NCBI GenBank assembly: GCA_965216325.1 | Contig: OZ244160.1 | Coordinates: forward strand, 1,216,001-1,280,000 | Source: Coraliomargarita sp. | GTDB lineage: Bacteria; Verrucomicrobiota; Verrucomicrobiia; Opitutales; Coraliomargaritaceae | DNA length: 64,000 nt | Direction of reading: 5' to 3' | Part shown: one piece after another, positions 1 to 64,000 of the stretch | How the letters are laid out: each line of letters starts with the position of its first letter | Position numbering within the stretch: position 1 is the first letter of the stretch | Made by a program: the position numbers and the translations under genes | The notes under the pieces: model-generated | Databases searched by the model: none | What the model was told of the DNA's origin: nothing | The model's input: only the letters and a program-made list of their open reading frames with translations

Positions 1-570
1 CGGAGTGTTTGGACTACTGATATTAATGGTAAAATAGTCTGCCTGATCTGCGAGAATGCGGAAACTTGCAACGTAGTCCTCAACCGCCTGATCCAGTGGG
101 GTGACTTTAGCCTTACCAATATTGACACCAACTGGCATGCCACGCTTGCCCTTTGGGTAGGTCTTCGCGAGTGACTTCAGCATCGCTTCCGCACCGTGAT
201 TGTTAAAGCCCATACGATTTACCAGAGCCTTTTGATCCGGGAAGCGGAACAAGCGCGGGCTCGGATTCCCCGGCTGCCCTTGAGGTGTCACCGTGCCAAC
301 CTCCGCATGTCCAAAGCCAAGCGCTTCGATTGCACGTGCAAACTCACCGTCCTTGTCCATCCCCGCCGCCAAACCAACACGGTTTGGAAATTCCAAACCG
401 AAGAGTTTCACTGGCTTGTCTTCCTTTACCTGATTACAGGCACGCAGTAGCGGACATAGCCCAGGCACTTTCCCCAAGGCCATTAGCGCCGTGCGACCAC
501 GATCATGCGCTTGTTCAGGCTCCATCCGGAATAACACCGGGCGAACAAAGTTTTCGTAGATAAATCCCAT
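1..570 (-). CDS. pyrD: Quinone-dependent dihydroorotate dehydrogenase (class 2), 5' part; runs off the window edge
   Basis: Not in the ORF track. Manual translation from ATG at 570 gives MGFIYENFVRPVLFRMEPEQAH...FPNRVGLAAGMDK...EVGTVTPQGQPGNPSPRLFR...NRMGFNN...GVNIGK...INISSPNTP, the class 2 DHODH motifs. Confidence 0.95.
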   Translation of the reverse strand, partial: MGFIYENFVRPVLFRMEPEQAHDRGRTALMALGKVPGLCPLLRACNQVKEDKPVKLFGLEFPNRVGLAAGMDKDGEFARAIEALGFGHAEVGTVTPQGQPGNPSPRLFRFPDQKALVNRMGFNNHGAEAMLKSLAKTYPKGKRGMPVGVNIGKAKVTPLDQAVEDYVASFRILADQADYFTINISSPNTP

Positions 571-784
571 ATCAAATAAGGTAAGCTCGCCCAAACGGGC
601 AAAACGCAAACGCTAAGACTCACGACGACCAAAACAAGTAAAATGGCGCAGAATAAATTTTGTATACAAAGCACTTTACAATCCCATCTGCGCAGCTTTT
701 ACCCCTGTATATATAGTTGTTTCACAAGCCCGCTTGTGTCCCCTTAATTTTATATATTATATATCATCCCGATACGCGTAACGT

Positions 785-1525
785 ATGCCAAAATCCTCAA
801 CAAAACTCACATGGTGCAAAGCCCGCCTGGGCGAAGATATGAACTGGTGGATCGACGAAATCAGCGATCCTGTCCATTGGGACATTGATGGCCTCGGCAT
901 CATCGACCCACGTCAGTTCCAGCACTTAGTGGACCTCTTGGAACCGCTGAGCGATTATGGTCTGCAAACTGATTTGGTTGAAGACGCCTTCTACACTTTC
1001 GGCATCGATGTCATTGAGAAGGACAAGTCCGTGCGCCTCAAACGTGTTGAAGACAGCATTCTCGACAGTGAAGACCAACTCTTTGCGCTGCCGGATGTAA
1101 TCGATGATGAAAAAGGTCCTTTCGCAGACTTGATTGATCACATCACTAAACTGCGCATTAAGATGCTGAACGACCTGATCGACTTCAAGCAACAGCTTAC
1201 AATCGAAGAGCTTGAAGAAGAAATCCGTGAAGCGCAGAACAGCGACTACATGGAAGGGCGCGCGACTCACTTCTTCACGGAACTGACCTCCATCCTCGAA
1301 TACGTGCCGGAGGGCTTTGAGCTCGATGAGGACGAGTCCGGCAGCCGCGCCAAGACTGAGGACGAGGAATTGCAGGAAGACCTCGCAGACGTCGAAGCCG
1401 CACCGGAAGAAGACCTCGAAGCCGATGAAACGATGAAATGGGACGAAGAGGAAGAAACCGAAGAACAAGAATACGAAGAACACACCTCTCCACCGGACGA
1501 AGTGCCGCCAGTCGAAGAGAAGTAA
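785..1525 (+). CDS. Highly acidic hypothetical protein
   Basis: 246 aa ORF with a Glu/Asp-rich C-terminal tail, followed by a terminator; no recognised motif. Confidence 0.8.
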   Translation: MPKSSTKLTWCKARLGEDMNWWIDEISDPVHWDIDGLGIIDPRQFQHLVDLLEPLSDYGLQTDLVEDAFYTFGIDVIEKDKSVRLKRVEDSILDSEDQLFALPDVIDDEKGPFADLIDHITKLRIKMLNDLIDFKQQLTIEELEEEIREAQNSDYMEGRATHFFTELTSILEYVPEGFELDEDESGSRAKTEDEELQEDLADVEAAPEEDLEADETMKWDEEEETEEQEYEEHTSPPDEVPPVEEK

Positions 1526-1540
1526 ATCATCCATCTTTCT

Positions 1541-1573
1541 AAAATCCCGAAGCCTGTGCTTCGGGATTTTTTT
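1541..1573. terminator. Intrinsic terminator, probably bidirectional
   Basis: AAAATCCCGAAGC-ctgt-GCTTCGGGATTTTTTT between convergent genes. Confidence 0.8.
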
Positions 1574-1583
1574 GGCATGGCGT

Positions 1584-2276
1584 CTAACTGCAAATCCACT
1601 CAACTGCAGCCTCGATGCCGAGCATTACCCGTAAGCGCCACATGATAACGAGCGCCGCAACGAGTGCAGCCACACGCTGCACCAATAACAAGTTTTCGGC
1701 CTTCAACTTATGTTGCAGTCGCATGAATTGACTTTGCGCTAGCCACAGTAGCGGCAAGGTTCCCAAGCCAAAGCCGAGTGCAAACTCCGCCCCCTTCACT
1801 GCAGACCCCGAAAACAGGCACAGGCCGAAAATCATATACAAGGGGCCACAAGGCAGCAATGGGCTGCAAAAGCCAATCATCCCCGCAGCAAGCGGTTTGC
1901 TCATGCGGCCAAAGCGAGCACCCAAACGCTGGTAGACTTTACCGAGCCATAGTGGCTTTGGCATCCAACGATCCATGCGCAGGGCCACGCCTATAAAAAA
2001 CAACACTAAAATCCAAGGGAGATAATTGAGCCATGAGTCCTTGACCACAGCAAGCACCACACTCCCGAAGGCACCGGCAAGCGCACCGATGATCATATAA
2101 GCGGCCAGCTTCGACAAATGGTAACTCGTGAGCACAACCTGTGGACTCGCATCTCCAGTCCCCTTTGGAGCAAACGCACAGGACAGCGGGCCGCACATCG
2201 CCACACAGTGCACACTGGTAACTAAGCCGGCCACCATTGCGGTGAATCCATTATATACTGTCTGATATTCAAACAT
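1584..2276 (-). CDS. DsbD_2 / sulfite exporter TauE-SafE-like membrane protein
   Basis: SVHCVAMCGP and LLPCGPLY motifs, FGLGTLP, multiple hydrophobic segments. Confidence 0.85.
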   Translation of the reverse strand: MFEYQTVYNGFTAMVAGLVTSVHCVAMCGPLSCAFAPKGTGDASPQVVLTSYHLSKLAAYMIIGALAGAFGSVVLAVVKDSWLNYLPWILVLFFIGVALRMDRWMPKPLWLGKVYQRLGARFGRMSKPLAAGMIGFCSPLLPCGPLYMIFGLCLFSGSAVKGAEFALGFGLGTLPLLWLAQSQFMRLQHKLKAENLLLVQRVAALVAALVIMWRLRVMLGIEAAVEWICS

Positions 2277-2325
2277 TCGCCCAGCAGTGTATCACGCGGA
2301 GCAATACACGATTTACCTGATGCTT

Positions 2326-2778
2326 TTAGCGAACCTCTGATGCGTTGTTATACAACACCGTATACAGCACCCCCAAGAGATTCTTACGTGTCACACGCTC
2401 TGCATCTTCGCGGGCATTGTTAATCCCTTTGGCAACCCAAGCGTCATTGCCCGCTTTGCGCACCAATTGGTGCAACACACGCTGACCATCCTTCGTCAGA
2501 TAGCCCACGGTCATCCCCGCCTCCAGGTCTTCAAATTCTATCGGACGCACAATGATAATGGTATTCTTGGTCAACACCGGTTCCATCGATGTCCCACTCG
2601 TGCGCGCCATATACATCCCACTATCCCGGAACTTGACTTTCTGCCCAAGCTTGAAGGCCTCATCATAGTCGATCGGTGCAAAAGTAGTCGTGCTGGACCC
2701 GGAAGTGGCAGTTGTCTGGCAGCCAACAAGCAGCACCAGCGTGAGACTAGCAAGGAACATAAAGAGGTTTTTCGACAT
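2326..2778 (-). CDS. Lipoprotein with S26 (SipW/Sec11-like) peptidase domain
   Basis: Lipobox LLVG-C; SGTSMEP (catalytic Ser box), VLHQL (His), KGINN...D (box E-like). Confidence 0.75.
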   Translation of the reverse strand: MSKNLFMFLASLTLVLLVGCQTTATSGSSTTTFAPIDYDEAFKLGQKVKFRDSGMYMARTSGTSMEPVLTKNTIIIVRPIEFEDLEAGMTVGYLTKDGQRVLHQLVRKAGNDAWVAKGINNAREDAERVTRKNLLGVLYTVLYNNASEVR

Positions 2779-2940
2779 ACGCTTACAATCCGCATCTACG
2801 TATTCATAGCAAGTCCGATTAAGTAACTAAAACGCGCCCCTACACGTAACTCAGGGGAGACCCCCTAGTCCATGTAAACGAAGTTTAAAAACCGAACAAC
2901 CAAGCCACATCCCACTATATGCCAACAACTTGCTATTCAT

Positions 2941-2958
2941 CTACGTGATTTTACGTAG
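2941..2958. promoter_or_regulatory. Palindromic operator CTACGT-N6-ACGTAG
   Basis: Perfect 6-6-6 inverted repeat in the divergent intergenic region. A second imperfect palindrome, CTCAGGGGAGACCCCCTAG, lies at 2850-2868. Confidence 0.45.
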
Positions 2959-3060
2959 CCTACATACGTTGTATTATTTTCTCTTTTCAGAAAATAAAAC
3001 CGCCCAATATACAAGTTAGACGCGATACCCATAGAGCCCTCAAAAAGATATTATGAGGGC

Positions 3061-3534
3061 ATGAAAACAACAGTCATTACCCTCCTCGCCCTTCTCACTG
3101 CAGTATTCACATTATCTGCAGCACCCAAGTCCTCCGCGACTTTTGAAAAAGCACTTAGCGACGCAGAATTCATCGCATCTTTCGATTCCAACTGGAGCGT
3201 GCACCGCACACAAGGCAACTCCATGGGAGACTTCTTCGGCAGCAACTCTTTAATTGTTGTCGAAAAGGCATCCATCGAAGACATCCGCACTGGTATGATG
3301 ATTGTTTACCGCTCCTCCAAGGGCGAATTGATCTCCCACAAAGTAATGAAGCACAACGGAACTTCGCTTCGCACCCAAGGCACCGCAAATTGGAGCATGG
3401 ATCCAGAGCCAGTAACAGCCGACATGATCGTGGGCACAGTATTCTGTGTCTTCCACGCTGAAAGCGCTCCAGCCGGCACAGCATACACTTCCAATGGCAC
3501 ACCGCTGCCAACTGCAATGTGCAAGTCTTTCTAA
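3061..3534 (+). CDS. Secreted S24/S26-family (SipW-like) peptidase
   Basis: Signal peptide MKTTVITLLALLTAVFTLSA; QGNSM (Ser), ISHKV (His), TQGTAN...D; paralogous to 2326..2778. Confidence 0.7.
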   Translation: MKTTVITLLALLTAVFTLSAAPKSSATFEKALSDAEFIASFDSNWSVHRTQGNSMGDFFGSNSLIVVEKASIEDIRTGMMIVYRSSKGELISHKVMKHNGTSLRTQGTANWSMDPEPVTADMIVGTVFCVFHAESAPAGTAYTSNGTPLPTAMCKSF

Positions 3535-3596
3535 CCCACGTTCTTTAATTTTAATGAGTTTCCGGATGGAATTTGTTGTTTTCCTCCGTCCGGCAT

Positions 3597-3647
3597 AAAA
3601 GAGCCCCTTCCGCACCCTCCCCCTAGCGGGAGGGGCTTTTCTTTTTG
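3597..3647 (+). terminator. Intrinsic terminator
   Basis: AGCCCCTTCCGC...GCGGGAGGGGCT followed by TTTTCTTTTT. Confidence 0.7.
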
Positions 3648-3663
3648 CAGTCTACTTAACATT

Positions 3664-4395
3664 ATGACACAGCTTCTTGAAAAACCATCCCAGAGCCACG
3701 ACTCTGATTCTTCCAGCATCATTGATATGAAAAAAGTCATCGTCATTGAAGACCAGACGATCCTTAGAGACTTAATTTGCCAACTTGTTGAAGGCTATAC
3801 CGCTATGGATGTCATTGCACAGTCCGGCGACGGTGCCGAGGGCTATGAACTCTGCCTTGAGCATAACCCGGACCTGGTAATTCTCGATATCATGTTGCCG
3901 AACTTGAACGGCAGCGAAGTGCTTCGCCGCCTCAAGGCCAAGAACCCAAAGATTAACATTTTGATCTTCTCCGCTGCGGCATCCAATAGCATGGTGAATC
4001 GTCTGCTCAAGTCAGGCGTCACCGGTTACATCGAAAAGGATGCCGGCCTTGCCGAACTGGAAAAGGCAATCTCTCTTGTCGCTGACGGCCGATCTTACTT
4101 CAGCCCACGCATCGTTGAAACCATGCGCGAACTCATGATCAATGGTGGTCAAGATGACTCGCTGGACTCCCTGACAACACGTGAGCGCGAGATCGTGCAA
4201 CTAATCGCAGAAAGTTACAGCAACAAGGAAATCGCTGCGAAGTTAGGCATGAGTGTGCGCACCGCCGACACACACCGCACCAACATCATGAAAAAGCTCG
4301 ATCTGCACGACGTGGCCGCCCTTACACGCTGGGCGATCGCGAATAAGCTGGTTGACCCGATTGGTGGCGACATCAGCACTGCTGAGCAGTTTTAA
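3664..4395 (+). CDS. NarL/FixJ-family (LuxR-HTH) response regulator; alternative start ATG 3727
   Basis: Receiver domain (IEDQ, LDIMLP, YIEKD) plus LTTREREIVQLIAESYSNKEIAAKLGMSVRTADTHRTNIMKKL HTH. Confidence 0.93.
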   Translation: MTQLLEKPSQSHDSDSSSIIDMKKVIVIEDQTILRDLICQLVEGYTAMDVIAQSGDGAEGYELCLEHNPDLVILDIMLPNLNGSEVLRRLKAKNPKINILIFSAAASNSMVNRLLKSGVTGYIEKDAGLAELEKAISLVADGRSYFSPRIVETMRELMINGGQDDSLDSLTTREREIVQLIAESYSNKEIAAKLGMSVRTADTHRTNIMKKLDLHDVAALTRWAIANKLVDPIGGDISTAEQF

Positions 4396-4452
4396 TTATT
4401 CAGCATTCTCAGGGTTGCAAAATCCAGCCAAGCTGATCCTGTCAGCTACCCT

Positions 4453-4977
4453 ATGAGTATCGCAACGAAACGCGGGGACGCAGGTGTGACGTCCCTACTC
4501 TTCGGACGTCGAGTCCCCAAGACACATCCACGCGTCGTCGCCTATGGCGGCGTTGACGAACTTGGAAGCTCGTTGGGACTTTGCCGTGCACACAGCGCGG
4601 ACGACACCACCAAGGCGCTGCTACGCGAGGTGCAGGGTGAACTAATCTATCTAATGTCCGAACTCGCAACGGATGATGGCGACCAAGCGCGCTGGCACGA
4701 AAAATATGGCGAAAACGCAATTACGAACGAGAACGTGGAGCGCTTCACCAATCTAATCAAAGAGAAGGAACAACATATTCAATTTCGTGGCTGGAGCTAC
4801 CCGGGCGAAAATCCAGCCGAGGCGTTTTTTGACCAAGCGCGCACAACCTGTCGCCGCGCAGAACGAGGAATCGTTGAACTCAAGGAAAGCGGAGTCGCCG
4901 TGCGTCCTGAGTTGCTACAATACCTAAACCGCCTGGCAGACTTACTTTGGCTACAAGGCCGTGAACATGCCGAATAG
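4453..4977 (+). CDS. ATP:cob(I)alamin adenosyltransferase, PduO type
   Basis: IATKRGDAGVTSL, AYGGVDELGS, ARTTCRRAER, YLNRLAD motifs. Confidence 0.92.
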   Translation: MSIATKRGDAGVTSLLFGRRVPKTHPRVVAYGGVDELGSSLGLCRAHSADDTTKALLREVQGELIYLMSELATDDGDQARWHEKYGENAITNENVERFTNLIKEKEQHIQFRGWSYPGENPAEAFFDQARTTCRRAERGIVELKESGVAVRPELLQYLNRLADLLWLQGREHAE

Positions 4978-5036
4978 CACACTCACTGTAAAACAACCTT
5001 TACCTCGCTGAAGGATTTTGGAAATCTGCCGAACTT

Positions 5037-6323
5037 ATGGCAGATACTTCTAACCTGAACATTTTGGTAGTCGGCTCCGGCGGACGTGAACACGCACTTG
5101 TGCAAAAGTGCCTTGCCAGCCCACTGGCGAATCGAGTCATCGCCGCACCAGGTAATGGTGGGATGGCAACCGATGTGGATTGCTACAACGTTTCAGTCGA
5201 AGACATTCCTGGAATGGTTGCACTCGCAAAGGAGCAAGCAATTGGCCTCGTCGTCGTCGGTCCTGAAATCCCCCTCAGTCTAGGGCTTGTCGATGCACTG
5301 CAAGCCGAGGGTATTCCTGCCTACGGCCCCAAAACGGACGGCGCACAACTCGAGTCCAGCAAGGCATTCTGCAAAGACTTTTTCGCACGCCACCAGATTC
5401 CGACCGCAGAATATGCGACCTTTACCGAAGTCGCGCCTGCGCTTGAGTATCTCGAACGCCACCCGGCACCCATCGTCATCAAAGCGAGCGGCCTTGCAGC
5501 CGGCAAAGGCGTCATCATGGCAGAAACACAAGAAGAGGCCGTCGAAGCAGTCAAAGGCATGCTTGAAGGCGGCGACTTCGGCGACAGCGGTAGCGAAATC
5601 GTAATCGAAGAAACACTTTACGGCGAAGAAGCCTCGATCCATGTCATCACTTCCGGCGATGACTTCGTCTGCCTACCTGCGAGCCAGGACCACAAACGTG
5701 CCGGCGAAGGTGACACCGGCTTGAATACCGGCGGCATGGGTGCTTACACACCGACCAGCAAGGTAACCCCTGAGCTGCAAAAGGAGATCGAAGAGCAAGT
5801 CATTCGCCCCACGCTGGCAGGGCTCAAAGCCGACGGCATAGACTTCCGTGGCACACTTTATGCAGGACTGATGCTCACAGATAAAGGCTGCAAAGTCCTC
5901 GAATACAATGTGCGCTTCGGCGACCCGGAAACTCAAGTGCTACTGCCGATGGTCGCAGACGACTTGGTGCCGGTGCTCCTTGCTGCAGCAAAAGGCGAAG
6001 CACTCCCTGAGCAACTGAACTTCCACGATGGCGCAGCAATTGTCGTGGTCCTAGCAGCAGGCGGCTATCCGGGTAGCTATGCAAAGGGCGAAACCATCAC
6101 CTTCCCTGCTGAGCTTCCAGAGCGCTCAGCCATCGTTCACGCAGGCACAAAGAAGCAGGATGACGGCAGCATTGTTACAGCAGGTGGCCGTGTGCTCGGT
6201 ATCAGCGGACAGGCTCCAAGCCTTCAACAGGCCGCAGAACTCGCATACCGCGTTTGCGATCAAGTCAACTTCGACTCAAAATACCTACGTCGCGACATCG
6301 GTCATCGCGAACTCAATCGCTAA
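5037..6323 (+). CDS. purD: Phosphoribosylamine--glycine ligase
   Basis: GSGGREHAL, KASGLAAGKGV, QDHKR, NTGGMGAY, EYNVRFGDPE. Confidence 0.98.
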   Translation: MADTSNLNILVVGSGGREHALVQKCLASPLANRVIAAPGNGGMATDVDCYNVSVEDIPGMVALAKEQAIGLVVVGPEIPLSLGLVDALQAEGIPAYGPKTDGAQLESSKAFCKDFFARHQIPTAEYATFTEVAPALEYLERHPAPIVIKASGLAAGKGVIMAETQEEAVEAVKGMLEGGDFGDSGSEIVIEETLYGEEASIHVITSGDDFVCLPASQDHKRAGEGDTGLNTGGMGAYTPTSKVTPELQKEIEEQVIRPTLAGLKADGIDFRGTLYAGLMLTDKGCKVLEYNVRFGDPETQVLLPMVADDLVPVLLAAAKGEALPEQLNFHDGAAIVVVLAAGGYPGSYAKGETITFPAELPERSAIVHAGTKKQDDGSIVTAGGRVLGISGQAPSLQQAAELAYRVCDQVNFDSKYLRRDIGHRELNR

Positions 6324-6334
6324 ACTTCCAACAA

Positions 6335-7216
6335 GTGCACACCGTCAAACTCATCGCCGCATTGCTAGTGGCTGGCAGCCAAGTGGCAGCGGCAACACAT
6401 GAGCTGGATTCAGACTTATTTGACGGCATTGCATCCCATAGCGATGCGAGCGTGCGCCTGCATGGTCTCGCTGCGCTCTACCCCGGCCGGGTGCTCTTCC
6501 AAGAGCCCAGCTTCTCGGTCAACGAAGAGCGCAGCGATGCATTCTCGATTGAGACGATCCGCACCGACATCACTTATATTCGTGTGTATCGCCTAGAGGA
6601 CGCGCTCGAAAGCATCCAAGCGCATTTGAGCGCCACATCGTTGATACTCGACCTACGCTACACGCAGTCTGAGGCACTCGCAGGCGAACTGTCACTGGCT
6701 TTAGATCGAGCAAAGTCGCACAATCAATTGACCGCTCGCGGTATACTTCCGGACCCAATAATCAAGCAACTCGCAGTCGATTACGACGCCGTAGAGCCCG
6801 TGCGCGATTCCGCGATTGTGGTGCTCTGTAATCAAAAGACCGCTGGCCCGTTCGAAGCCCTGCTCCACAACCTGCAGGCCTCCGGTGCAATTATTGCCGT
6901 GGGCGAATCCACCGCAGGTCGGACCGGCTACTACAAAGAAGTCGAGGGCCCCGCATGGTTGCTCGATGGCGAGATACGAGCAGACGGCCAGACCTCGCTA
7001 GTTGGCACCGGCTTCGTCCCGCGAATTTCGGTAACACTCAGCCCTCAACAACATTACACCGCATACCATTGGTATGAGGCCGGCAGCTCCTTGGATCAAA
7101 TCCTCAACGGCATACCAGACGAGGATGGCAATGATACGTCACCCAAAACGATCGATCCCGTCCTCGAACGTGGCGTCGAGATTGTTGCCGCTTTACAAAT
7201 CCTTCAGGTGAACTAA
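6335..7216 (+). CDS. Secreted S41-peptidase-like protein with a degenerate catalytic site
   Basis: GTG at 6335 gives a signal peptide. LILDLR, NQKTAGPFE and GESTAGR align with the S41 motifs DLRxN, TASASE and GExTxGK. Confidence 0.6.
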   Translation: MHTVKLIAALLVAGSQVAAATHELDSDLFDGIASHSDASVRLHGLAALYPGRVLFQEPSFSVNEERSDAFSIETIRTDITYIRVYRLEDALESIQAHLSATSLILDLRYTQSEALAGELSLALDRAKSHNQLTARGILPDPIIKQLAVDYDAVEPVRDSAIVVLCNQKTAGPFEALLHNLQASGAIIAVGESTAGRTGYYKEVEGPAWLLDGEIRADGQTSLVGTGFVPRISVTLSPQQHYTAYHWYEAGSSLDQILNGIPDEDGNDTSPKTIDPVLERGVEIVAALQILQVN

Positions 7217-7230
7217 CTTTGTGCTCTCGC

Positions 7231-7710
7231 ATGTCTACCAAACGTGACCTTATTCTAACAATCTGCACGGGCAACGTCTGTCGCAGCCCTATGGCTGAGA
7301 AGCTTCTGCAACACGCCTTGGCCGCCGAAGGCGAGCCGCTGAGCGAATTATCGGTCGCATCCGCAGGAGTTGCGGCCGGCTACGGGGATGCCGCCTCCGC
7401 AAACTCGGTACGCGCGCTCAAAAAGGTCGACCTCGACTTGAGCCACCACAAGAGCCAACCACTTACAGATGCACTTCTGGAGCGTGCATTTGCGATCTTC
7501 GGTATGACCGATTCGCACCTGCAAATCATCAGTTACTATCATCCGAAATTTGAAGGACGCATGCACCTCTTTCGTGAGTTCATCGAAAATGCCGACACCG
7601 AAATCCCCGATCCCTTTGGGCAAAGTCTTCCTGCCTATCAAGATTGCTTGGACTCGATGGTCGAAGCGATACCATCGCTCGTTGCGTATTTGAAGCGCGA
7701 ATACAAATAG
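7231..7710 (+). CDS. Low-molecular-weight protein tyrosine/arginine phosphatase
   Basis: CTGNVCRSPMAE P-loop and IPDPFG. Confidence 0.93.
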   Translation: MSTKRDLILTICTGNVCRSPMAEKLLQHALAAEGEPLSELSVASAGVAAGYGDAASANSVRALKKVDLDLSHHKSQPLTDALLERAFAIFGMTDSHLQIISYYHPKFEGRMHLFREFIENADTEIPDPFGQSLPAYQDCLDSMVEAIPSLVAYLKREYK

Positions 7711-7719
7711 CTACATATT

Positions 7720-7785
7720 TTAGGGATCGTTATCCTTAACGATCCGCCAGCAGCACCGCGGTTCGATATGAATATCGAACCCTAC
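7720..7785. repeat. REP doublet (GTAG type)
   Basis: (T)TAGGGATCGTT-atcctt-AACGATCCG ... CGGTTCGATAT-ga-ATATCGAACCCTAC: two facing hairpins with GTAG-like feet. Confidence 0.6.
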
Positions 7786-7790
7786 CAACA

Positions 7791-7822
7791 CAAAGAGCCC
7801 AGCCGATTGGCTGGGCTCTTTG
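7791..7822. terminator. Bidirectional terminator
   Basis: CAAAGAGCCCAGCC-gatt-GGCTGGGCTCTTTG between convergent genes. Confidence 0.8.
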
Positions 7823-7854
7823 TTGATACAAAACTGAATTTCAAGTCAGCTCGC

Positions 7855-9543
7855 CTACTTCGCTACCATCTCCTCGCGAGCGGTTTCGTAAGCCTGCATG
7901 GCGCATTTCGAACATGCATCACGAACATCGGCAAAGAAGTCATTCCCCTTGTCATCGACTAGGATGTAAGCCGGGAAGTCCTCAACCTCGATCTTCCAGA
8001 TCGCTTCCATGCCGAGTTCGGGATATTCGAGCACCTCTACCTTCTTGATGTTATGCTCTGCGAGCAACGCAGCTGGTCCACCAATCGAGCCCAGATAGAA
8101 GCCACCGAACTCCTTACAGGCATCGGTCACTTGCTGCGAGCGATTGCCCTTAGCCAGCATGATCATGGAGCCGCCTTCGGCTTGAAACGGTTGCACATAG
8201 GAATCCATGCGCCCCGCGGTCGTCGGACCAAATGAACCAGACGGCTTGCCTGCTGGTGTTTTCGCAGGGCCAGCATAATATACTGGGTGATTCTTCAAAT
8301 AGCCAGGCATGCCTTCACCCTTATCCAAGCGCTCTTTGATCTTCGCATGCGCAATATCACGAGCCACCACAATCGTCCCAGTCAATGACAGCGGCGTAGC
8401 CACCGGATACTGCGTAAGCTCAGCCAGCACATCCGCCATCGGACGATTCAAATCAATCCTAACGGCCTCCTTGGGTTTCGAGATTTCAGCGCTGTCGGGG
8501 ATGAAACGTCCCGGATTTTCCTCCAGCTGCTCCAGCCATACGCCATCCTTATCGATGCGAGCGCGGGCATTGCGGTCCGCCGAACAAGAGACACCAATCC
8601 CAACCGGGCAGGACGCACCATGGCGTGGCAGGCGAATGACACGAATATCAAGCGCGAAGTATTTACCGCCAAACTGCGCGCCATAGCCCATCTTGCGAGT
8701 GTAGTTGAGCAACTTCTCCTCCAACGCAGTGTCGCGGAATGCCTGGCCGTGCTCATTGCCCTCAGTAGGCAACTCGTCGTAATACTTGGTCGACGCCAGC
8801 TTCACGGTTTTCATCGTGGTTTCTGCCGAGGTGCCGCCAATCACGATCGCGATGTGATACGGTGGGCAAGCAGAAGTTCCCAGTGTGCCCATCTTCTCGA
8901 TACAGAACTTCTCAAGACTTGCAGGATTCAACAGCGCCTTCGTCTCCTGAAAGAGGAAGGTCTTGTTCGCGGAACCACCGCCCTTGGCAACAAAGAGAAA
9001 GTCGTAAGAGTCACTGTCCGTTGCAAGAATATCGATCTGGGCCGGAAGATTGCAGCCGGTATTTTTCTCCTCGTACATGGAGAGTGGCACTGTTTGCGAG
9101 TAGCGCAGATTCTCCTGAGTATAGGTGTTATAAACCCCCTCAGACAGCGCGGACTCATCGCCACCGCCAGTCCAGACCTTTTGCCCCCTCTTACCAAGGA
9201 TGATGGCAGTGCCGGTATCCTGACAGAATGGTAACACACCATGCGCCGCCACTTCTGCGTTCTTAAGCATTGTCAGTGCAATTGTGCGGTCGTTTTCGGT
9301 GGCCTCTGGATCATCCAGAATCGCCGCCACCTTTTCCAGGTGCTCCGTGCGAAGTTTGAAGGAGATTTCCTTCATGGCAGTCTGTGCCAGATAAGTCAGT
9401 GCCTTGGGATCAACCTTCAAAACCGACTCCCCCTGAAAGTCGACAGTCTCGACAAACTCGTTTGTCAGCAGACGATAGTTGGTCTTGTCCTGACCGACCG
9501 GAAATTGCTTTTGATAGTGAAATGGTGGCGGTGGTTTAGCCAT
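7855..9543 (-). CDS. fumA: Class I (Fe-S) fumarate hydratase
   Basis: [40 protein letters not shown]. Confidence 0.96.
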
Positions 9544-9574
9544 AATGTGTTCAATTTAAGTGAGAAGGCACAAA

Positions 9575-9620
9575 ATTAGCAGGGCTGCTATAAAATTCAA
9601 CAAGCAAAAGCCCTGCTAAT
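9575..9620. terminator. 12-bp inverted repeat between the HesB gene and fumA
   Basis: ATTAGCAGGGCT...AGCCCTGCTAAT. Confidence 0.5.
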
Positions 9621-9643
9621 CAAAAAGCCGACTGGAAGCGTCC

Positions 9644-9961
9644 TCAATTAAAGGATCGGCCACAGCCGCAGGTGCTGGTCGCATTGGGGTTACGGATCTC
9701 GAAGCCCTTGCCGGAAAGTCCGTCATCAAAGTCAACGACACTCCCGTCCAAGTAATCCAAACTCGTCGCATCCACCAAAAAGGGCACGCCGTTGTGCTCT
9801 AATTCAGAATCACCGTCCTTCACCTCGTCAAAGGACATGCCATACTCGAATCCCGAACAACCGCCCGGTTCCACGAAAATTCGTAGCTTTTGGCCGTCTT
9901 CCGCCTTGTCGGCCTGCATTTTTAGTATCTGTGCTGCTGCACTATCAGTCAATGTGATCAT
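9644..9961 (-). CDS. Fe-S cluster carrier, HesB/IscA/ErpA family
   Basis: GGCSGFEY and NPNATSTCGCGRSF. Confidence 0.95.
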   Translation of the reverse strand: MITLTDSAAAQILKMQADKAEDGQKLRIFVEPGGCSGFEYGMSFDEVKDGDSELEHNGVPFLVDATSLDYLDGSVVDFDDGLSGKGFEIRNPNATSTCGCGRSFN

Positions 9962-10083
9962 AGTCACAAGCAAAGCTCAAAGACGCTGCCTGTCAACTAG
10001 CACAAATCTGATTCACAGATATGAAGCATTTTTCATGCACATTTAACTCTAATCTGCTTGCACATGCATTTTTCTAATCTTCA

Positions 10084-11085
10084 ATGCAATCAATGGCACA
10101 CATGAAACATATCTTTGGCGAACTCCACTGCGAGATCACACGCTCCATTGCAGAAGGTGGCATGGGTGTCGTCTATGAAGCTGAACAACACGGCAGCGGT
10201 CAGTTCCGCAAACGTATCGCCATCAAACTGATTCGCGAGGAATACTCCAAGATTGATGAGTTTCGCAACAATTTCATTGGCGAAGCCAAGCTCGTTGCTG
10301 ACCTGATTCACACAAACATCGTCCAGACCTACCATCTTGGCGAGATCAGCGGCCAGTACTACATGACCATGGAGTATGTGGATGGGATTAACCTTGAGGA
10401 ATTTATCGAGCGCCACAAGCAGACCAATCAACAGATCCCAACCGACCTCGCCGCATTCATCGTATCACGCGTCTGTCGCGGTCTCGCTTACGCACACCAA
10501 AAGACCGACCGTGAAGATCGTCCACTGGTTATCGTTCACCGTGATGTGAATCCACGCAACATTATGCTCGCACGAGAAGGAGACGTCAAACTCACCGACT
10601 TCGGCATCGCGAAGGCCTTTGATCTGATGTATAACAAGGAAGGCGAAGTCATTGCCGGCAAAGACGAATACCTGTCCCCGGAGCAAGCCCGTCGCGAAGT
10701 GACCGATGCACGCGCCGACCTTTTCAGCTGTGCAATCGTGCTCTCCGAACTTCTGCTTTGTGATAATATTTTCGAAGCCAACACAGGCGAGAAGACACGC
10801 GAAAACATTCTCGAAATGAAGATTCCTGACTTCACAGACATGCGGCCCGAAATCGACTCACGCCTGGACCTCATCTTACAGCAAGGCTTCCAGCGTGAGC
10901 GTGGCAAACGCTACCAAAGTGCCGGTCAAATGCTGACCGCCCTCGAACAATTTCTCTATGGCGATGGCTACGGTCCGACCAATGAGAAACTCGCCCTTTA
11001 TATGGCTGACCTGTTCAGCCCAGACGGAACTCAGGCCGCCGCCCGCTGGTCCAGCAAACAAACACCCGGCCTGAACGACGAATAG
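10084..11085 (+). CDS. Hanks-type Ser/Thr protein kinase (soluble)
   Basis: [33 protein letters not shown]; no transmembrane segment seen. Confidence 0.93.
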
Positions 11086-11129
11086 TCCTTTTCAAATAAC
11101 GCTTCACATCGCGCCTAGCGCGGCCTCCT

Positions 11130-12581
11130 ATGTGCGCACAAGAATTCCAACAGTCACAGCGGCAAACCCAAACACTTACACTCGCGCCGCAGCTTCGCAA
11201 CTCGCTGAAAATCCTCCAAGCGCCAGCGGTTGAGTTGCGCACATCCATCCTCGAAGAACTTCAAGCCAACCCACTACTTGAGGAGCTGCCTATTGACAGC
11301 ATCAGTGTGGAAGAAACTATCCAGACGCCTGACGAGGACAGTCAGCCCGAGAGCAGCGAAGAACTCGATTTCAACGAAGACGACTACAGCGCCCTCGAAC
11401 GCATGAGCGAAGACATGCGCGAAGAATACGCTCAAGAAAACACCGGCCAGAGCTACACGAGTGAAGACCAAGAGCGGCGCGACCACTTCATGAACTCGCT
11501 GACTACCGACAAATCGCTCCAGCAGCATTTGATCGAACAGGCCGAACTCAGCGACTGTAATGAAAAAGAGCGCGAAGGCCTACTCTACCTGATTGGCAGC
11601 CTTGACGATCATGGCTTCCTCACCGAAACGATCTCCAATATCGCGCTGACCAGTCGCATTCCCTATGGCAGCGTTCAAAAAGCCGCCGAGATCCTCAAGA
11701 CCTTTGACCCGCCCGGGATCGGAGCGACCGACATGCAGGACTGCCTTGCCACTCAGTTGGAGCTCAAGGGGCGCGGCAACTCTATTGCGACACGCATTTT
11801 ACGTGAGCACTTTCAGTTGCTCGTCCGTCGCCGCATTCCAGAACTCAGCCGCAAGATTGGTGCGGCGACCGACGACATTCAGGATGCTATTGCTGAGATT
11901 GGCACCTTGGACCCTGCCCCCGGTAAACGCTTTAGCGCAGATAGCAACACAGTGGTCGATCCTGACGTGAGCGTCTACAAGGACGAATACGACCAGTGGC
12001 AAGTCGTGCTCAACAACGACTACATCCCTCGCCTACGTATTAGCAGCGTCTATAAGGAAATGCTCGCTAAGGGCAGCCTCTCTAACAAAGAGAAAGAATT
12101 CATGCTGGAACGCATGCGTTCGGGAAAATTCCTGATTAGCTCCATTGAACAGCGCCAGCAAACCATCGAGCGTATCACACGCGAGTTACTCAAATACCAA
12201 GGTGACTTCTTCGAAGAAGGCGTCTCCAAACTGCGCCCACTCACCATGAATGCCATCGCACAGTCCGTTGGCGTCCACGAGACCACGGTCAGTCGTGCAA
12301 TTGCCAACAAATACATTCGCACGCCGCATGGCGTCTTCGCGTTCAAATACTTTTTCACCCCCGGCTACACCTCGTCCAGTGGCGAAGCCATGTCCAACAA
12401 AACAGTGAAGGACATGATCAGCCACATCATCGAAGATGAAAACCCGGCCAAACCACTCAGCGACCAGGGCATCGCCAATCTACTCAAAGAAAAAGACATC
12501 AAAATCGCCCGTCGCACAGTCGCCAAATACCGCGAGGAACTGGGCATTCTGCCAACCAATCTTCGCCGTCGTTACGACTGA
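11130..12581 (+). CDS. rpoN: RNA polymerase sigma-54 factor
   Basis: Gln-rich region I, HETTVSRA helix, and the RpoN box [10 protein letters not shown]. Confidence 0.98.
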
Positions 12582-12940
12582 CAAGTGACAAAGCAAGGCA
12601 ACGATCGCATGCAGCATGAGCCACATTCCTGAATCAGCCCCCACCAAAACATTTCCAAAACTAGCCGCTTCGAGGCACCGTAACTAGCGCGCCTACAGCC
12701 ACCATAGCGCGCACGTAAGAACAACTGCTCCAGCCATGAAGGCAACCAGAGAGCCAAGGCGAAGTAAGGGCGTCTTAATCGCGAGATAGACTCGGACAGA
12801 TTAGGAGATGATCAAGAATCCCGCAAAGTCAGTTCCCAAGCAGACAAGGACGCCTGGCACCCCACAATTCGCTTACTGCCAACCAAAAGTTATTGTCGAA
12901 CAACACTCTCCGCGAGAGCGCCCGCCCCGCCCGCGCTCGC

Positions 12941-14854
12941 TTAGTAAGCGCGGCCGTCCTTCTTCTCGTAGTAGTTGATGTAAGCGCGATTGAGTGTCGA
13001 GTAGCCCCCTGGTGTCGGGTAGTCGCCGGTGAAATACCAGTCACCATTGTGGAATGGGATGGCTTCCTTCATCTTCGGCACAGGGAGGAAGACCACTTCG
13101 AGTTCGCCCTTCCATGCACCCGCCTTCGGGTAGACCAACTCAGCGATCTTAGCGGAAATTTGCTCATCGGTGTAGCGGTCGTAGATACGTGCCACGTGGT
13201 TAACCATCTCGTTGGCAGGCTTGTCGGCTTGTGCGATGCAGGCCTGATAGACTTCCTGCAGGAGGTCTTCGTTGCCGTCTTCCTTGGTCAGCTCAACGGC
13301 CGCATTGAAGGCGATGAACTTTCCGAGCTCGGACATGTCGATGCCGTAGCAATCCGGGTAGCGGATCTGTGGCGCGGTCGACGCGATCACGATCTTGCGT
13401 GGATTGGTCTTTCCAAGGATTTTAAGGATCGATTCTTTGAGCGTGGTGCCACGGACGATGGAGTCGTCGATACAGACGAGGCAGTCCTTCGGTTGTACCA
13501 CCCCATAGGTGATGTCGTAAACGTGTGAGACCAGCTTAGCGCGGCCCTTTTCCTGCGAGATGAAGGTGCGCAGCTTGATATCCTTGTGCGCGACTTTCTC
13601 GCCACGCGGCCAGTTGCCCATGATCAGTTCGTCAATGAGCTGCTCGTCGAGTGTGCCAGCGCGTTGCGCTTCCAGCAGCTTGTCCTTCACTTCCTGACGG
13701 CGATGCAGGCGGAGTGACTCGAGTAAGCCGTAGTAAGCCGTTTCCGCAGTGTTCGGCACAAAGCTGAACACCGAGTTGGCAAAGTCGTTATCGATCGCCT
13801 TGACGACTTGATCCTTCAAAGCGCCACCAAGCGCCTTACGCTCTTGGTAGATATCCTGATCGTTGCCGCGAGAGAAGTAGATGCGCTCAAAGGAACACGG
13901 TGTTTGTTCCTGCTTCTCAGTGAACGGCTCACAATAGATGCGGCCGTCGCTCTTGATCACGGTCGCGGTGCCTGGCTCGAGCTCGCAGACATTTTCGATC
14001 GGCTGGTCGAAGATAGTCATCAATGCCACGCGCTCGGACGCAAAAGCAATAACTTCGTCGTTTTGGAAATAGAAGCATGGGCGAATGCCCTTCGGGTCAC
14101 GCATCACGAAGGAGTCACCGTTACCGATGAGACCTGCGATTGCATAACCACCATCCCAGTCGGCTGCTGCGCGGCGGAGAATACGCACTGGATCGAGTTC
14201 CTGACTGATCACGCGTGGAATGCGCTTACCTTCCATATTCTGGTCACGCATACGATGATAGATCGCATCGTGCGCCTCATCGAGATGGAAGCCGATTTCT
14301 TCAAGGACCGCTTGCGTGTCGGTGCCGAAGATCGGGTGCTGACCACGGTTGATTAGGTCATTGTTGAGGTCCTTCTCGTTGGTAATGGTGAAATTACCGG
14401 CGAGCATCAGATTCTTGGTGGGCCAGTTCGACTGACGCACAAAGGGGTGGCAGTTCTTGGAGGAATAAACCCCAGAAGTGCCATAGCGGAGGTGCCCCAT
14501 GAGGATCTCACCGCCGAAATCGAAATGGTCCTTCACCGAGTTTGCGAACTCAGGATGGATGATGCCGTTGTCCACTTTACGCTGATAATCGCTCAGTTGC
14601 TCGTGAAAAATGCGCGTCATCGGGTTGGTTTTGATGCTACGCTCACGGGCCATATACGGTTGGCCGGGTGCCACATCAAGCTTCACACAGCCAATACCTG
14701 CACCATCCTGACCACGGTTATGTTGCTTCTCCATCAACAAGAAGAGTTGATTGAAGCCATATAGCGGCGTGCCGTATTTCTCTTGGTAGTAACCAAGTGG
14801 TTTCAGGAGGCGGATCATTGCGATACCGCATTCATGCTTTAGAAAGTCGCTCAT
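12941..14854 (-). CDS. purF: Amidophosphoribosyltransferase (long form)
   Basis: Propeptide MSDFLKHE|CG, HNRGQDGAG, GHLRYGT, CSFERIYFSR, IDDSIVRGTT, YPDCYGIDM. Confidence 0.95.
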   Translation of the reverse strand: MSDFLKHECGIAMIRLLKPLGYYQEKYGTPLYGFNQLFLLMEKQHNRGQDGAGIGCVKLDVAPGQPYMARERSIKTNPMTRIFHEQLSDYQRKVDNGIIHPEFANSVKDHFDFGGEILMGHLRYGTSGVYSSKNCHPFVRQSNWPTKNLMLAGNFTITNEKDLNNDLINRGQHPIFGTDTQAVLEEIGFHLDEAHDAIYHRMRDQNMEGKRIPRVISQELDPVRILRRAAADWDGGYAIAGLIGNGDSFVMRDPKGIRPCFYFQNDEVIAFASERVALMTIFDQPIENVCELEPGTATVIKSDGRIYCEPFTEKQEQTPCSFERIYFSRGNDQDIYQERKALGGALKDQVVKAIDNDFANSVFSFVPNTAETAYYGLLESLRLHRRQEVKDKLLEAQRAGTLDEQLIDELIMGNWPRGEKVAHKDIKLRTFISQEKGRAKLVSHVYDITYGVVQPKDCLVCIDDSIVRGTTLKESILKILGKTNPRKIVIASTAPQIRYPDCYGIDMSELGKFIAFNAAVELTKEDGNEDLLQEVYQACIAQADKPANEMVNHVARIYDRYTDEQISAKIAELVYPKAGAWKGELEVVFLPVPKMKEAIPFHNGDWYFTGDYPTPGGYSTLNRAYINYYEKKDGRAY

Positions 14855-14947
14855 GTGGGAAAAAGACGGGCGCAGGCTAATAGGCTTTTTTTGCCTGTGG
14901 CGATGCTAAGTTTCATTTTTGTGTCAAAAGATAGGATAATTCTACAC

Positions 14948-15018
14948 GACCGCTAATGGACGCTTAATTATGGCTACAGGTTTTCGGTTTGAGCGCCATT
15001 AAGCGTAATTTAGCGGTT
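14948..15018. repeat. Imperfect inverted repeat, ACCGCTAA-TGGACGCTTAAT family
   Basis: ACCGCTAATGGACGCTTAAT ... ATTAAGCGTAATTTAGCGGT; a related half-site lies at about 62040-62059. Confidence 0.5.
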
Positions 15019-15032
15019 TTAAATCTTCACAC

Positions 15033-15950
15033 CTAATTCGCATCTGAGATTCCTTTTTGCTGCAGATGTTCCTCGTTCGCAGGCTCAATGTGCACCAATA
15101 CTTTCCAGACTTCGGGGTGCTGTGCGAGCAAGCGCTGCTTCACCTCGCGCGCAATCGCGTGCCCCTGCTCAACAGTCAGTTCCGGATCCACTTGCAGGTG
15201 CAGGTCGATCTCGTAAACGTCCCCCACCCGACGCACACGGAAATTGTGATAGGCCAAGGCGCCGGGGGTCGGTAAGATGTGCTCGCGCAAGTCCTCGATA
15301 ATTTCCCTGCGCGGAGCGGCGTCTAACAGCTCCCCCGTGGCACTGACAAAGATCTTGCTTGCCTCAAAGACTAGGTAGCCGCCCAGCACCAGCGTGACCG
15401 CATCATCGAGAAAGGCCCAGGCCTCGCCCCCGAGCCACACGCCAATCAAGGCAACCGCCACCCCGAGCGACGAGAAACTGTCAGTGCGGTGATGCCAGGC
15501 ATTCGCCAGCAACAAGTCTGACTTAATCCGCTTCGCAACGCCACGTGTGGTCCAGAACAACACCTCCTTGATGCCCAGCGACAACAAGGCAAACAGCGCC
15601 GCCGTGCCCGCTTCCGGCACCGATGGACCCACTCGAAAGTCCCAAATCGCAGACAAGACCAGCGCGCCTGCAAAGACAATCAGCCCGCCACCAATAAAGA
15701 ATTTGGAAAGACTGGCGAATTTATGGTGTCCGTAGAGATGGTTTTCGTCCTCGGGACGCCGCGCCATAAACAGTCCAAAGAGCACCGCCACATCCGAAAG
15801 CAGGTCCAGCAAGCTATGCATGCCGTCCGCAATGAGAGCCTTCGACGACAGCACGAAGCCCGCGATGGTTTTCACCAATCCGAGTACAAGATTCACCGCA
15901 AAGCCGATCCATGTAATCCGCAGTCCATCGTTTCCAGAGGCCATACGCAT
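15033..15950 (-). CDS. Cation diffusion facilitator (FieF-like) transporter
   Basis: ADGMHSLLD, HLYGHHKF, NAWHHRTD, and C-terminal VLVHIEP. Confidence 0.93.
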   Translation of the reverse strand: MRMASGNDGLRITWIGFAVNLVLGLVKTIAGFVLSSKALIADGMHSLLDLLSDVAVLFGLFMARRPEDENHLYGHHKFASLSKFFIGGGLIVFAGALVLSAIWDFRVGPSVPEAGTAALFALLSLGIKEVLFWTTRGVAKRIKSDLLLANAWHHRTDSFSSLGVAVALIGVWLGGEAWAFLDDAVTLVLGGYLVFEASKIFVSATGELLDAAPRREIIEDLREHILPTPGALAYHNFRVRRVGDVYEIDLHLQVDPELTVEQGHAIAREVKQRLLAQHPEVWKVLVHIEPANEEHLQQKGISDAN

Positions 15951-15986
15951 GAGTAAAACAACGCTAGGCTCTGCGTAAACGAGAAT

Positions 15987-16199
15987 GTGGAGGGAAACGC
16001 TCCGTCGTTTCCAACATTATCATACCAATTTGAAACTTGGTATTACCAGGAACACCCCCTCCCATCCCGCTAAGCGGGATGACCTCCCCTTCGCAGGGGA
16101 GGACTTTTTAGCCCCCTCCTAGGCGAGCCGGGGTGGTGCCCATTAAGACCAAACCTTCATCGATTCGACGAACGGCTGCCTCGGCGAGGCAGCCCTCCT
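15987..16199. repeat. Cluster of short palindromic elements (GGAG-REP, ATACCAA..TTGGTAT, CCTCCCC..GGGGAGG double hairpin)
   Basis: GGAGGGAAACGCTCCGTCGTTTCC; ATACCAA-N8-TTGGTAT; CCCCCTCCCATCCCGCTAAGCGGGATGACCTCCCCTTCGCAGGGGAGG; GGCTGCCTCGGCGAGGCAGCCCTCC. Confidence 0.6.
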
Positions 16200-18467
16200 C
16201 TAGCTCATCTGCATCGGATCCACGTCGAGCGTGTCGATGACTTCTTTATCCATCTTAAAGCCGTCTCTCAAGGTGACAATTCGTTGGATGACCTTGCTCG
16301 CACTCGGTGCAAAATACCAGATCTGGTAGCGGTATTCGTCGCGAATCTTCTCGATCGGCGTAGGCGCGGGACCACGAATCTCGACCGCTTCGCCGAGCGC
16401 TTTCTCCAGTGCGCGGGTCCATTGCTCGATATAGAACTCAACCTTCTGCGGATTGCGTCCACGGAAAACATGACGAATCAGGTGGCGAAACGGCGGATAA
16501 TTGAACTCGCGGCGTTGCTCCAGCTCCTCGAGCTGGAAGCCATCGAAGTCAGACTGACGCGCAAACTGGATCGGCGGCGCATGCGGGGTGCTGGTCTGAA
16601 TCACCACCTCTCCCGCACGGTCCCCCCGGCCCGCTCGGCCCGACACCTGCACGATCAGCTGGAAGGTGCGTTCAGCAGCCCGGAAGTCCTCCACGTGCAA
16701 AGACATATCCGCATCCACCAGCCCGACCAACGTGACGTTCGGAAAATCCAAGCCTTTGGCGATCATCTGTGTACCCACGAGCAAGTCGATCTTGCCGACG
16801 CGGAAGTCATTTAGAATTTTGCGATAGAGATTCTTCTTCGACATCGAATCGGCGTCCATGCGCACGATGTTCGCGCGTGGCAGGATTTTTTGCACGATGT
16901 CTTCAATCTTCTGCGTGCCCTGCCCCTTATAGCGTATATTCGGGTCCTTGCACTTCGGGCAGATGCGCGGCGCCTCACGCTCCTCGCCGCAGAGGTGGCA
17001 GCGCAGGGTTTTGTCGGTGCGGTGATAGGTCATCGGGATGCTGCAATGCTCGCACTCAGCAACGTATCCACATTCTGGGCACAATAGACTGGTCGAAAAC
17101 CCACGCCGGTTCAGGAACAAAATGCTCTGCTCTTTCTTCTCGAAACGATCAACCAGCTTGTCGGCCAACAGACGTGAAATCGGCGAGCCCTTGGCCTTGC
17201 CCGACATATTCTCGCGACGCATGTCGACCAAGTGAATCTTGGGCAACTCACAGTGATCGACGCGCTTGAGCATCTTATCCACTGCATATTTGCCGCGCTC
17301 CACGTTATGCAGCGTTTCCAGCGAAGGCGTCGCCGAACCAACAATGCACAGCGCTTTATTCAGATGCGCACGATAGACCGCTACATCACGTCCGTGATAG
17401 CGCGGATTGTCCTCTTGCTTGTAAGAAGGCTCGTGCTCCTCATCGACAATCATTAGCTGCAAGTTCTGCACAGGCGCAAAGACCGCCGAGCGGGCACCAA
17501 CGACCACATGTGCCTCGCCGCTTGCCAAGGCTTTCCAAGCATCGTAACGTTCACCGTCAGATAGGTGACTATGCCACACAACTGTGCGCACCCCCCGCGC
17601 TTCAAGACGCGCACGAACACGCCCAACTGTTTGCGGTGCCAGAGCGACTTCGGGAATCAGGAAGACCACGCCCCCGCCCTTGGCGACGACTCGCTCGATA
17701 ACATTCAGATAGACTTCGGTTTTTCCTGAGCCCGTTACACCATGCAAAAGCCGAACGCTAAACTGCTTGGCATCCACAGCACTAAAGAGTGCGTCCACAC
17801 AAACAGATTGCTCCGCGGTCAGCTTAGGCCGAGCATCACTGTGAACCACTTCGACATCACTGATGTCATCATCATAGGCGACACGCACCTCCTCGGTATC
17901 GCTTTCCAACAGAAAGCCCTTCTTGACCAAGGCATCACAAGCCGAAGCGCTGATTCCCATGCGTTTGAGAATCGTCGCACGCGGCTGCGCCTTCAGCTGC
18001 TGGCGAATAAAATTAAGTAGCTCCGCCTGCTTTGGAGCACGCTTTTGGAGGGCTGTCAGTTCCTCAGCGGTCGGCACTCGCCCCTTAGCAATGTAACGGC
18101 GCATTTTCGGCTTCATGCCACGACGAATCGCCGTCGGAATCATTGCCTCCAGCATCGCCTCAGGCGAACTCGCATAATAGCGCACCGCCCAGCGATAGAG
18201 ATCGATCAGCTCCTGAGTCAGCACCGGATAGTCCTGTACCACCTCGTAAAGCATTTTCAATTTGCCCGGTGGAATCACCTGCTCGGTGCCCATACGTGTC
18301 ACCACACCCAGTTCACTGCGACGCCTTAGCGGGATCCGCACCAAGGCCCCGGGCCGGACCAGCCCAGAACAAGTCGGCGGCACCGCATAGGCCAGGGCCT
18401 TATCGAAACCGGAAAAAGCAACGACTTCGACAATCTGTGGCAGTAGGTTGGATTTAGCAGTGGGCAT
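16200..18467 (-). CDS. priA: Primosomal protein N' (replication restart helicase)
   Basis: [22 protein letters not shown], four CxxC pairs, [20 protein letters not shown]. Confidence 0.98.
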
Positions 18468-18539
18468 CTATCTGACTGTCGGCATAGGGTGATACAAAAT
18501 GATTGCTGACAGAATTATTTTTCAAATTCGAGACAAGCC

Positions 18540-18655
18540 GTAGGGGCTTTCCTTGCGAAGCCCGCAGTCTGAAACGACGTCGCCAACTCGGCGGGCGTCG
18601 CCCCTCGATTGACTCGGGGCCTTGAGCCTGTCGAAATGACAAGCAACGCCCTTAC
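18540..18655. repeat. REP doublet with nested hairpin
   Basis: GTAGGGGC...GCCCTTAC ends; inner TCGATTGACTCGGGGCCTTGAGCCTGTCGA. Confidence 0.65.
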
Positions 18656-18749
18656 GTTTTTCAGTTCTAGAGCTAAGCTAGTAACATTAAAATCAGACCT
18701 AATAATCATTCTGTCAGATATTATCTTGCTTAGAGGACCACTGAAATCG

Positions 18750-19112
18750 TCAGCGACCCAGCTCCTCTCTCAATTCCAGAAAGCCCGGGTAGTCGGCCAG
18801 CGGTTTCAAGTCGGGGTCATTACAGAGCCAGTTGAAGTCGTCGTAACCGAGCTCCAATGCCTTGCGCAGAATCGTGACCGCCTCCGCCTTACACTCCTTA
18901 AGCGCCAGACTACAGGCCAAATTGTAATGTGCGGTTGGATCTTCGGGTGTCAGGCGGACAATTTTGCGGTCGATCCGTAGTCCATCATCAATGCGCCCGG
19001 CATCCGTGTAATAATGTGCGAGCATCGACGCGGTGCGCACATCTTTAGGCATTCGCTTGTGCAAATCCTCAAAGAAGCCGATTTCGAAGTCGTGGTTCGT
19101 GCGCTGGGCCAT
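18750..19112 (-). CDS. TPR-repeat protein
   Basis: PEDPTAHYNLACSLAL...ALELGY...DPDL TPR-end pattern. Confidence 0.85.
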   Translation of the reverse strand: MAQRTNHDFEIGFFEDLHKRMPKDVRTASMLAHYYTDAGRIDDGLRIDRKIVRLTPEDPTAHYNLACSLALKECKAEAVTILRKALELGYDDFNWLCNDPDLKPLADYPGFLELREELGR

Positions 19113-19138
19113 TGCCAAATTATTACCTGTGCCGAAAG

Positions 19139-19618
19139 TTAATCCTGCTTATCTTTACAGCAGGCCGCATCGGCATTGCCGCTACAACGAGCAGACACCT
19201 GTAGGCGTTGGCTTTCGACATTCAGGCCCAACTTGGACGCGACACTTTGGCCATACCATTCCATGAAGGGCGCATCGATTTCGAAGATTTTATCGCAATC
19301 GAGGCAGATCACCTGAGCCTGAAAAGTCTTGGTGTTCTTGTTGGCCATGTAGAATTTGTAATCACGGCCCACGTCGACTTCACGAATCAGGCTGCTCTCC
19401 GTCAGAATTGGCAGGGCCCTATAAACCGTTGCGCGCGAGACGGAACTGTCAATTTGACGCGCCCGATCGAGCAGATCTTCCGCAGTAAAATGGTCCTCAT
19501 GACCATAGGCCGCATCGAAGATCGCCAAGCGCTGATTGGTCACGCGGAGGCCCTTGCTGGTAAGAAACTCCTTAAAAGTATCGCGAATGCGCTCGATATC
19601 CGGGGTGGTTGGCTCCAT
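19139..19618 (-). CDS. Fur-family transcriptional regulator
   Basis: [28 protein letters not shown]. Confidence 0.92.
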
Positions 19619-19769
19619 AGTCGTTATTGAGACTGAATTGAGACTAAGCACTTCTGCTTGGCAAGTCCTCAATGGCAGCAGCGCTAAATAACTTGATAAA
19701 TAGTGCTAAAAACTTCTTGATTTCCCCGCTCAGAACGCTTTTCTCCTCCCCTTTTCCAAACTTTAGACC

Positions 19770-20084
<315 letters not shown>

Positions 20085-20113
20085 TTTATTCTACAACCAG
20101 AAAGGACTGAACA

Positions 20114-20359
20114 ATGTCACACAAAAAAGGACAAGGAACTTCCAAGAACGGACGCGACAGCCACTCTAAGCGCCTCGGTGTTAAGAAATTCGGCGGTGAG
20201 TCCGTCATCGCAGGCAACATCATCCTCCGCCAGCGCGGCACACGTTTCCACCCAGGTGAGAACGTAGGTATGGGTCGTGACCACACACTCTTCGCGTTGA
20301 CCGACGGTAAGGTTGCTTTCGATAAGGCACACCGCAAGATCAACGTTGTTGCTGCATAA
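20114..20359 (+). CDS. rpmA: 50S ribosomal protein L27
   Basis: [24 protein letters not shown]...RQRGT...GRDHTLFA. Confidence 0.99.
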
Positions 20360-20395
20360 CGCGACTTCGGCGATTTTCAAATCGACATCTTTTCC

Positions 20396-20429
20396 AAAAT
20401 CCCGCCTCCTATCTGGAGCGGGATTTTTT
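20396..20429 (+). terminator. Intrinsic terminator after rpmA
   Basis: AAAATCCCGC-CTCC-tatct-GGAG-CGGGATTTTTT. Confidence 0.8.
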
Positions 20430-20464
20430 GCATCCGCATCCCATCCCCTAACCAATTCTCAAAG

Positions 20465-20884
20465 ATGCATCCCCTAGATGAACTGAAGAAACAGCGTGAA
20501 CTGATCCAGAAGCACCTCGCGTGGCTGGACCAGGAAATCGCGAAGCAGACCAGTGAGCCGCCCAATCAAAACACCAAGGATGCACAACCTGCCCGTGAAA
20601 AACTCAAACTGGTAGGCGCCACGCCAGGCAACAATCCTGAAACTACAACACACCAGGAAACCCGGCACCCATTTCCAGAGATCAACGAGACCAACGAGCT
20701 GTCGAATGGGGTGCAGCCTTCACAGATGCATAGCGATATTGCCAAGGCAAAGATCGGCTGTGTCGTGATCTTCGTCGGCGCAGTTGGCCTGTTCCTGTTT
20801 CTACTCTTCGGACTCCCCTATTTGATCGACGACTCGGGCGAATCAGAGACACACGAAGAAAGCGTCAAGACAAGCGCTCAATAG
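20465..20884 (+). CDS. Hypothetical protein (N-terminal coiled coil, C-terminal TM helix)
   Basis: [22 protein letters not shown]; hydrophobic [22 protein letters not shown]. Confidence 0.7.
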
Positions 20885-21932
20885 TCTGCCCCAAAAACAC
20901 GAGCGGAGTCTCGTTGGATCGAATCTGCGACCATTTCGGTGAAGGTCATATAGCGAAGGCCCTGTGTAAAGTTCGTCAAAGTCACAGGGCTCCCGTCACG
21001 AATCGAGCGTACGAAATCAGCCTCAACCTGCCAGCCCTGTGACTGAGTGGTGGGCGTCGCAATAGGCCTTACCTGAGAGGACCCCGCCTTCGCAAAGAGC
21101 AACCCGCCCTGAACCGGATCAAGGTGCAAAGCACAACGAGTCCCATTCAATCGAAATGCCATACACGGCTTGCCCGACTCAACTCCACTAAAATGATAGA
21201 TCAAGCGCGCACCACCTTGCGCAAATCGACCAAAGACACTCAAACTGTCCGGAATGTCGATCGGTCGAGGCTCCGACTCGCCCGCATAGCACCTCTGCTG
21301 CTGGAAGACTTCACCATCGGCCACAAGCCAATCCAGATCATCGTCGACCCAGCGCTGAACTGTCTCATGCACAATGCCCATGGTCAGCACATTCTTACCA
21401 CTCAGACGACTATCCTGCCGCCAAGTCATTGCAGCATCCGACTGCGCATACTGTGCCCCCGTATGGACCACGCGCACCTCCAGTAGTCGACCAAGCACGC
21501 CCTCCGCCAGCATCGCCTTGATCTGAGCATCATAATCCAAGGAAAACGGAGCAGGCACCTACTGAGCCACCAACTGCGGTCGCGCTTCCGAGGCAGCAAG
21601 CATGCGCTTGGCTTCCGTGAGGTTACACGCCATCCGTGCCTCACAGAGAACATGCTTACCACGTTCAAGAGCGGCAACTGTCACTTCTGCATGTAGATTT
21701 GGCCATGTGCCTATACATACTGCATGATTGAAGGATCGTCGATGACCTGGCTCCAATGATCCGCAACCCTCCATATCCCTTCCTGAGCCGCAACGCGCTC
21801 TGACGACTCGCGAGTCCGATTGGCCACCACCGCGAGCTCAAGATCCTGCACTTGCCGAAAACCCGGCAGGTGCATCGCCCGAGTATTTGCTCCAGCACCA
21901 ACAAAACCAATTCGCAGCGTAACCGTATTCAT
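20878..21932 (-). pseudogene. Gfo/Idh/MocA oxidoreductase, disrupted
   Basis: RIGFVGAGAN N-terminus; a 1-nt deletion near 21726 breaks I-[D]-AVCIGTWP; in-frame TAG at 21559-21561 (VAQ*VPAPF). Confidence 0.85.
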
Positions 21933-21938
21933 CGAAAA

Positions 21939-22610
21939 TCAACCTAGCTTACCCAAATGCAAGGTCAGCACCCGCTGCGTACGCGCAGCAAACTCAGGGT
22001 TATGAGTCACAAGCACCAGACTCTTATTCTCTTCGGCAACCAATTCGAGTAAGAGATCCATCACGGCTTCACCAGTAGTCTCATCAAGATTACCTGTGGG
22101 CTCGTCCGCCAGAATTAATGGCGGATCATTGATCAAGGCACGTGCGACCGCAACGCGCTGACGCTCACCTCCAGACAACTTGGTCGACTGATGGCGCAAT
22201 CGATGACCCATCCCCACACGTTCCAATAAGGCACGCGCACGCTGCTCGGTCTCCTTCGTAACCCGCCCGGCGATTCGCGCGCCAAGCAAGACATTCTCCA
22301 ACGCATTCAGTTCAGGCGCCAGATAGTAAGCCTGAAATACAAAGCCCATATAGCGCACGCGCTCGGCAGCCATACTTGAAAGCGACTGCCCCGCAACCGA
22401 CTTACCATTCCATACCAGCCCCCCGGAGCTGGCGGTTTCCAAGCCAGAGAGCACGTTCAGCAGCGTCGACTTACCACTACCGGACTCCCCGCGAATACTG
22501 ATGCTCTCCCCTGCGTGGAGCGACAGATCGATGCCATCCAAGACATGAATTGGACCGTCCGGCGACGGAAAGCTTTTGGTGAGCCCTCGAGCTTCCAATA
22601 AACTGTTCAT
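21939..22610 (-). CDS. lolD: Lipoprotein-releasing ABC transporter ATP-binding subunit
   Basis: [39 protein letters not shown]; directly downstream of the LolC/E gene. Confidence 0.85.
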
Positions 22611-22614
22611 TAAA

Positions 22615-23844
22615 TTACTCACTACGCAAGGCATCTGCAGGTTTCAGTCGGGCCGCCCTAAAAGCCGGCAACAAGCCGGCTAAGGTTGAGATCGCGATCG
22701 CAAACGAGGTGACCACGATAAAATCCGAGGCCATATAATACACAGGGATCTGATAGGCATCATAGACCCCCAAGAAGCCAATGTCAGTTCCAGTCAGCTT
22801 GGTATAAGCAGACAAGATCGGCGAACGGTAATGCAACATCACCAAAGCCATTAGAATCCCCAGGGTATTGCCAATCACACCGATCACGAGGCCCTGAAAG
22901 CAGAAACTATACGCAACCTGTCGTGGACGCGCGCCCATCGCTACCAGTAGACCAATCTCACGCGTCTTACGCAGCACAGCCATCATCAAGGCAATCGCGA
23001 TTGAGAACGACGCGACAAGGATAATGAAAATAATGATAAAGGAGATCACCAACTTCTCCTGTTCGATCACACTGAGAAACTCGCGATTCGAAGAACGCCA
23101 GGTCTGCACATAATACTTCGAGTCAATGACTTCATCGCGTAGTCGTTCTGCAAATACATCCGCATCGACCCCCCACTGTAACTTCAGCACCACGCCATGC
23201 ACCGAATCCTCAAGGCCGTAGAGCTCCTGCATCACACGTAAGGTGCACACCATCGTATTGCTATCCACAGTAGGCGAACTGGTTTGATACAGACCAATTA
23301 CACGAAACTCCCGTGGAAGCAGCACTTCCTCCTCCTTGAGAGCCTCTAACATCAAGGGCGTGAACACCTCAACAGTGTCACCAACAGAGGCCTGCAGCGC
23401 TTGCGCAAGGCCACGCCCAAGAAAGACGCCCTCATCATCGAACTCCTCCAGATCACCCCAGGTAATGAACTCACTGAGCGGAATCACCTCTTCCTCCATC
23501 GGGTCAATCCCACGAATCCCTGGAAACTGCGGACGGTTGCGATGCTGCAGCATAACAACGCCCTCAGTATACGGCGCAACACGCTCAACCTCAGGCTGCT
23601 CGCGCAGCAAATCCATTAGATCCTCCCAGTCCTGCAGCAAGCCATGCGTGGTGATCCGCACATCACCATAGCTCTCGGAAATCTTCGTGCGAATACTTTC
23701 GCCAAAGCCGTTCATCACGCTCTGCACAATGATCAGTACGCAGACACCGAGCATCACCCCCACAATCGACATGAAGGTGAAAAACGAGAAAAAACGGCCC
23801 GATGGGAACAGTTGTTTGAGAGCGTGGTAAAGATACCAAGGCAT
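22615..23844 (-). CDS. Lipoprotein-releasing ABC transporter permease LolC/E
   Basis: [45 protein letters not shown]. Confidence 0.88.
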
Positions 23845-24013
23845 AACGGTTAAGACGCTTTACTCAGTGCTCAATCGAAGTCTCATACAAGTTCTTTTAG
23901 GCCCATCGAAAGAAAATATAAAAAAACCAAAAAAGCACTTTACAGCGACGTAACATAGGCATTTAGTCCGCAACTTCTCCAAACGAACTGCTCCGGTTTG
24001 AGAGACATTAGAA

Positions 24014-24133
<120 letters not shown>

Positions 24134-24231
24134 GTGGCCCGCAGGCCGCTTTAGCACTAAGATCACGGCCAATCCGCCTGAATCGCGTCCGAACTTGGCA
24201 GCATATGGCAAAAACTGTCCACGAGGTCAAA

Positions 24232-24253
24232 TTGGCTAACACTTAGCTAACAC
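24232..24253. repeat. Tandem 11-bp repeat resembling integrase arm-type sites
   Basis: TTGGCTAACAC TTAGCTAACAC, about 140 bp downstream of the tRNA 3' end. Confidence 0.55.
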
Positions 24254-24270
24254 CCCTACTCCTCAAAAAT

Positions 24271-24504
24271 TCAGTTTAGTGTAGGACACAAGTCCCCCAA
24301 TTCATTGACCAGCACGGATGGTGAAATTTCTAGCGCGACAGACAGGCCAAAAACAGATCGCAACGACGGCTCGCGTAGCCCCCGCTCATATAGAGAAATT
24401 GTCGTGTGATGCATATTCGCACGGTGCGCGAGCTCTACTTGTGAGAGCTTGGCTCCTAAGCGATGCTCTTTGAGCACGACTCCAAATGCGGCGGCAAAAT
24501 TCAT
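24271..24504 (-). CDS. XRE-family HTH regulator (controller-protein-like)
   Basis: From ATG 24504: FGVVLKEHR...LSQVELAHRANMHHTTISLYERGLREPSL. Confidence 0.88.
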   Translation of the reverse strand: MNFAAAFGVVLKEHRLGAKLSQVELAHRANMHHTTISLYERGLREPSLRSVFGLSVALEISPSVLVNELGDLCPTLN

Positions 24505-24518
24505 TAGGACAACTGTCT

Positions 24519-24551
24519 GTGGTATCTCAGGGTTCGAGTATGAGATACTAC
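24519..24551. promoter_or_regulatory. Inverted-repeat operator between divergent genes
   Basis: GTGGTATCTCA-N11-TGAGATACTAC (10 of 11 positions pair). Confidence 0.6.
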
Positions 24552-24558
24552 GCCGCAA

Positions 24559-25338
24559 ATGAGTGATACCCTCCTAAGAGCTATTGAAGAAACACGCGCA
24601 ACTACGATTTGCTATACTGGTCCCAGACAGTCAGGAAAAACAGTTCACGCCACACTGATGGCGATCGCCCTCTGCGAAGAAGGCTATTTCGTTGGAGTTC
24701 TGGATTTGAGCCCTGACGGTTTTTTCGCAACATTCTGCGAAGGCCTTGAATCGCAGTATATGAAGATTCGCGGAGATTCGGTCGACTTTGGATGGTTGTC
24801 TCGATTCTGCAGCATGTTCGACTTTATAGTCATTGACATGCCACTAACCGCAACTCGCCCATATGAATTACAGCGAGACGCTTTACCAAAGAAAAATGAC
24901 ACTACCGAATAATCCGATCAAAGGAACTACAGTAGACACTGGTATCATAGATCCTTATCCGCTGTAGACGTAGCTCTGCTGTGCATATCCAACAACGACC
25001 AAACCTCAGCAACGAAAGACTGTATCACCACTCTCATTGATTTTAAGATCGATACCGAGTCTACGGGGATTGGTTACTTTTGGAGTAAATCTCGCGATAC
25101 AACAGAGCTCCCCAATCATACAATCCAACGACTTAAGCATGCATCTCTTCACGAAAAAGCAAATGCACTCCAGTGTTCCGACGATCACATAGATGCAATT
25201 CGCCACTCAATCGACGGGGATTATAGTGACATCCTGAACAACCCGGACTACTATCGACACTATGAGTCGATCTGGAAATCCGTCGGCCCGTATCGCCCAC
25301 AATTGCGTTATACAAAATTTCCAGAGCCAAGAGTATGA
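24559..25338 (+). pseudogene. ParA/MinD-like P-loop ATPase interrupted by an in-frame TAA
   Basis: GPRQSGKT, VGVLDLSP, FDFIVIDMP. After TAA at 24910-24912 the same frame stays open for 141 codons to TGA at 25336-25338, which overlaps the next ATG. Confidence 0.65.
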
Positions 25339-25922
25339 GCGCAGATGAATCACGCTCCAATCCAGAACTGAAATTTACCTACCACGCACAGAAACGCTTA
25401 TTGGAGCGAAGCACTGAAAGCATCCAATCCATACAATCAATCATCAGTGAAAACCGATTTCTCAGAATCGGGAGCGAAGAAAGAAGCACACGCGAGCACT
25501 TCTTGATCTACTCAACATTAGATCAACTCTGGCACGTCTTAGTTGTCGATAGCCAAACAAGTGAAGTGATTACCATACTTCCAATCGATTATCACTCCCA
25601 GACCGCTTGGGAAATTTCCAGCGCGTCACTTGAGCACTCCTACAACTTGTCAATTTCAAGGCCTCAAGAAAACCGGTCGAAGAATATTCGGATCAGCGTG
25701 ATCTACTACATCAAGTTCAAATCGCTGAAAAGAGCCAACCTTGGCCCCTGGCCGCTACCGAGTGGACGGAGCCTGTCAACCTTCATCCCTACGTCTGAGT
25801 TCTGGCAACATATCAAAGAGAAATTGAAGGCAAAAAGAGTTCCGCCACACTGCGTGGAATGCATTCACTTAAAATGCAACAAGAACTCTTCTGAGTTAAA
25901 GTTGACTGACTGGCCTCTCTAA
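25335..25922 (+). CDS. Hypothetical protein with a DUF4258-like N-terminus (possible toxin nuclease)
   Basis: KFTYHAQKRLLERS ... HVLVVD...VITILP, resembling the HAxxRxxER...VITV pattern. Confidence 0.55.
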   Translation: MSADESRSNPELKFTYHAQKRLLERSTESIQSIQSIISENRFLRIGSEERSTREHFLIYSTLDQLWHVLVVDSQTSEVITILPIDYHSQTAWEISSASLEHSYNLSISRPQENRSKNIRISVIYYIKFKSLKRANLGPWPLPSGRSLSTFIPTSEFWQHIKEKLKAKRVPPHCVECIHLKCNKNSSELKLTDWPL

Positions 25923-26111
25923 AAGCCACACATCGCGTTAGACAAAATCCTAAACGGAATCGGCTTCAGCGATAACAAAATCGAACGCCGCCAATCCTTC
26001 AAAAAGTGAATCCATCAAACGCGAGCCCCGAACCGACAGTTAGCTCATAATCGTCCTCCCAAAGAACAAAGAACAAGTGATACTACTTGCAGAGCTCAAG
26101 CCTAAGGTCAT

Positions 26112-27386
26112 TCAGCGCACCTCAAAGGTGCGTTGGGCTTGGAGTGAACGTGTTTCCAGCAGCTCGACCAGCCTATCCAATACCGGATGCTCAATCCCCT
26201 GATCGCGAAGCTCGCGATGCACCTGTCCCGCATACTCTGGTATTTGTGAAGCCATTTCGATAAGCATACGAAAAACCGACGCAACAGGAAACCCGCAGGA
26301 TCTAGCCATCTTCTCAAAATGACGCGGTTGAATCTGAGCGTCCCTGTAATAGCTGCCGATCTTCATCGCGAATCGGCAATCTTTACGACGATCCACGTAA
26401 GGTAAAAACGACGCAATATCATACAAGCGCGCAAGGCGGACCTGCTGCTGCCGTCCCAATAATAGGCTGTAATTTTTCGCATGCGCATCAGTCCCAAGGA
26501 TCAAATAGTTAAAGATGATGGCCTCCATGACCCGACGCCGGTCCTCAATCGACTGACTCGAACGATCCATCAGCGCCATCAATTGAACAATGTCAGGCCC
26601 TCCCTCGTTTTGATATTTCCGAGACGGATGCACACCAAGCGCTTGACAAACATCCTCCTGGTGAACCCGTGTAAGCTGACCATTTGCACTCACTCGGTCA
26701 TAACGTTCTACAACAATTGCGGCTTCTTCGCCAAAATACATCACCTTGCTCCGAGCAACCGACAAGCCGAGCGCAGCTGCCAAACGCAAACAGAAGTGTT
26801 CATTTTCGACATGCCCATCCAAGTCACTCCGCGGAGGCTTGAGAATATGCGTTGTAGGCTCACTGCCCCACGGCACATACCACTGTTGCCCGTGCTGCTG
26901 TAGTGCCGTTTTGGATTGAGCACCTGCCAGAGAAAACTGCCCACGGTCAGCAGGCTCTCGCCCCAAAGCCGGATCCTTCTTCAAATCGGCTAATCGCTGC
27001 TCTACATCACTTTCACTCAGAGCTTCCTTGCCGCCATCGGCGAATTCTTCCGCATCCTCGGGCCGAATGAAACGAACCGCGCCAGCGCAATCCTCCCCAA
27101 CTCCTTTGAGTAGGCTGTAGCAATTTCCCGGGCTGACATGAAAACGCTGCCCCCAGCGAGCCAAAATCAGTTCATTGTCTGGCAATAAGCCCCAGAGCCA
27201 TGGGCTAATCTTTTCATGCCCATAGTCTCGGTCATCCAAAGGAATCGCCAGCGACAATGGCACTCCGTAACCACTCCCTAGATAGCCTTCATGGTAGCGA
27301 AAACTCAATCGACCGCCCCTAGCACGCACAAGCTGCCCCATGGGGACCTCGTTTAGGAATACCTGTAATGAATCTGTTGCCATCAT
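26112..27386 (-). CDS. hipA: HipA-family toxin kinase
   Basis: N-terminal coupling domain (LSLAIPL...GLLPDN); FSLAGAQSK, ERYDR, HQED, DAHAKNYS, LYDI. Confidence 0.95.
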   Translation of the reverse strand: MMATDSLQVFLNEVPMGQLVRARGGRLSFRYHEGYLGSGYGVPLSLAIPLDDRDYGHEKISPWLWGLLPDNELILARWGQRFHVSPGNCYSLLKGVGEDCAGAVRFIRPEDAEEFADGGKEALSESDVEQRLADLKKDPALGREPADRGQFSLAGAQSKTALQQHGQQWYVPWGSEPTTHILKPPRSDLDGHVENEHFCLRLAAALGLSVARSKVMYFGEEAAIVVERYDRVSANGQLTRVHQEDVCQALGVHPSRKYQNEGGPDIVQLMALMDRSSQSIEDRRRVMEAIIFNYLILGTDAHAKNYSLLLGRQQQVRLARLYDIASFLPYVDRRKDCRFAMKIGSYYRDAQIQPRHFEKMARSCGFPVASVFRMLIEMASQIPEYAGQVHRELRDQGIEHPVLDRLVELLETRSLQAQRTFEVR

Positions 27387-27391
27387 CAGGC

Positions 27392-27685
27392 TTACACCAA
27401 TTTGTCGATGTCGGGATACTCAACCATTGCTGCGTCCGTCTCAGAGTCAGGCCCACGACTCGATTCAGAACTTTGCGTATATAAATCAATCTCGAGATAG
27501 GCGACCAAACGCAACACCTGCCCAATCCACGTCCTCTGGGAGCCCTGCTCCACACGAGAAAGCCACGCCTGCGTCGTGCCAAATTCAGCAGCAAGCTCAC
27601 GCTGTGATTGACCACGCTTGCGGCGTGCCTGCTCAATCAGAACGCCCAAGTCCTGAGGACTTCGCACTGCATATTTCGAATCCAT
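27392..27685 (-). CDS. hipB: HipB-like HTH antitoxin
   Basis: From ATG 27685: VRSPQDLGVLIEQARRKRGQSQRELAAEFGTTQAWLSRVEQG; immediately upstream of hipA. Confidence 0.88.
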   Translation of the reverse strand: MDSKYAVRSPQDLGVLIEQARRKRGQSQRELAAEFGTTQAWLSRVEQGSQRTWIGQVLRLVAYLEIDLYTQSSESSRGPDSETDAAMVEYPDIDKLV

Positions 27686-27699
27686 ACCAACATCACAGC

Positions 27700-27773
27700 T
27701 GACATTAACATCAATGTCAATAGTAATGACATTGAAACCAATATCAATCAAAATGACACTAACTTCAATATCG
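27700..27773. promoter_or_regulatory. Three tandem palindromic operators TGACATT-N6-AATGTCA
   Basis: Copies start at 27700, 27727 and 27754 (27-bp period), upstream of hipB. Confidence 0.75.
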
Positions 27774-27927
27774 CGACCGAGGCACTACCATTCGACTGGT
27801 AAACTAACAGCTCTTCAAAAATAGATTCCTTCAAGCTCATATCTTACGCCCCTTAGCGCTCCCCATCGGACACTTGCTGTCCTATATTAATTGCTCATCG
27901 CGAAAACTGCGCCAGATCAACATTAAA

Positions 27928-27982
27928 TCTTAATATTTTAACACTTGAAGTTATTTAACGCTTTAATCTTAATATATTAAGA
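27928..27982. promoter_or_regulatory. Two palindromic operators TCTTAATATATTAAGA
   Basis: Perfect copy at 27967-27982 abutting the ATG; imperfect copy at 27928-27943; a TTGAAG -35-like hexamer lies between them. Confidence 0.7.
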
Positions 27983-28291
27983 ATGTTTAAATTTAAGACA
28001 GAGCAGGAAATTGCCCAGCATGTTGCGAGTCGAATCCGTGCTGTGAGGGTTTCGCAGCAATTAACCCAGAAGGTGCTCAGCCAGCGTTCCGGGGTCTCGC
28101 TGGCATCCTATCAACGCTTCGAGCAGACCGGGCGCATTGAATTCCTGAGTCTTATCAAGGTTGCGCAGGCACTTCACTTGGAAGACGACTTTGAAGGATT
28201 GTTTGATCGCCGTAGCGCAATGACCTTGGATCAAATCGAACAACGAGCACAGCCAGCCACACGCAAAGGACGTGTCTATAAGCACTCATGA
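27983..28291 (+). CDS. XRE-HTH antitoxin of the second hipBA module
   Basis: LTQKVLSQRSGVSLASYQRFEQTGRIEFLSLIKVA; ATGA overlap with the HipA gene. Confidence 0.88.
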   Translation: MFKFKTEQEIAQHVASRIRAVRVSQQLTQKVLSQRSGVSLASYQRFEQTGRIEFLSLIKVAQALHLEDDFEGLFDRRSAMTLDQIEQRAQPATRKGRVYKHS

Positions 28292-29520
28292 AACGCCTGA
28301 ATGTAATGCTTGGCAGCAGGCATGTGGGCGAGCTTCTGGCTCAGGATGGGGCTCACTACTTTAGCTACAGCGAAGATTTCCTACAAGACCCGCTGCCCTT
28401 GTCACCTTACGAACTACCCGCAGCTCCCGGCACCACACATCACACGAAAGGTTATTTCGCGACACTGCCGGGGCTAGTTTATGACTCGCTGCCAGATCGC
28501 TTTGGTATGTCCGTGTTACGTGCGGCGTTTCGCGCCCAGGATATCCCCAGCCCGAGTCCGCTACAGATGCTAAGCTATTTAGGTGAACGAACTATGGGTG
28601 CCTTGAGTTATGAGCCCTGCAAAGAGGATCTGGATGCACAACAAGCCATCGATCTAGTCAGTACTGCACGATCAGCGAAGGAGATTCTGGCCTACGAACA
28701 TGGCGAGAACTTGGATCCTGCTATCATGCGGGCGGGCGGCACAGCCGGAGGCGCAACTCCTAAGCTGCTCGCAGCGATCTCTGCTGATAACGGGAAAATT
28801 ATCACCGGTGCGAGCGAGATTCCGTCGGGGATGCAGGCTTGGTTGATCAAGTTAAATACCGCCGAGCAACAAGCCGCCGCACTTGCGCAACTGGAGCATG
28901 CTTACTTTCAGATGGCTCGCACTGCCGGTATTCGAGTTCCCAATACGCAATTGCTCTCCGACGCCAACGACGTTCAACACTTTGCAATCGAACGCTTTGA
29001 CCGTGATCTGAAGAATCCCAATCAGCGTATCCACATCCACAGCTATGCCGCAATGGCCGGACTCGATTTCAGCGCACCGGACTGCGACTATGAAGACCTC
29101 TTGCGCCTGACCAAGCACCTGACCCGCAACTTCGAGGATGTCTCTGAGCAGTTCAGACGCATGCTGTTCAATTTGTTGGCCTGCAACCGCGATGACCATG
29201 CGAAGAACTTTTCGTTCCAGATGGATGCGAGTGGCCATTGGAGCCTCACGCCCGCATACGACTTACTCTATACTGACAACGAGCTCGGCGGCAACTGGAT
29301 GCTACTTAGTGGCAAGCGCAGTAACATTTGCTATGACGATTTATTGAAACTCGCAGAACTGATGGGGATATCGAAGCGTCGCTTTGATGAGATGCTCTCA
29401 GAGGTGCAAGACGCACTCGCACAGTGGCAAGACATCGCAAAACAAAGTGGCGTCGGAACCGGGCTACGTAGAACCGTGCAAATCGTGCTAAAGGACCTGA
29501 ACAAGCAATTAAAGCAGTAG
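28288..29520 (+). CDS. hipA: HipA-family toxin kinase (second, divergent subfamily)
   Basis: DSLPDRFG, MGALSY, GTAGGATPK, WLIK, ERFDR, NRDDHAKNFSF, LTPAYDL. Confidence 0.93.
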   Translation: MKRLNVMLGSRHVGELLAQDGAHYFSYSEDFLQDPLPLSPYELPAAPGTTHHTKGYFATLPGLVYDSLPDRFGMSVLRAAFRAQDIPSPSPLQMLSYLGERTMGALSYEPCKEDLDAQQAIDLVSTARSAKEILAYEHGENLDPAIMRAGGTAGGATPKLLAAISADNGKIITGASEIPSGMQAWLIKLNTAEQQAAALAQLEHAYFQMARTAGIRVPNTQLLSDANDVQHFAIERFDRDLKNPNQRIHIHSYAAMAGLDFSAPDCDYEDLLRLTKHLTRNFEDVSEQFRRMLFNLLACNRDDHAKNFSFQMDASGHWSLTPAYDLLYTDNELGGNWMLLSGKRSNICYDDLLKLAELMGISKRRFDEMLSEVQDALAQWQDIAKQSGVGTGLRRTVQIVLKDLNKQLKQ

Positions 29521-29610
29521 CTCCTCCCCTCGCTAAATCGCATCACGCATTGATCGTTCATGCTGATGAAACGCCTTCAAAAAGCTTTTCCTCAAATGAG
29601 TGATTAGATG

Positions 29611-30114
29611 TCAAGAATCCAGCATTGCTCTCCCAAGCCAAGAGTCCGGCACAATGTTGAGTTGAACATCACCATCATCAACAATCGCGTAAGCAGACTG
29701 TGCCATGTCGATACAATAGGAACGTCCTTTCTGTGTCTGCTTCGCACAACGCGTATGTCCGACAATCTGCGGGACTTCTAAGCTGTCTTCAAATTCATCA
29801 TCCCAGTCCAGCCACAATGGGCCGCCATGGGGTGCGATACCACCACGCGCAGCTCCAGCAGCGAAGATGGGATCTTGAGCCTCCTGATAAATATGCTCGA
29901 AGGCATACTCCCAGTAAGCATCAAAGCGCTTCATCTTTTCCTCCGGAGTCTTTCCGGACTCCGACCACCAGTTGGGATGCACACCCGCATGAGAAAACAA
30001 CCAGCCGTCGAGTAGAACGGCGCCTTTAAGCCCTTTCCAGAATGACTCTGTCCATGCGGTGTTGATAATCTCGGCGCGTTCACAGGTCGTCGATCCAAGC
30101 CACTGACTGATCAC
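29611..30114 (-). pseudogene. C-terminal remnant of a calcineurin-like metallophosphoesterase
   Basis: FSHAGV, GGPLWLDW and QIVGHT are present. The N-terminal DxH/GD/GNH motifs are absent and an in-frame stop lies just upstream. Confidence 0.7.
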
Positions 30115-30411
30115 TGGGTTCGGCTTGCCGGTATGCGATTCTCGAACCAGCTAAGTTCCACACAACGCCAACGGCAAAGCTTATTCAGAGCTGGGCTTGA
30201 GGACATCCTTAGAATGATCCAACAGCGATACTCGGAGCATTCAAAGACTAGACAGTATGCCAGATGTCAAATGGACGCATTTCAAGCTTGGCTTAAAAGC
30301 GATTGCTGCGAGGAGATTTTTCTCGTGTAATGTGAACTGCAGTAGAAAATCTACTGTCCACGCTCGGAACTTGCACTTAATGCAATTGTCCGTTCAATAG
30401 TTCTAATTGTT

Positions 30412-30768
30412 ATGCGCATCTACCTCTACAGCCTACTTGCTCTACTGCCACTCTTTGGCCTACCCTTGAGTGCAACTGCCTGTAGCTGTAATCACGCAGA
30501 AAGCACTAATTCTGGTATTTACACGGTGCCCTGCTGTCAGGAAATGCCTGCAGATTGCTGTGTGCAGCAGGATCAGGAGCCGAAACCGAAGGTGTATATG
30601 GTGGCGCCACAGCAGGACTCATCCAGCGCCGCACCAGCAAGCATATCTACTCTAACCGGGGAACGGGCGATTCTTCGCCCCCAGACAGGTAGTTTTTGCA
30701 ATCGGGCACGCCCCCCGCCGCTGCAAGCCAGCGAGCATCGATGCCGCATACAGTCTTGGTTGAACTGA
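30412..30768 (+). CDS. Secreted Cys-rich leader protein with RARPPP motif (DUF2946-like)
   Basis: Signal peptide; CSCNH, PCC and DCC clusters; FCNRARPPP near the C-terminus; first gene of a transporter operon. Confidence 0.7.
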   Translation: MRIYLYSLLALLPLFGLPLSATACSCNHAESTNSGIYTVPCCQEMPADCCVQQDQEPKPKVYMVAPQQDSSSAAPASISTLTGERAILRPQTGSFCNRARPPPLQASEHRCRIQSWLN

Positions 30769-30770
30769 AC

Positions 30771-30870
30771 CTGTGATTCGTTCGTCATCACGGCCATCGA
30801 TTGATGGGCGTGTTCCTCTATGTATCGGCCGGGATCCAACCGAGCCGTGTGCACTGTAAACGAATCACAG
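30771..30870 (+). promoter_or_regulatory. Intergenic RNA structure closed by a perfect 12-bp stem
   Basis: CTGTGATTCGTT (30771-30782) pairs with AACGAATCACAG (30859-30870); inner CACGGC/GCCGTG and CCATC/GATGG. Confidence 0.7.
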
Positions 30871-30874
30871 AGAT

Positions 30875-32302
30875 ATGGTCCAAGCATCTGATCTATATAC
30901 GCCCCCAGGAGGCAAGGAATCCCCTCCAAAGAAATCCAAACAATCACTCCAGCGACTGGCTAAATATCTGCCAATCGCCCTCATTCTTGCGTTCTTGCTA
31001 TTAATCGCACTGTTTTTCGGCGATCGATTTGTGCCCGCGCACGAACTGCAATTCGAATCTGTCGTCACACAGCGCAGCCAAGTGGCTAAGACGCCCGCCT
31101 CAAGCAACGCAACCGGTCTCAAACTAAATTTCGAAGGCCAAGCGCTGTTTCAAGCATCCGGCTGGATTGAAGCCGACCCGCTGCCGTTTCATGTTCCGGC
31201 CCTTAATGATGGCTTCGTCGACACGGTTCACGTCCTCGAGGGAGAACGAGTCGCCAAAGGTCAACTCCTCGCCAAGCTGGTCGATGATGACGCTCGACTT
31301 GACCTGACGACCGCGCAAGCCCGGCAAGGTGAGCGTACTGCAGCCTTACTAGAGATGCAGGCACTCGTGCGCACCACTCATGCCGCACTTCAACGTCTGG
31401 GCGAAGAGGTCGAAATCGAAGAGGCTCGGCTTGAGGAACTTCGTGATGATGAAACCCGCCTCCTCGCAGTTGGCTCGAAGAGTGTTTCCGAACAGGAAAT
31501 TGCCAAGTCTCGCTTACGTGTGCTCACCCAGCGCGCAGTGATTAAGGCACTCGAAGCCAATCGGGGAGAACTTGAAGCTGAACTTGCCGCACGCACCGCA
31601 GCCGTGGAGCGCACCAAGCAAGAACTTCAGTCAGCCCAAACCGATGTTGCGCGCAAACAATTGGCACTGGATCGTATGGAAATCCGCAGCCCAATCGATG
31701 GCATTATCCAAAAGCTCTACGTCTCACCAGGCTTTAAGCGCATGGCACGTATGGATGACCCAGAGTCTTCGACGGTAGTCAAAATGTTCGACCCGGAGGC
31801 TCTGCAAGCGCGTATCGACGTGCCGCTGGAAGAAGCCGCACAGCTAGCAATCGGCCAACCCGTCCGACTTCGTTCAGTCTTTCTTCAAGACAAGGTCTTC
31901 GAAGGCCGCGTCAGCCGCATCTACGGCCAAGCCGATCTTCAGCGCAATACGCTACAGGCCAAAGTCCAACTACTAAGTTCATCCGAAGGGCTGCGCCCAG
32001 AGATGCTCTGTCGTGCTGAATTTTTAGCTCCAGCATCGAATGGCCAGTCGGCATCAGCTCCAAGCAGTGGTCGCGCCGCCGTCTATGTTCCCAACAAAGC
32101 ATTGGTTGAACAAGCCGGCCAATACTACGTCTGGACCTTGGATAAGTCCGGCAAGCGAGTCACGCAGCAAGCCATCCGCCTGGCTCCCGAAGAACGTGAT
32201 GATTTTCGTCGCGTGAGCGAAGGCCTACAGCCAGGTGCCCGTGTCGTAATCAACCCACCGACTGACCTCGAGGAAGGCGACCGCATCCGACTAACCCCCT
32301 AA
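30875..32302 (+). CDS. Periplasmic adaptor (MFP/HlyD/MacA family)
   Basis: N-terminal TM, VLEGERVAKGQLLA lipoyl motif, long coiled coil, IRSPIDG, LRPEM. Confidence 0.92.
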   Translation: MVQASDLYTPPGGKESPPKKSKQSLQRLAKYLPIALILAFLLLIALFFGDRFVPAHELQFESVVTQRSQVAKTPASSNATGLKLNFEGQALFQASGWIEADPLPFHVPALNDGFVDTVHVLEGERVAKGQLLAKLVDDDARLDLTTAQARQGERTAALLEMQALVRTTHAALQRLGEEVEIEEARLEELRDDETRLLAVGSKSVSEQEIAKSRLRVLTQRAVIKALEANRGELEAELAARTAAVERTKQELQSAQTDVARKQLALDRMEIRSPIDGIIQKLYVSPGFKRMARMDDPESSTVVKMFDPEALQARIDVPLEEAAQLAIGQPVRLRSVFLQDKVFEGRVSRIYGQADLQRNTLQAKVQLLSSSEGLRPEMLCRAEFLAPASNGQSASAPSSGRAAVYVPNKALVEQAGQYYVWTLDKSGKRVTQQAIRLAPEERDDFRRVSEGLQPGARVVINPPTDLEEGDRIRLTP

Positions 32303-32323
32303 ACACTACACATATTTGAAACA

Positions 32324-33052
32324 ATGACCGAATCTCAACAACAGCCCCTTATCCGCTGCCGCGGGCTCTCAAAGACTTACCATAAAGGCAGCACCGCTGT
32401 CACTCCGCTTGAAGCACTCGATCTCGACGTCCCGCGCGGTGAATTTCTCGCCCTAATGGGGCCATCCGGTTCCGGAAAAACCACCCTCCTCAACCTCATC
32501 GCCGGCATCGACCACCCATCAACCGGCGAACTCTGGGTCGGCGACCGAAACCTCGCAACGCTCTCCCGAGGGGAGCTCACCAGCTGGCGCGCGCGTCACT
32601 GTGGCTATATTTTTCAGCTCTACCATCTCGTGCCGATTCTAACTGCATTCGAAAATGTAGAACTACCACTTCTACTCGACTCCGAGCTAAGCCGCGACGA
32701 GCGACGTGCCAAAGTGAACGCTGCGCTCGAACTCGTTGGCCTGTCAGACCGAATGGACCACCGTCCCTGCGAGCTCTCCGGCGGACAAGAGCAACGTGTC
32801 GCCATCGCTCGAGCGATTGTGGCAGCCCCAGATCTACTTGTAGCCGACGAACCAACTGGCGACCTAGACCGCGAGTCTGCCACCTCAATCTTGGAATTAA
32901 TGCGCGAGCTATCGGCAGACTTCGGAAAAACGATCGTCATGGTGACACACGACGCGGTCGCCGCCAAAGCTGCCCACCGTACCTTGCACTTGGAAAAAGG
33001 GCAACTCATCGAACAGGCTCGTATTCAACACACCACTACAACTGCATCATGA
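32324..33052 (+). CDS. ABC transporter ATP-binding subunit (MacB/LolD type)
   Basis: GPSGSGKTT, GYIFQLYHL, LSGGQEQRVA, ADEPTGDLD. Confidence 0.95.
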   Translation: MTESQQQPLIRCRGLSKTYHKGSTAVTPLEALDLDVPRGEFLALMGPSGSGKTTLLNLIAGIDHPSTGELWVGDRNLATLSRGELTSWRARHCGYIFQLYHLVPILTAFENVELPLLLDSELSRDERRAKVNAALELVGLSDRMDHRPCELSGGQEQRVAIARAIVAAPDLLVADEPTGDLDRESATSILELMRELSADFGKTIVMVTHDAVAAKAAHRTLHLEKGQLIEQARIQHTTTTAS

Positions 33053-34191
33053 AACTGCGCCACACACTCAACCTAGCACTCAAGCAAGTGCTTCGCCATC
33101 GCGTGCGTAGCTTACTGACGATTGCTGGTGTCGGCGCAGGCATGTTTCTCTTCACCGCGGTGCAAACGATGCAGCATTCACTTGCCCGAGTCATTCAGAG
33201 TAGCGCAAATGACAACGTGCTCGTCGTGTATCGAGAGAACCGCTTTTGTCCGATGACCTCTCGCTTACCAGAGCACTATTTAAGTGAGATCAAACGCATC
33301 GACGGCGTAACCGAAGCTATTCCAATTCAAATCGCAGTCAACAACTGCGGGGCAAGCTTGGATGTCATTACCTTTCGCGGCGTGCCACCAGAGACCCTCA
33401 GTCGATACAATCCTGAACTCGAAATCAGAAGCGGGTCTCTGGAGCAGTGGCAGTCACGCAGCGATGCAGCACTCGTAGGCGAAAACCTTGCTCGCAGGCG
33501 TGGCCTCACCCCCGGTGATACCTTTGAAGCCGTTGGTGTGCGTGTCTGGGTTGCTGGGATCGTCAACTCTCCACTCCAACAAGACAACAACGTGGCCTAT
33601 GTGCACCTGCCCTACCTGCAACAGGCATCCCGTATCGGACTCGGCACGGTCACTCAATTCAATGTGCGTGTTGGTGACAGCTCACAAATCGATGTAGTCG
33701 CCACAGCCATCGACGAGCTATTTGCCTCCGACAGCGCCCCCACAACCACCCGTCCAGAAAAGGCATTCTTCATCCAGACCGCGCGCGACATGATTGAGAT
33801 GATCAGCTTCACTCGCTGGATTGGCCTCGGCGCAGTGCTGGCAGTCTTAGGGCTGGTGGGTAACGCACTACTCCTCGCGGCACGCGGGCGCGTTCAGGAA
33901 AGCGCAATCTTTCAAACAATTGGCTACTCCCGCCGCATGGTGGGCTCCATCATGGTTGGGGAAGGCGCAGTGTTGGGCTTGGCCGGCGGACTGATTGGTA
34001 GCCTAAGTGCCTCACTCTTCTTCTACCTGAGAAGTTACACGATAGGAAACGAAGGTCTAAGCCTTGCGCTTTCCCCAAGCCTCAGCGTGACCGCCGCTGC
34101 ACTGGCGATTGCTTGTGGACTCGGCCTCATCGCTTCGCTCTGGCCCGCATGGATCGCTGCAAAACAACCACTGGTTAAATCCCTACGTTGA
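33049..34191 (+). CDS. ABC permease, MacB/FtsX family
   Basis: RSLLTIAGV TM1, periplasmic domain with RFCP and NNCG cysteines, C-terminal FtsX TMs (PAWIAA). Confidence 0.9.
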   Translation: MKLRHTLNLALKQVLRHRVRSLLTIAGVGAGMFLFTAVQTMQHSLARVIQSSANDNVLVVYRENRFCPMTSRLPEHYLSEIKRIDGVTEAIPIQIAVNNCGASLDVITFRGVPPETLSRYNPELEIRSGSLEQWQSRSDAALVGENLARRRGLTPGDTFEAVGVRVWVAGIVNSPLQQDNNVAYVHLPYLQQASRIGLGTVTQFNVRVGDSSQIDVVATAIDELFASDSAPTTTRPEKAFFIQTARDMIEMISFTRWIGLGAVLAVLGLVGNALLLAARGRVQESAIFQTIGYSRRMVGSIMVGEGAVLGLAGGLIGSLSASLFFYLRSYTIGNEGLSLALSPSLSVTAAALAIACGLGLIASLWPAWIAAKQPLVKSLR

Positions 34192-35363
34192 TCGAGATGA
34201 AAGTATTTAAAATACGCTTACTCCCCTTTGCCTATGCTACGCGCAATCTCCTGCGCGACATTCCACGCTTGCTGCAAAAAATCGGCGGTTCATCGGTCGT
34301 CGTTTTTTTGGTGCTCGCGGCCGGAGCCTTCAATGAGGGCATGAAGTCAGTGCTGCGAGCAAGCGGAGCACCCAACAACGTGATCCTACTCAGTGCAGGC
34401 TCCGAAGAAAGTGTTGAGCGCGGTGAAATCGACGTTCAAGTCGAGTCACTCGCTGCGGGCATTCGCGGCATCGAAAGCCGCTTAGGACAACCTGCTGCCT
34501 CAGGCGAAGTGCATTTCATGGGCGAGCTGGCTTCTAGCGACGCAGGCGCACAACAGGCGCTCCTACGCGGCATCACGCCGGCGGCATTCGAAGTGCATCG
34601 CGAAGTGCGCATCCTTGAGGGCGAGTTTCCTTCATCGGGCGAAGTGCTCGTTGGACGACTGGCACACCACATGCTCGGACTCACAGCACAGCAACTTGAG
34701 CCCGGAAGTTTCATCAATTTTGAAGGACAAACCTTCACTGTGTCTGGCATATTCGAAGCGCCGGGAACCGTGATGGAGTCGGAAGTGTGGTTTGACCGTA
34801 GTGATCTAATGACACTCACCCAGCGTGAATCACTCTCCTGCGTGATCCTTCGACTCGAGAGTCCTGAGAACTTTTCAACAGTAGATCTCTTTGCAAAGCA
34901 ACGCCTAGACTTAGAGCTAAGCGCCATTCGTGAAGTCGACTATTACGATCAGTTGTCTGGTTTCTTTGCACCGATACGTGCAATGACTTGGCTGACTGCG
35001 GGATTGATTTCCGCTGGTGCTATCTTTGGTGGCTTTAATCTTCTCTACGCCGCCTACGCCTCTCGCATTCGAGAACTGGCAACGCTGCAAGCCATCGGCT
35101 TTCGGCGCGCCGCAGTATTCATATCACTCGTGCAAGAAAGTCTACTCGCAACCTTGAGCGGCACTTTGCTCGCCGCCTTTGCCGCCTTAATTTTCCTCGA
35201 AGGCCAAGCCGTGCATTTCTCGATTGGCACCTTTTCCTTGGAGCTCAGTAGTCCTGTTATCAGTGCAGGACTACTGATGGGACTCCTACTAGGCGTGCTC
35301 GGTGCGGTGCCCCCTGCGATTCGATGCCTGGGTGCACCACTGCCAGACACACTTCGCTCATAA
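34188..35363 (+). CDS. ABC permease, MacB/FtsX family (second)
   Basis: YATRNL, RIRELATLQAIGF, PPAIR. Confidence 0.9.
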   Translation: MIEMKVFKIRLLPFAYATRNLLRDIPRLLQKIGGSSVVVFLVLAAGAFNEGMKSVLRASGAPNNVILLSAGSEESVERGEIDVQVESLAAGIRGIESRLGQPAASGEVHFMGELASSDAGAQQALLRGITPAAFEVHREVRILEGEFPSSGEVLVGRLAHHMLGLTAQQLEPGSFINFEGQTFTVSGIFEAPGTVMESEVWFDRSDLMTLTQRESLSCVILRLESPENFSTVDLFAKQRLDLELSAIREVDYYDQLSGFFAPIRAMTWLTAGLISAGAIFGGFNLLYAAYASRIRELATLQAIGFRRAAVFISLVQESLLATLSGTLLAAFAALIFLEGQAVHFSIGTFSLELSSPVISAGLLMGLLLGVLGAVPPAIRCLGAPLPDTLRS

Positions 35364-35387
35364 CACAAAATTCAACAAAGATATAAA

Positions 35388-35918
35388 ATGAAATTAAAGA
35401 CATCCCAATTACCAGCAGCATGCCTCAGCGCCCTCATTCTAGTGACCACTGCCTGCAGCCCGTCAGGCGAGGAACTCACAGTTTCTGAAGCAAACCACGC
35501 AGTCAAAGCCTTACTTCTAAGCGAAGCCCCCGTAGATAGCCTCAGCGTATTCGAAGCACGCAAACAGGCTCAACCCGGCGCCCCCATTCAAGTAACCGGT
35601 CAAATCGGTGGAACCCTCCACCCCTTTGTTCAAGGCTATGCGAGTTTCGTCTTAGCCGATCCTAGCTTGGAATTCTGCGACGAAATGGGTGATGACCACT
35701 GCTCGACTCCTTGGGATGCCTGCTGCGAAGATCCTGACAAACTAAAGTCGATGCGGATCTACGTCCAATTTCTGGATAGCACTGGCATTCCGATCCAGAG
35801 TAACTTGAAGGAAAGCATCGGCATCAAGGAACTCGACCAAGTAACCGTAGTCGGTACTGTCGCAGAATCATCCACTTCAACCAATACGATCATCAACGCC
35901 ACAAGCCTCTACAAATAA
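35388..35918 (+). CDS. Lipoprotein with C-x7-CxTPWDxCC motif
   Basis: Lipobox VTTA-C; FCDEMGDDHCSTPWDACCED; beta-rich VTGQIGG and VTVVGTV segments. Confidence 0.8.
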   Translation: MKLKTSQLPAACLSALILVTTACSPSGEELTVSEANHAVKALLLSEAPVDSLSVFEARKQAQPGAPIQVTGQIGGTLHPFVQGYASFVLADPSLEFCDEMGDDHCSTPWDACCEDPDKLKSMRIYVQFLDSTGIPIQSNLKESIGIKELDQVTVVGTVAESSTSTNTIINATSLYK

Positions 35919-35945
35919 GTTGCGAAGCCTGAATTCGACGCCGAG

Positions 35946-36305
35946 TTAGTCGAAGTGTTTTTGTATCATCGCTTGGACGATGTCGGAATACAGCGAAGGC
36001 TTATGGTAATAATCCACTCCTTGAGCCTCTAGATGCTGAACATCATCGCGGTTCAATTGACCGGAAACCACCACAACCTTGATGCCTTGAGGCTGTTCCT
36101 TGATGTCCACAGCAAAGAGTGCCCCATTGCCATCGGGCACCTGTTGATCGGCAATCAAGATATCGATTTGGATATTCTCATCCTCTAAAATTTCTTGTGC
36201 ATGCGCGATGTCAAAAGCGGGAAACACAGTATGCCCACGGCTTTCAATTTGCTCACAGGCAACCGCTGAGAGGTCAGGTTCGTCTTCGAGTAATAGCACA
36301 TTCAT
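35946..36305 (-). CDS. Single-domain response regulator
   Basis: LLEDE, IAD..VPDGNG, VVSG, HKP. Confidence 0.88.
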   Translation of the reverse strand: MNVLLLEDEPDLSAVACEQIESRGHTVFPAFDIAHAQEILEDENIQIDILIADQQVPDGNGALFAVDIKEQPQGIKVVVVSGQLNRDDVQHLEAQGVDYYHKPSLYSDIVQAMIQKHFD

Positions 36306-36489
36306 GGTTAAGTAGAAAAGATAACGCCGTTACAAGGGCACTGAATCGGTGTAAATGCAACCATCTATATTTAGCCGAGCGCATTCATTGGCAGCACGAA
36401 TCGGGCTCACGCGCCACTTTTCACTCGCATCCACTGCGCTAGTGATAATACTATCATTCAACCTCTATCAATAACCTAAAAACAGTAAA

Positions 36490-38064
36490 ATGACTAGTAA
36501 AGCACTCTCCTTCAAGCGCCCTGAAGAAGACTTGTCCTCGCTCGAACTCCTTGCTGGAGAATTCACCAACACCGATGCGGCCATCGCAGAGATCGCACGT
36601 TTGTCCGCAGTTTTGACGCTCCCTAGAGGCGCAATTCACATGATTAGTGATATCCACGGTGAAGACAAAAAGTTACGGCATGTGATCAACAATGCATCCG
36701 GCACACTGCGCCCACTCGTGGAACAAATGTTCGGCGACAAGATAACGGCCGATGAGTTGAAGGATTTTCTGAAGATCACCTTTTATCCAGCCGAAGTCAC
36801 CGATCAGCTCGAAAAGACGCTCACAGATCCAGAGCAGCTGAAGCAGTATGCACGCAGAATTCTAAATCCACAATTTGAGCTGTTACGTCACCTCATGGGT
36901 AATTACAGCCTCAAACTGGCAACTGAGTTGCTGCCTACCGATTTCCAAAACCTGCTCCTTGAAATCCTCCATGCCCCAACACGTGAGCACGGGCATGAAT
37001 TTGTAGAAGCAATTATCGACGAGCTACAGCGCCAAGGCCGCGTGCTACATCTAATTCATATCGTCGGTCGCTTAATTCGTAACCTTGCAGTTGACGAGTT
37101 GATTATAGGTGGCGATTGCTGGGACCGCGGACCACGTGGTGACCGTGTCGTCGATTACCTACGCCTCCAACCCAATGTCTCTTTTATCTGAGGCAATCAT
37201 GATGCACTGTGGCTTGGTGCAGCCTTAGGCCACGAAGCGTTGATTTGCACAGCGCTACGTGTTTCTCTACGCTATCGCCGCATAAGCCAATTGGACGAAG
37301 GATATAGCGTGCCGCTCACCCCGCTCGAACGCCTCGCACGCGAAGTGTATGCAGACGATCCGGCCGAGTTTTTCATGCCCAAAGGAGAAGGAATGCGTCC
37401 GAAAGAACTCGTCGCACGCATGCAGAAAGCCGTTGCGGTAATGCAGTTCAAACTCGAAGGACAAATGATCGAACGTAATCCACACTGGGAGCTCGATCAT
37501 CGTCGCCTAATGCATCGCATCGACCTTGAAAACGGCACCATAGAAATTGATGGCGTCGTATATGAGCTGCGTGACAAATACCTGCCCACTGTCGATCCAC
37601 AGAACCCATACGCCCTAACAGCAGAGGAACAAGACTGCTTGGACCGATTGAAAGCCTCGTTCCTCAGCAGTCAAAAGCTACGCGAACAAATGCGCTACAT
37701 GGTTGGCCACGGGTCCATGTATCTCCAACGTGGAGATTGCCTCATTTTCCATGGCTGCGTTCCCACCGACCCCGAGGGTAATTTTCTTAGCTTTGAGATC
37801 GACGGCGAAGCCTACGGAGACCACGGCTATACTCTCGTGCTCGAACCTCACAGAATTGTTTTAGCCGAACACCATCACTTCGAATCCATGGAATCTGCGA
37901 TCAAGGACGGGGTCGACATTGTGCCGCAGACACAAGACATCCGTGTTTTTGAGACACCCCAATGCACCCAAGACACCGAGCGCGGCAAACGTATCAAATA
38001 TCGGATCAAAGAACTACAGCGGCTCATTAAAGCCTATCGCAGTAATCGTTTACACGAGCGATAG
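36490..38064 (+). pseudogene. fbp: Class III fructose-1,6-bisphosphatase, disrupted
   Basis: SDIHGE, HVINNASG, GDCWDRGP, FHGCVP. In-frame TGA at 37189-37191 replaces the W of WGNHD. Probable internal deletion near 37810. Confidence 0.85.
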
Positions 38065-38121
38065 GTTGCCAACACGGTCTTGATGCGTCAGTTTTCACAC
38101 AATTCTGGAAAGAAAATAGTT

Positions 38122-39825
38122 GTGAACACTGAAGCACTCATCCAACGATTCGAAGCCATCTCAGGCCACAAGCATGTCTTCACCAAGGACAGGCAAACCG
38201 CCTATTACCGCTCAGGCTTTCGCTCAGGCTTCGGTGCTGCACTCGCAGTGATTTTCCCCGGCACACTGCTCGAGCAGTGGAAACTTTTGCAAGCCAGCGT
38301 CGACGCTGGATGTGCTATCATCATCCAAGCCAGCAAAACCGGTCTAACTGAAGGCTCATGCCCGAGTGGATTTGATTACGGTCGTCCCGTCGTAATCATC
38401 AACACCACGCGGCTTAAGCAAATAGTCCTACTAGACGGTGGCAAACAGGTGCTGGCATTCCCCGGAGCCACACTCCACGAACTTGAGCAATTGCTCAAGC
38501 CACTGGGACGTGCACCACATTCAGTCATCGGATCGACCACGATCGGTGCAACCATCGTCGGCAGTATCGCAAACAATGCAGGCGGCGCACTGTGTAAGCG
38601 TGGACCGTCCTATACTGAGCTGTCACTCTTCGCCCAGGTCGACGAGAATGAACAATTAAACTTAGTCAACCATTTGGGAATTCGAAACCTCGGCAACACC
38701 CCCGAAGGCATATTCTCGGCACTGGAAAGTGGCAACATCAAGGACAGTGATTTGGATGCGATGACCACACTCGCCTCGGATCGTGAATATGCCGAGCGTA
38801 TCCGCAAACTAGATACGGGTATACCGAACCGCTACAATGCCGATCCAAGACGTCTGTTTGAAGTGAGTGGTAGCGCAGGAAAGGTGGCTGCGTTTGCGGT
38901 TCGGGTTGATACCTATCCACTTCCGAAGCAGAAGCAGGTCTTTTATCTAGGAACCAACGATCCCACACAGTTTACCGATTTGCGTCGTCACATTCTGACA
39001 AAGTTCAACGAACTTCCCGAGATGTGCGAATACATGAATCGTGAGATTTTCGATATTGCAGAGGAATACGGCAAAGACGTCTTTCTCTCGATCAAGCATA
39101 TCGGCACCGAGCGCTTACCCAAACTGTATGCCTTAAAGTCTGCGATCGAATACCGCCTCAATAAACTCAGCTTCTTGCCAAAATTCCTTCCGGACATTCT
39201 GCTCCACAAACTCAGCCAGCTGTTTCCGAAACACCTCTCCGGCCGCCTGCTCGATTATCGTGACCGCTTCCAATATTACCTAATTCTAAGCATGAGTGAT
39301 GCCGGCATAGAAGAAGCACGCAGCTACCTTTTGGAACAGTGGAGTCAGCAAGCAGACTGCGATTTTTTTGAATGCACGCCCGACGAACAAGAAGCTGCCC
39401 TTCTCCACCGTTTTGCAGCCGCAGGAGCAGCGATACGCTATCAGAACCTACACCAGAAGACCACGGAAGAGGTACTGGCTCTCGACATCGCTTTACGCGG
39501 GAATGACCCTGACTGGATCGAAACACTCCCCCCTGCAATATCCGAACAACTTGAACTGGCCCTTTATTACGGGCATTTCATGTGCCATGTCTTCCATCAG
39601 GACTACATCTTCAAGAAAGGCACCGATATACAGGCCGTGAAAGCTCAAATGCTAGAGCGACTCGATGGCAAGGGCGCTAAATACCCCGCGGAACACAATG
39701 TTGGGCACATGTATCAAGCCGAACCGCAGCTCAAAGCTTTCTACGAGCAACTGGACCCGACCAATACCTTTAATCCAGGAATTGGTAAATCCAGTAAGCA
39801 GCGCAGAATTCCTCGTTTTACATAG
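38122..39825 (+). CDS. dld: Membrane-associated FAD D-lactate dehydrogenase (E. coli Dld type)
   Basis: TGLTEGS, PHSVIGS, NADPRRLFE, HRFAAAGAA, YYGHFMCHVFHQDY, YPAEHNVGH, DPTNTFNPGIGK. Confidence 0.93.
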   Translation: MNTEALIQRFEAISGHKHVFTKDRQTAYYRSGFRSGFGAALAVIFPGTLLEQWKLLQASVDAGCAIIIQASKTGLTEGSCPSGFDYGRPVVIINTTRLKQIVLLDGGKQVLAFPGATLHELEQLLKPLGRAPHSVIGSTTIGATIVGSIANNAGGALCKRGPSYTELSLFAQVDENEQLNLVNHLGIRNLGNTPEGIFSALESGNIKDSDLDAMTTLASDREYAERIRKLDTGIPNRYNADPRRLFEVSGSAGKVAAFAVRVDTYPLPKQKQVFYLGTNDPTQFTDLRRHILTKFNELPEMCEYMNREIFDIAEEYGKDVFLSIKHIGTERLPKLYALKSAIEYRLNKLSFLPKFLPDILLHKLSQLFPKHLSGRLLDYRDRFQYYLILSMSDAGIEEARSYLLEQWSQQADCDFFECTPDEQEAALLHRFAAAGAAIRYQNLHQKTTEEVLALDIALRGNDPDWIETLPPAISEQLELALYYGHFMCHVFHQDYIFKKGTDIQAVKAQMLERLDGKGAKYPAEHNVGHMYQAEPQLKAFYEQLDPTNTFNPGIGKSSKQRRIPRFT

Positions 39826-39916
39826 ATGGGCTCCTAATCAGCTTTGCAGCTCCTACACGCTAAAAAAGTTAGACGACAGTCGACACCCAAGCTAACTGCA
39901 TTCAAGTTATGCAACT

Positions 39917-40657
39917 ATGCCATTTAAGCCGATTGCTCTCATCATCTGTTTCCTGATTCACCTGAATGCTCACGCCACATCCAGAGAATGGACCGCCCTC
40001 GATGGCCGCACGATGCAAGCGGAGTTTGTGAAAACAGAGAAAATGGGTGCCCGGGTGGAAATCGTCTTTCGGAAGGACGACGGCATGCTCTACCGAGTGC
40101 CCCTAAGCAGCTTGCGCCACAGCGACCAACAAGCGATTCAAGAACTGAGCGCTCGACCTGACACGACGAACGCTACCGCAAGTGCCCCACAAGCAAGCAT
40201 GACCGTATTTGAGTTGGCCATCACCAAAGACCTAGTGCGATTAAAAGGCAGCCGAATGAAAGCCGTCCCGCAAACTGAGCTTCAGGCAAAAGACTATTAC
40301 GCGATTTATTACTCTGCGCACTGGTGCCCACCCTGCAGAAAATTCACACCAAAACTGGTCGATTTCTATGAGAAGGCATCGAGAGAGCATAATAACTTCG
40401 AAATCATCTTTGTAAGCAGCGACCGCAGCGAAGACGACATGGAAAGCTACATGGATGAAGCCGACATGCCTTGGCTAGCCTTGGAATTCGAAAAGAAGAA
40501 GCAAAGCAAAGAGCTCACTAAATATGCCGGTGGAGGCATCCCCTGTCTCGTTCTGGTCGATCAGAATGGCAACATCCTATCCGACAGTTACGTAAATGGA
40601 AAATATGTGGGTCCCACCCGCGTAATGGACTATCTGAAAGAAACGTTAGCAGAGTAA
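39917..40657 (+). CDS. Secreted SHD1-like + thioredoxin (nucleoredoxin/tryparedoxin-like) protein
   Basis: Signal peptide; REWTALDGRTMQAEF; YSAHWCPPCRKFTP, FEIIFVSSD, GIPCLV. Confidence 0.85.
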   Translation: MPFKPIALIICFLIHLNAHATSREWTALDGRTMQAEFVKTEKMGARVEIVFRKDDGMLYRVPLSSLRHSDQQAIQELSARPDTTNATASAPQASMTVFELAITKDLVRLKGSRMKAVPQTELQAKDYYAIYYSAHWCPPCRKFTPKLVDFYEKASREHNNFEIIFVSSDRSEDDMESYMDEADMPWLALEFEKKKQSKELTKYAGGGIPCLVLVDQNGNILSDSYVNGKYVGPTRVMDYLKETLAE

Positions 40658-40674
40658 GCTGCCGGATCCGCAAC

Positions 40675-41151
40675 TCAGGACACCTTTGCAGTTCCCGAAC
40701 GCTTGGACAGCAAATAGTGTGCAAGCACCATGAGTAAGAGATAGATCAAAGGAGCAGTGATTAACCAGCCAGTAATGGCGTGGGCAAAGCTTGCTGCAAA
40801 CTCGATTGCGGTGCTTTTCACATCACTAAAAAAGCGCGTGCTAAACTCCGCCAAGCTCAACGTGAAGGGTTCTGCTTGAAAGACCCACTCACCAAGACGT
40901 AAGAACGGAAAAATCAGCGCAATCTTAATTGGACCGACCAGCCAGTTGAACAACTGTGTGACGGGTTGGTTGAGACGAAAAAACACAGCACTGACTGTGT
41001 TCATTGGCGTAGAGAAGCCTAAAATCGGAAATACTCCGATGGTCAAAGATGCTGCAATTGCTCGAGCACACGCACGTGCGCTCAAGCCCTGCGTCATTTG
41101 CAACTGTATCTCCTGTTTAATCCGCTGTAACACAGAGATGAATCGGATCAC
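40675..41151 (-). CDS. DUF2062-family membrane protein
   Basis: IGVFPILG...FRLNQP...RLGE pattern. Confidence 0.75.
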   Translation of the reverse strand: MIRFISVLQRIKQEIQLQMTQGLSARACARAIAASLTIGVFPILGFSTPMNTVSAVFFRLNQPVTQLFNWLVGPIKIALIFPFLRLGEWVFQAEPFTLSLAEFSTRFFSDVKSTAIEFAASFAHAITGWLITAPLIYLLLMVLAHYLLSKRSGTAKVS

Positions 41152-41204
41152 CCCAGCAAACCTTACCCGAACTCAAACCCGCGAAAGAGCAGTGTCAGCA
41201 GGCA

Positions 41205-42212
41205 CTAACCACCAATGTATGACATCTCCACCTTGGGTCGCTCTGCTTTCGTGACCGATGAGCGTAGCTCCGAATAACGGTCGTCACGGCGTTGCCAACG
41301 TAAAGCCAGCAAGTTATACAAGCCCTCCTTGGTATATGCCTCTGAACGCAGGTAGGACTTTAAGTCCACGCCCTCGCTCGCAAACAGACAGGTATACAAC
41401 TTCCCGTCCGCAGAAATGCGTGCCCGCGTGCAACCGCCACAAAATGGCTGGGTCACCGAAGTAATCAGCCCAACCTCCGCAGAGCCGTCGGTATAGCGAT
41501 AGCGCTTGGCCACCTCTGTGCTCGAACTGACATCCACCGGTTCCAGTTCAAACTCCTCGCGCAAACGGTTCAAGATCTCAGCCCCACTGACTACACGGTC
41601 CAAGTTCCAACCATTGCAATTGCCCACGTCCATGAACTCAATGAAGCGCAGCGTGATTCCTCGCGCTCTGAAATAGCGCGCCATCGGCAGGATCTCCTCA
41701 TCGTTCATCCCGCGCTCGACAACCATGTTGACCTTTACACCAAGCCCAGCGGCTTGTGCGGCGTCGATGCCAGCAAGCGCCACTTTAGGTCCGATGCCTC
41801 GGCCGTTCATCGCGGCATAAATCTCAGAATCCATCGCATCCACACTGACCGTGACCCGCTTAAGGCCTGCCGCCTTCAACTCATCGACTTTCTCAGCCAA
41901 GCGCAACCCATTGGTCGTAATCGCAATATCCGCGAGTCCTTCAAAACGCGAGAGCCCTTGGATATACTTGAGCAAGCCTGGCCGCAGCAGAGGCTCACCA
42001 CCGGTAAGGCGCACCTTCTTCACCCCCAATTGAACAAAGGCCTCCACCACATCATCCAGCTCCGTGAAACGCAGCCACTCATGCTTGCGCAAGAATTGAT
42101 AATCCGGCCCGAAGATCTCCTTCGGCATGCAATAGGTGCAGCGCAAATTACACCGATCCGTCAAAGAGATCCGTAAATCGGTAAGTCCGCGCTGATGTTG
42201 ATCTGTTAGCAT
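41205..42212 (-). CDS. moaA: GTP 3',8-cyclase
   Basis: LRISLTDRCNLRCTYCM, LTGGEP, FCGGCTRARI...CL, C-terminal MSYIGG. Confidence 0.97.
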   Translation of the reverse strand: MLTDQHQRGLTDLRISLTDRCNLRCTYCMPKEIFGPDYQFLRKHEWLRFTELDDVVEAFVQLGVKKVRLTGGEPLLRPGLLKYIQGLSRFEGLADIAITTNGLRLAEKVDELKAAGLKRVTVSVDAMDSEIYAAMNGRGIGPKVALAGIDAAQAAGLGVKVNMVVERGMNDEEILPMARYFRARGITLRFIEFMDVGNCNGWNLDRVVSGAEILNRLREEFELEPVDVSSSTEVAKRYRYTDGSAEVGLITSVTQPFCGGCTRARISADGKLYTCLFASEGVDLKSYLRSEAYTKEGLYNLLALRWQRRDDRYSELRSSVTKAERPKVEMSYIGG

Positions 42213-42258
42213 TGCCTCTTTAAAAATACATTGATCGACTCTATGCACGACTAATCCG

Positions 42259-43464
42259 ATGAAAGCGCTTATTACCACCGATGAAGCACAGGCCCGTATC
42301 GATGCCTGTCTCCCCAGCTTCCCTGCCATTCACTGCCCGATCACCAAATGCGCAGGACGCATCCTACGCGAGTCAGTTACTGCGGATCGGCCCCTGCCTC
42401 CCTTCAATCGTTCAATGATGGATGGCTATGCCATCCGTGCTGCTGAGGTCGCCCAAGTCGATGCCTTTACCATCACAGCGCAAGCCACCGCAGGCAGCGC
42501 GCCCGTTAAGCTCGGCCCGGAACTGGGCAACTGTGTGGAAATCATGACCGGTGCTGTGATTCCAACAGACGCCGATTGCGTCGTGCCTTACGAAGTCGTC
42601 ACCAAGACCGACGACGGACGCATCCAACTCAATACTCCCAGCGACCACCAAGCAGGCAACTGTATTCACCCACGTGGCAGTGATCACAGTGAAGGCGCCG
42701 AACTGCTAAGACCGGGCTGTGTTCTTGGCAGTCGAGAAATCGCCATCGCGGCGACCTGCGGACGCCATACACTGGATGTCACCAAGATACCCTCGATCAC
42801 GCTCGTCAGCACCGGCGACGAATTGGTCGACATTGACGAAATCCCTGAACCACATCAAATCCGCCGCTCCAACGACATTGCGGTAGAGACCGCCCTCGCT
42901 CGCCATCAAATCAACGCCCGTGATCGCGTCCACCTACCCGACCATCGCGAAACCTCTGAACAGGCACTCAATGAGTGCATCCAACAGAGCAATGTCATCA
43001 TCATAACCGGCGGTGTTTCCATGGGAAAAAAAGACTACATCCCGGAAGTACTGGACGACCTCGGCCTCGTGAACCACTTTCATGGTGTGAAACAAAAACC
43101 CGGCAAACCACTGGGTTTCTGGACCAATTCCCGCTGTATGGTCTTCGCCCTGCCCGGCAACCCACTGTCTGTGCTTGCCAGTTTGCACCGCTATGTCATC
43201 CCGGCACTGTTCAAAGCCATGGGGCAAACAGAGCCCCCCCTCTCAACGACCCTTAAGCTCGACAGCCAAGCCCGCGCCCACGACCAACTCACCTTCTTTC
43301 TGCCCGTCAAACGGCTCGCCAACAATATGGCCAGCCCACAGCCTGTACAAAACTCTGGCGATATGGTGCGCATCCTCGCCAGCGACGGCTTTGTTGAGCT
43401 TCCACCCACACAAGCTCGCAGCTATCCAGCCGGAACAGAGTTTGCCTTTACACCATGGTCTTAA
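42259..43464 (+). CDS. moeA: Molybdopterin molybdenumtransferase
   Basis: PPFNRSMMDGYA, IMTGA, STGDEL, TGGVSMG, KPGKP, LPGNP. Confidence 0.96.
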   Translation: MKALITTDEAQARIDACLPSFPAIHCPITKCAGRILRESVTADRPLPPFNRSMMDGYAIRAAEVAQVDAFTITAQATAGSAPVKLGPELGNCVEIMTGAVIPTDADCVVPYEVVTKTDDGRIQLNTPSDHQAGNCIHPRGSDHSEGAELLRPGCVLGSREIAIAATCGRHTLDVTKIPSITLVSTGDELVDIDEIPEPHQIRRSNDIAVETALARHQINARDRVHLPDHRETSEQALNECIQQSNVIIITGGVSMGKKDYIPEVLDDLGLVNHFHGVKQKPGKPLGFWTNSRCMVFALPGNPLSVLASLHRYVIPALFKAMGQTEPPLSTTLKLDSQARAHDQLTFFLPVKRLANNMASPQPVQNSGDMVRILASDGFVELPPTQARSYPAGTEFAFTPWS

Positions 43465-43479
43465 CTAACCTTAGCACTA

Positions 43480-43953
43480 ATGGACTTTACACACATCGAT
43501 AAAGATCAACGCCCCACAATGGTCGACGTTTCCGAGAAAGGCATCACCGAACGTATCGCGATTGCCGAAAGTAGCGTCTACCTCGGCCAAGACATCATGG
43601 CTGCATTTGAACAGGCAAACTGGGGTTCGAAGAAAGGCCCGATCCTCGATACCGCGATTATTGCCGGCACCATGGCCGCCAAGAAAACCTCCGAACTGAT
43701 CCCGTTCTGTCATCCACTCAACTTAAAATCAGTCAAAATTAAGATCGAACCAGCCGACAAGGAACGCCTACGTATAGAAGCGCGCGTTAAAGTCCTCGAC
43801 CAAACCGGTGTCGAAATGGAAGCACTGACGGCCTCCTCCGTGGCAGCCTTAACCATCTACGACATGTGCAAAGCGGTCTCCAAAGAGATTGTGATCGAAC
43901 ACACGCGCCTAGTCGAAAAGACCGGCGGCAAGAGCGACTTCAAAGCATCCTGA
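43480..43953 (+). CDS. moaC: Cyclic pyranopterin monophosphate synthase
   Basis: MVDVSEK, LIPFCHP, TGVEMEAL, IYDMCKA, KTGGKS. Confidence 0.97.
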   Translation: MDFTHIDKDQRPTMVDVSEKGITERIAIAESSVYLGQDIMAAFEQANWGSKKGPILDTAIIAGTMAAKKTSELIPFCHPLNLKSVKIKIEPADKERLRIEARVKVLDQTGVEMEALTASSVAALTIYDMCKAVSKEIVIEHTRLVEKTGGKSDFKAS

Positions 43954-44540
43954 TGGAAACACCGATGTATGGCCTGCTTCTCGTAGGAGGCAAAAGCCAG
44001 CGTATGGGCAGCGACAAGGCACTGCTTCAATACGGCGGTGAGCAGACGCAACTAGAGCGAGCGACTGAGCTATTAAATACAGTCTGCGCAAAAGTCTTTG
44101 TCTCCCAACGTCACGAACAAGCCTTCCCCACTCCTCAGGACACTGAGGCCATCTATGATTCCATTGAAGGCGTCAAAGGCCCGCTCTGTGGCATACTCTC
44201 GGCCATGCAGGCGCACCCAGAAGCACATTGGCTAGTACTGGCCTGCGATATGCCCAATCTGACTCAGTCGACACTCAAAAAACTCATCGGTGCATTTCAA
44301 AGCGCCCCCCCACAGCTAACCGCTTATTGCAGCGGTCACGACGGACTCCCCGAGCCGCTCTGCGCCATCTATCCATGCGGCAGTAATGTAGAGCTGCTAG
44401 CGCTCGCTGAAGATCTGCGAACTAGTAGTCCACGTAAATTACTGATTGCCCGAAAAGCGCGTTTGCTCACCGCCGCCGACCCACGTAGTTTGGACAACAT
44501 CAACACCGTCGAAGAATTCAAAGCACTCAAACAGAAATAA
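43953..44540 (+). CDS. mobA: Molybdenum cofactor guanylyltransferase
   Basis: LVGGKSQRMGSDKA, GPLCGI, LACDMP, EPLCAIY, NINT. Confidence 0.93.
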   Translation: METPMYGLLLVGGKSQRMGSDKALLQYGGEQTQLERATELLNTVCAKVFVSQRHEQAFPTPQDTEAIYDSIEGVKGPLCGILSAMQAHPEAHWLVLACDMPNLTQSTLKKLIGAFQSAPPQLTAYCSGHDGLPEPLCAIYPCGSNVELLALAEDLRTSSPRKLLIARKARLLTAADPRSLDNINTVEEFKALKQK

Positions 44541-44565
44541 ACAAGCAGCTGCTTGCTCTAGATTC

Positions 44566-44805
44566 ATGACCATTAAAATTCTCTACTTCGCCCAGCTCGC
44601 CGACCTCACCGGCAAAACCGAAGAAACCCGCACACTCAGCGATCCCTCGCCCGCGCAGCTGTATGAAAGCTTGAAAGCCGAGTATCACTTGCCGCACAGC
44701 TTCACACAACTGCAGGTGGCGATCAACCATCAGCTATCGGCCCACGAAACAGAACTCAAAGACGGTGACGAAATCGCTTTTCTGCCGCCGATGACCGGTG
44801 GTTGA
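44566..44805 (+). CDS. moaD: Molybdopterin synthase sulfur carrier
   Basis: MTIKILYFAQL...VAINH...GDEIAFLPPMTGG (C-terminal GG). Confidence 0.95.
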   Translation: MTIKILYFAQLADLTGKTEETRTLSDPSPAQLYESLKAEYHLPHSFTQLQVAINHQLSAHETELKDGDEIAFLPPMTGG

Positions 44806-44841
44806 GTGTGTCCACAATGAAGGGATGCTTCAGAGTAGAAC

Positions 44842-44891
44842 GCTCCTCCCCAGTAAAGGAAAGGTATCTAAGCTTGCTAAGATGGAGGGGT
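44842..44891. repeat. Degenerate CCTCCCC..GGAGG double-hairpin repeat
   Basis: GCTCCTCCCCAGTAAAGGAAAGGT...GATGGAGGGGT, similar to 61893-61942. Confidence 0.5.
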
Positions 44892-44935
44892 CGATCGCAA
44901 TAAGACTAGCCTACGCAACCGCCTCTGCATCCAAT

Positions 44936-46570
44936 TCAGCTCTGAGGGGGAATCCCCTGACCTTCTGACTCGCGCATATACAAATCCTGTGCAGGCAAGG
45001 CGAAGCGAATGCCGGCCTCCTCAAATCCGCGCGCCAGGCTGAGATTAAACCTCTGACAGTAGGCCTTATACATCCAGTAGTCGGCTGGGTGATACCAGAA
45101 AATAATCAATAGCTGAAAGCCTCCCTTGGCGACTTCGCTTAAATACACACGTGGAGGGAAGTTTTTCCGCATACCTTCGTGATCCTTCAACAAGCCTTCA
45201 GCTATCTGAACCGCTTCCTCCAGCTTGCCAGGAACTGTATCAAACGGCAGCGTGACCTTCATCAGACAGCGGATGAAGGGGCGTGAGCCTATGTTTTCGA
45301 CTTCTACACGTGAAATAATATCATTCGGAATTGAGGTTTGGTGCCCATTGAGCAGACGCAATTTAGTCGAGCGAACACCAATTTCTTCAACCACTCCATC
45401 GAAGCCATTCACAACGACGCGTTGCCCAACAATGAAGGGCTTATCGGCAAGAATCATCATACTACCAAACAGGTTCTTCAAGGTGTCCTGTGAGGCCAAT
45501 GCGATCGCCATACCACCAATCCCCAGACCAGCGACCATGGCGGAGATATTCACTCCTGCTTTGTGCAGCAAATAAAACGCTACCGCGGTATACCAAGCCA
45601 CGCGCACCACTGTAAGGAGTGGTCGTAGCAGAACCGCAGCGACTTCCCTGTCCTGCGAACGGTAACGACGCTCCATAAAGATGAATGCGAATTGGAACAA
45701 GCGGGAGACAAACCATGCCTGCGCCCACACGCGTGCAGGCCCCAATTCAACCAATTCACGCAACGCGGCATCCAGCGTCAGCGAAAGAATGAAGTAATTT
45801 TGCAGCAGAAAAGTCAGCGAGACTAACGTCGGCCCATACAAGAGTTTGCGGATCGCAGTGCTGTAGCGCTCGTCCTTAATCCGAATCAGCCGGAAGAGCA
45901 ACGACACGACTGCCCATGATACCAACAAACAACACAATGTCAGCAAGGTGCCGACAAACCAAAGCCACAGCCCCACGCCGAGAAAGCTTTTACCTCCAAA
46001 GAACTCCACGAGTTTCTGCTCCCATGGAGAGTATCCATACACCGCATAGAGCTCAGGTATCCACTCAAGCGTATCGGCAGCAAACAACCATACCTGCGTG
46101 CCATCTCCCAAGTTCACACGCCGCATGAGAATCTCAGCATACGCATCCACCACACGGACGTCCGCCAGCCATTCCAAACTCGGCGGCACACCATCATCCG
46201 ACGAACCTCCCGGCGAGTTGGACAATTCCGGCATACGTGCAAACAAATGGTCCAGGATGATTTTCAAGGCATGAGCCAGTTCCTCAGGCGAAAAACCCTC
46301 CCGCGTCTCAGCAGACATGCCATAAATATCGAGATACTGGGCTGCCACATCGAATCGCCCCGCAGCTGCGTTACGCATAAAATTATTATAGGTCGAACGT
46401 GGTGTCGTGCGGCGTAATTTATCCCGCACATCGAATGGCGAATCTTCCTCCTCCATCGAGCGCACCCTAACATCAACGCTGTCGCCAGAATCGTTTGCAT
46501 GTACGGACAGTTGAAATACTACAAGCGCAGTCAACAGATACAGCCACGGAAGCACGGGGATTCTTCTCAT
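44936..46570 (-). CDS. MscS-family mechanosensitive channel with periplasmic N-domain
   Basis: AGLGIGGMAIALASQDTLKNLFG, DKPFIVG, GVVEEIGVRST, IPN. Confidence 0.93.
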   Translation of the reverse strand: MRRIPVLPWLYLLTALVVFQLSVHANDSGDSVDVRVRSMEEEDSPFDVRDKLRRTTPRSTYNNFMRNAAAGRFDVAAQYLDIYGMSAETREGFSPEELAHALKIILDHLFARMPELSNSPGGSSDDGVPPSLEWLADVRVVDAYAEILMRRVNLGDGTQVWLFAADTLEWIPELYAVYGYSPWEQKLVEFFGGKSFLGVGLWLWFVGTLLTLCCLLVSWAVVSLLFRLIRIKDERYSTAIRKLLYGPTLVSLTFLLQNYFILSLTLDAALRELVELGPARVWAQAWFVSRLFQFAFIFMERRYRSQDREVAAVLLRPLLTVVRVAWYTAVAFYLLHKAGVNISAMVAGLGIGGMAIALASQDTLKNLFGSMMILADKPFIVGQRVVVNGFDGVVEEIGVRSTKLRLLNGHQTSIPNDIISRVEVENIGSRPFIRCLMKVTLPFDTVPGKLEEAVQIAEGLLKDHEGMRKNFPPRVYLSEVAKGGFQLLIIFWYHPADYWMYKAYCQRFNLSLARGFEEAGIRFALPAQDLYMRESEGQGIPPQS

Positions 46571-46738
46571 AGCGATACGAATAAACGCGATTTCGCGCCC
46601 AAGTCACTCATCTTTAATTCAAGAATAGCCCCCCCTAGTCTATTTTAAGAAAAATGATGTCTTCGCTGAAACTTTGTCGAATACCCAACGATGACAACTG
46701 CGAACCCTTCAATAAAATTATACTCAAATACACATACT

Positions 46739-47278
46739 ATGAAAAAGTTATCCAAAACACTCCTCGCCCTTTTCTGCACATGCCTGGTAAGCACCGCCTT
46801 TGCGGGTAACGATGCCGGCGATGACTCCGCCCGTCACTACAAGAGCCAGCCAGAACAGTTCGATGGCCAAAGCGTCGATGTCGACTGCACACACGTAAAA
46901 CGCATCAATGGCGGCCCACAAGTGCCTGGGGTCGCATTCTTTGTCGCCAATACCTTTGATGAGGATAACCAGTCCCATGGCGGTGTCATCGTCGTTGCCG
47001 TCCTCGAAGCCGACGCCAGCTCCTTCGTGAACAAATTCGGCACAGTCCCTGATCGTAAAAAGAATCGTAATAGCACCGAAGACCGTGTCGACACCACCCG
47101 CCTAAAAGGAACCTTTCACCAGTTATCCAAGGGCCATGTCTATATCGATTACTCCGGCGGTGCCCATGAACTCATTCTACAAAAGGTTGAGGATGCACAA
47201 GGAACGATCCGCGCAGGTGATGGCATTCCTAGCGCAGGTAATGGATACGCCCGTCCGAAGCATCACAAGCGCCCCTAA
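46739..47278 (+). CDS. Secreted hypothetical protein
   Basis: Signal peptide MKKLSKTLLALFCTCLVSTAFA; followed by a terminator. Confidence 0.7.
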   Translation: MKKLSKTLLALFCTCLVSTAFAGNDAGDDSARHYKSQPEQFDGQSVDVDCTHVKRINGGPQVPGVAFFVANTFDEDNQSHGGVIVVAVLEADASSFVNKFGTVPDRKKNRNSTEDRVDTTRLKGTFHQLSKGHVYIDYSGGAHELILQKVEDAQGTIRAGDGIPSAGNGYARPKHHKRP

Positions 47279-47299
47279 AGCCGCCTGCTGCTATCGACC

Positions 47300-47374
47300 A
47301 ACGCCCCGAGAGTTTCGACGGGCGTTTTTTTGTGTCCAGCGACAAAAAAGACACCTGCGAAGTGCAGGTGTCTT
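47300..47374. terminator. Pair of opposed terminators
   Basis: AACGCCC...GGGCGTTTTTTT (+ strand) and AAAAAGACACCTGC-gaagt-GCAGGTGTCTTT (- strand). Confidence 0.7.
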
Positions 47375-47396
47375 TGAAAAGAACGGTATCGCTGGC

Positions 47397-47999
47397 TTAC
47401 TTCGACAGGGTGCCCTTGGTGGAGGGCAAAGCATCGCCCATACGCGGATCTACACTAGTCGCCATATCCAGCGCACGGGCAAAGCCCTTGAAGATTGCTT
47501 CAGCAATGTGGTGCGGCTCTTCGCCGTACTCTAGATTGATGTGCAGGTTGCAGGCACAATCATTGGCAAAGGCTTGGAAGAACTCTTTGACCAGTACGAT
47601 ACTGAAGTCGCGCACCATCGGGAACTTGAAATCAACCTTATAAACGAAGGCCTGACGGTTGGAGAGATCTAAGGCGACACGCGCGAGAGACTCATCCATC
47701 GGCAGTAGGAAGAATCCATAGCGACGGATGCCCAGTTTCTCCCCTAAGGCTTGCTTCAAGCATTGCCCAAGCACAATACCGGTATCCTCGACCATGTGGT
47801 GATAATCGACTTCGATATCGCCAATCGCTTTGATCTTCAGATCGAAGAGACCATGTTTGGCAAAGAGCGTCAGCATGTGGTCGAAAAACGGGATGCCGGT
47901 GTCGATTTCGGACACACCAGTGCCGTCGACATTCAGCTCCATTTCGATCTGAGTCTCTTTGGTATTGCGGGTGATCTTTGCTATGCGTTGTTCAGCCAT
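47397..47999 (-). CDS. hisB: Imidazoleglycerol-phosphate dehydratase
   Basis: [44 protein letters not shown]. Confidence 0.98.
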
Positions 48000-49072
48000 G
48001 ATTGGACGGACGTTAAGAAGGCTTCCATTTGAGCATCGGTTCCTATGCTAACGCGGATAAAAGAGCAAGTTAAAGGATGCTTCGGGAAATAGCGTACCAG
48101 AACACGCTCAGCCTTAAGGTGTTCGAATAACGAAGCCGCGACGTCTGCCCCACTCTCACCTGCAGCATTCTTGGGTTCGGTAAACAGCAAATTCGCTGCG
48201 GATGGATAGGTGAACCAATCCAGTCCATCGAGCTGGGCACGCGTTGCCTCACGAGTCGCGATCACCTTCTGGCGTTGCTCCTCAAAATAGGCCTCGTCCT
48301 CAAAAGCCGCCTTCGCCGCAACTTGTGCGACACGATCGAGGTTGTAAGCATCACGCACGCGATCCAGGGTCGCAATGATATCGGCACTGGCTAAGGCGAA
48401 GCCAACACGCATCCCGGCCAGACCATAGGATTTGGAAAAGGTGCGCACGACAATCAGGTTCTCGTAGTCCTTCAACAGTGGGATTGCAGTTTCGCCCCCA
48501 AAATCAACATAGGCCTCATCCACCACGAGTAGCCCGTCAACTGCCTGAAGCACCGCCTCAATTTGCTCTAAGGAAAAGGAGACACCTGTCGGCGCGTTCG
48601 GATTGGTCAGAAAGAACACTTTCGCTTCAGTCGCAGCGATCGCATCGACATCGAGTTGCATCTCACGGTCGAACTCGACATCAATTAAGCCCTGCCCAGA
48701 CATACCGGCTACCACTGGATAGAGCGAGTAACTCGGCACCGTATGCCCGGCTCCGGGCTCCGAAACAAAGCAGCGGGTAATCAGGTCGAGAATATTATCC
48801 GAACCATTGCCAATAATGACGTTCGCCCCGCTCATGCCGAAGCGCTCGCCAATCGTCGAGCGTAGCTCAGCACTCACCGGCTCTGGGTAGAGCCGCAAAT
48901 TATCCACTTGCGCAGCAACAGCTTCAGCAACCTTCGGCGATGGCGGATACGGGTTCTCGTTCGTGTTTAGTTTAACCCACCCCTCTCCTTGTGGCTGATC
49001 GCCGGGCACATAGGCATGTAAGGCCTGGATGTGCGGCAAGGCTTGGGTGAGCGCATCAAATGACTTCTTCAT
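47981..49072 (-). CDS. hisC: Histidinol-phosphate aminotransferase
   Basis: [45 protein letters not shown]. Confidence 0.96.
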
Positions 49073-49187
49073 AAATTTATGGTAGGACGTCCGCTGGCGC
49101 TTAATGCGCGAATCTAGATTGAATTATCTGCGTTCTATCCTATGCCTTCTATAAACAATATTTACCTTCACCGATGGAAACCAAAAA

Positions 49188-50216
49188 ATGTTGAATCGAA
49201 CACTTCTTCGATACGCTGCCTGCTCAAGCCTAGTGCTCTGCTCAGTCGCAGGTGCCGACGAGCTGCGGATGAAAAACGGCTCGATACTGATTGGCCGGCT
49301 GGTCAGTGCAGAAAGCGAACTCGTAGTCTTCGATACCCCCTTCGCTGGAAAAATCACGATTTCTCAGGATAACATTGAGCGCATCACCACCGACGATCCC
49401 GTCACCCTACTGATGGATGATGGCACGGTGCATCGTGAGAAGCAGATCATTTCGACCGAAACCGCAATGCTGGTGAAAACCGAGGGTGAAGCTTCAGCGT
49501 TGTTTGCAGCCGATGATATCGAAATGGTAAATCCTGAGCCATGGAAGTTAGGCGAAGGCTATGATTGGACTGGCAAAATCAGCGTCGCTGTCGAATACGA
49601 ACGTGGCAACTCAGACTCCGACGACTGGGACATCAAGGCCAACACCTCCTGGCGAAGCTTAAAGGACCGCTATACCTGGCGAGGAGCCTTTGAATACGAA
49701 GAATCCCGCGGCCAAAAGAAAACCGACAACTGGGACACCCTCTTTAAGTATGATCGTTTCTTCCAATATGGGGGACGTGATTACTGGGGCGGTAAAGTAA
49801 TGGCCGAGCACGATGAGTTTGCTGACCTAGACTTACGGACCATGATCGGCCCACACATTGGACGTGAATTCTGGAAGAGCGACTTGCTCACACTTGAGGC
49901 CGAATTCGGCCCGGTCTGGGTCAGTGAACAATTCATCGAAGCAAACAACGATGACTGGCTCGGCCTGCTTTGGTTTATGGAAGCGAAAAGTAATGTACTC
50001 GGTTTCGGGACAACCACTTATGTGAGCCACGACGGCACCTTGAATACCAGTGACCCTCGCGACACCTTGTTGAATGCAACCATCGGCATCAGCTTCCCTC
50101 TGGTTGGAGGCTTTGAAACCTCGGTTGAAATCGAGCTCGAATACGACGGAGGTGCCGTTGAAGACGTCGACCAATTAGACGAAACTTACAACCTGCGCTT
50201 CGGCTATTCTTGGTAG
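49188..50216 (+). CDS. DUF481-family outer-membrane beta-barrel protein
   Basis: Signal peptide, N-terminal beta domain, ERGNSD, C-terminal FGYSW. Confidence 0.8.
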   Translation: MLNRTLLRYAACSSLVLCSVAGADELRMKNGSILIGRLVSAESELVVFDTPFAGKITISQDNIERITTDDPVTLLMDDGTVHREKQIISTETAMLVKTEGEASALFAADDIEMVNPEPWKLGEGYDWTGKISVAVEYERGNSDSDDWDIKANTSWRSLKDRYTWRGAFEYEESRGQKKTDNWDTLFKYDRFFQYGGRDYWGGKVMAEHDEFADLDLRTMIGPHIGREFWKSDLLTLEAEFGPVWVSEQFIEANNDDWLGLLWFMEAKSNVLGFGTTTYVSHDGTLNTSDPRDTLLNATIGISFPLVGGFETSVEIELEYDGGAVEDVDQLDETYNLRFGYSW

Positions 50217-50266
50217 TTTGTAGAATAGGCGTCCCGCCTGTTTCTTTTTAGGTCAGTATGTAAATT

Positions 50267-50371
50267 GTAGGGGCTCTGCTTGCGGAGCCCGCTTCAGTCG
50301 ATTGGCTTGCACGCTACGGCTTCGCCATTCGGCCTGAGCTCATAGTCGAAGGCAAGCAAAGCCCCTGCTAC
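50267..50371. repeat. REP doublet with nested hairpin
   Basis: GTAGGGGCTCTGCTTGCGGAGCCCGC ... GGCTTCG[CCATTCGGCCTGAGCTCATAGTCGAAGG]CAAGCAAAGCCCCTGCTAC. Confidence 0.65.
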
Positions 50372-50434
50372 GACATGAGTGCGCACCGAGACGGTGCAGC
50401 GCTAACTCAAGGAACCAAATTAAACACCGTCGAG

Positions 50435-51964
50435 TTACACCAACGCTGGCTCGGCAATGCCCAGAAGTGCGTCAGCCTTACCACGAAGTTCGCGGTAAAG
50501 GGCCTCATCTGCAGCCAGACTCTTGCCATAGGCAGGCACCATCTTTGCCAATTCAGTTTGCCATGCTTCGGTCGCCATCTCATCGGAGAAGCACTTTTCA
50601 AGCACTTCAAGAATGATGGATGTCGCAGTCGACGCACCGGGTGACGCACCCAAAATGGCAGCGAGGGAACCATCGCCCGAGGCAACCACCTCGGTGCCGA
50701 ACTGAAGCTTACCTGTGTTATCTGCACACTTTTTGATGATCTGCACACGCTGACCTGCAGTCACGAGCTTCCAGTCTCCATTCTTCGCATCCGGGAAGAA
50801 CTCCTTCAGACTCTCGCAACGATCCTTATGACTCTTGCGGCACTCGTTGATGAGATATTGGGTGAGCGACATGTTATCACGGCCCACTGCGAGCATCGGC
50901 AACAAGTTGTCCAGCTTTACGGACTTAAGCAAATCGAGGTAAGAGCCCTCCTTTAGGAACTTAGGCGAGAAGCCGGCATACGGCCCAAACAGCAGCGCCT
51001 GCTTGCCGTCGATCATACGTGTATCCAAGTGAGGAACCGACATCGGAGGCGCACCCACGGCTGCCTTACCGTAAACCTTAGCTGCATGGCGGTCGATGAC
51101 TTCGTGATCCGTGCAAACCAGGAACTGGCCACTCACTGGGAAGCCACCAAAGCCTTTGCCCTCTTCAATACCGGACTTCTGCAAGAGGTGAAGGGAGCCA
51201 CCACCCGCGCCGATGAATGCGAACTTCGCGCGCAGCTTCACTTCGCCCTCATCTTTGCTGTTCAGGATTAAGCGCCACTTGCCGTCCGTCTTGCGATCGA
51301 TCTCAGTGACCTTGGTCTGCATCGCGAGCTCCACACCATCCATGCTGATCAGGTGATCAATCAACTGCTGGGTAAGCGCACCGAAATTCAAATCCGTGCC
51401 AGACTCCACACGAGTCACCGCGATCGGCTCATCTTCAGAGCGACCGTCACACAGCAACGGTGTCCATTCCTTGATGGTCGCATAATCCTCAGAGTATTCC
51501 ATCTCGTCGAAGAGGTGGCTGCGCTTCATCGCCTCGTGGCGCTTACGCAAAAACTCACAATCCTTCTCACCACGCACAAAGCTCATGTGTGGCACACGCT
51601 TGATGAAGGCCGACGGATCTGTGATCATGCCCTCCTCGATTAGCTGTGCCCAGAAATGCTTCGAGTTCTCAAACTGCTCATTGATCTGAATCGCCTTAGC
51701 GACCTCAACCGAGCCGTCCTTCGCCTGAGGCGTGTAGTTCAGCTCACAGAGCGCTGCGTGTCCTGTGCCCGCATTGTTCCAAGCGTGCGAACTCTCGAGT
51801 GCAACACGCGGTAACGCCTCAACGATCTGAATGGTGATCGAAGGGTCGAGACGCTTCAGCATAATGCCAAGCGTGGCACTCATGATGCCACCGCCGATCA
51901 AGACGACGTCTGGATTAGATAGAATCGGGCCCGTGGACGGGCGAGCAGTGCGCTGCTGGCTCAT
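50435..51964 (-). CDS. mqo: Malate:quinone oxidoreductase
   Basis: IGGGIMSATL, WNNAGTGHAALCELNYT, GAPPMSVPHLDTR, AGQRVQIIK, GASPGAST. Confidence 0.97.
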   Translation of the reverse strand: MSQQRTARPSTGPILSNPDVVLIGGGIMSATLGIMLKRLDPSITIQIVEALPRVALESSHAWNNAGTGHAALCELNYTPQAKDGSVEVAKAIQINEQFENSKHFWAQLIEEGMITDPSAFIKRVPHMSFVRGEKDCEFLRKRHEAMKRSHLFDEMEYSEDYATIKEWTPLLCDGRSEDEPIAVTRVESGTDLNFGALTQQLIDHLISMDGVELAMQTKVTEIDRKTDGKWRLILNSKDEGEVKLRAKFAFIGAGGGSLHLLQKSGIEEGKGFGGFPVSGQFLVCTDHEVIDRHAAKVYGKAAVGAPPMSVPHLDTRMIDGKQALLFGPYAGFSPKFLKEGSYLDLLKSVKLDNLLPMLAVGRDNMSLTQYLINECRKSHKDRCESLKEFFPDAKNGDWKLVTAGQRVQIIKKCADNTGKLQFGTEVVASGDGSLAAILGASPGASTATSIILEVLEKCFSDEMATEAWQTELAKMVPAYGKSLAADEALYRELRGKADALLGIAEPALV

Positions 51965-52181
51965 TAGACTTGGTAGGTTGGGTGCTCACGCACCGGGATT
52001 GGCTAGGTTGATGGATTGGTAGTCGTTTTGGCCAAGACCAAAACAAATTCAGATAGGCTCTGAATTATGAAACGCGCCAAACTGCATAAGCCCAACTGAT
52101 GATCAAGCCTAAGCGAACTTTCATAAGAACCACTTAAGCAGGAAATTAGAATAATTCACGACTCAAGTGGTCAAACTCAGC

Positions 52182-53477
52182 CTACAAACGGATCGTCAGC
52201 GAGCGTCCGTGTGCATCCAATTGCTCCAGACGAGCAATGGTCTCCACCACAGGTGCGGCCTTGGCGAGACTCTTGGCATCGTAGCGCACGACGCTGGAGC
52301 GACGCATGAAGTCGATCGCCTGCAAGCCGCTGAAGAAACGTCCCGCACGGCCCGTCGGCAAGGTGTGGCTAGGCCCGGAGGTAAAATCGCCCAACACAGT
52401 CGGCGTCATGTAGCCCTGCAAAATAGCACCTGCGGTCGTAATTTGCTTGGTCAACGACTCGATGGACGAGTCAGCAACTTGCAGCTCCAAGTGCTCAGGT
52501 GCGATGTAGTTCGCCACTGCTGCGCACTGTGCAAGCGTTTTGCACTGCACTACGAGGAAGCGGCCCTTCATCACCTTGGCAATCTTCTCAGCGTGATTGC
52601 GCTCCGGAATCTGCTTCGCAATCGATTTTTCGACGCGAGTGATCAGCGCCTTGCTCGTCGCAGCGAAATAAATGATCTCTTTCCCACTGCCGTGCTCGGC
52701 CTGCGCGATCAAGTCCGCAGCAACGTGCTCTGCAGTTGCGCCCGCATCCGCAATTACCATAACCTCACTCGGGCCAGGCAATAGATCGATACCAACCGTG
52801 CCCAAGACTTGACGCTTCGCCTCCATCACAAAGGCATTGCCCGGGCCAAAAATCTTATCCACCGCCGGAATGGTCTTCGTGCCATAGGCCATCGCACCCA
52901 CTGCTTGCACTCCACCCACCTTGTAGACTTCTTCAATACCCACCATCGACAACGCGGCCAGCATCCCTGGCGCAATCGATCCATCTGCAGCCGGAGGGGT
53001 GCAGACTGCGATTTCAGGGTTACCGACCAACTTCGCCAGCACCGCAGTCATGATGACGGTCGACACCAAGGGAACATTACCGCCTGGGATGTAAAGACCG
53101 ACCCGCTTAATCGGATAAAAACGTTCGCCGATGGTGCCACCTTGCGCGTTTTTTGCCTTCCATGCCTTAGGCAGCGTTTTCTTGTGGAACTCCTTTACCA
53201 TCGCGATCGACTCGCGAATGGCCTTTCGATCGGCGACGGACAAGGTTTTGACCGCAGCCTTCATCTCTTCGGGGTCCACGCGCATTGCTTTCGCGCTCAA
53301 TTTCGCACCATCAAACTTCTCGGTATACTGCAGCACCGCTTTGTCGCCATGCGCATGCACCTCAGCCAAGACCTCAGAGACGACTTTGGAAACGTCGCCC
53401 ATTGCATTAGCGGTCGCGCAGAACTTACGCAGCGCATTAGTAAACTTAGGTGTGTCGGTATACTCGAGTAATTTCAT
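52182..53477 (-). CDS. hisD: Histidinol dehydrogenase
   Basis: GLYIPGG, KIFGPGNAFV, GPSEV, QAEH, APEHLE, GPSHTLPT, EQLDAH. Confidence 0.97.
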   Translation of the reverse strand: MKLLEYTDTPKFTNALRKFCATANAMGDVSKVVSEVLAEVHAHGDKAVLQYTEKFDGAKLSAKAMRVDPEEMKAAVKTLSVADRKAIRESIAMVKEFHKKTLPKAWKAKNAQGGTIGERFYPIKRVGLYIPGGNVPLVSTVIMTAVLAKLVGNPEIAVCTPPAADGSIAPGMLAALSMVGIEEVYKVGGVQAVGAMAYGTKTIPAVDKIFGPGNAFVMEAKRQVLGTVGIDLLPGPSEVMVIADAGATAEHVAADLIAQAEHGSGKEIIYFAATSKALITRVEKSIAKQIPERNHAEKIAKVMKGRFLVVQCKTLAQCAAVANYIAPEHLELQVADSSIESLTKQITTAGAILQGYMTPTVLGDFTSGPSHTLPTGRAGRFFSGLQAIDFMRRSSVVRYDAKSLAKAAPVVETIARLEQLDAHGRSLTIRL

Positions 53478-53569
53478 AGTCAAAGGAGCAAGAGAACAAG
53501 GAAGCACCTACTCTGCAAGTCAGGTTCTAGCCAATATCTAAAACATTTCCGGACGTAACAGAAGCAGCC

Positions 53570-53684
53570 GTAGGGCTCGTGCTTGCACGATGCCGCAGAG
53601 ACAACAGGCGACCGGGGCAGCGGTATTCTGCCATTTGATAAACTCAAGGCTTTGAGCTGTCGAAACGGCAAGCAGAAGCCCTAC
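53570..53684. repeat. REP doublet with nested hairpin; supplies the stop codon of the adjacent minus-strand gene
   Basis: GTAGGGCTCGTGCTTGCACG ... TTCTG[CCATTTGATAAACTCAAGGCTTTGAGCTGTCGAAACGG]CAAGCAGAAGCCCTAC. Confidence 0.65.
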
Positions 53685-54433
53685 CCCTTCAAAGTCTCTG
53701 TCTCGTATTTTCCCGCCAGTCCATAGCAGCGCGGATACGCACGCCCGACCGCACGCAGACGCGCAAGGAATACGGACTCGTCCAGCGGCTGCTCACTAAA
53801 AGCCACGATCCGGTTCTCATAACCATCCATACTAAAGACTTTGACGTGTTTGAAGCGTGCGCGCAGCTCACGATTCTTGAGCGGTGCCAAATGCGGCACC
53901 TTCTCTGGTTCTACGGTATTCAACACCAACATGCCGCCCGGTGCGACTAATTCACTCACCGCACGAAACCAGTCTAAGTCCAGCGGTGCATAACGCACCG
54001 GAATGCCTTCGTCCTCACCATACAAATCATCGAGCACAAAATCGAATTGCTCGCCCTCGCCACCGGCTTGCACCCATTCCACCGCATCGCCCGCGACCAA
54101 CTCACAGCCCTCTGAGCATTCGAAGAAGCCATCCGCAATCGATAAGTGGATCGGATCCAGCTCAACCCCGACGACGCGCTCAACAGCTGCAACATCCATC
54201 AGTAAACGCCCCGCAGTGCCAGCACCGAAGCCCAGCAAGAGTCCTGAGTTCACGGTTCCTTCGGGGCGGTGTAACGCGGGAACAATCAATAAATCCCAAA
54301 TCGACCCATTCAGCGGACGATTCGGATTCCACTGCGAGTGATGCACACCATTCCGATAGAGCCGCAAGGAAGCACCCGCCGAGCGCACCTCGTAGTGGTT
54401 TGATTCAATAGTTCGACTCCAGACAATTGCCAT
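53681..54433 (-). CDS. Spermidine-synthase-like class I SAM-binding protein
   Basis: LLGFGAG, GVELDP, GDA, FDFVLDDL. Confidence 0.8.
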   Translation of the reverse strand: MAIVWSRTIESNHYEVRSAGASLRLYRNGVHHSQWNPNRPLNGSIWDLLIVPALHRPEGTVNSGLLLGFGAGTAGRLLMDVAAVERVVGVELDPIHLSIADGFFECSEGCELVAGDAVEWVQAGGEGEQFDFVLDDLYGEDEGIPVRYAPLDLDWFRAVSELVAPGGMLVLNTVEPEKVPHLAPLKNRELRARFKHVKVFSMDGYENRIVAFSEQPLDESVFLARLRAVGRAYPRCYGLAGKYETETLKG

Positions 54434-54629
54434 ATCGGTGCGAGCAAACGAATCTGCAAGCAAATGACAAGGCAGGCTTTGCGAGACAAATTGTCCTAGA
54501 TCCAGAATGAATGTTTCATTTGAGTTACGAAATCATCCCAAGTGCGTAACATATCTGCCCATTGTAACAAAGACTTTGACCCAGTCATCGTGAAGTCGCT
54601 TACTTTCGACCGGATCGAAACTACCTACC

Positions 54630-55496
54630 GTGAAGAAAACAACACTCAGTTTTAAAACGATCATTCTCTCTGATGTGCACTTAGGCACGCTCGACTGCAA
54701 GATCGACGAGGTAAACTATTTCCTCAAGCACACGCATAGTGAGCAGATCATCCTGAACGGTGACATCATCGACGGCTGGAGTCTGGCGCGTAAGGGCGGC
54801 TGGACCGAACAACATACTCGCTTCATCCGCCTTGTTCTCAAGAAACTGGAAAAACGCGGCACAGAGGTCGTTTACCTGCGCGGCAACCACGACGATGTCC
54901 TCACCCGCTTCCTGCCACTCTTTTTCGGCAAACTAAAGATCGTTAACGAGCACATACACGAAGGCAAACACGGCGACTATCTGATCGTCCACGGCGACGG
55001 CTTCGATGCAGTTACCGTCAACCACAAGTGGCTGGCAGTGCTTGGGGACATTGGCTACCAATCACTCCTCAAAATCAACCGCCTGTATAACAAATACCGG
55101 GCTTGGCGCGGCAAAGAATACTTCTCCTTCAGTAAGGCGATCAAAGCCAAGGTGAAGTCAGCCGTCAGCTTCGTTGGTAAATACGAAGAGCAATTGCAAA
55201 ACCTTGCCCGCAAGCGCAAGTGCTCCGGCATTATTTGTGGCCACATCCACACGCCGGAAGACAAAATGGTCGGCGACATCCACTATCTCAATTCCGGTGA
55301 CTGGGTCGAATCGATGACTGCCCTGGTTGAATACGACGACGGTCGCTTCGAGATCCTCGGTTATAAGGAGTTCTGCAAACGCCTCGAAGCCAAGGCACTT
55401 CGCAAAACACAAGCCAAAGAAGAAGAGCAAGACAGCGAGCCAGAGCCTGTTGAAGAATTTGAAGGCGAGGAACACGCTGAGGCAGAATCCAAATAG
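54630..55496 (+). CDS. PlcP/LpxH2-family metallophosphoesterase (probable phospholipase C)
   Basis: SDVHLG, GDIIDGW, GNHD, HGDGFD, ICGHIH, NSGDWVES. Confidence 0.85.
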   Translation: MKKTTLSFKTIILSDVHLGTLDCKIDEVNYFLKHTHSEQIILNGDIIDGWSLARKGGWTEQHTRFIRLVLKKLEKRGTEVVYLRGNHDDVLTRFLPLFFGKLKIVNEHIHEGKHGDYLIVHGDGFDAVTVNHKWLAVLGDIGYQSLLKINRLYNKYRAWRGKEYFSFSKAIKAKVKSAVSFVGKYEEQLQNLARKRKCSGIICGHIHTPEDKMVGDIHYLNSGDWVESMTALVEYDDGRFEILGYKEFCKRLEAKALRKTQAKEEEQDSEPEPVEEFEGEEHAEAESK

Positions 55497-55537
55497 AGGC
55501 TTTGCCATTATCTTTAATTGGTAAGAGACACACACTC

Positions 55538-56377
55538 ATGAGCAGTCAGCATATCCTTCAGCAACACTTTAGCACAGCCTCCTCACCAGCAACGTTCAAA
55601 GGCGAATGGATCCAAGAGTTAGAAACCACCCTCCCACTGTATCAACACCTGCCTGAAAACTTAAAGGCGAAGCTGCACCAGAAGATCGGACAGTTCATCT
55701 GCACGACTCAATTTGAAGCTCACGAATCCTTAGAGCTCACCGAGGCCATCGTTCTCAACATTGCAGCACAAGCCTGCATCTTGGTGCTCAACCACGATGA
55801 TGTCCCCTACCCTGGACTAAATACGATTCGACTCTACCCCACCGCATTTGAGTCCGTCATCGAACAAATCGAAGGTGACGGTTGCCTAACAGAAACCATC
55901 GTCGAGTGCGAAGGCGAATCCTGGGACGACGGCACGGTGCTCCTAGCATGGGACTCAGTTCAAAAAGGCGCACTCAACATGCGTGATGGCGAAAACGTCA
56001 CGCTACACGAATTCGCACACCAACTCGATGCTCTTAATGGCGACACCGATGGCGTGCCACTCCTGCCCAATGAAACCGCCTATCAAACCTGGGCCAGCGT
56101 CCTCAGCGAAAACGCCACTGATCTAATTGACCGCATTCAAAATGGCCAGCCCACCGTGCTGGATCCGTATGCGGCGACTAATCCGGGCGAATACTTTGCC
56201 GTGGCCACTGAGACCTTTTTCGAAAAGCCCCATCAACTCAAAGCCATGCGCCCTGAACTCTATGCCGAGCTGCAGAATTTCTACCAACTCGACCCGTCCG
56301 AGTGGCTGGATCCGATTTCAACCAAATCGAAATCCGTAGACATCAATTTGATGATTCCAAGCTTAGTGTTAAGCTAA
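55538..56377 (+). CDS. MtfA-like zinc peptidase (M90)
   Basis: IAAQAC, GESW, NVTLHEFAHQLD, YAATNPGEYFAVATETFFE. Confidence 0.9.
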   Translation: MSSQHILQQHFSTASSPATFKGEWIQELETTLPLYQHLPENLKAKLHQKIGQFICTTQFEAHESLELTEAIVLNIAAQACILVLNHDDVPYPGLNTIRLYPTAFESVIEQIEGDGCLTETIVECEGESWDDGTVLLAWDSVQKGALNMRDGENVTLHEFAHQLDALNGDTDGVPLLPNETAYQTWASVLSENATDLIDRIQNGQPTVLDPYAATNPGEYFAVATETFFEKPHQLKAMRPELYAELQNFYQLDPSEWLDPISTKSKSVDINLMIPSLVLS

Positions 56378-56381
56378 GCAT

Positions 56382-57662
56382 ATGCGGCCTCTAGTTGCCA
56401 GTTGTTGTGTACTACTTCTGCTGAGTAGCTGTAAAACCACGCCCACATCAGACCTGTCTCCCGAACAGTCCGCTTACTATAGCCAACTCCGCTTGGAACG
56501 TAAACTTGAAGCCGCATCACTCAACATCGACGAAAAAGCTGAATTCATCCAGCAACGCCTCGAGCAAGAGCACCTAGATCCTGAAACGAGCATTCCGAAA
56601 AAGTATATCAGTGCGGAACACGGAGACGGCCCACTGAACATGGAATTGTCGACCAGCTATCTGGCAGCGCTGGCTTACCAATACGCCTGTCAGCCCAATA
56701 GAGTAACACGTGATCGAATCCTCAAGCTCGTTGAAGGCATCCAAACAGCCGATTCCGCAAATGGCTACGACGGTTACCTACCTTCAAAACTAGAGCGTAA
56801 AGACGGCGAGCTGCGTATCGTGCGCAATGAAACCCATACCAACCTGTATGCCATGCTACTCAATGCTTACACGCTCACACTTGAGCTGGTTCCAGACCAG
56901 ACGATCCAGAGCCATATCCTCGAACACATGGAGTTAATCTTTGCACACTATCTAAAGCACGACTTCATGCTCTACGATGAGAACGGCCTCAAGCAGCCAC
57001 ACAGTAATATTCGAATCAGTATATTAACCTTCAGCCCTGCGGATCGTCTGGACGGCACTACGTTCCTCACCGTAGCCACTCATTACCTTCCCCAAAGCTC
57101 CCGTATCTATCCACAGCTAAGCGATCTAAAGCACAAGGCCGATGACATCTACAAAAACGTCGGGCCGATGCATATTGATTTTGGAAGTTGGGAAATCCCG
57201 AATGCCAGTTCAAGTTGGCTCGCCCTGCTCTCATTCGACACCATTTGCCAAATCGATCCGGATTCTGATCAAAAGCCACGTCTTATCGAGCTTGCCCAAG
57301 TCTACAATTATCAGGTCAACCCCTTTTTTCTAGGTCTCATTGCCAAATATAATCCGCGGCAGCGTGACACACTCCTCCCAATCATTGAAGCACGCTTACA
57401 AGAGGTGCCACACCGCCACCTCTCAACGCGAATGATCAATAGCTCAAGAGACGACCTTATTGTAAGTAACAATCACACAATCAAGCGCTCCCGTTACCCA
57501 CGCAGTGAATCCCCTCTGCCACTCTATGAAATCGATAGCGATGGCTACCTCTGGAAACGAGATCTACTTAAAATCGATGCGACCCGACAAGCAGGTTTAA
57601 CCTACCCAGGCATCGATTATTTACATGCCTACTGGCAGCTGCGCTACGTGCAACAGCTGTAA
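56382..57662 (+). CDS. Hypothetical lipoprotein
   Basis: Lipobox LLSS-C; 426 aa ORF; ends PGIDYLHAYW. Confidence 0.7.
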   Translation: MRPLVASCCVLLLLSSCKTTPTSDLSPEQSAYYSQLRLERKLEAASLNIDEKAEFIQQRLEQEHLDPETSIPKKYISAEHGDGPLNMELSTSYLAALAYQYACQPNRVTRDRILKLVEGIQTADSANGYDGYLPSKLERKDGELRIVRNETHTNLYAMLLNAYTLTLELVPDQTIQSHILEHMELIFAHYLKHDFMLYDENGLKQPHSNIRISILTFSPADRLDGTTFLTVATHYLPQSSRIYPQLSDLKHKADDIYKNVGPMHIDFGSWEIPNASSSWLALLSFDTICQIDPDSDQKPRLIELAQVYNYQVNPFFLGLIAKYNPRQRDTLLPIIEARLQEVPHRHLSTRMINSSRDDLIVSNNHTIKRSRYPRSESPLPLYEIDSDGYLWKRDLLKIDATRQAGLTYPGIDYLHAYWQLRYVQQL

Positions 57663-57907
57663 ACACAGCACGTCTATGCCACAAGCAAAGCGACGCACGA
57701 TCATTTGGCCACTTTCCCGTTTGGAAATCAGACTAGTATCCTCGCGAGGCTGCTGCATAAACGGAAAAGTAGCCTCAAGGCATTTGCGTTTGCCTGCCTG
57801 CATCTCCTGCTGCCCCTACTAGGCGCTGCAGTCGCACCCGCATGAACAAGCTAACTTCCGATGGTCTGCATATTTTGCCTACTCAACTTCCCCCAACGGT
57901 CTTGGCG

Positions 57908-58795
57908 CTAGAGTGATGTGCATCCTAGCGTGTCCAACCAAGAATCTGGCACAAGAAAGAACGGCTCCGTCAAATCACTTGTGACAAACATCGTGCAACG
58001 CTCTATTGTCATTTCAAACAATTCGACCTGGCTCACTACTGGCAAGCGTTCAACCAACTCGTCGTTGAGCAGTGCTGGCCACAAAGGCTTGGGAATCACA
58101 CGTAAGTCCTGTGGGACGCCCAAAAACTCAGACCACTGCGCTCGGCTCAGCCAACGTCCCCTTAAACCATCGGGCTGCATCGCTTTGGGTAGAATGTCTT
58201 CCGTCACATCGATAGGCAGGAACAAGCGTCCATAGATGAGCTGGCGCACCGCAAGCTGGGTAATCCCAAATCGTTCTTCGAGCAACACAGACGCCGTCGG
58301 GAGGCGAGCCAACTGCAATTGATGTGTTCGCATACGCTCAAGTTTCCTCAGCCAATTGTCCCGCGGATCCGGTCCTGGATACGACCAACCTTCCTCCGTT
58401 CGGTGGGCTAAGTAAAACTTAACCGCCAACTCCAACTGAAAATCACAGCCAACAGATTCATCCCGCACCAGAAAATCCATTTCACCGCGTGTGATCCCCG
58501 CTGCATCAATCACCTGCAAGTGTGAGGCTAGTAACGAAAGCTTTGGCGATTGCTCAATCAAATGCTGCAAGGCGTCCTCATACAAGTGCCCGAGCTTCTG
58601 CTGAAAATTCAGTTGATGCTCTACAGCCGGCACGCCCAACAAACTACGATCCAGCACTGAGGCTTCTGGCAAATCACCCACGAGCAGTGGTGCCTCTGCC
58701 AAGCTATCCATCAATGCCCCAGTCCATCCGTCCATTTGTAACAAGCTAGCGGTCAAATCAAGCAATGCAGCACAAAATATATATCCTGTATTCAT
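57908..58795 (-). CDS. DUF1853-family protein
   Basis: KLGHLYE, GEMDFL, LELAVKFYL, GPDPRD...K; PD-(D/E)xK-like pattern. Confidence 0.8.
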   Translation of the reverse strand: MNTGYIFCAALLDLTASLLQMDGWTGALMDSLAEAPLLVGDLPEASVLDRSLLGVPAVEHQLNFQQKLGHLYEDALQHLIEQSPKLSLLASHLQVIDAAGITRGEMDFLVRDESVGCDFQLELAVKFYLAHRTEEGWSYPGPDPRDNWLRKLERMRTHQLQLARLPTASVLLEERFGITQLAVRQLIYGRLFLPIDVTEDILPKAMQPDGLRGRWLSRAQWSEFLGVPQDLRVIPKPLWPALLNDELVERLPVVSQVELFEMTIERCTMFVTSDLTEPFFLVPDSWLDTLGCTSL

Positions 58796-58937
58796 CAGCA
58801 AAAGATAGGGCTGTCTGGCCGTTCCCAGCGGAGCGACATGACCGAGCGTGAAACGAATCGGACCAACAGCCGTTCGTCTGAATACAAAAAAGACCAAGGC
58901 TCATCCTAAATAACGAAGTTGAATTGATTCGAGAAGT

Positions 58938-59096
58938 TTAACCACGAATACCATCACGGATGGACACAGATGCTTTGGGGGCGCCATTTTGGAGAATGAG
59001 CCGAAACGCTCTCTCTGGCATAAAAACCTCAAAGGGTTTTAGAACATCCACTTCCAATTTAAATCTGTGTTTGTCCGTGTCCATCAGTGCTTTTAA
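58938..59096. repeat. AACCACG..ATGGACACAGAT inverted-repeat element
   Basis: AACCACGAAT...CACGGATGGACACAGAT ... ATCTGTGTTTGTCCGTGTCCATCAGTG. Confidence 0.55.
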
Positions 59097-59105
59097 CTCA
59101 TCTTT

Positions 59106-59210
59106 GTAGGCCATAGCTCTACAAGCTCCACAAGAGCTCTGCCAGACGGTCGCCTCGGCACTTCGATAAACTCAGGGCGGTGAGCCTGTCGAACCGCGAG
59201 ACGCCCCTAC
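59106..59210. repeat. REP element with nested hairpin
   Basis: CGGTCGCCTCGG[CACTTCGATAAACTCAGGGCGGTGAGCCTGTCGAACCG]CGAGACGCCCCTAC. Confidence 0.65.
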
Positions 59211-59276
59211 CGACAAAATAAAATTAAACCCAACACTGGCTTGCACTCCAGAGATCCGGTCGAATGCTGCAGCGCC

Positions 59277-61817
<2,541 letters not shown>

Positions 61818-61829
61818 AGCTCGAGAAGC

Positions 61830-61942
61830 ACCACCCCGTCTCGCTACGCGATCCACCCCTCCTCGTCAAGGAGGGGAACTCATAAAAAGAAAGCTCCTCC
61901 CCAGCCAAGGGGAGGTCACCTGCTCGTCAGGTGGGAGGGGTA
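61830..61942. repeat. Doublet of CCCCTCC..GGAGGGG hairpin repeats
   Basis: ACCACCCCGTC...CCCCTCCTCGTCAAGGAGGGG and GCTCCTCCCCAGCCAAGGGGAGGTCACCTGCTCGTCAGGTGGGAGGGGT. Confidence 0.6.
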
Positions 61943-62064
61943 TCTTAGGCTATGCTCGATTCATAGCAACAACACGTCATCCTTCGTGTGCTTCGTGCCT
62001 TCGTGTGAGCAATTTACGAGTGCTAGTTTTGAGCGCCCCTTTAGCTTCATTTAGCGGTCCCCAT

Positions 62065-63126
62065 CTACGTCCCCCAAGTCAACTGATTCGCTTGTCCTCT
62101 CGCGTGCCAGAGTTCACGCGTCTGTAAATCCATGATCACGATACGATGCTCCATCGCATACACACGTTCCACCTCACCCTTCGCATCCCGCTTACGGGTC
62201 ACTCCTTTCAGGCGCTTGCCCGTCATCCCAACAGCTAAGAAGCGACCACAGGGTGACTGCACCGCCGCACGGGCATTCCACAGTTCCGCGTTGCGCTGAT
62301 TCTTCACTGCAAGTAGCTGAGAACTCTCCTTGCTCGTAAAATCATAATAGAACAAGTCCGCACTACTACGACGGAACCAGAAGCCTGCGCCATCTGCCGA
62401 CCATTGCGGATAATGCCCTGAGCGCACGACACGCTCACAGCGATTGTAGTCCAAATTCCACAAGTAGAGTCCTTCACTACTGATAAGCGCCCGTGCCAAT
62501 CCATCCGGTGCAAAACAGGCACCATCACCATTCACCTCCGGAACCGACGCGCTCAACAAACGTCGTCCGTTTAAGCCCACCAGATAGATCCCCTCCGCTC
62601 CGGAGAAAATCATTTGCCGCCGACTCCGACTAAAGGCCAGCGGACGATAAGCATCCCGACAAAGCGGCCGCAGCGCGTAACGCGTTTCTCCTGGTTTCAG
62701 CGCGAACAACTGATGCTCGAGCACGATCCGCCCCTCCGTTGGGCGGTCGGAGGCAATCAACCCAAACAATTGGCCAGCCTCGTCCTGCTGCGAAGCAATC
62801 CACTCCAATTGCCACAAAACCCAGCGATTCAACGGAAGCGACAGCAGCGTCTCCGAGCTACGCCCATCCAAATCATAGCAGCGCAGCTCACTGTAATCCC
62901 GACGCGCAAAGCCTTTTGCGCAAACATAGCGATAGGCCCTACGTCTGATCGGATCATAGGCGATCGGACACTCCACCGGACCGACTTCACCAAAATCATG
63001 CTGCAGCGACAGATCACTGTTGAGATGCAGCAAGCGTCCCGAGTCTTCCACCAGCAGCGACGGCGCATCCGAGCGAGGCACAACCTCAGTCCAACCATCG
63101 GCCAGTTCAAACTCTAGTTTCTGCAT
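62065..63126 (-). CDS. Hypothetical beta-propeller (TolB-like) protein
   Basis: Repeated AFS, FAPDG, WSADG and SPCG blade motifs. Confidence 0.65.
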   Translation of the reverse strand: MQKLEFELADGWTEVVPRSDAPSLLVEDSGRLLHLNSDLSLQHDFGEVGPVECPIAYDPIRRRAYRYVCAKGFARRDYSELRCYDLDGRSSETLLSLPLNRWVLWQLEWIASQQDEAGQLFGLIASDRPTEGRIVLEHQLFALKPGETRYALRPLCRDAYRPLAFSRSRRQMIFSGAEGIYLVGLNGRRLLSASVPEVNGDGACFAPDGLARALISSEGLYLWNLDYNRCERVVRSGHYPQWSADGAGFWFRRSSADLFYYDFTSKESSQLLAVKNQRNAELWNARAAVQSPCGRFLAVGMTGKRLKGVTRKRDAKGEVERVYAMEHRIVIMDLQTRELWHARGQANQLTWGT

Positions 63127-63294
63127 AAGCGCCCCACAGTAGAACAAAACTCTGCAATGACTACGAAAAACATGAACTTCAGACTCACGCGGAGTTTATC
63201 TCACGCAAAGACGCAGAGACTTTAGGAGCAGGCGCGAGAAACAACTCCAATTTTCCTAGTCATCGCCATGCGGCTCACCTAGCTTGCGCGCTTC

Positions 63295-64000
63295 ATGTAT
63301 CAACTCAGGCCCTACCAGCAACAGGCGGTGGATAGCACCCTCACTTACTTCAGGAAGCAACGCTCTCCTGCGGTGATCGTGCTACCTACAGGTGCGGGTA
63401 AAAGTCTAGTGATCGCCGAGTTGGCCAAGATCGCCCGAGGTCGCGTTCTGGTGCTCGCACACGTCAAAGAGCTCGTTGAGCAAAACCACCTGAAGTATCA
63501 AAGCTATGGCTTAGAAGCCGGTGTCTATTCCGCAGGCTTGAACCAAAAAGACAGCACACAGAAGGTCATCTTTGGCAGCATCCAATCCGTTGCAAATGCC
63601 GACGATTCCTTCTTCAACGACTTCACCCTCTGCGTGATCGATGAGTGCCACCGCGTCGGCCTCGAACCCGAGAGCCAATACGGCCAAGTCATCGAGAAGC
63701 TGCAGCGTAACAACCCGCGTATTTGTATCCTCGGGCTGACCGCAACACCCTACCGCCTCGGGCTCGGATGGATCTATAACTATGCACTCAAGGGCGAGAT
63801 GAAGACACTGGAGCCGCGCTTCTTTAAGCACTGCATCTACGAGCTGCCCATTGAATATATGATTCGGAATCGCTACCTGACGCCGCCCGTCAAGGTCGAC
63901 ATACCGGTCACCTCCTACGACTTCTCAGAGCTCACCGAGACCGGCCAAACCTACACCATGGCGCAAGTAGAGGAAGTGCTCAATCAGCAGCGACGCCTCA
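63295..64000 (+). CDS. radD: RadD/YejH-like SF2 helicase, 5' part; runs off the window edge
   Basis: Not in the ORF track. Manual translation: MYQLRPYQQQAV...VLPTGAGKSLVIAELA...LAHVKELVEQNH...IDECHR...GLTATPYRL. Confidence 0.9.
   Translation, partial: MYQLRPYQQQAVDSTLTYFRKQRSPAVIVLPTGAGKSLVIAELAKIARGRVLVLAHVKELVEQNHLKYQSYGLEAGVYSAGLNQKDSTQKVIFGSIQSVANADDSFFNDFTLCVIDECHRVGLEPESQYGQVIEKLQRNNPRICILGLTATPYRLGLGWIYNYALKGEMKTLEPRFFKHCIYELPIEYMIRNRYLTPPVKVDIPVTSYDFSELTETGQTYTMAQVEEVLNQQRRL

Follow-up and report, generated by a model that had tools for sequence, protein, structure and literature searches.

We propose, at a probability of roughly 55%, that six genes of Coraliomargarita sp. encode a metal-induced, MacB-type tripartite efflux system assisted by a Cys-loop accessory protein in the periplasm. 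The genes form an operon at 30412-35918 on the forward strand of the window, by which we mean the whole 64,000-nucleotide stretch analysed here, and comprise a leader ORF, a membrane-fusion protein (MFP), an ATPase, two FtsX/MacB-type permeases and a lipoprotein. The operon is common in Verrucomicrobia and Planctomycetes. The proposal draws on its gene content, conservation and co-occurrence, on invariant residues, on a stem-loop and on its presence in RNA-library contigs. The metal would be copper, zinc or cadmium, and it is this identity, together with metal binding, ribosome stalling, hand-over and transport, that we infer.

30412..30768, forward strand: leader, a small exported Cys-rich ORF of 118 aa (ORF call; proposed CutF-like metal-sensing upstream ORF)
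30770..30871, forward strand: structured leader-MFP spacer (conserved stem-loop; proposed mask of the MFP translation start)
30875..32302, forward strand: periplasmic adaptor or MFP, 475 aa (PF16576, TIGR01730)
32324..33052, forward strand: ABC ATPase of the LolD/DevA/MacB clade, 242 aa (PF00005)
33049..34191, forward strand: permease 1 (P1), FtsX/MacB-type, 380 aa (PF12704 and PF02687)
34188..35363, forward strand: permease 2 (P2), FtsX/MacB-type, 391 aa (PF02687 and PF12704)
35388..35918, forward strand: lipoprotein, 176 aa, with lipobox Cys23 (OB fold predicted; proposed accessory protein for periplasmic metal handling)

Gene content and co-occurrence

The five genes from the MFP to the lipoprotein lie where the sequence-only reading had placed them and, with coordinates and gaps checked, are as tightly packed as it described, neighbouring genes overlapping by 4 nt in two places and standing 21 and 24 nt apart in the other two. 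The leader falls just outside the span 30875..35918 covered there. No outer-membrane factor (OMF) or TolC gene occurs in the window, in agreement with the absence of TolC reported for the locus, and the three complete OEP genes of the genome lie elsewhere than the operon.

The MFP matches PF16576 (HlyD_D23, 6e-17) and scores 135.7 bits with TIGR01730 (RND_mfp), above the cut-off of 94.9; the ATPase matches PF00005 (ABC_tran, 2.8e-34). Both permeases match the Pfam families MacB_PCD and FtsX, and profile comparison relates P1 to the solved 5xu1, YtrF, LolC/E and MacB. None of the ABC genes reaches an equivalog cut-off in NCBIfam: the best ATPase matches are LolD (228.6 bits, cut-off 307.75), DevA (208.8) and MacB (194.3), and the lolCE score is 60.8 against a cut-off of 362.45. 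The FtsX four-TM architecture, MacB_PCD and a LolD/MacB-clade ATPase are shared with MacAB-TolC, PvdRT-OpmQ, DevBCA and LolCDE, and the MFP partner, joined in many relatives by an OMF, is shared with the MacB-family pumps. The operon departs from these pumps in its separate NBD polypeptide, in having two different permeases with an invariant Cys pair in one only, and in its dedicated Cys-loop lipoprotein and proposed sensor leader.

As had been supposed, the six genes are conserved as a unit. Lipoprotein homologues (108 found; 850 representative clusters at E<=1e-3) are present in 39/401 sampled Verrucomicrobiota and 123/401 sampled Planctomycetota genomes. The Cys motif is kept at 28 of the 33 places inspected in Verrucomicrobiota; 25 of these adjoin MFP-ATPase-P1-P2, one adjoins remnants only, and two follow a leader-like ORF and a multicopper oxidase, while no pump lies near the five Cys-less homologues. 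All 40 places inspected in Planctomycetota carry the motif. The ABC genes accompany it at 37 of them and are arranged in two orders, the P2 gene always standing directly 5' of the lipoprotein gene in both. These counts agree with the predicted association of the lipoprotein with this ABC type. The Planctomycetota exceptions are one locus with neither ABC nor RND genes and two CusA/CzcA-family RND operons, where the lipoprotein gene comes directly after the RND gene (locus L215) or after the RND and OMF genes (L216). In 8/25 Verrucomicrobiota loci a TolC-like OMF gene lies next to the operon; in Planctomycetota loci, OMF-like tblastn matches number two for OMF2, five for OMF3 and five for OMF4, in sets that may overlap.

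The lipoprotein had also been considered as cargo of the ABC system. This is disfavoured, because it likewise follows RND pumps (L215, L216) and a multicopper oxidase itself preceded by a leader-like ORF (L059, L061), where the ABC is absent. The same loci weigh against a Lol-like machine, in which the two-permease ABC would extract the lipoprotein from the inner membrane for the outer membrane. The permease heterodimer would then correspond to LolC/LolE, LolD is indeed the best ATPase match, and the lipoprotein gene always comes after P2; the Lol cut-offs are nevertheless far missed, and an MFP is always and an OMF often present, which suits a tripartite efflux duct better than Lol. We regard Lol-like extraction as very improbable.

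Cysteines of the lipoprotein and permease 1

The lipoprotein carries the C-x6-HC-x-TPWD-x-CC motif originally described, as the loop C97-x6-H104-C105-S-TPWD-A-C112-C113 (codons 35676-35726), and P1 has the expected periplasmic cysteines, Cys67 in RFCP (codon 33247-33249) and Cys100 in NNCG (codon 33346-33348). Conservation of the cysteines in both proteins is far beyond chance. Cys67 and Cys100 are invariant in 65/65 orthologues, and likewise in 49/49; P2 has an invariant W201 and no invariant Cys. Among 49 aligned lipoproteins, D91, C105, P108, W109, D110, C112 and C113 are invariant, and conservation reaches at least 90% at the lipobox C23 and at C97. His104 varies among homologues, so that the cysteines of the supposed Cys/His cluster stand but its histidine does not, leaving a Cys4 and Trp loop, C-x7-C-x-(T)PWD-x-CC.

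No Pfam or NCBIfam family matches the lipoprotein. Its AF2 model (pLDDT 85.4) finds OB-fold matches at Z 6-8, with no Cus protein among the 50 best fold matches, and the protein is predicted to be an OB fold with an inserted Cys loop. Modelled with P1 and P2 it reaches an ipSAE of 0.45 (runs 0.43-0.51), the best control standing at 0.00, including a control with P2 replaced; at least 67% of contacts are common to the runs, and partner pLDDT is at least 71. In the calibration that mark was reached by 116/157 solved complexes against 2/215 mismatches, and at ipSAE <=0.60 only 18/157 complexes pass, plus both passing mismatches; the present setup differs in its custom alignments and three chains. 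The prediction lends weak support to the suggested association of lipoprotein and permeases.

CusF binds Cu(I) via a Trp contact, with which the invariant Trp of the loop may be compared. Like CusCFBA, the system combines an MFP bearing a CusB-type HlyD_D23 domain, an OMF and, encoded alongside the pump, a small periplasmic protein with a beta-barrel; in L215 and L216 the lipoprotein gene closes a CusA/CzcA-family RND operon. It is unlike CusCFBA in its motor, an ABC heterodimer (type VII, MacB-like) where Cus has an RND trimer, and unlike CusF in that the accessory protein is a lipoprotein, bears a Cys4 loop and has no CusF_Ec Pfam match. In the available text of PMC11481552, PA4063-PA4066 of P. 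aeruginosa and ZrgABCDE of V. cholerae resemble the operon as MacB-type systems with a separate ATPase, a link to metal homeostasis and small periplasmic accessory proteins that are always encoded with them; they are Zur-regulated, and PA4063/ZrgA binds metal weakly and is a proposed chaperone. They differ in lacking an MFP, in having one permease and no leader, and in their proposed substrate, cobalt-pyochelin; their accessory proteins are ferredoxin-like in the available text of PMC8561739, and are set apart by that description from the OB fold predicted here.

Leader ORF and spacer stem

The leader has a hydrophobic, signal-peptide-like N-terminus, cysteines at C24-x-C26, CC41-42 and CC49-50, a PPP at 101-103 and a conserved hydrophobic C-terminus. 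Across 29 aligned leaders C24, C41 and C42 are invariant and C49 and C50 at least 90% conserved, and evolution is very fast outside the cysteines and the C-terminus (mean column identity 19%). A local leader HMM finds relatives in 31/76 test loci and 0/40 control loci, and leader-like ORFs are also seen ahead of a multicopper oxidase or an HMA protein. No Pfam family is matched by the leader at E<=10, nor by the 14 operon-linked leaders scanned, and NCBIfam likewise gives the leader no match. The one DUF2946 match that the Pfam scans give belongs to a separate small gene in L054, and hhalign of the leader profile against this one protein yields a probability of 0.8%.

The outer stem of the spacer (10-12 bp) begins 2 nt past the leader stop, ends 4 nt before the MFP ATG and encloses two inner hairpins. 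Its arms are invariant in the window, L001, L002 and L034, and its interior is variable. The spacer fold has an MFE of -47 kcal/mol (z -3.8; 0/200 shuffles as stable), RNAalifold yields 28 pairs, three of them with compensatory change, and no Rfam family matches. Segments of 130 nt taken from leader stop codons have a median z of -1.87 relative to shuffles, with 15/32 below -2, against -0.05 and 3/64 for random segments of the same loci (Mann-Whitney p = 9e-8). RNA-library contigs of a 99%-identical strain, from three runs of one sample in which DNA carry-over is possible, span leader through lipoprotein, the leader-MFP spacer being bridged as well; 29500-30446 is covered by none of them.

Judged by sequence, the leader has the architecture of CutF-like metal-sensing upstream ORFs, the DUF2946-type class of R. 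capsulatus cutFOG, Bordetella CruR and Xanthomonas CopL, whose mechanism and rule set are given in the available text of 10.1101/2022.11.11.516240 (Ozturk et al.) and 10.1101/2025.02.05.636593. The likeness extends to a small (<150 aa) exported product that has a Cys motif and is Pro-rich at its C-terminus, to the short distance from a metal-homeostasis gene on the same strand, and to a stem-loop that would mask the translation start downstream; the leader-like ORF before the multicopper oxidase in L059 and L061 recalls cutF before cutO. Unlike CutF, the leader has neither a DUF2946 match nor a significant profile match, it has C-x-C and two CC pairs where CutF has CxxxC, and the genes downstream of it form a MacB-type ABC system. 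CutF-like genes precede genes for OEP, CusA, CusB (HlyD_D23) and CusF according to the available text of 10.1101/2022.11.11.516240, in whose main text FtsX, MacB, ABC, Planctomycetes and Verrucomicrobia go unmentioned. The rule set there places the Pro motif among the 15 residues nearest the C-terminus, and the PPP of the window, 16-18 residues from the leader C-terminus and ~50 nt upstream of the stem, falls just outside; stalling would therefore need to happen at or near the stop codon. The view that the six genes match no characterised system needs revision for the leader.

Alternatively, the leader may be the exported product, a secreted Cys-rich or metallophore-like peptide, with the pump as its exporter and the lipoprotein as an immunity or maturation factor. 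MacB-type pumps elsewhere export peptides, the darobactin exporter DarC and DarD being among the weak NCBIfam matches, and the signal-like N-terminus and many cysteines would fit. We find this scarcely credible, given that the locus has no conserved modifying enzyme, that the leader evolves so fast, that similar ORFs precede genes for a multicopper oxidase or an HMA protein, and that a conserved stem joining leader stop to MFP start is a regulatory design.

Metal-related neighbours and proposed mechanism

A tie of the system to metals is supported by its neighbours. Heavy-metal RND pumps exceed the TIGR00914 cut-off of 701.45 in L179 (719.5 bits), L047 (752.2) and L216 (752.9), L215 staying under it at 658.8; ZntA-like P1B ATPases occur in L047 (580.5 bits) and L207 (631.4), and a CopA-type multicopper oxidase in L059. 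Periplasmic HMA proteins with a signal peptide lie between leader and P2 in L191 and L200-L202 by tblastn, confirmed by a Pfam HMA match in L191 and L201, and ArsR-family regulators with a CVC motif lie directly upstream in L190 and L195. Any such gene is found within ~9 kb at 11/40 Planctomycetota loci against 2/40 control segments taken from those contigs (Fisher p = 0.013, the related genomes not being independent); no recognisable metal gene lies within 9 kb at 29/40 Planctomycetota and 28/32 Verrucomicrobiota loci. The clues to the metal conflict: multicopper oxidase and Cys-rich leader point to Cu, whereas Zn, Cd, Co or Ni is suggested by the ZntA-like ATPases, by a ZigA-like GTPase adjoining the operon in L001 and by the His-rich leader and MFP of L216.

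The scarcity of metal genes at most loci favours a generic MacB-type exporter of an organic substrate (lipid, glycolipid, peptide or xenobiotic), its lipoprotein a disulfide-held structural or substrate-presenting accessory and the metal genes coincidental. Periplasmic cysteines usually form disulfides, and those of the loop and of P1 could be plain structural disulfides in the oxidising periplasm; the permeases and ATPase match best, if weakly, the LolCE, DevC, DevA and MacB models, and MacB, LolC/E and YtrF are solved relatives. Such an exporter is unlikely in view of the enrichment of metal genes, the links of single operons to an HMA protein, ArsR regulator, HME-RND pump or multicopper oxidase, the Cys-rich leader with its CutF-like architecture and start-masking stem, and the want of pump context in homologues that have lost all four cysteines.

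Metal supply instead of detoxification would have lipoprotein and pump deliver metal to, or insert it into, cuproenzymes or zinc proteins of the periplasm or outer membrane, much as NosL works with the Nos assembly machinery. The multicopper oxidase of L059 and L061 needs copper loading, a ZigA-like zinc chaperone GTPase adjoins the operon in L001, and NosL is, in the available text of PMC8457098, a small lipoprotein acting as copper chaperone, clustered with accessory factors and encoded with its client machinery. No sequence or fold relation to NosL was seen, however, and NosL serves enzyme assembly, not efflux. Most of the neighbouring genes serve efflux or detoxification (HME-RND, ZntA-like ATPases, OMFs), MacB-type pumps with MFP and OMF expel substrates (PMC11481552, available text), and this genome has no multicopper oxidase to load; supply is accordingly an improbable role.

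In the metal-induced efflux system that we favour, the leader cysteines would bind periplasmic metal during translation and export, as in CutF, and this may slow ribosome release at the Pro-rich conserved C-terminus; a ribosome at the leader end would melt the stem-loop otherwise covering the MFP translation start. MFP, ATPase and the P1/P2 heterodimer would form an ATP-driven pump acting by mechanotransmission on a periplasmic substrate, which would exit through an OMF whose gene many relatives have within the locus and this genome has elsewhere. For the lipoprotein we infer metal binding and hand-over to the permease: its Cys4-Trp loop would trap a thiophilic metal (Cu(I), Zn(II) or Cd(II)) or metal-thiolate, and the lipoprotein, docked on the permease periplasmic domains, probably of P2, would pass the substrate towards Cys67 and Cys100 of P1. 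The earlier reading is retained in its conserved unit, co-occurrence and metal context, and revised as to the histidine of the cluster, the cargo role and the unmatched leader.

The Coraliomargarita genome (99.98% complete, searched minus 24,000 bases) yields no multicopper oxidase match, and its best RND score, 336 bits, stays below the HME cut-off. The operon would therefore be its sole recognisable periplasmic metal-detoxification system.

Gene content and class of the pump

The operon consists of six genes, beginning with a small Cys-rich ORF, hereafter the leader, and ending with a lipoprotein.

Genes of the operon (window coordinates, strand, product)
30412-30768, +, leader, 118-aa Cys-rich ORF; no Pfam or NCBIfam match, even at E<=10
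30875-32302, +, MFP, 475 aa; HlyD_D23 and RND_mfp matches
32324-33052, +, ABC ATPase, 242 aa; ABC_tran, with LolD, DevA and MacB as best NCBIfam matches, all below the equivalog cut-offs
33049-34191, +, P1, FtsX-type permease; MacB_PCD and FtsX
34188-35363, +, P2, FtsX-type permease; MacB_PCD and FtsX
35388-35918, +, lipoprotein, 176 aa; no Pfam or NCBIfam match, even at E<=10

Both permeases display the domains of a MacB/FtsX-type (type VII) ABC transporter: the FtsX four-TM domain PF02687 at the C-terminus (8e-09 in P1 and 1.7e-09 in P2, both above the cut-off) and the periplasmic MacB_PCD domain (PF12704) between TM1 and TM2 (53.2 bits in P1 and 36.9 bits in P2; cut-off 27). By domain content the pump is a member of the MacB family, yet it lies below every named equivalog. 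This bears on the rival view of the pump as a Lol-like carrier for the lipoprotein, which can draw on the LolD match of the ATPase; the NCBIfam equivalog cut-offs for LolCDE are missed by a wide interval (lolCE 60.8 vs 362.45; LolD 228.6 vs 307.75). A MacB-type pump would expel a periplasmic substrate through mechanotransmission. The two motifs that the sequence-only reading had quoted for P1 are both there (Cys67 in RFCP and Cys100 in NNCG), and these cysteines are invariant in 65 of 65 orthologues, while none is invariant in P2. A P1/P2 heterodimer with the cysteines in one half only would be a natural case for asymmetric mechanotransmission.

An MFP is found at every ABC-linked locus inspected. 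The locus had also been read as lacking TolC, and an outer-membrane factor (OMF) gene is indeed absent from the window; three OMF genes lie elsewhere in the genome that contains it (one contig, 99.98% complete). In 8 of 25 Verrucomicrobiota loci an OMF gene is a direct neighbour of the operon; the Planctomycetota loci yield OMF-like matches by tblastn. The presence of OMF genes beside the operon in relatives thus indicates a pump of tripartite design.

RNA-seq contigs that are 99% identical to the window (three runs from one sample, for which DNA carry-over is possible) span the operon from leader through lipoprotein, bridging the spacer, and leave the 950 nt upstream of the leader without coverage. 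They carry a 6-nt in-frame insertion at window 30563-30567, in the Gln-rich part of the leader, and 16 single-letter differences across the operon, which looks like strain variation. The stretch was not found in RNA runs under the window's own species label, a negative from which absence does not follow. Immediately 5' of the operon are two HipA-like kinase genes with HipA_C and Couple_hipA domains (26112-27386, -; 28288-29520, +), each preceded by a small ORF; relatives of the type of L001, one of the homologous loci fetched from other genomes, have a ZigA-like GTPase in their place, and the kinase pair may be an insertion. The gene for a class 3 fructose-1,6-bisphosphatase (PF06874) is distributed over two ORFs, at 36490-37191 and 37240-38064 (+), whose combined match takes in only positions 3-430 of the 639 in the profile; it is probably broken or truncated.

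The lipoprotein family and its genomic contexts

A word-based search returned 108 homologues of the lipoprotein, none named beyond 'hypothetical', in Coraliomargarita, Lentimonas and Opitutales relatives, and an exhaustive search of representatives gave 850 clusters at E<=1e-3. The motif C97-x6-H-C105-x-TPWD-x-C112-C113, from which the sequence-only reading derived a Cys/His cluster, is present in the protein. Across 49 aligned orthologues, drawn from two phyla, the residues D91, C105, P108, W109, D110, C112 and C113 are invariant, and C97 and the lipobox Cys23 are at least 90% conserved. The histidine has to be struck from that cluster, as His104 is variable across homologues.

The AlphaFold2 model (pLDDT 85.4) combines an N-terminal helix with a beta-barrel and is matched by Foldseek to the anticodon domain of Lys/Asp-tRNA synthetase (1.7e-4). 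VIA-align gives its best Z to OBody (8.2), with the MCM N-terminal domain at 7.9 and CcmE and YgiW at 7.3; taken as fold-level evidence only, these values identify the predicted structure as a five-stranded OB-fold beta-barrel. The Cys loop is modelled as an insertion (residues 91-115) without regular secondary structure. Neighbours in the protein Atlas are unnamed clusters only, with OB-fold families at about 0.8; the best match of a PDB sequence profile search reached only E = 0.21, and CusF_Ec (PF11604) did not match in Pfam at E<=10. A search for longer, fused forms found none, which is weak evidence. Among the homologues from the representative-cluster search, P0109, P0187 and P0252 are tandem-duplicated lipoproteins of about 280-400 aa with one Cys loop intact and the other degenerate, and P0187 has an added C-terminal Cys-rich DUF6370 domain.

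Whole-genome searches place the family in 39 of 401 sampled Verrucomicrobiota and 123 of 401 sampled Planctomycetota genomes. We fetched about 9 kb either side of 33 Verrucomicrobiota places, together with 40 Planctomycetota places. The Cys motif is found in 28 of the former, counting the variants TYWD (L060) and final CS (L061), and in all 40 of the latter. The lipoprotein usually co-occurs with this kind of ABC exporter: MFP-ATPase-P1-P2 lies directly upstream in 25 of the 28 Verrucomicrobiota places with the motif, and ABC genes are present in 37 of the 40 Planctomycetota places. These 37 loci follow either the gene order of the window (25) or the order leader-(HMA)-P2-lipoprotein-MFP-ATPase-P1 (12), so that the adjacency of P2 and lipoprotein is kept in both.

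The exceptions display other contexts. One of the 28 Verrucomicrobiota places, L058, the second copy in genome G078, retains only P2 remnants; its lipoprotein has an intact Cys loop, with P2 and MFP fragments and a leader-like ORF as the only upstream elements, and the locus is a decaying duplicate of the operon. In L059 and L061 the lipoprotein comes after a leader-like ORF and a multicopper oxidase of the CopA type. On its 3' side, both loci encode a membrane protein with DUF420 and a kinase of the ABC1/UbiB-like kind.

Genes following the lipoprotein
L059: 6762-7181, DUF420; 7186-8712, ABC1/UbiB-like kinase
L061: 9628-10047, DUF420; 10052-11578, ABC1/UbiB-like kinase

In two of the three Planctomycetota exceptions (L215 and L216) the lipoprotein ends an MFP/OMF operon with a CusA/CzcA-family RND pump. 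That the same lipoprotein can serve ABC, RND and oxidase machines argues that it handles the substrate and is neither a structural subunit nor the cargo of the ABC pump, the latter being the alternative that the sequence-only reading had entertained. The five remaining Verrucomicrobiota places, all from one genus (E about 1e-25), encode a homologue with all four Cys replaced and Trp109 retained, and pump genes are absent nearby. The loss of all four Cys along with the pump context, with the fold persisting, argues that the loop is the functional site. It is against this observation that a further rival has to be weighed, namely the export of an organic substrate with purely structural disulfides in the lipoprotein. 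The substrates established for MacB-type pumps are antibiotics, peptides, siderophores and lipoproteins.

Does the lipoprotein bind the permeases? Prediction of a three-chain complex of P1, P2 and the mature lipoprotein, from 49-row alignments of our own making, gave an ipSAE of 0.45 (runs 0.43-0.51), with at least 67% of contacts agreeing between runs and a partner pLDDT of at least 71; the best control, with the P2-replaced control included, scored 0.00. In calibration, 116 of 157 solved complexes and 2 of 215 mismatches attained the verdict mark; at 0.60 or under, only 18 of the 157 did so, along with both of the mismatches that passed. The prediction lends weak support to binding of the lipoprotein to P1/P2; together with the gene order, it suggests P2 as the partner.

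The leader and its structured spacer

At most loci the first pump gene is preceded by a short ORF that starts with a hydrophobic segment and contains several cysteines. The leaders evolve fast (mean column identity of 19% in an alignment of 29), and a word-based search with the leader found just three close relatives. They nevertheless retain a Cys closely following that segment, two CC pairs, in most cases PP, and a hydrophobic C-terminal tail; C24, C41 and C42 are invariant, and C49 and C50 are at least 90% conserved among the 29. The N-terminus, as read from the sequence, is hydrophobic and conserved and ends in ..SATA before the first Cys. A local leader HMM matches in 31 of 76 loci vs 0 of 40 control windows, and further, divergent versions beyond these matches are recognisable by eye. 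A rival reading, in which the small ORF is itself what the pump exports, may appeal to the same hydrophobic N-terminus, and has to be set beside the RNA structure that follows the ORF.

The 106-nt spacer between leader and MFP folds into a three-way structure (MFE -47 kcal/mol, z -3.8), whose outer stem opens 2 nt past the leader stop and closes 4 nt ahead of the MFP ATG, with its 3' arm at window 30860-30871. Both arms are invariant in four loci, and the interior varies, with some compensation. No Rfam family matches the spacer. Compared with shuffles, the 130 nt after the leader stop (n=32) have a median z of -1.87, with 15 of 32 below -2, against a median of -0.05 and 3 of 64 below -2 for random windows in the same folding test.

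What could such an arrangement do? CutF of Rhodobacter capsulatus is described in two reports as a small protein that is exported through Sec, carries a CxxxC motif for copper and ends in a Pro-rich segment; copper is bound during co-translational export, upon which the ribosome stalls and melts a stem-loop hiding the RBS of the downstream multicopper oxidase (10.1101/2022.11.11.516240; 10.1101/2025.02.05.636593). The former portrays CutF-like genes as widespread upstream of OEP, CusA, CusB (HlyD_D23) and CusF genes, with no mention of ABC, FtsX, MacB or PVC phyla in its main text (10.1101/2022.11.11.516240), and the latter assigns CutF to Pfam DUF2946 (10.1101/2025.02.05.636593). Our comparison with CutF stems from a match of the local leader HMM to the DUF2946 protein of L054 (E = 2e-4), the sole link between the leader and DUF2946. 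Pfam DUF2946 (PF11162) matches none of 14 operon-linked leaders at E<=10, and the leader profile aligns to one DUF2946 protein with an hhalign probability of 0.8%; we accordingly do not place the leader in DUF2946, to which no homology can be demonstrated. The L054 gene itself (1224-1625, -) is a true DUF2946 gene (Pfam 26.8 bits, cut-off 23.7) a few kb from the operon, and an exceptionally stable structure lies 3' of it (-67.5 kcal/mol over 130 nt, z -7.0).

In size and position the leader conforms to the rule used for CutF (118 aa, below 150; MFP on the same strand after a 106-nt spacer, below 1000 nt). Its PPP, at 101-103 of 118, is 16-18 residues from the end and hence outside the 15 of the rule; in many relatives a PP lies 9-14 residues before the C-terminus, and some lack one. 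The PPP is located about 50 nt before the stem, and a pause would therefore need to fall at or near termination. The Cys motif differs from the CxxxC of CutF. The window's predicted stem-loop would shield the MFP translation start in a CutF-like manner, and the architecture of the leader fits the CutF-like kind.

Metal genes in the neighbourhood and the proposed function

Current accounts of how Gram-negative bacteria rid the periplasm of toxic metals rest on RND pumps (Cus, Czc), multicopper oxidases and P-type ATPases. NCBIfam and Pfam matches identify ZntA-like P1B ATPases beside the L047 and L207 operons, a multicopper oxidase in L059 and a ZigA-like GTPase in L001. HME-RND pumps (TIGR00914, cut-off 701.45) score 719.5 bits in L179, 752.2 in L047 and 752.9 in L216, with 658.8 in L215. 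A signal-bearing HMA (MxCxxC) protein is placed between leader and P2 in L191 and L201. In L190 (14132-14488, -) and L195 (4064-4444, +), an ArsR-family (PF01022) regulator with a Cys-Val-Cys motif in its DNA-binding region lies directly upstream of the MFP; the Cys-rich ORF filter lists this ArsR ORF as the one directly upstream and, in L195, also ORFs without leader features.

A single-sequence search for related loci found only three, and a motif-based search gave 207 relatives, of which 80, mostly close kin, were retained and used solely for the metal-gene tally. With fixed tblastn thresholds of our own setting, at least one metal gene occurs in the flanks of 11 of 40 Planctomycetota, 4 of 32 Verrucomicrobiota and 3 of 80 close-kin loci. 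The Planctomycetota loci exceed 40 control windows taken 150-300 kb off on the same contigs (11/40 vs 2/40; Fisher p = 0.013, over related genomes that are not independent). The genome containing the window has P1B ATPases; nothing in it reaches the HME cut-off for RND pumps, and the search for a multicopper oxidase gave no match.

The metal signals disagree on one metal. Copper is suggested by the multicopper oxidase and the Cys-rich leaders, but Zn, Cd, Co or Ni by the ZntA-like ATPases, by the ZigA-like GTPase and, in L216, by a leader-like ORF and an MFP that are both rich in His. The PDB scores of the L216 RND pump (CusA 470 bits vs ZneA 442 bits) do not decide the metal. CusA lies only slightly above ZneA, and we assign the RND neighbours to neither Cu nor Zn; a TM4 motif was noted. 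The L216 ORF (2336-2806, +) has a hydrophobic N-terminus and a C-terminal ..RAPP.. motif and is followed by an MFP with a His/Asp-rich N-terminus (2854-4488, +), the HME-RND pump, an OMF and the Cys-loop lipoprotein; the arrangement resembles a pump for divalent cations headed by a sensor leader of a His type. Metal supply instead of detoxification is a rival that shares these metal-gene neighbours, among which are RND pumps, a multicopper oxidase and P1B ATPases, the established routes of detoxification.

On comparative evidence, the best-supported reading of the operon is a metal-induced MacB-type tripartite efflux system, in which the leader would act as metal sensor, MFP, ATPase, P1 and P2 would form the pump, and the Cys4-Trp OB-fold lipoprotein would be a periplasmic metal-handling accessory. 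We infer metal binding, stalling, hand-over to Cys67 and Cys100 of P1, transport and the identity of the metal alike. The sequence-only reading could not match the six genes to a characterised system. This stands for the whole, of which literature searches on MacB/FtsX metal systems, CutF-like leaders and PVC copper systems brought up no description, and has to be amended for the leader, whose architecture is CutF-like. The closest metal-linked MacB system in print, PA4063-PA4066/ZrgABCDE, differs by having no MFP, second permease or leader and by accessory proteins that seem unrelated to those of the operon (PMC11481552). CusCFBA is closest in logic, but its motor is RND, with CusF, whereas that of the operon is ABC.

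We hypothesize, at odds of roughly one in three, that PVC bacteria hold an ATP-driven, MacB-type counterpart of CusCFBA: a tripartite pump for periplasmic thiophilic metal, fed by a hitherto unrecognised OB-fold Cys4-Trp lipoprotein chaperone that hands the metal to the invariant Cys pair of one of two non-identical permeases, and turned on at the level of translation by a sensor peptide that is exported while being made. The operon system occurs in about one tenth of the sampled Verrucomicrobiota and one third of the sampled Planctomycetota genomes. If the hypothesis is true, it would be, within the reach of our searches, the first periplasmic metal-ion efflux pump of the ABC type to have a chaperone of its own, and a MacB-type system wired to metal genes would constitute a new motor class for metal efflux. 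A large lipoprotein family without a Pfam or NCBIfam model (850 representative clusters) would thereby gain a function, and the CutF-type translational metal sensor would have a wider range, taking in phyla and a type of downstream gene that are new for it.
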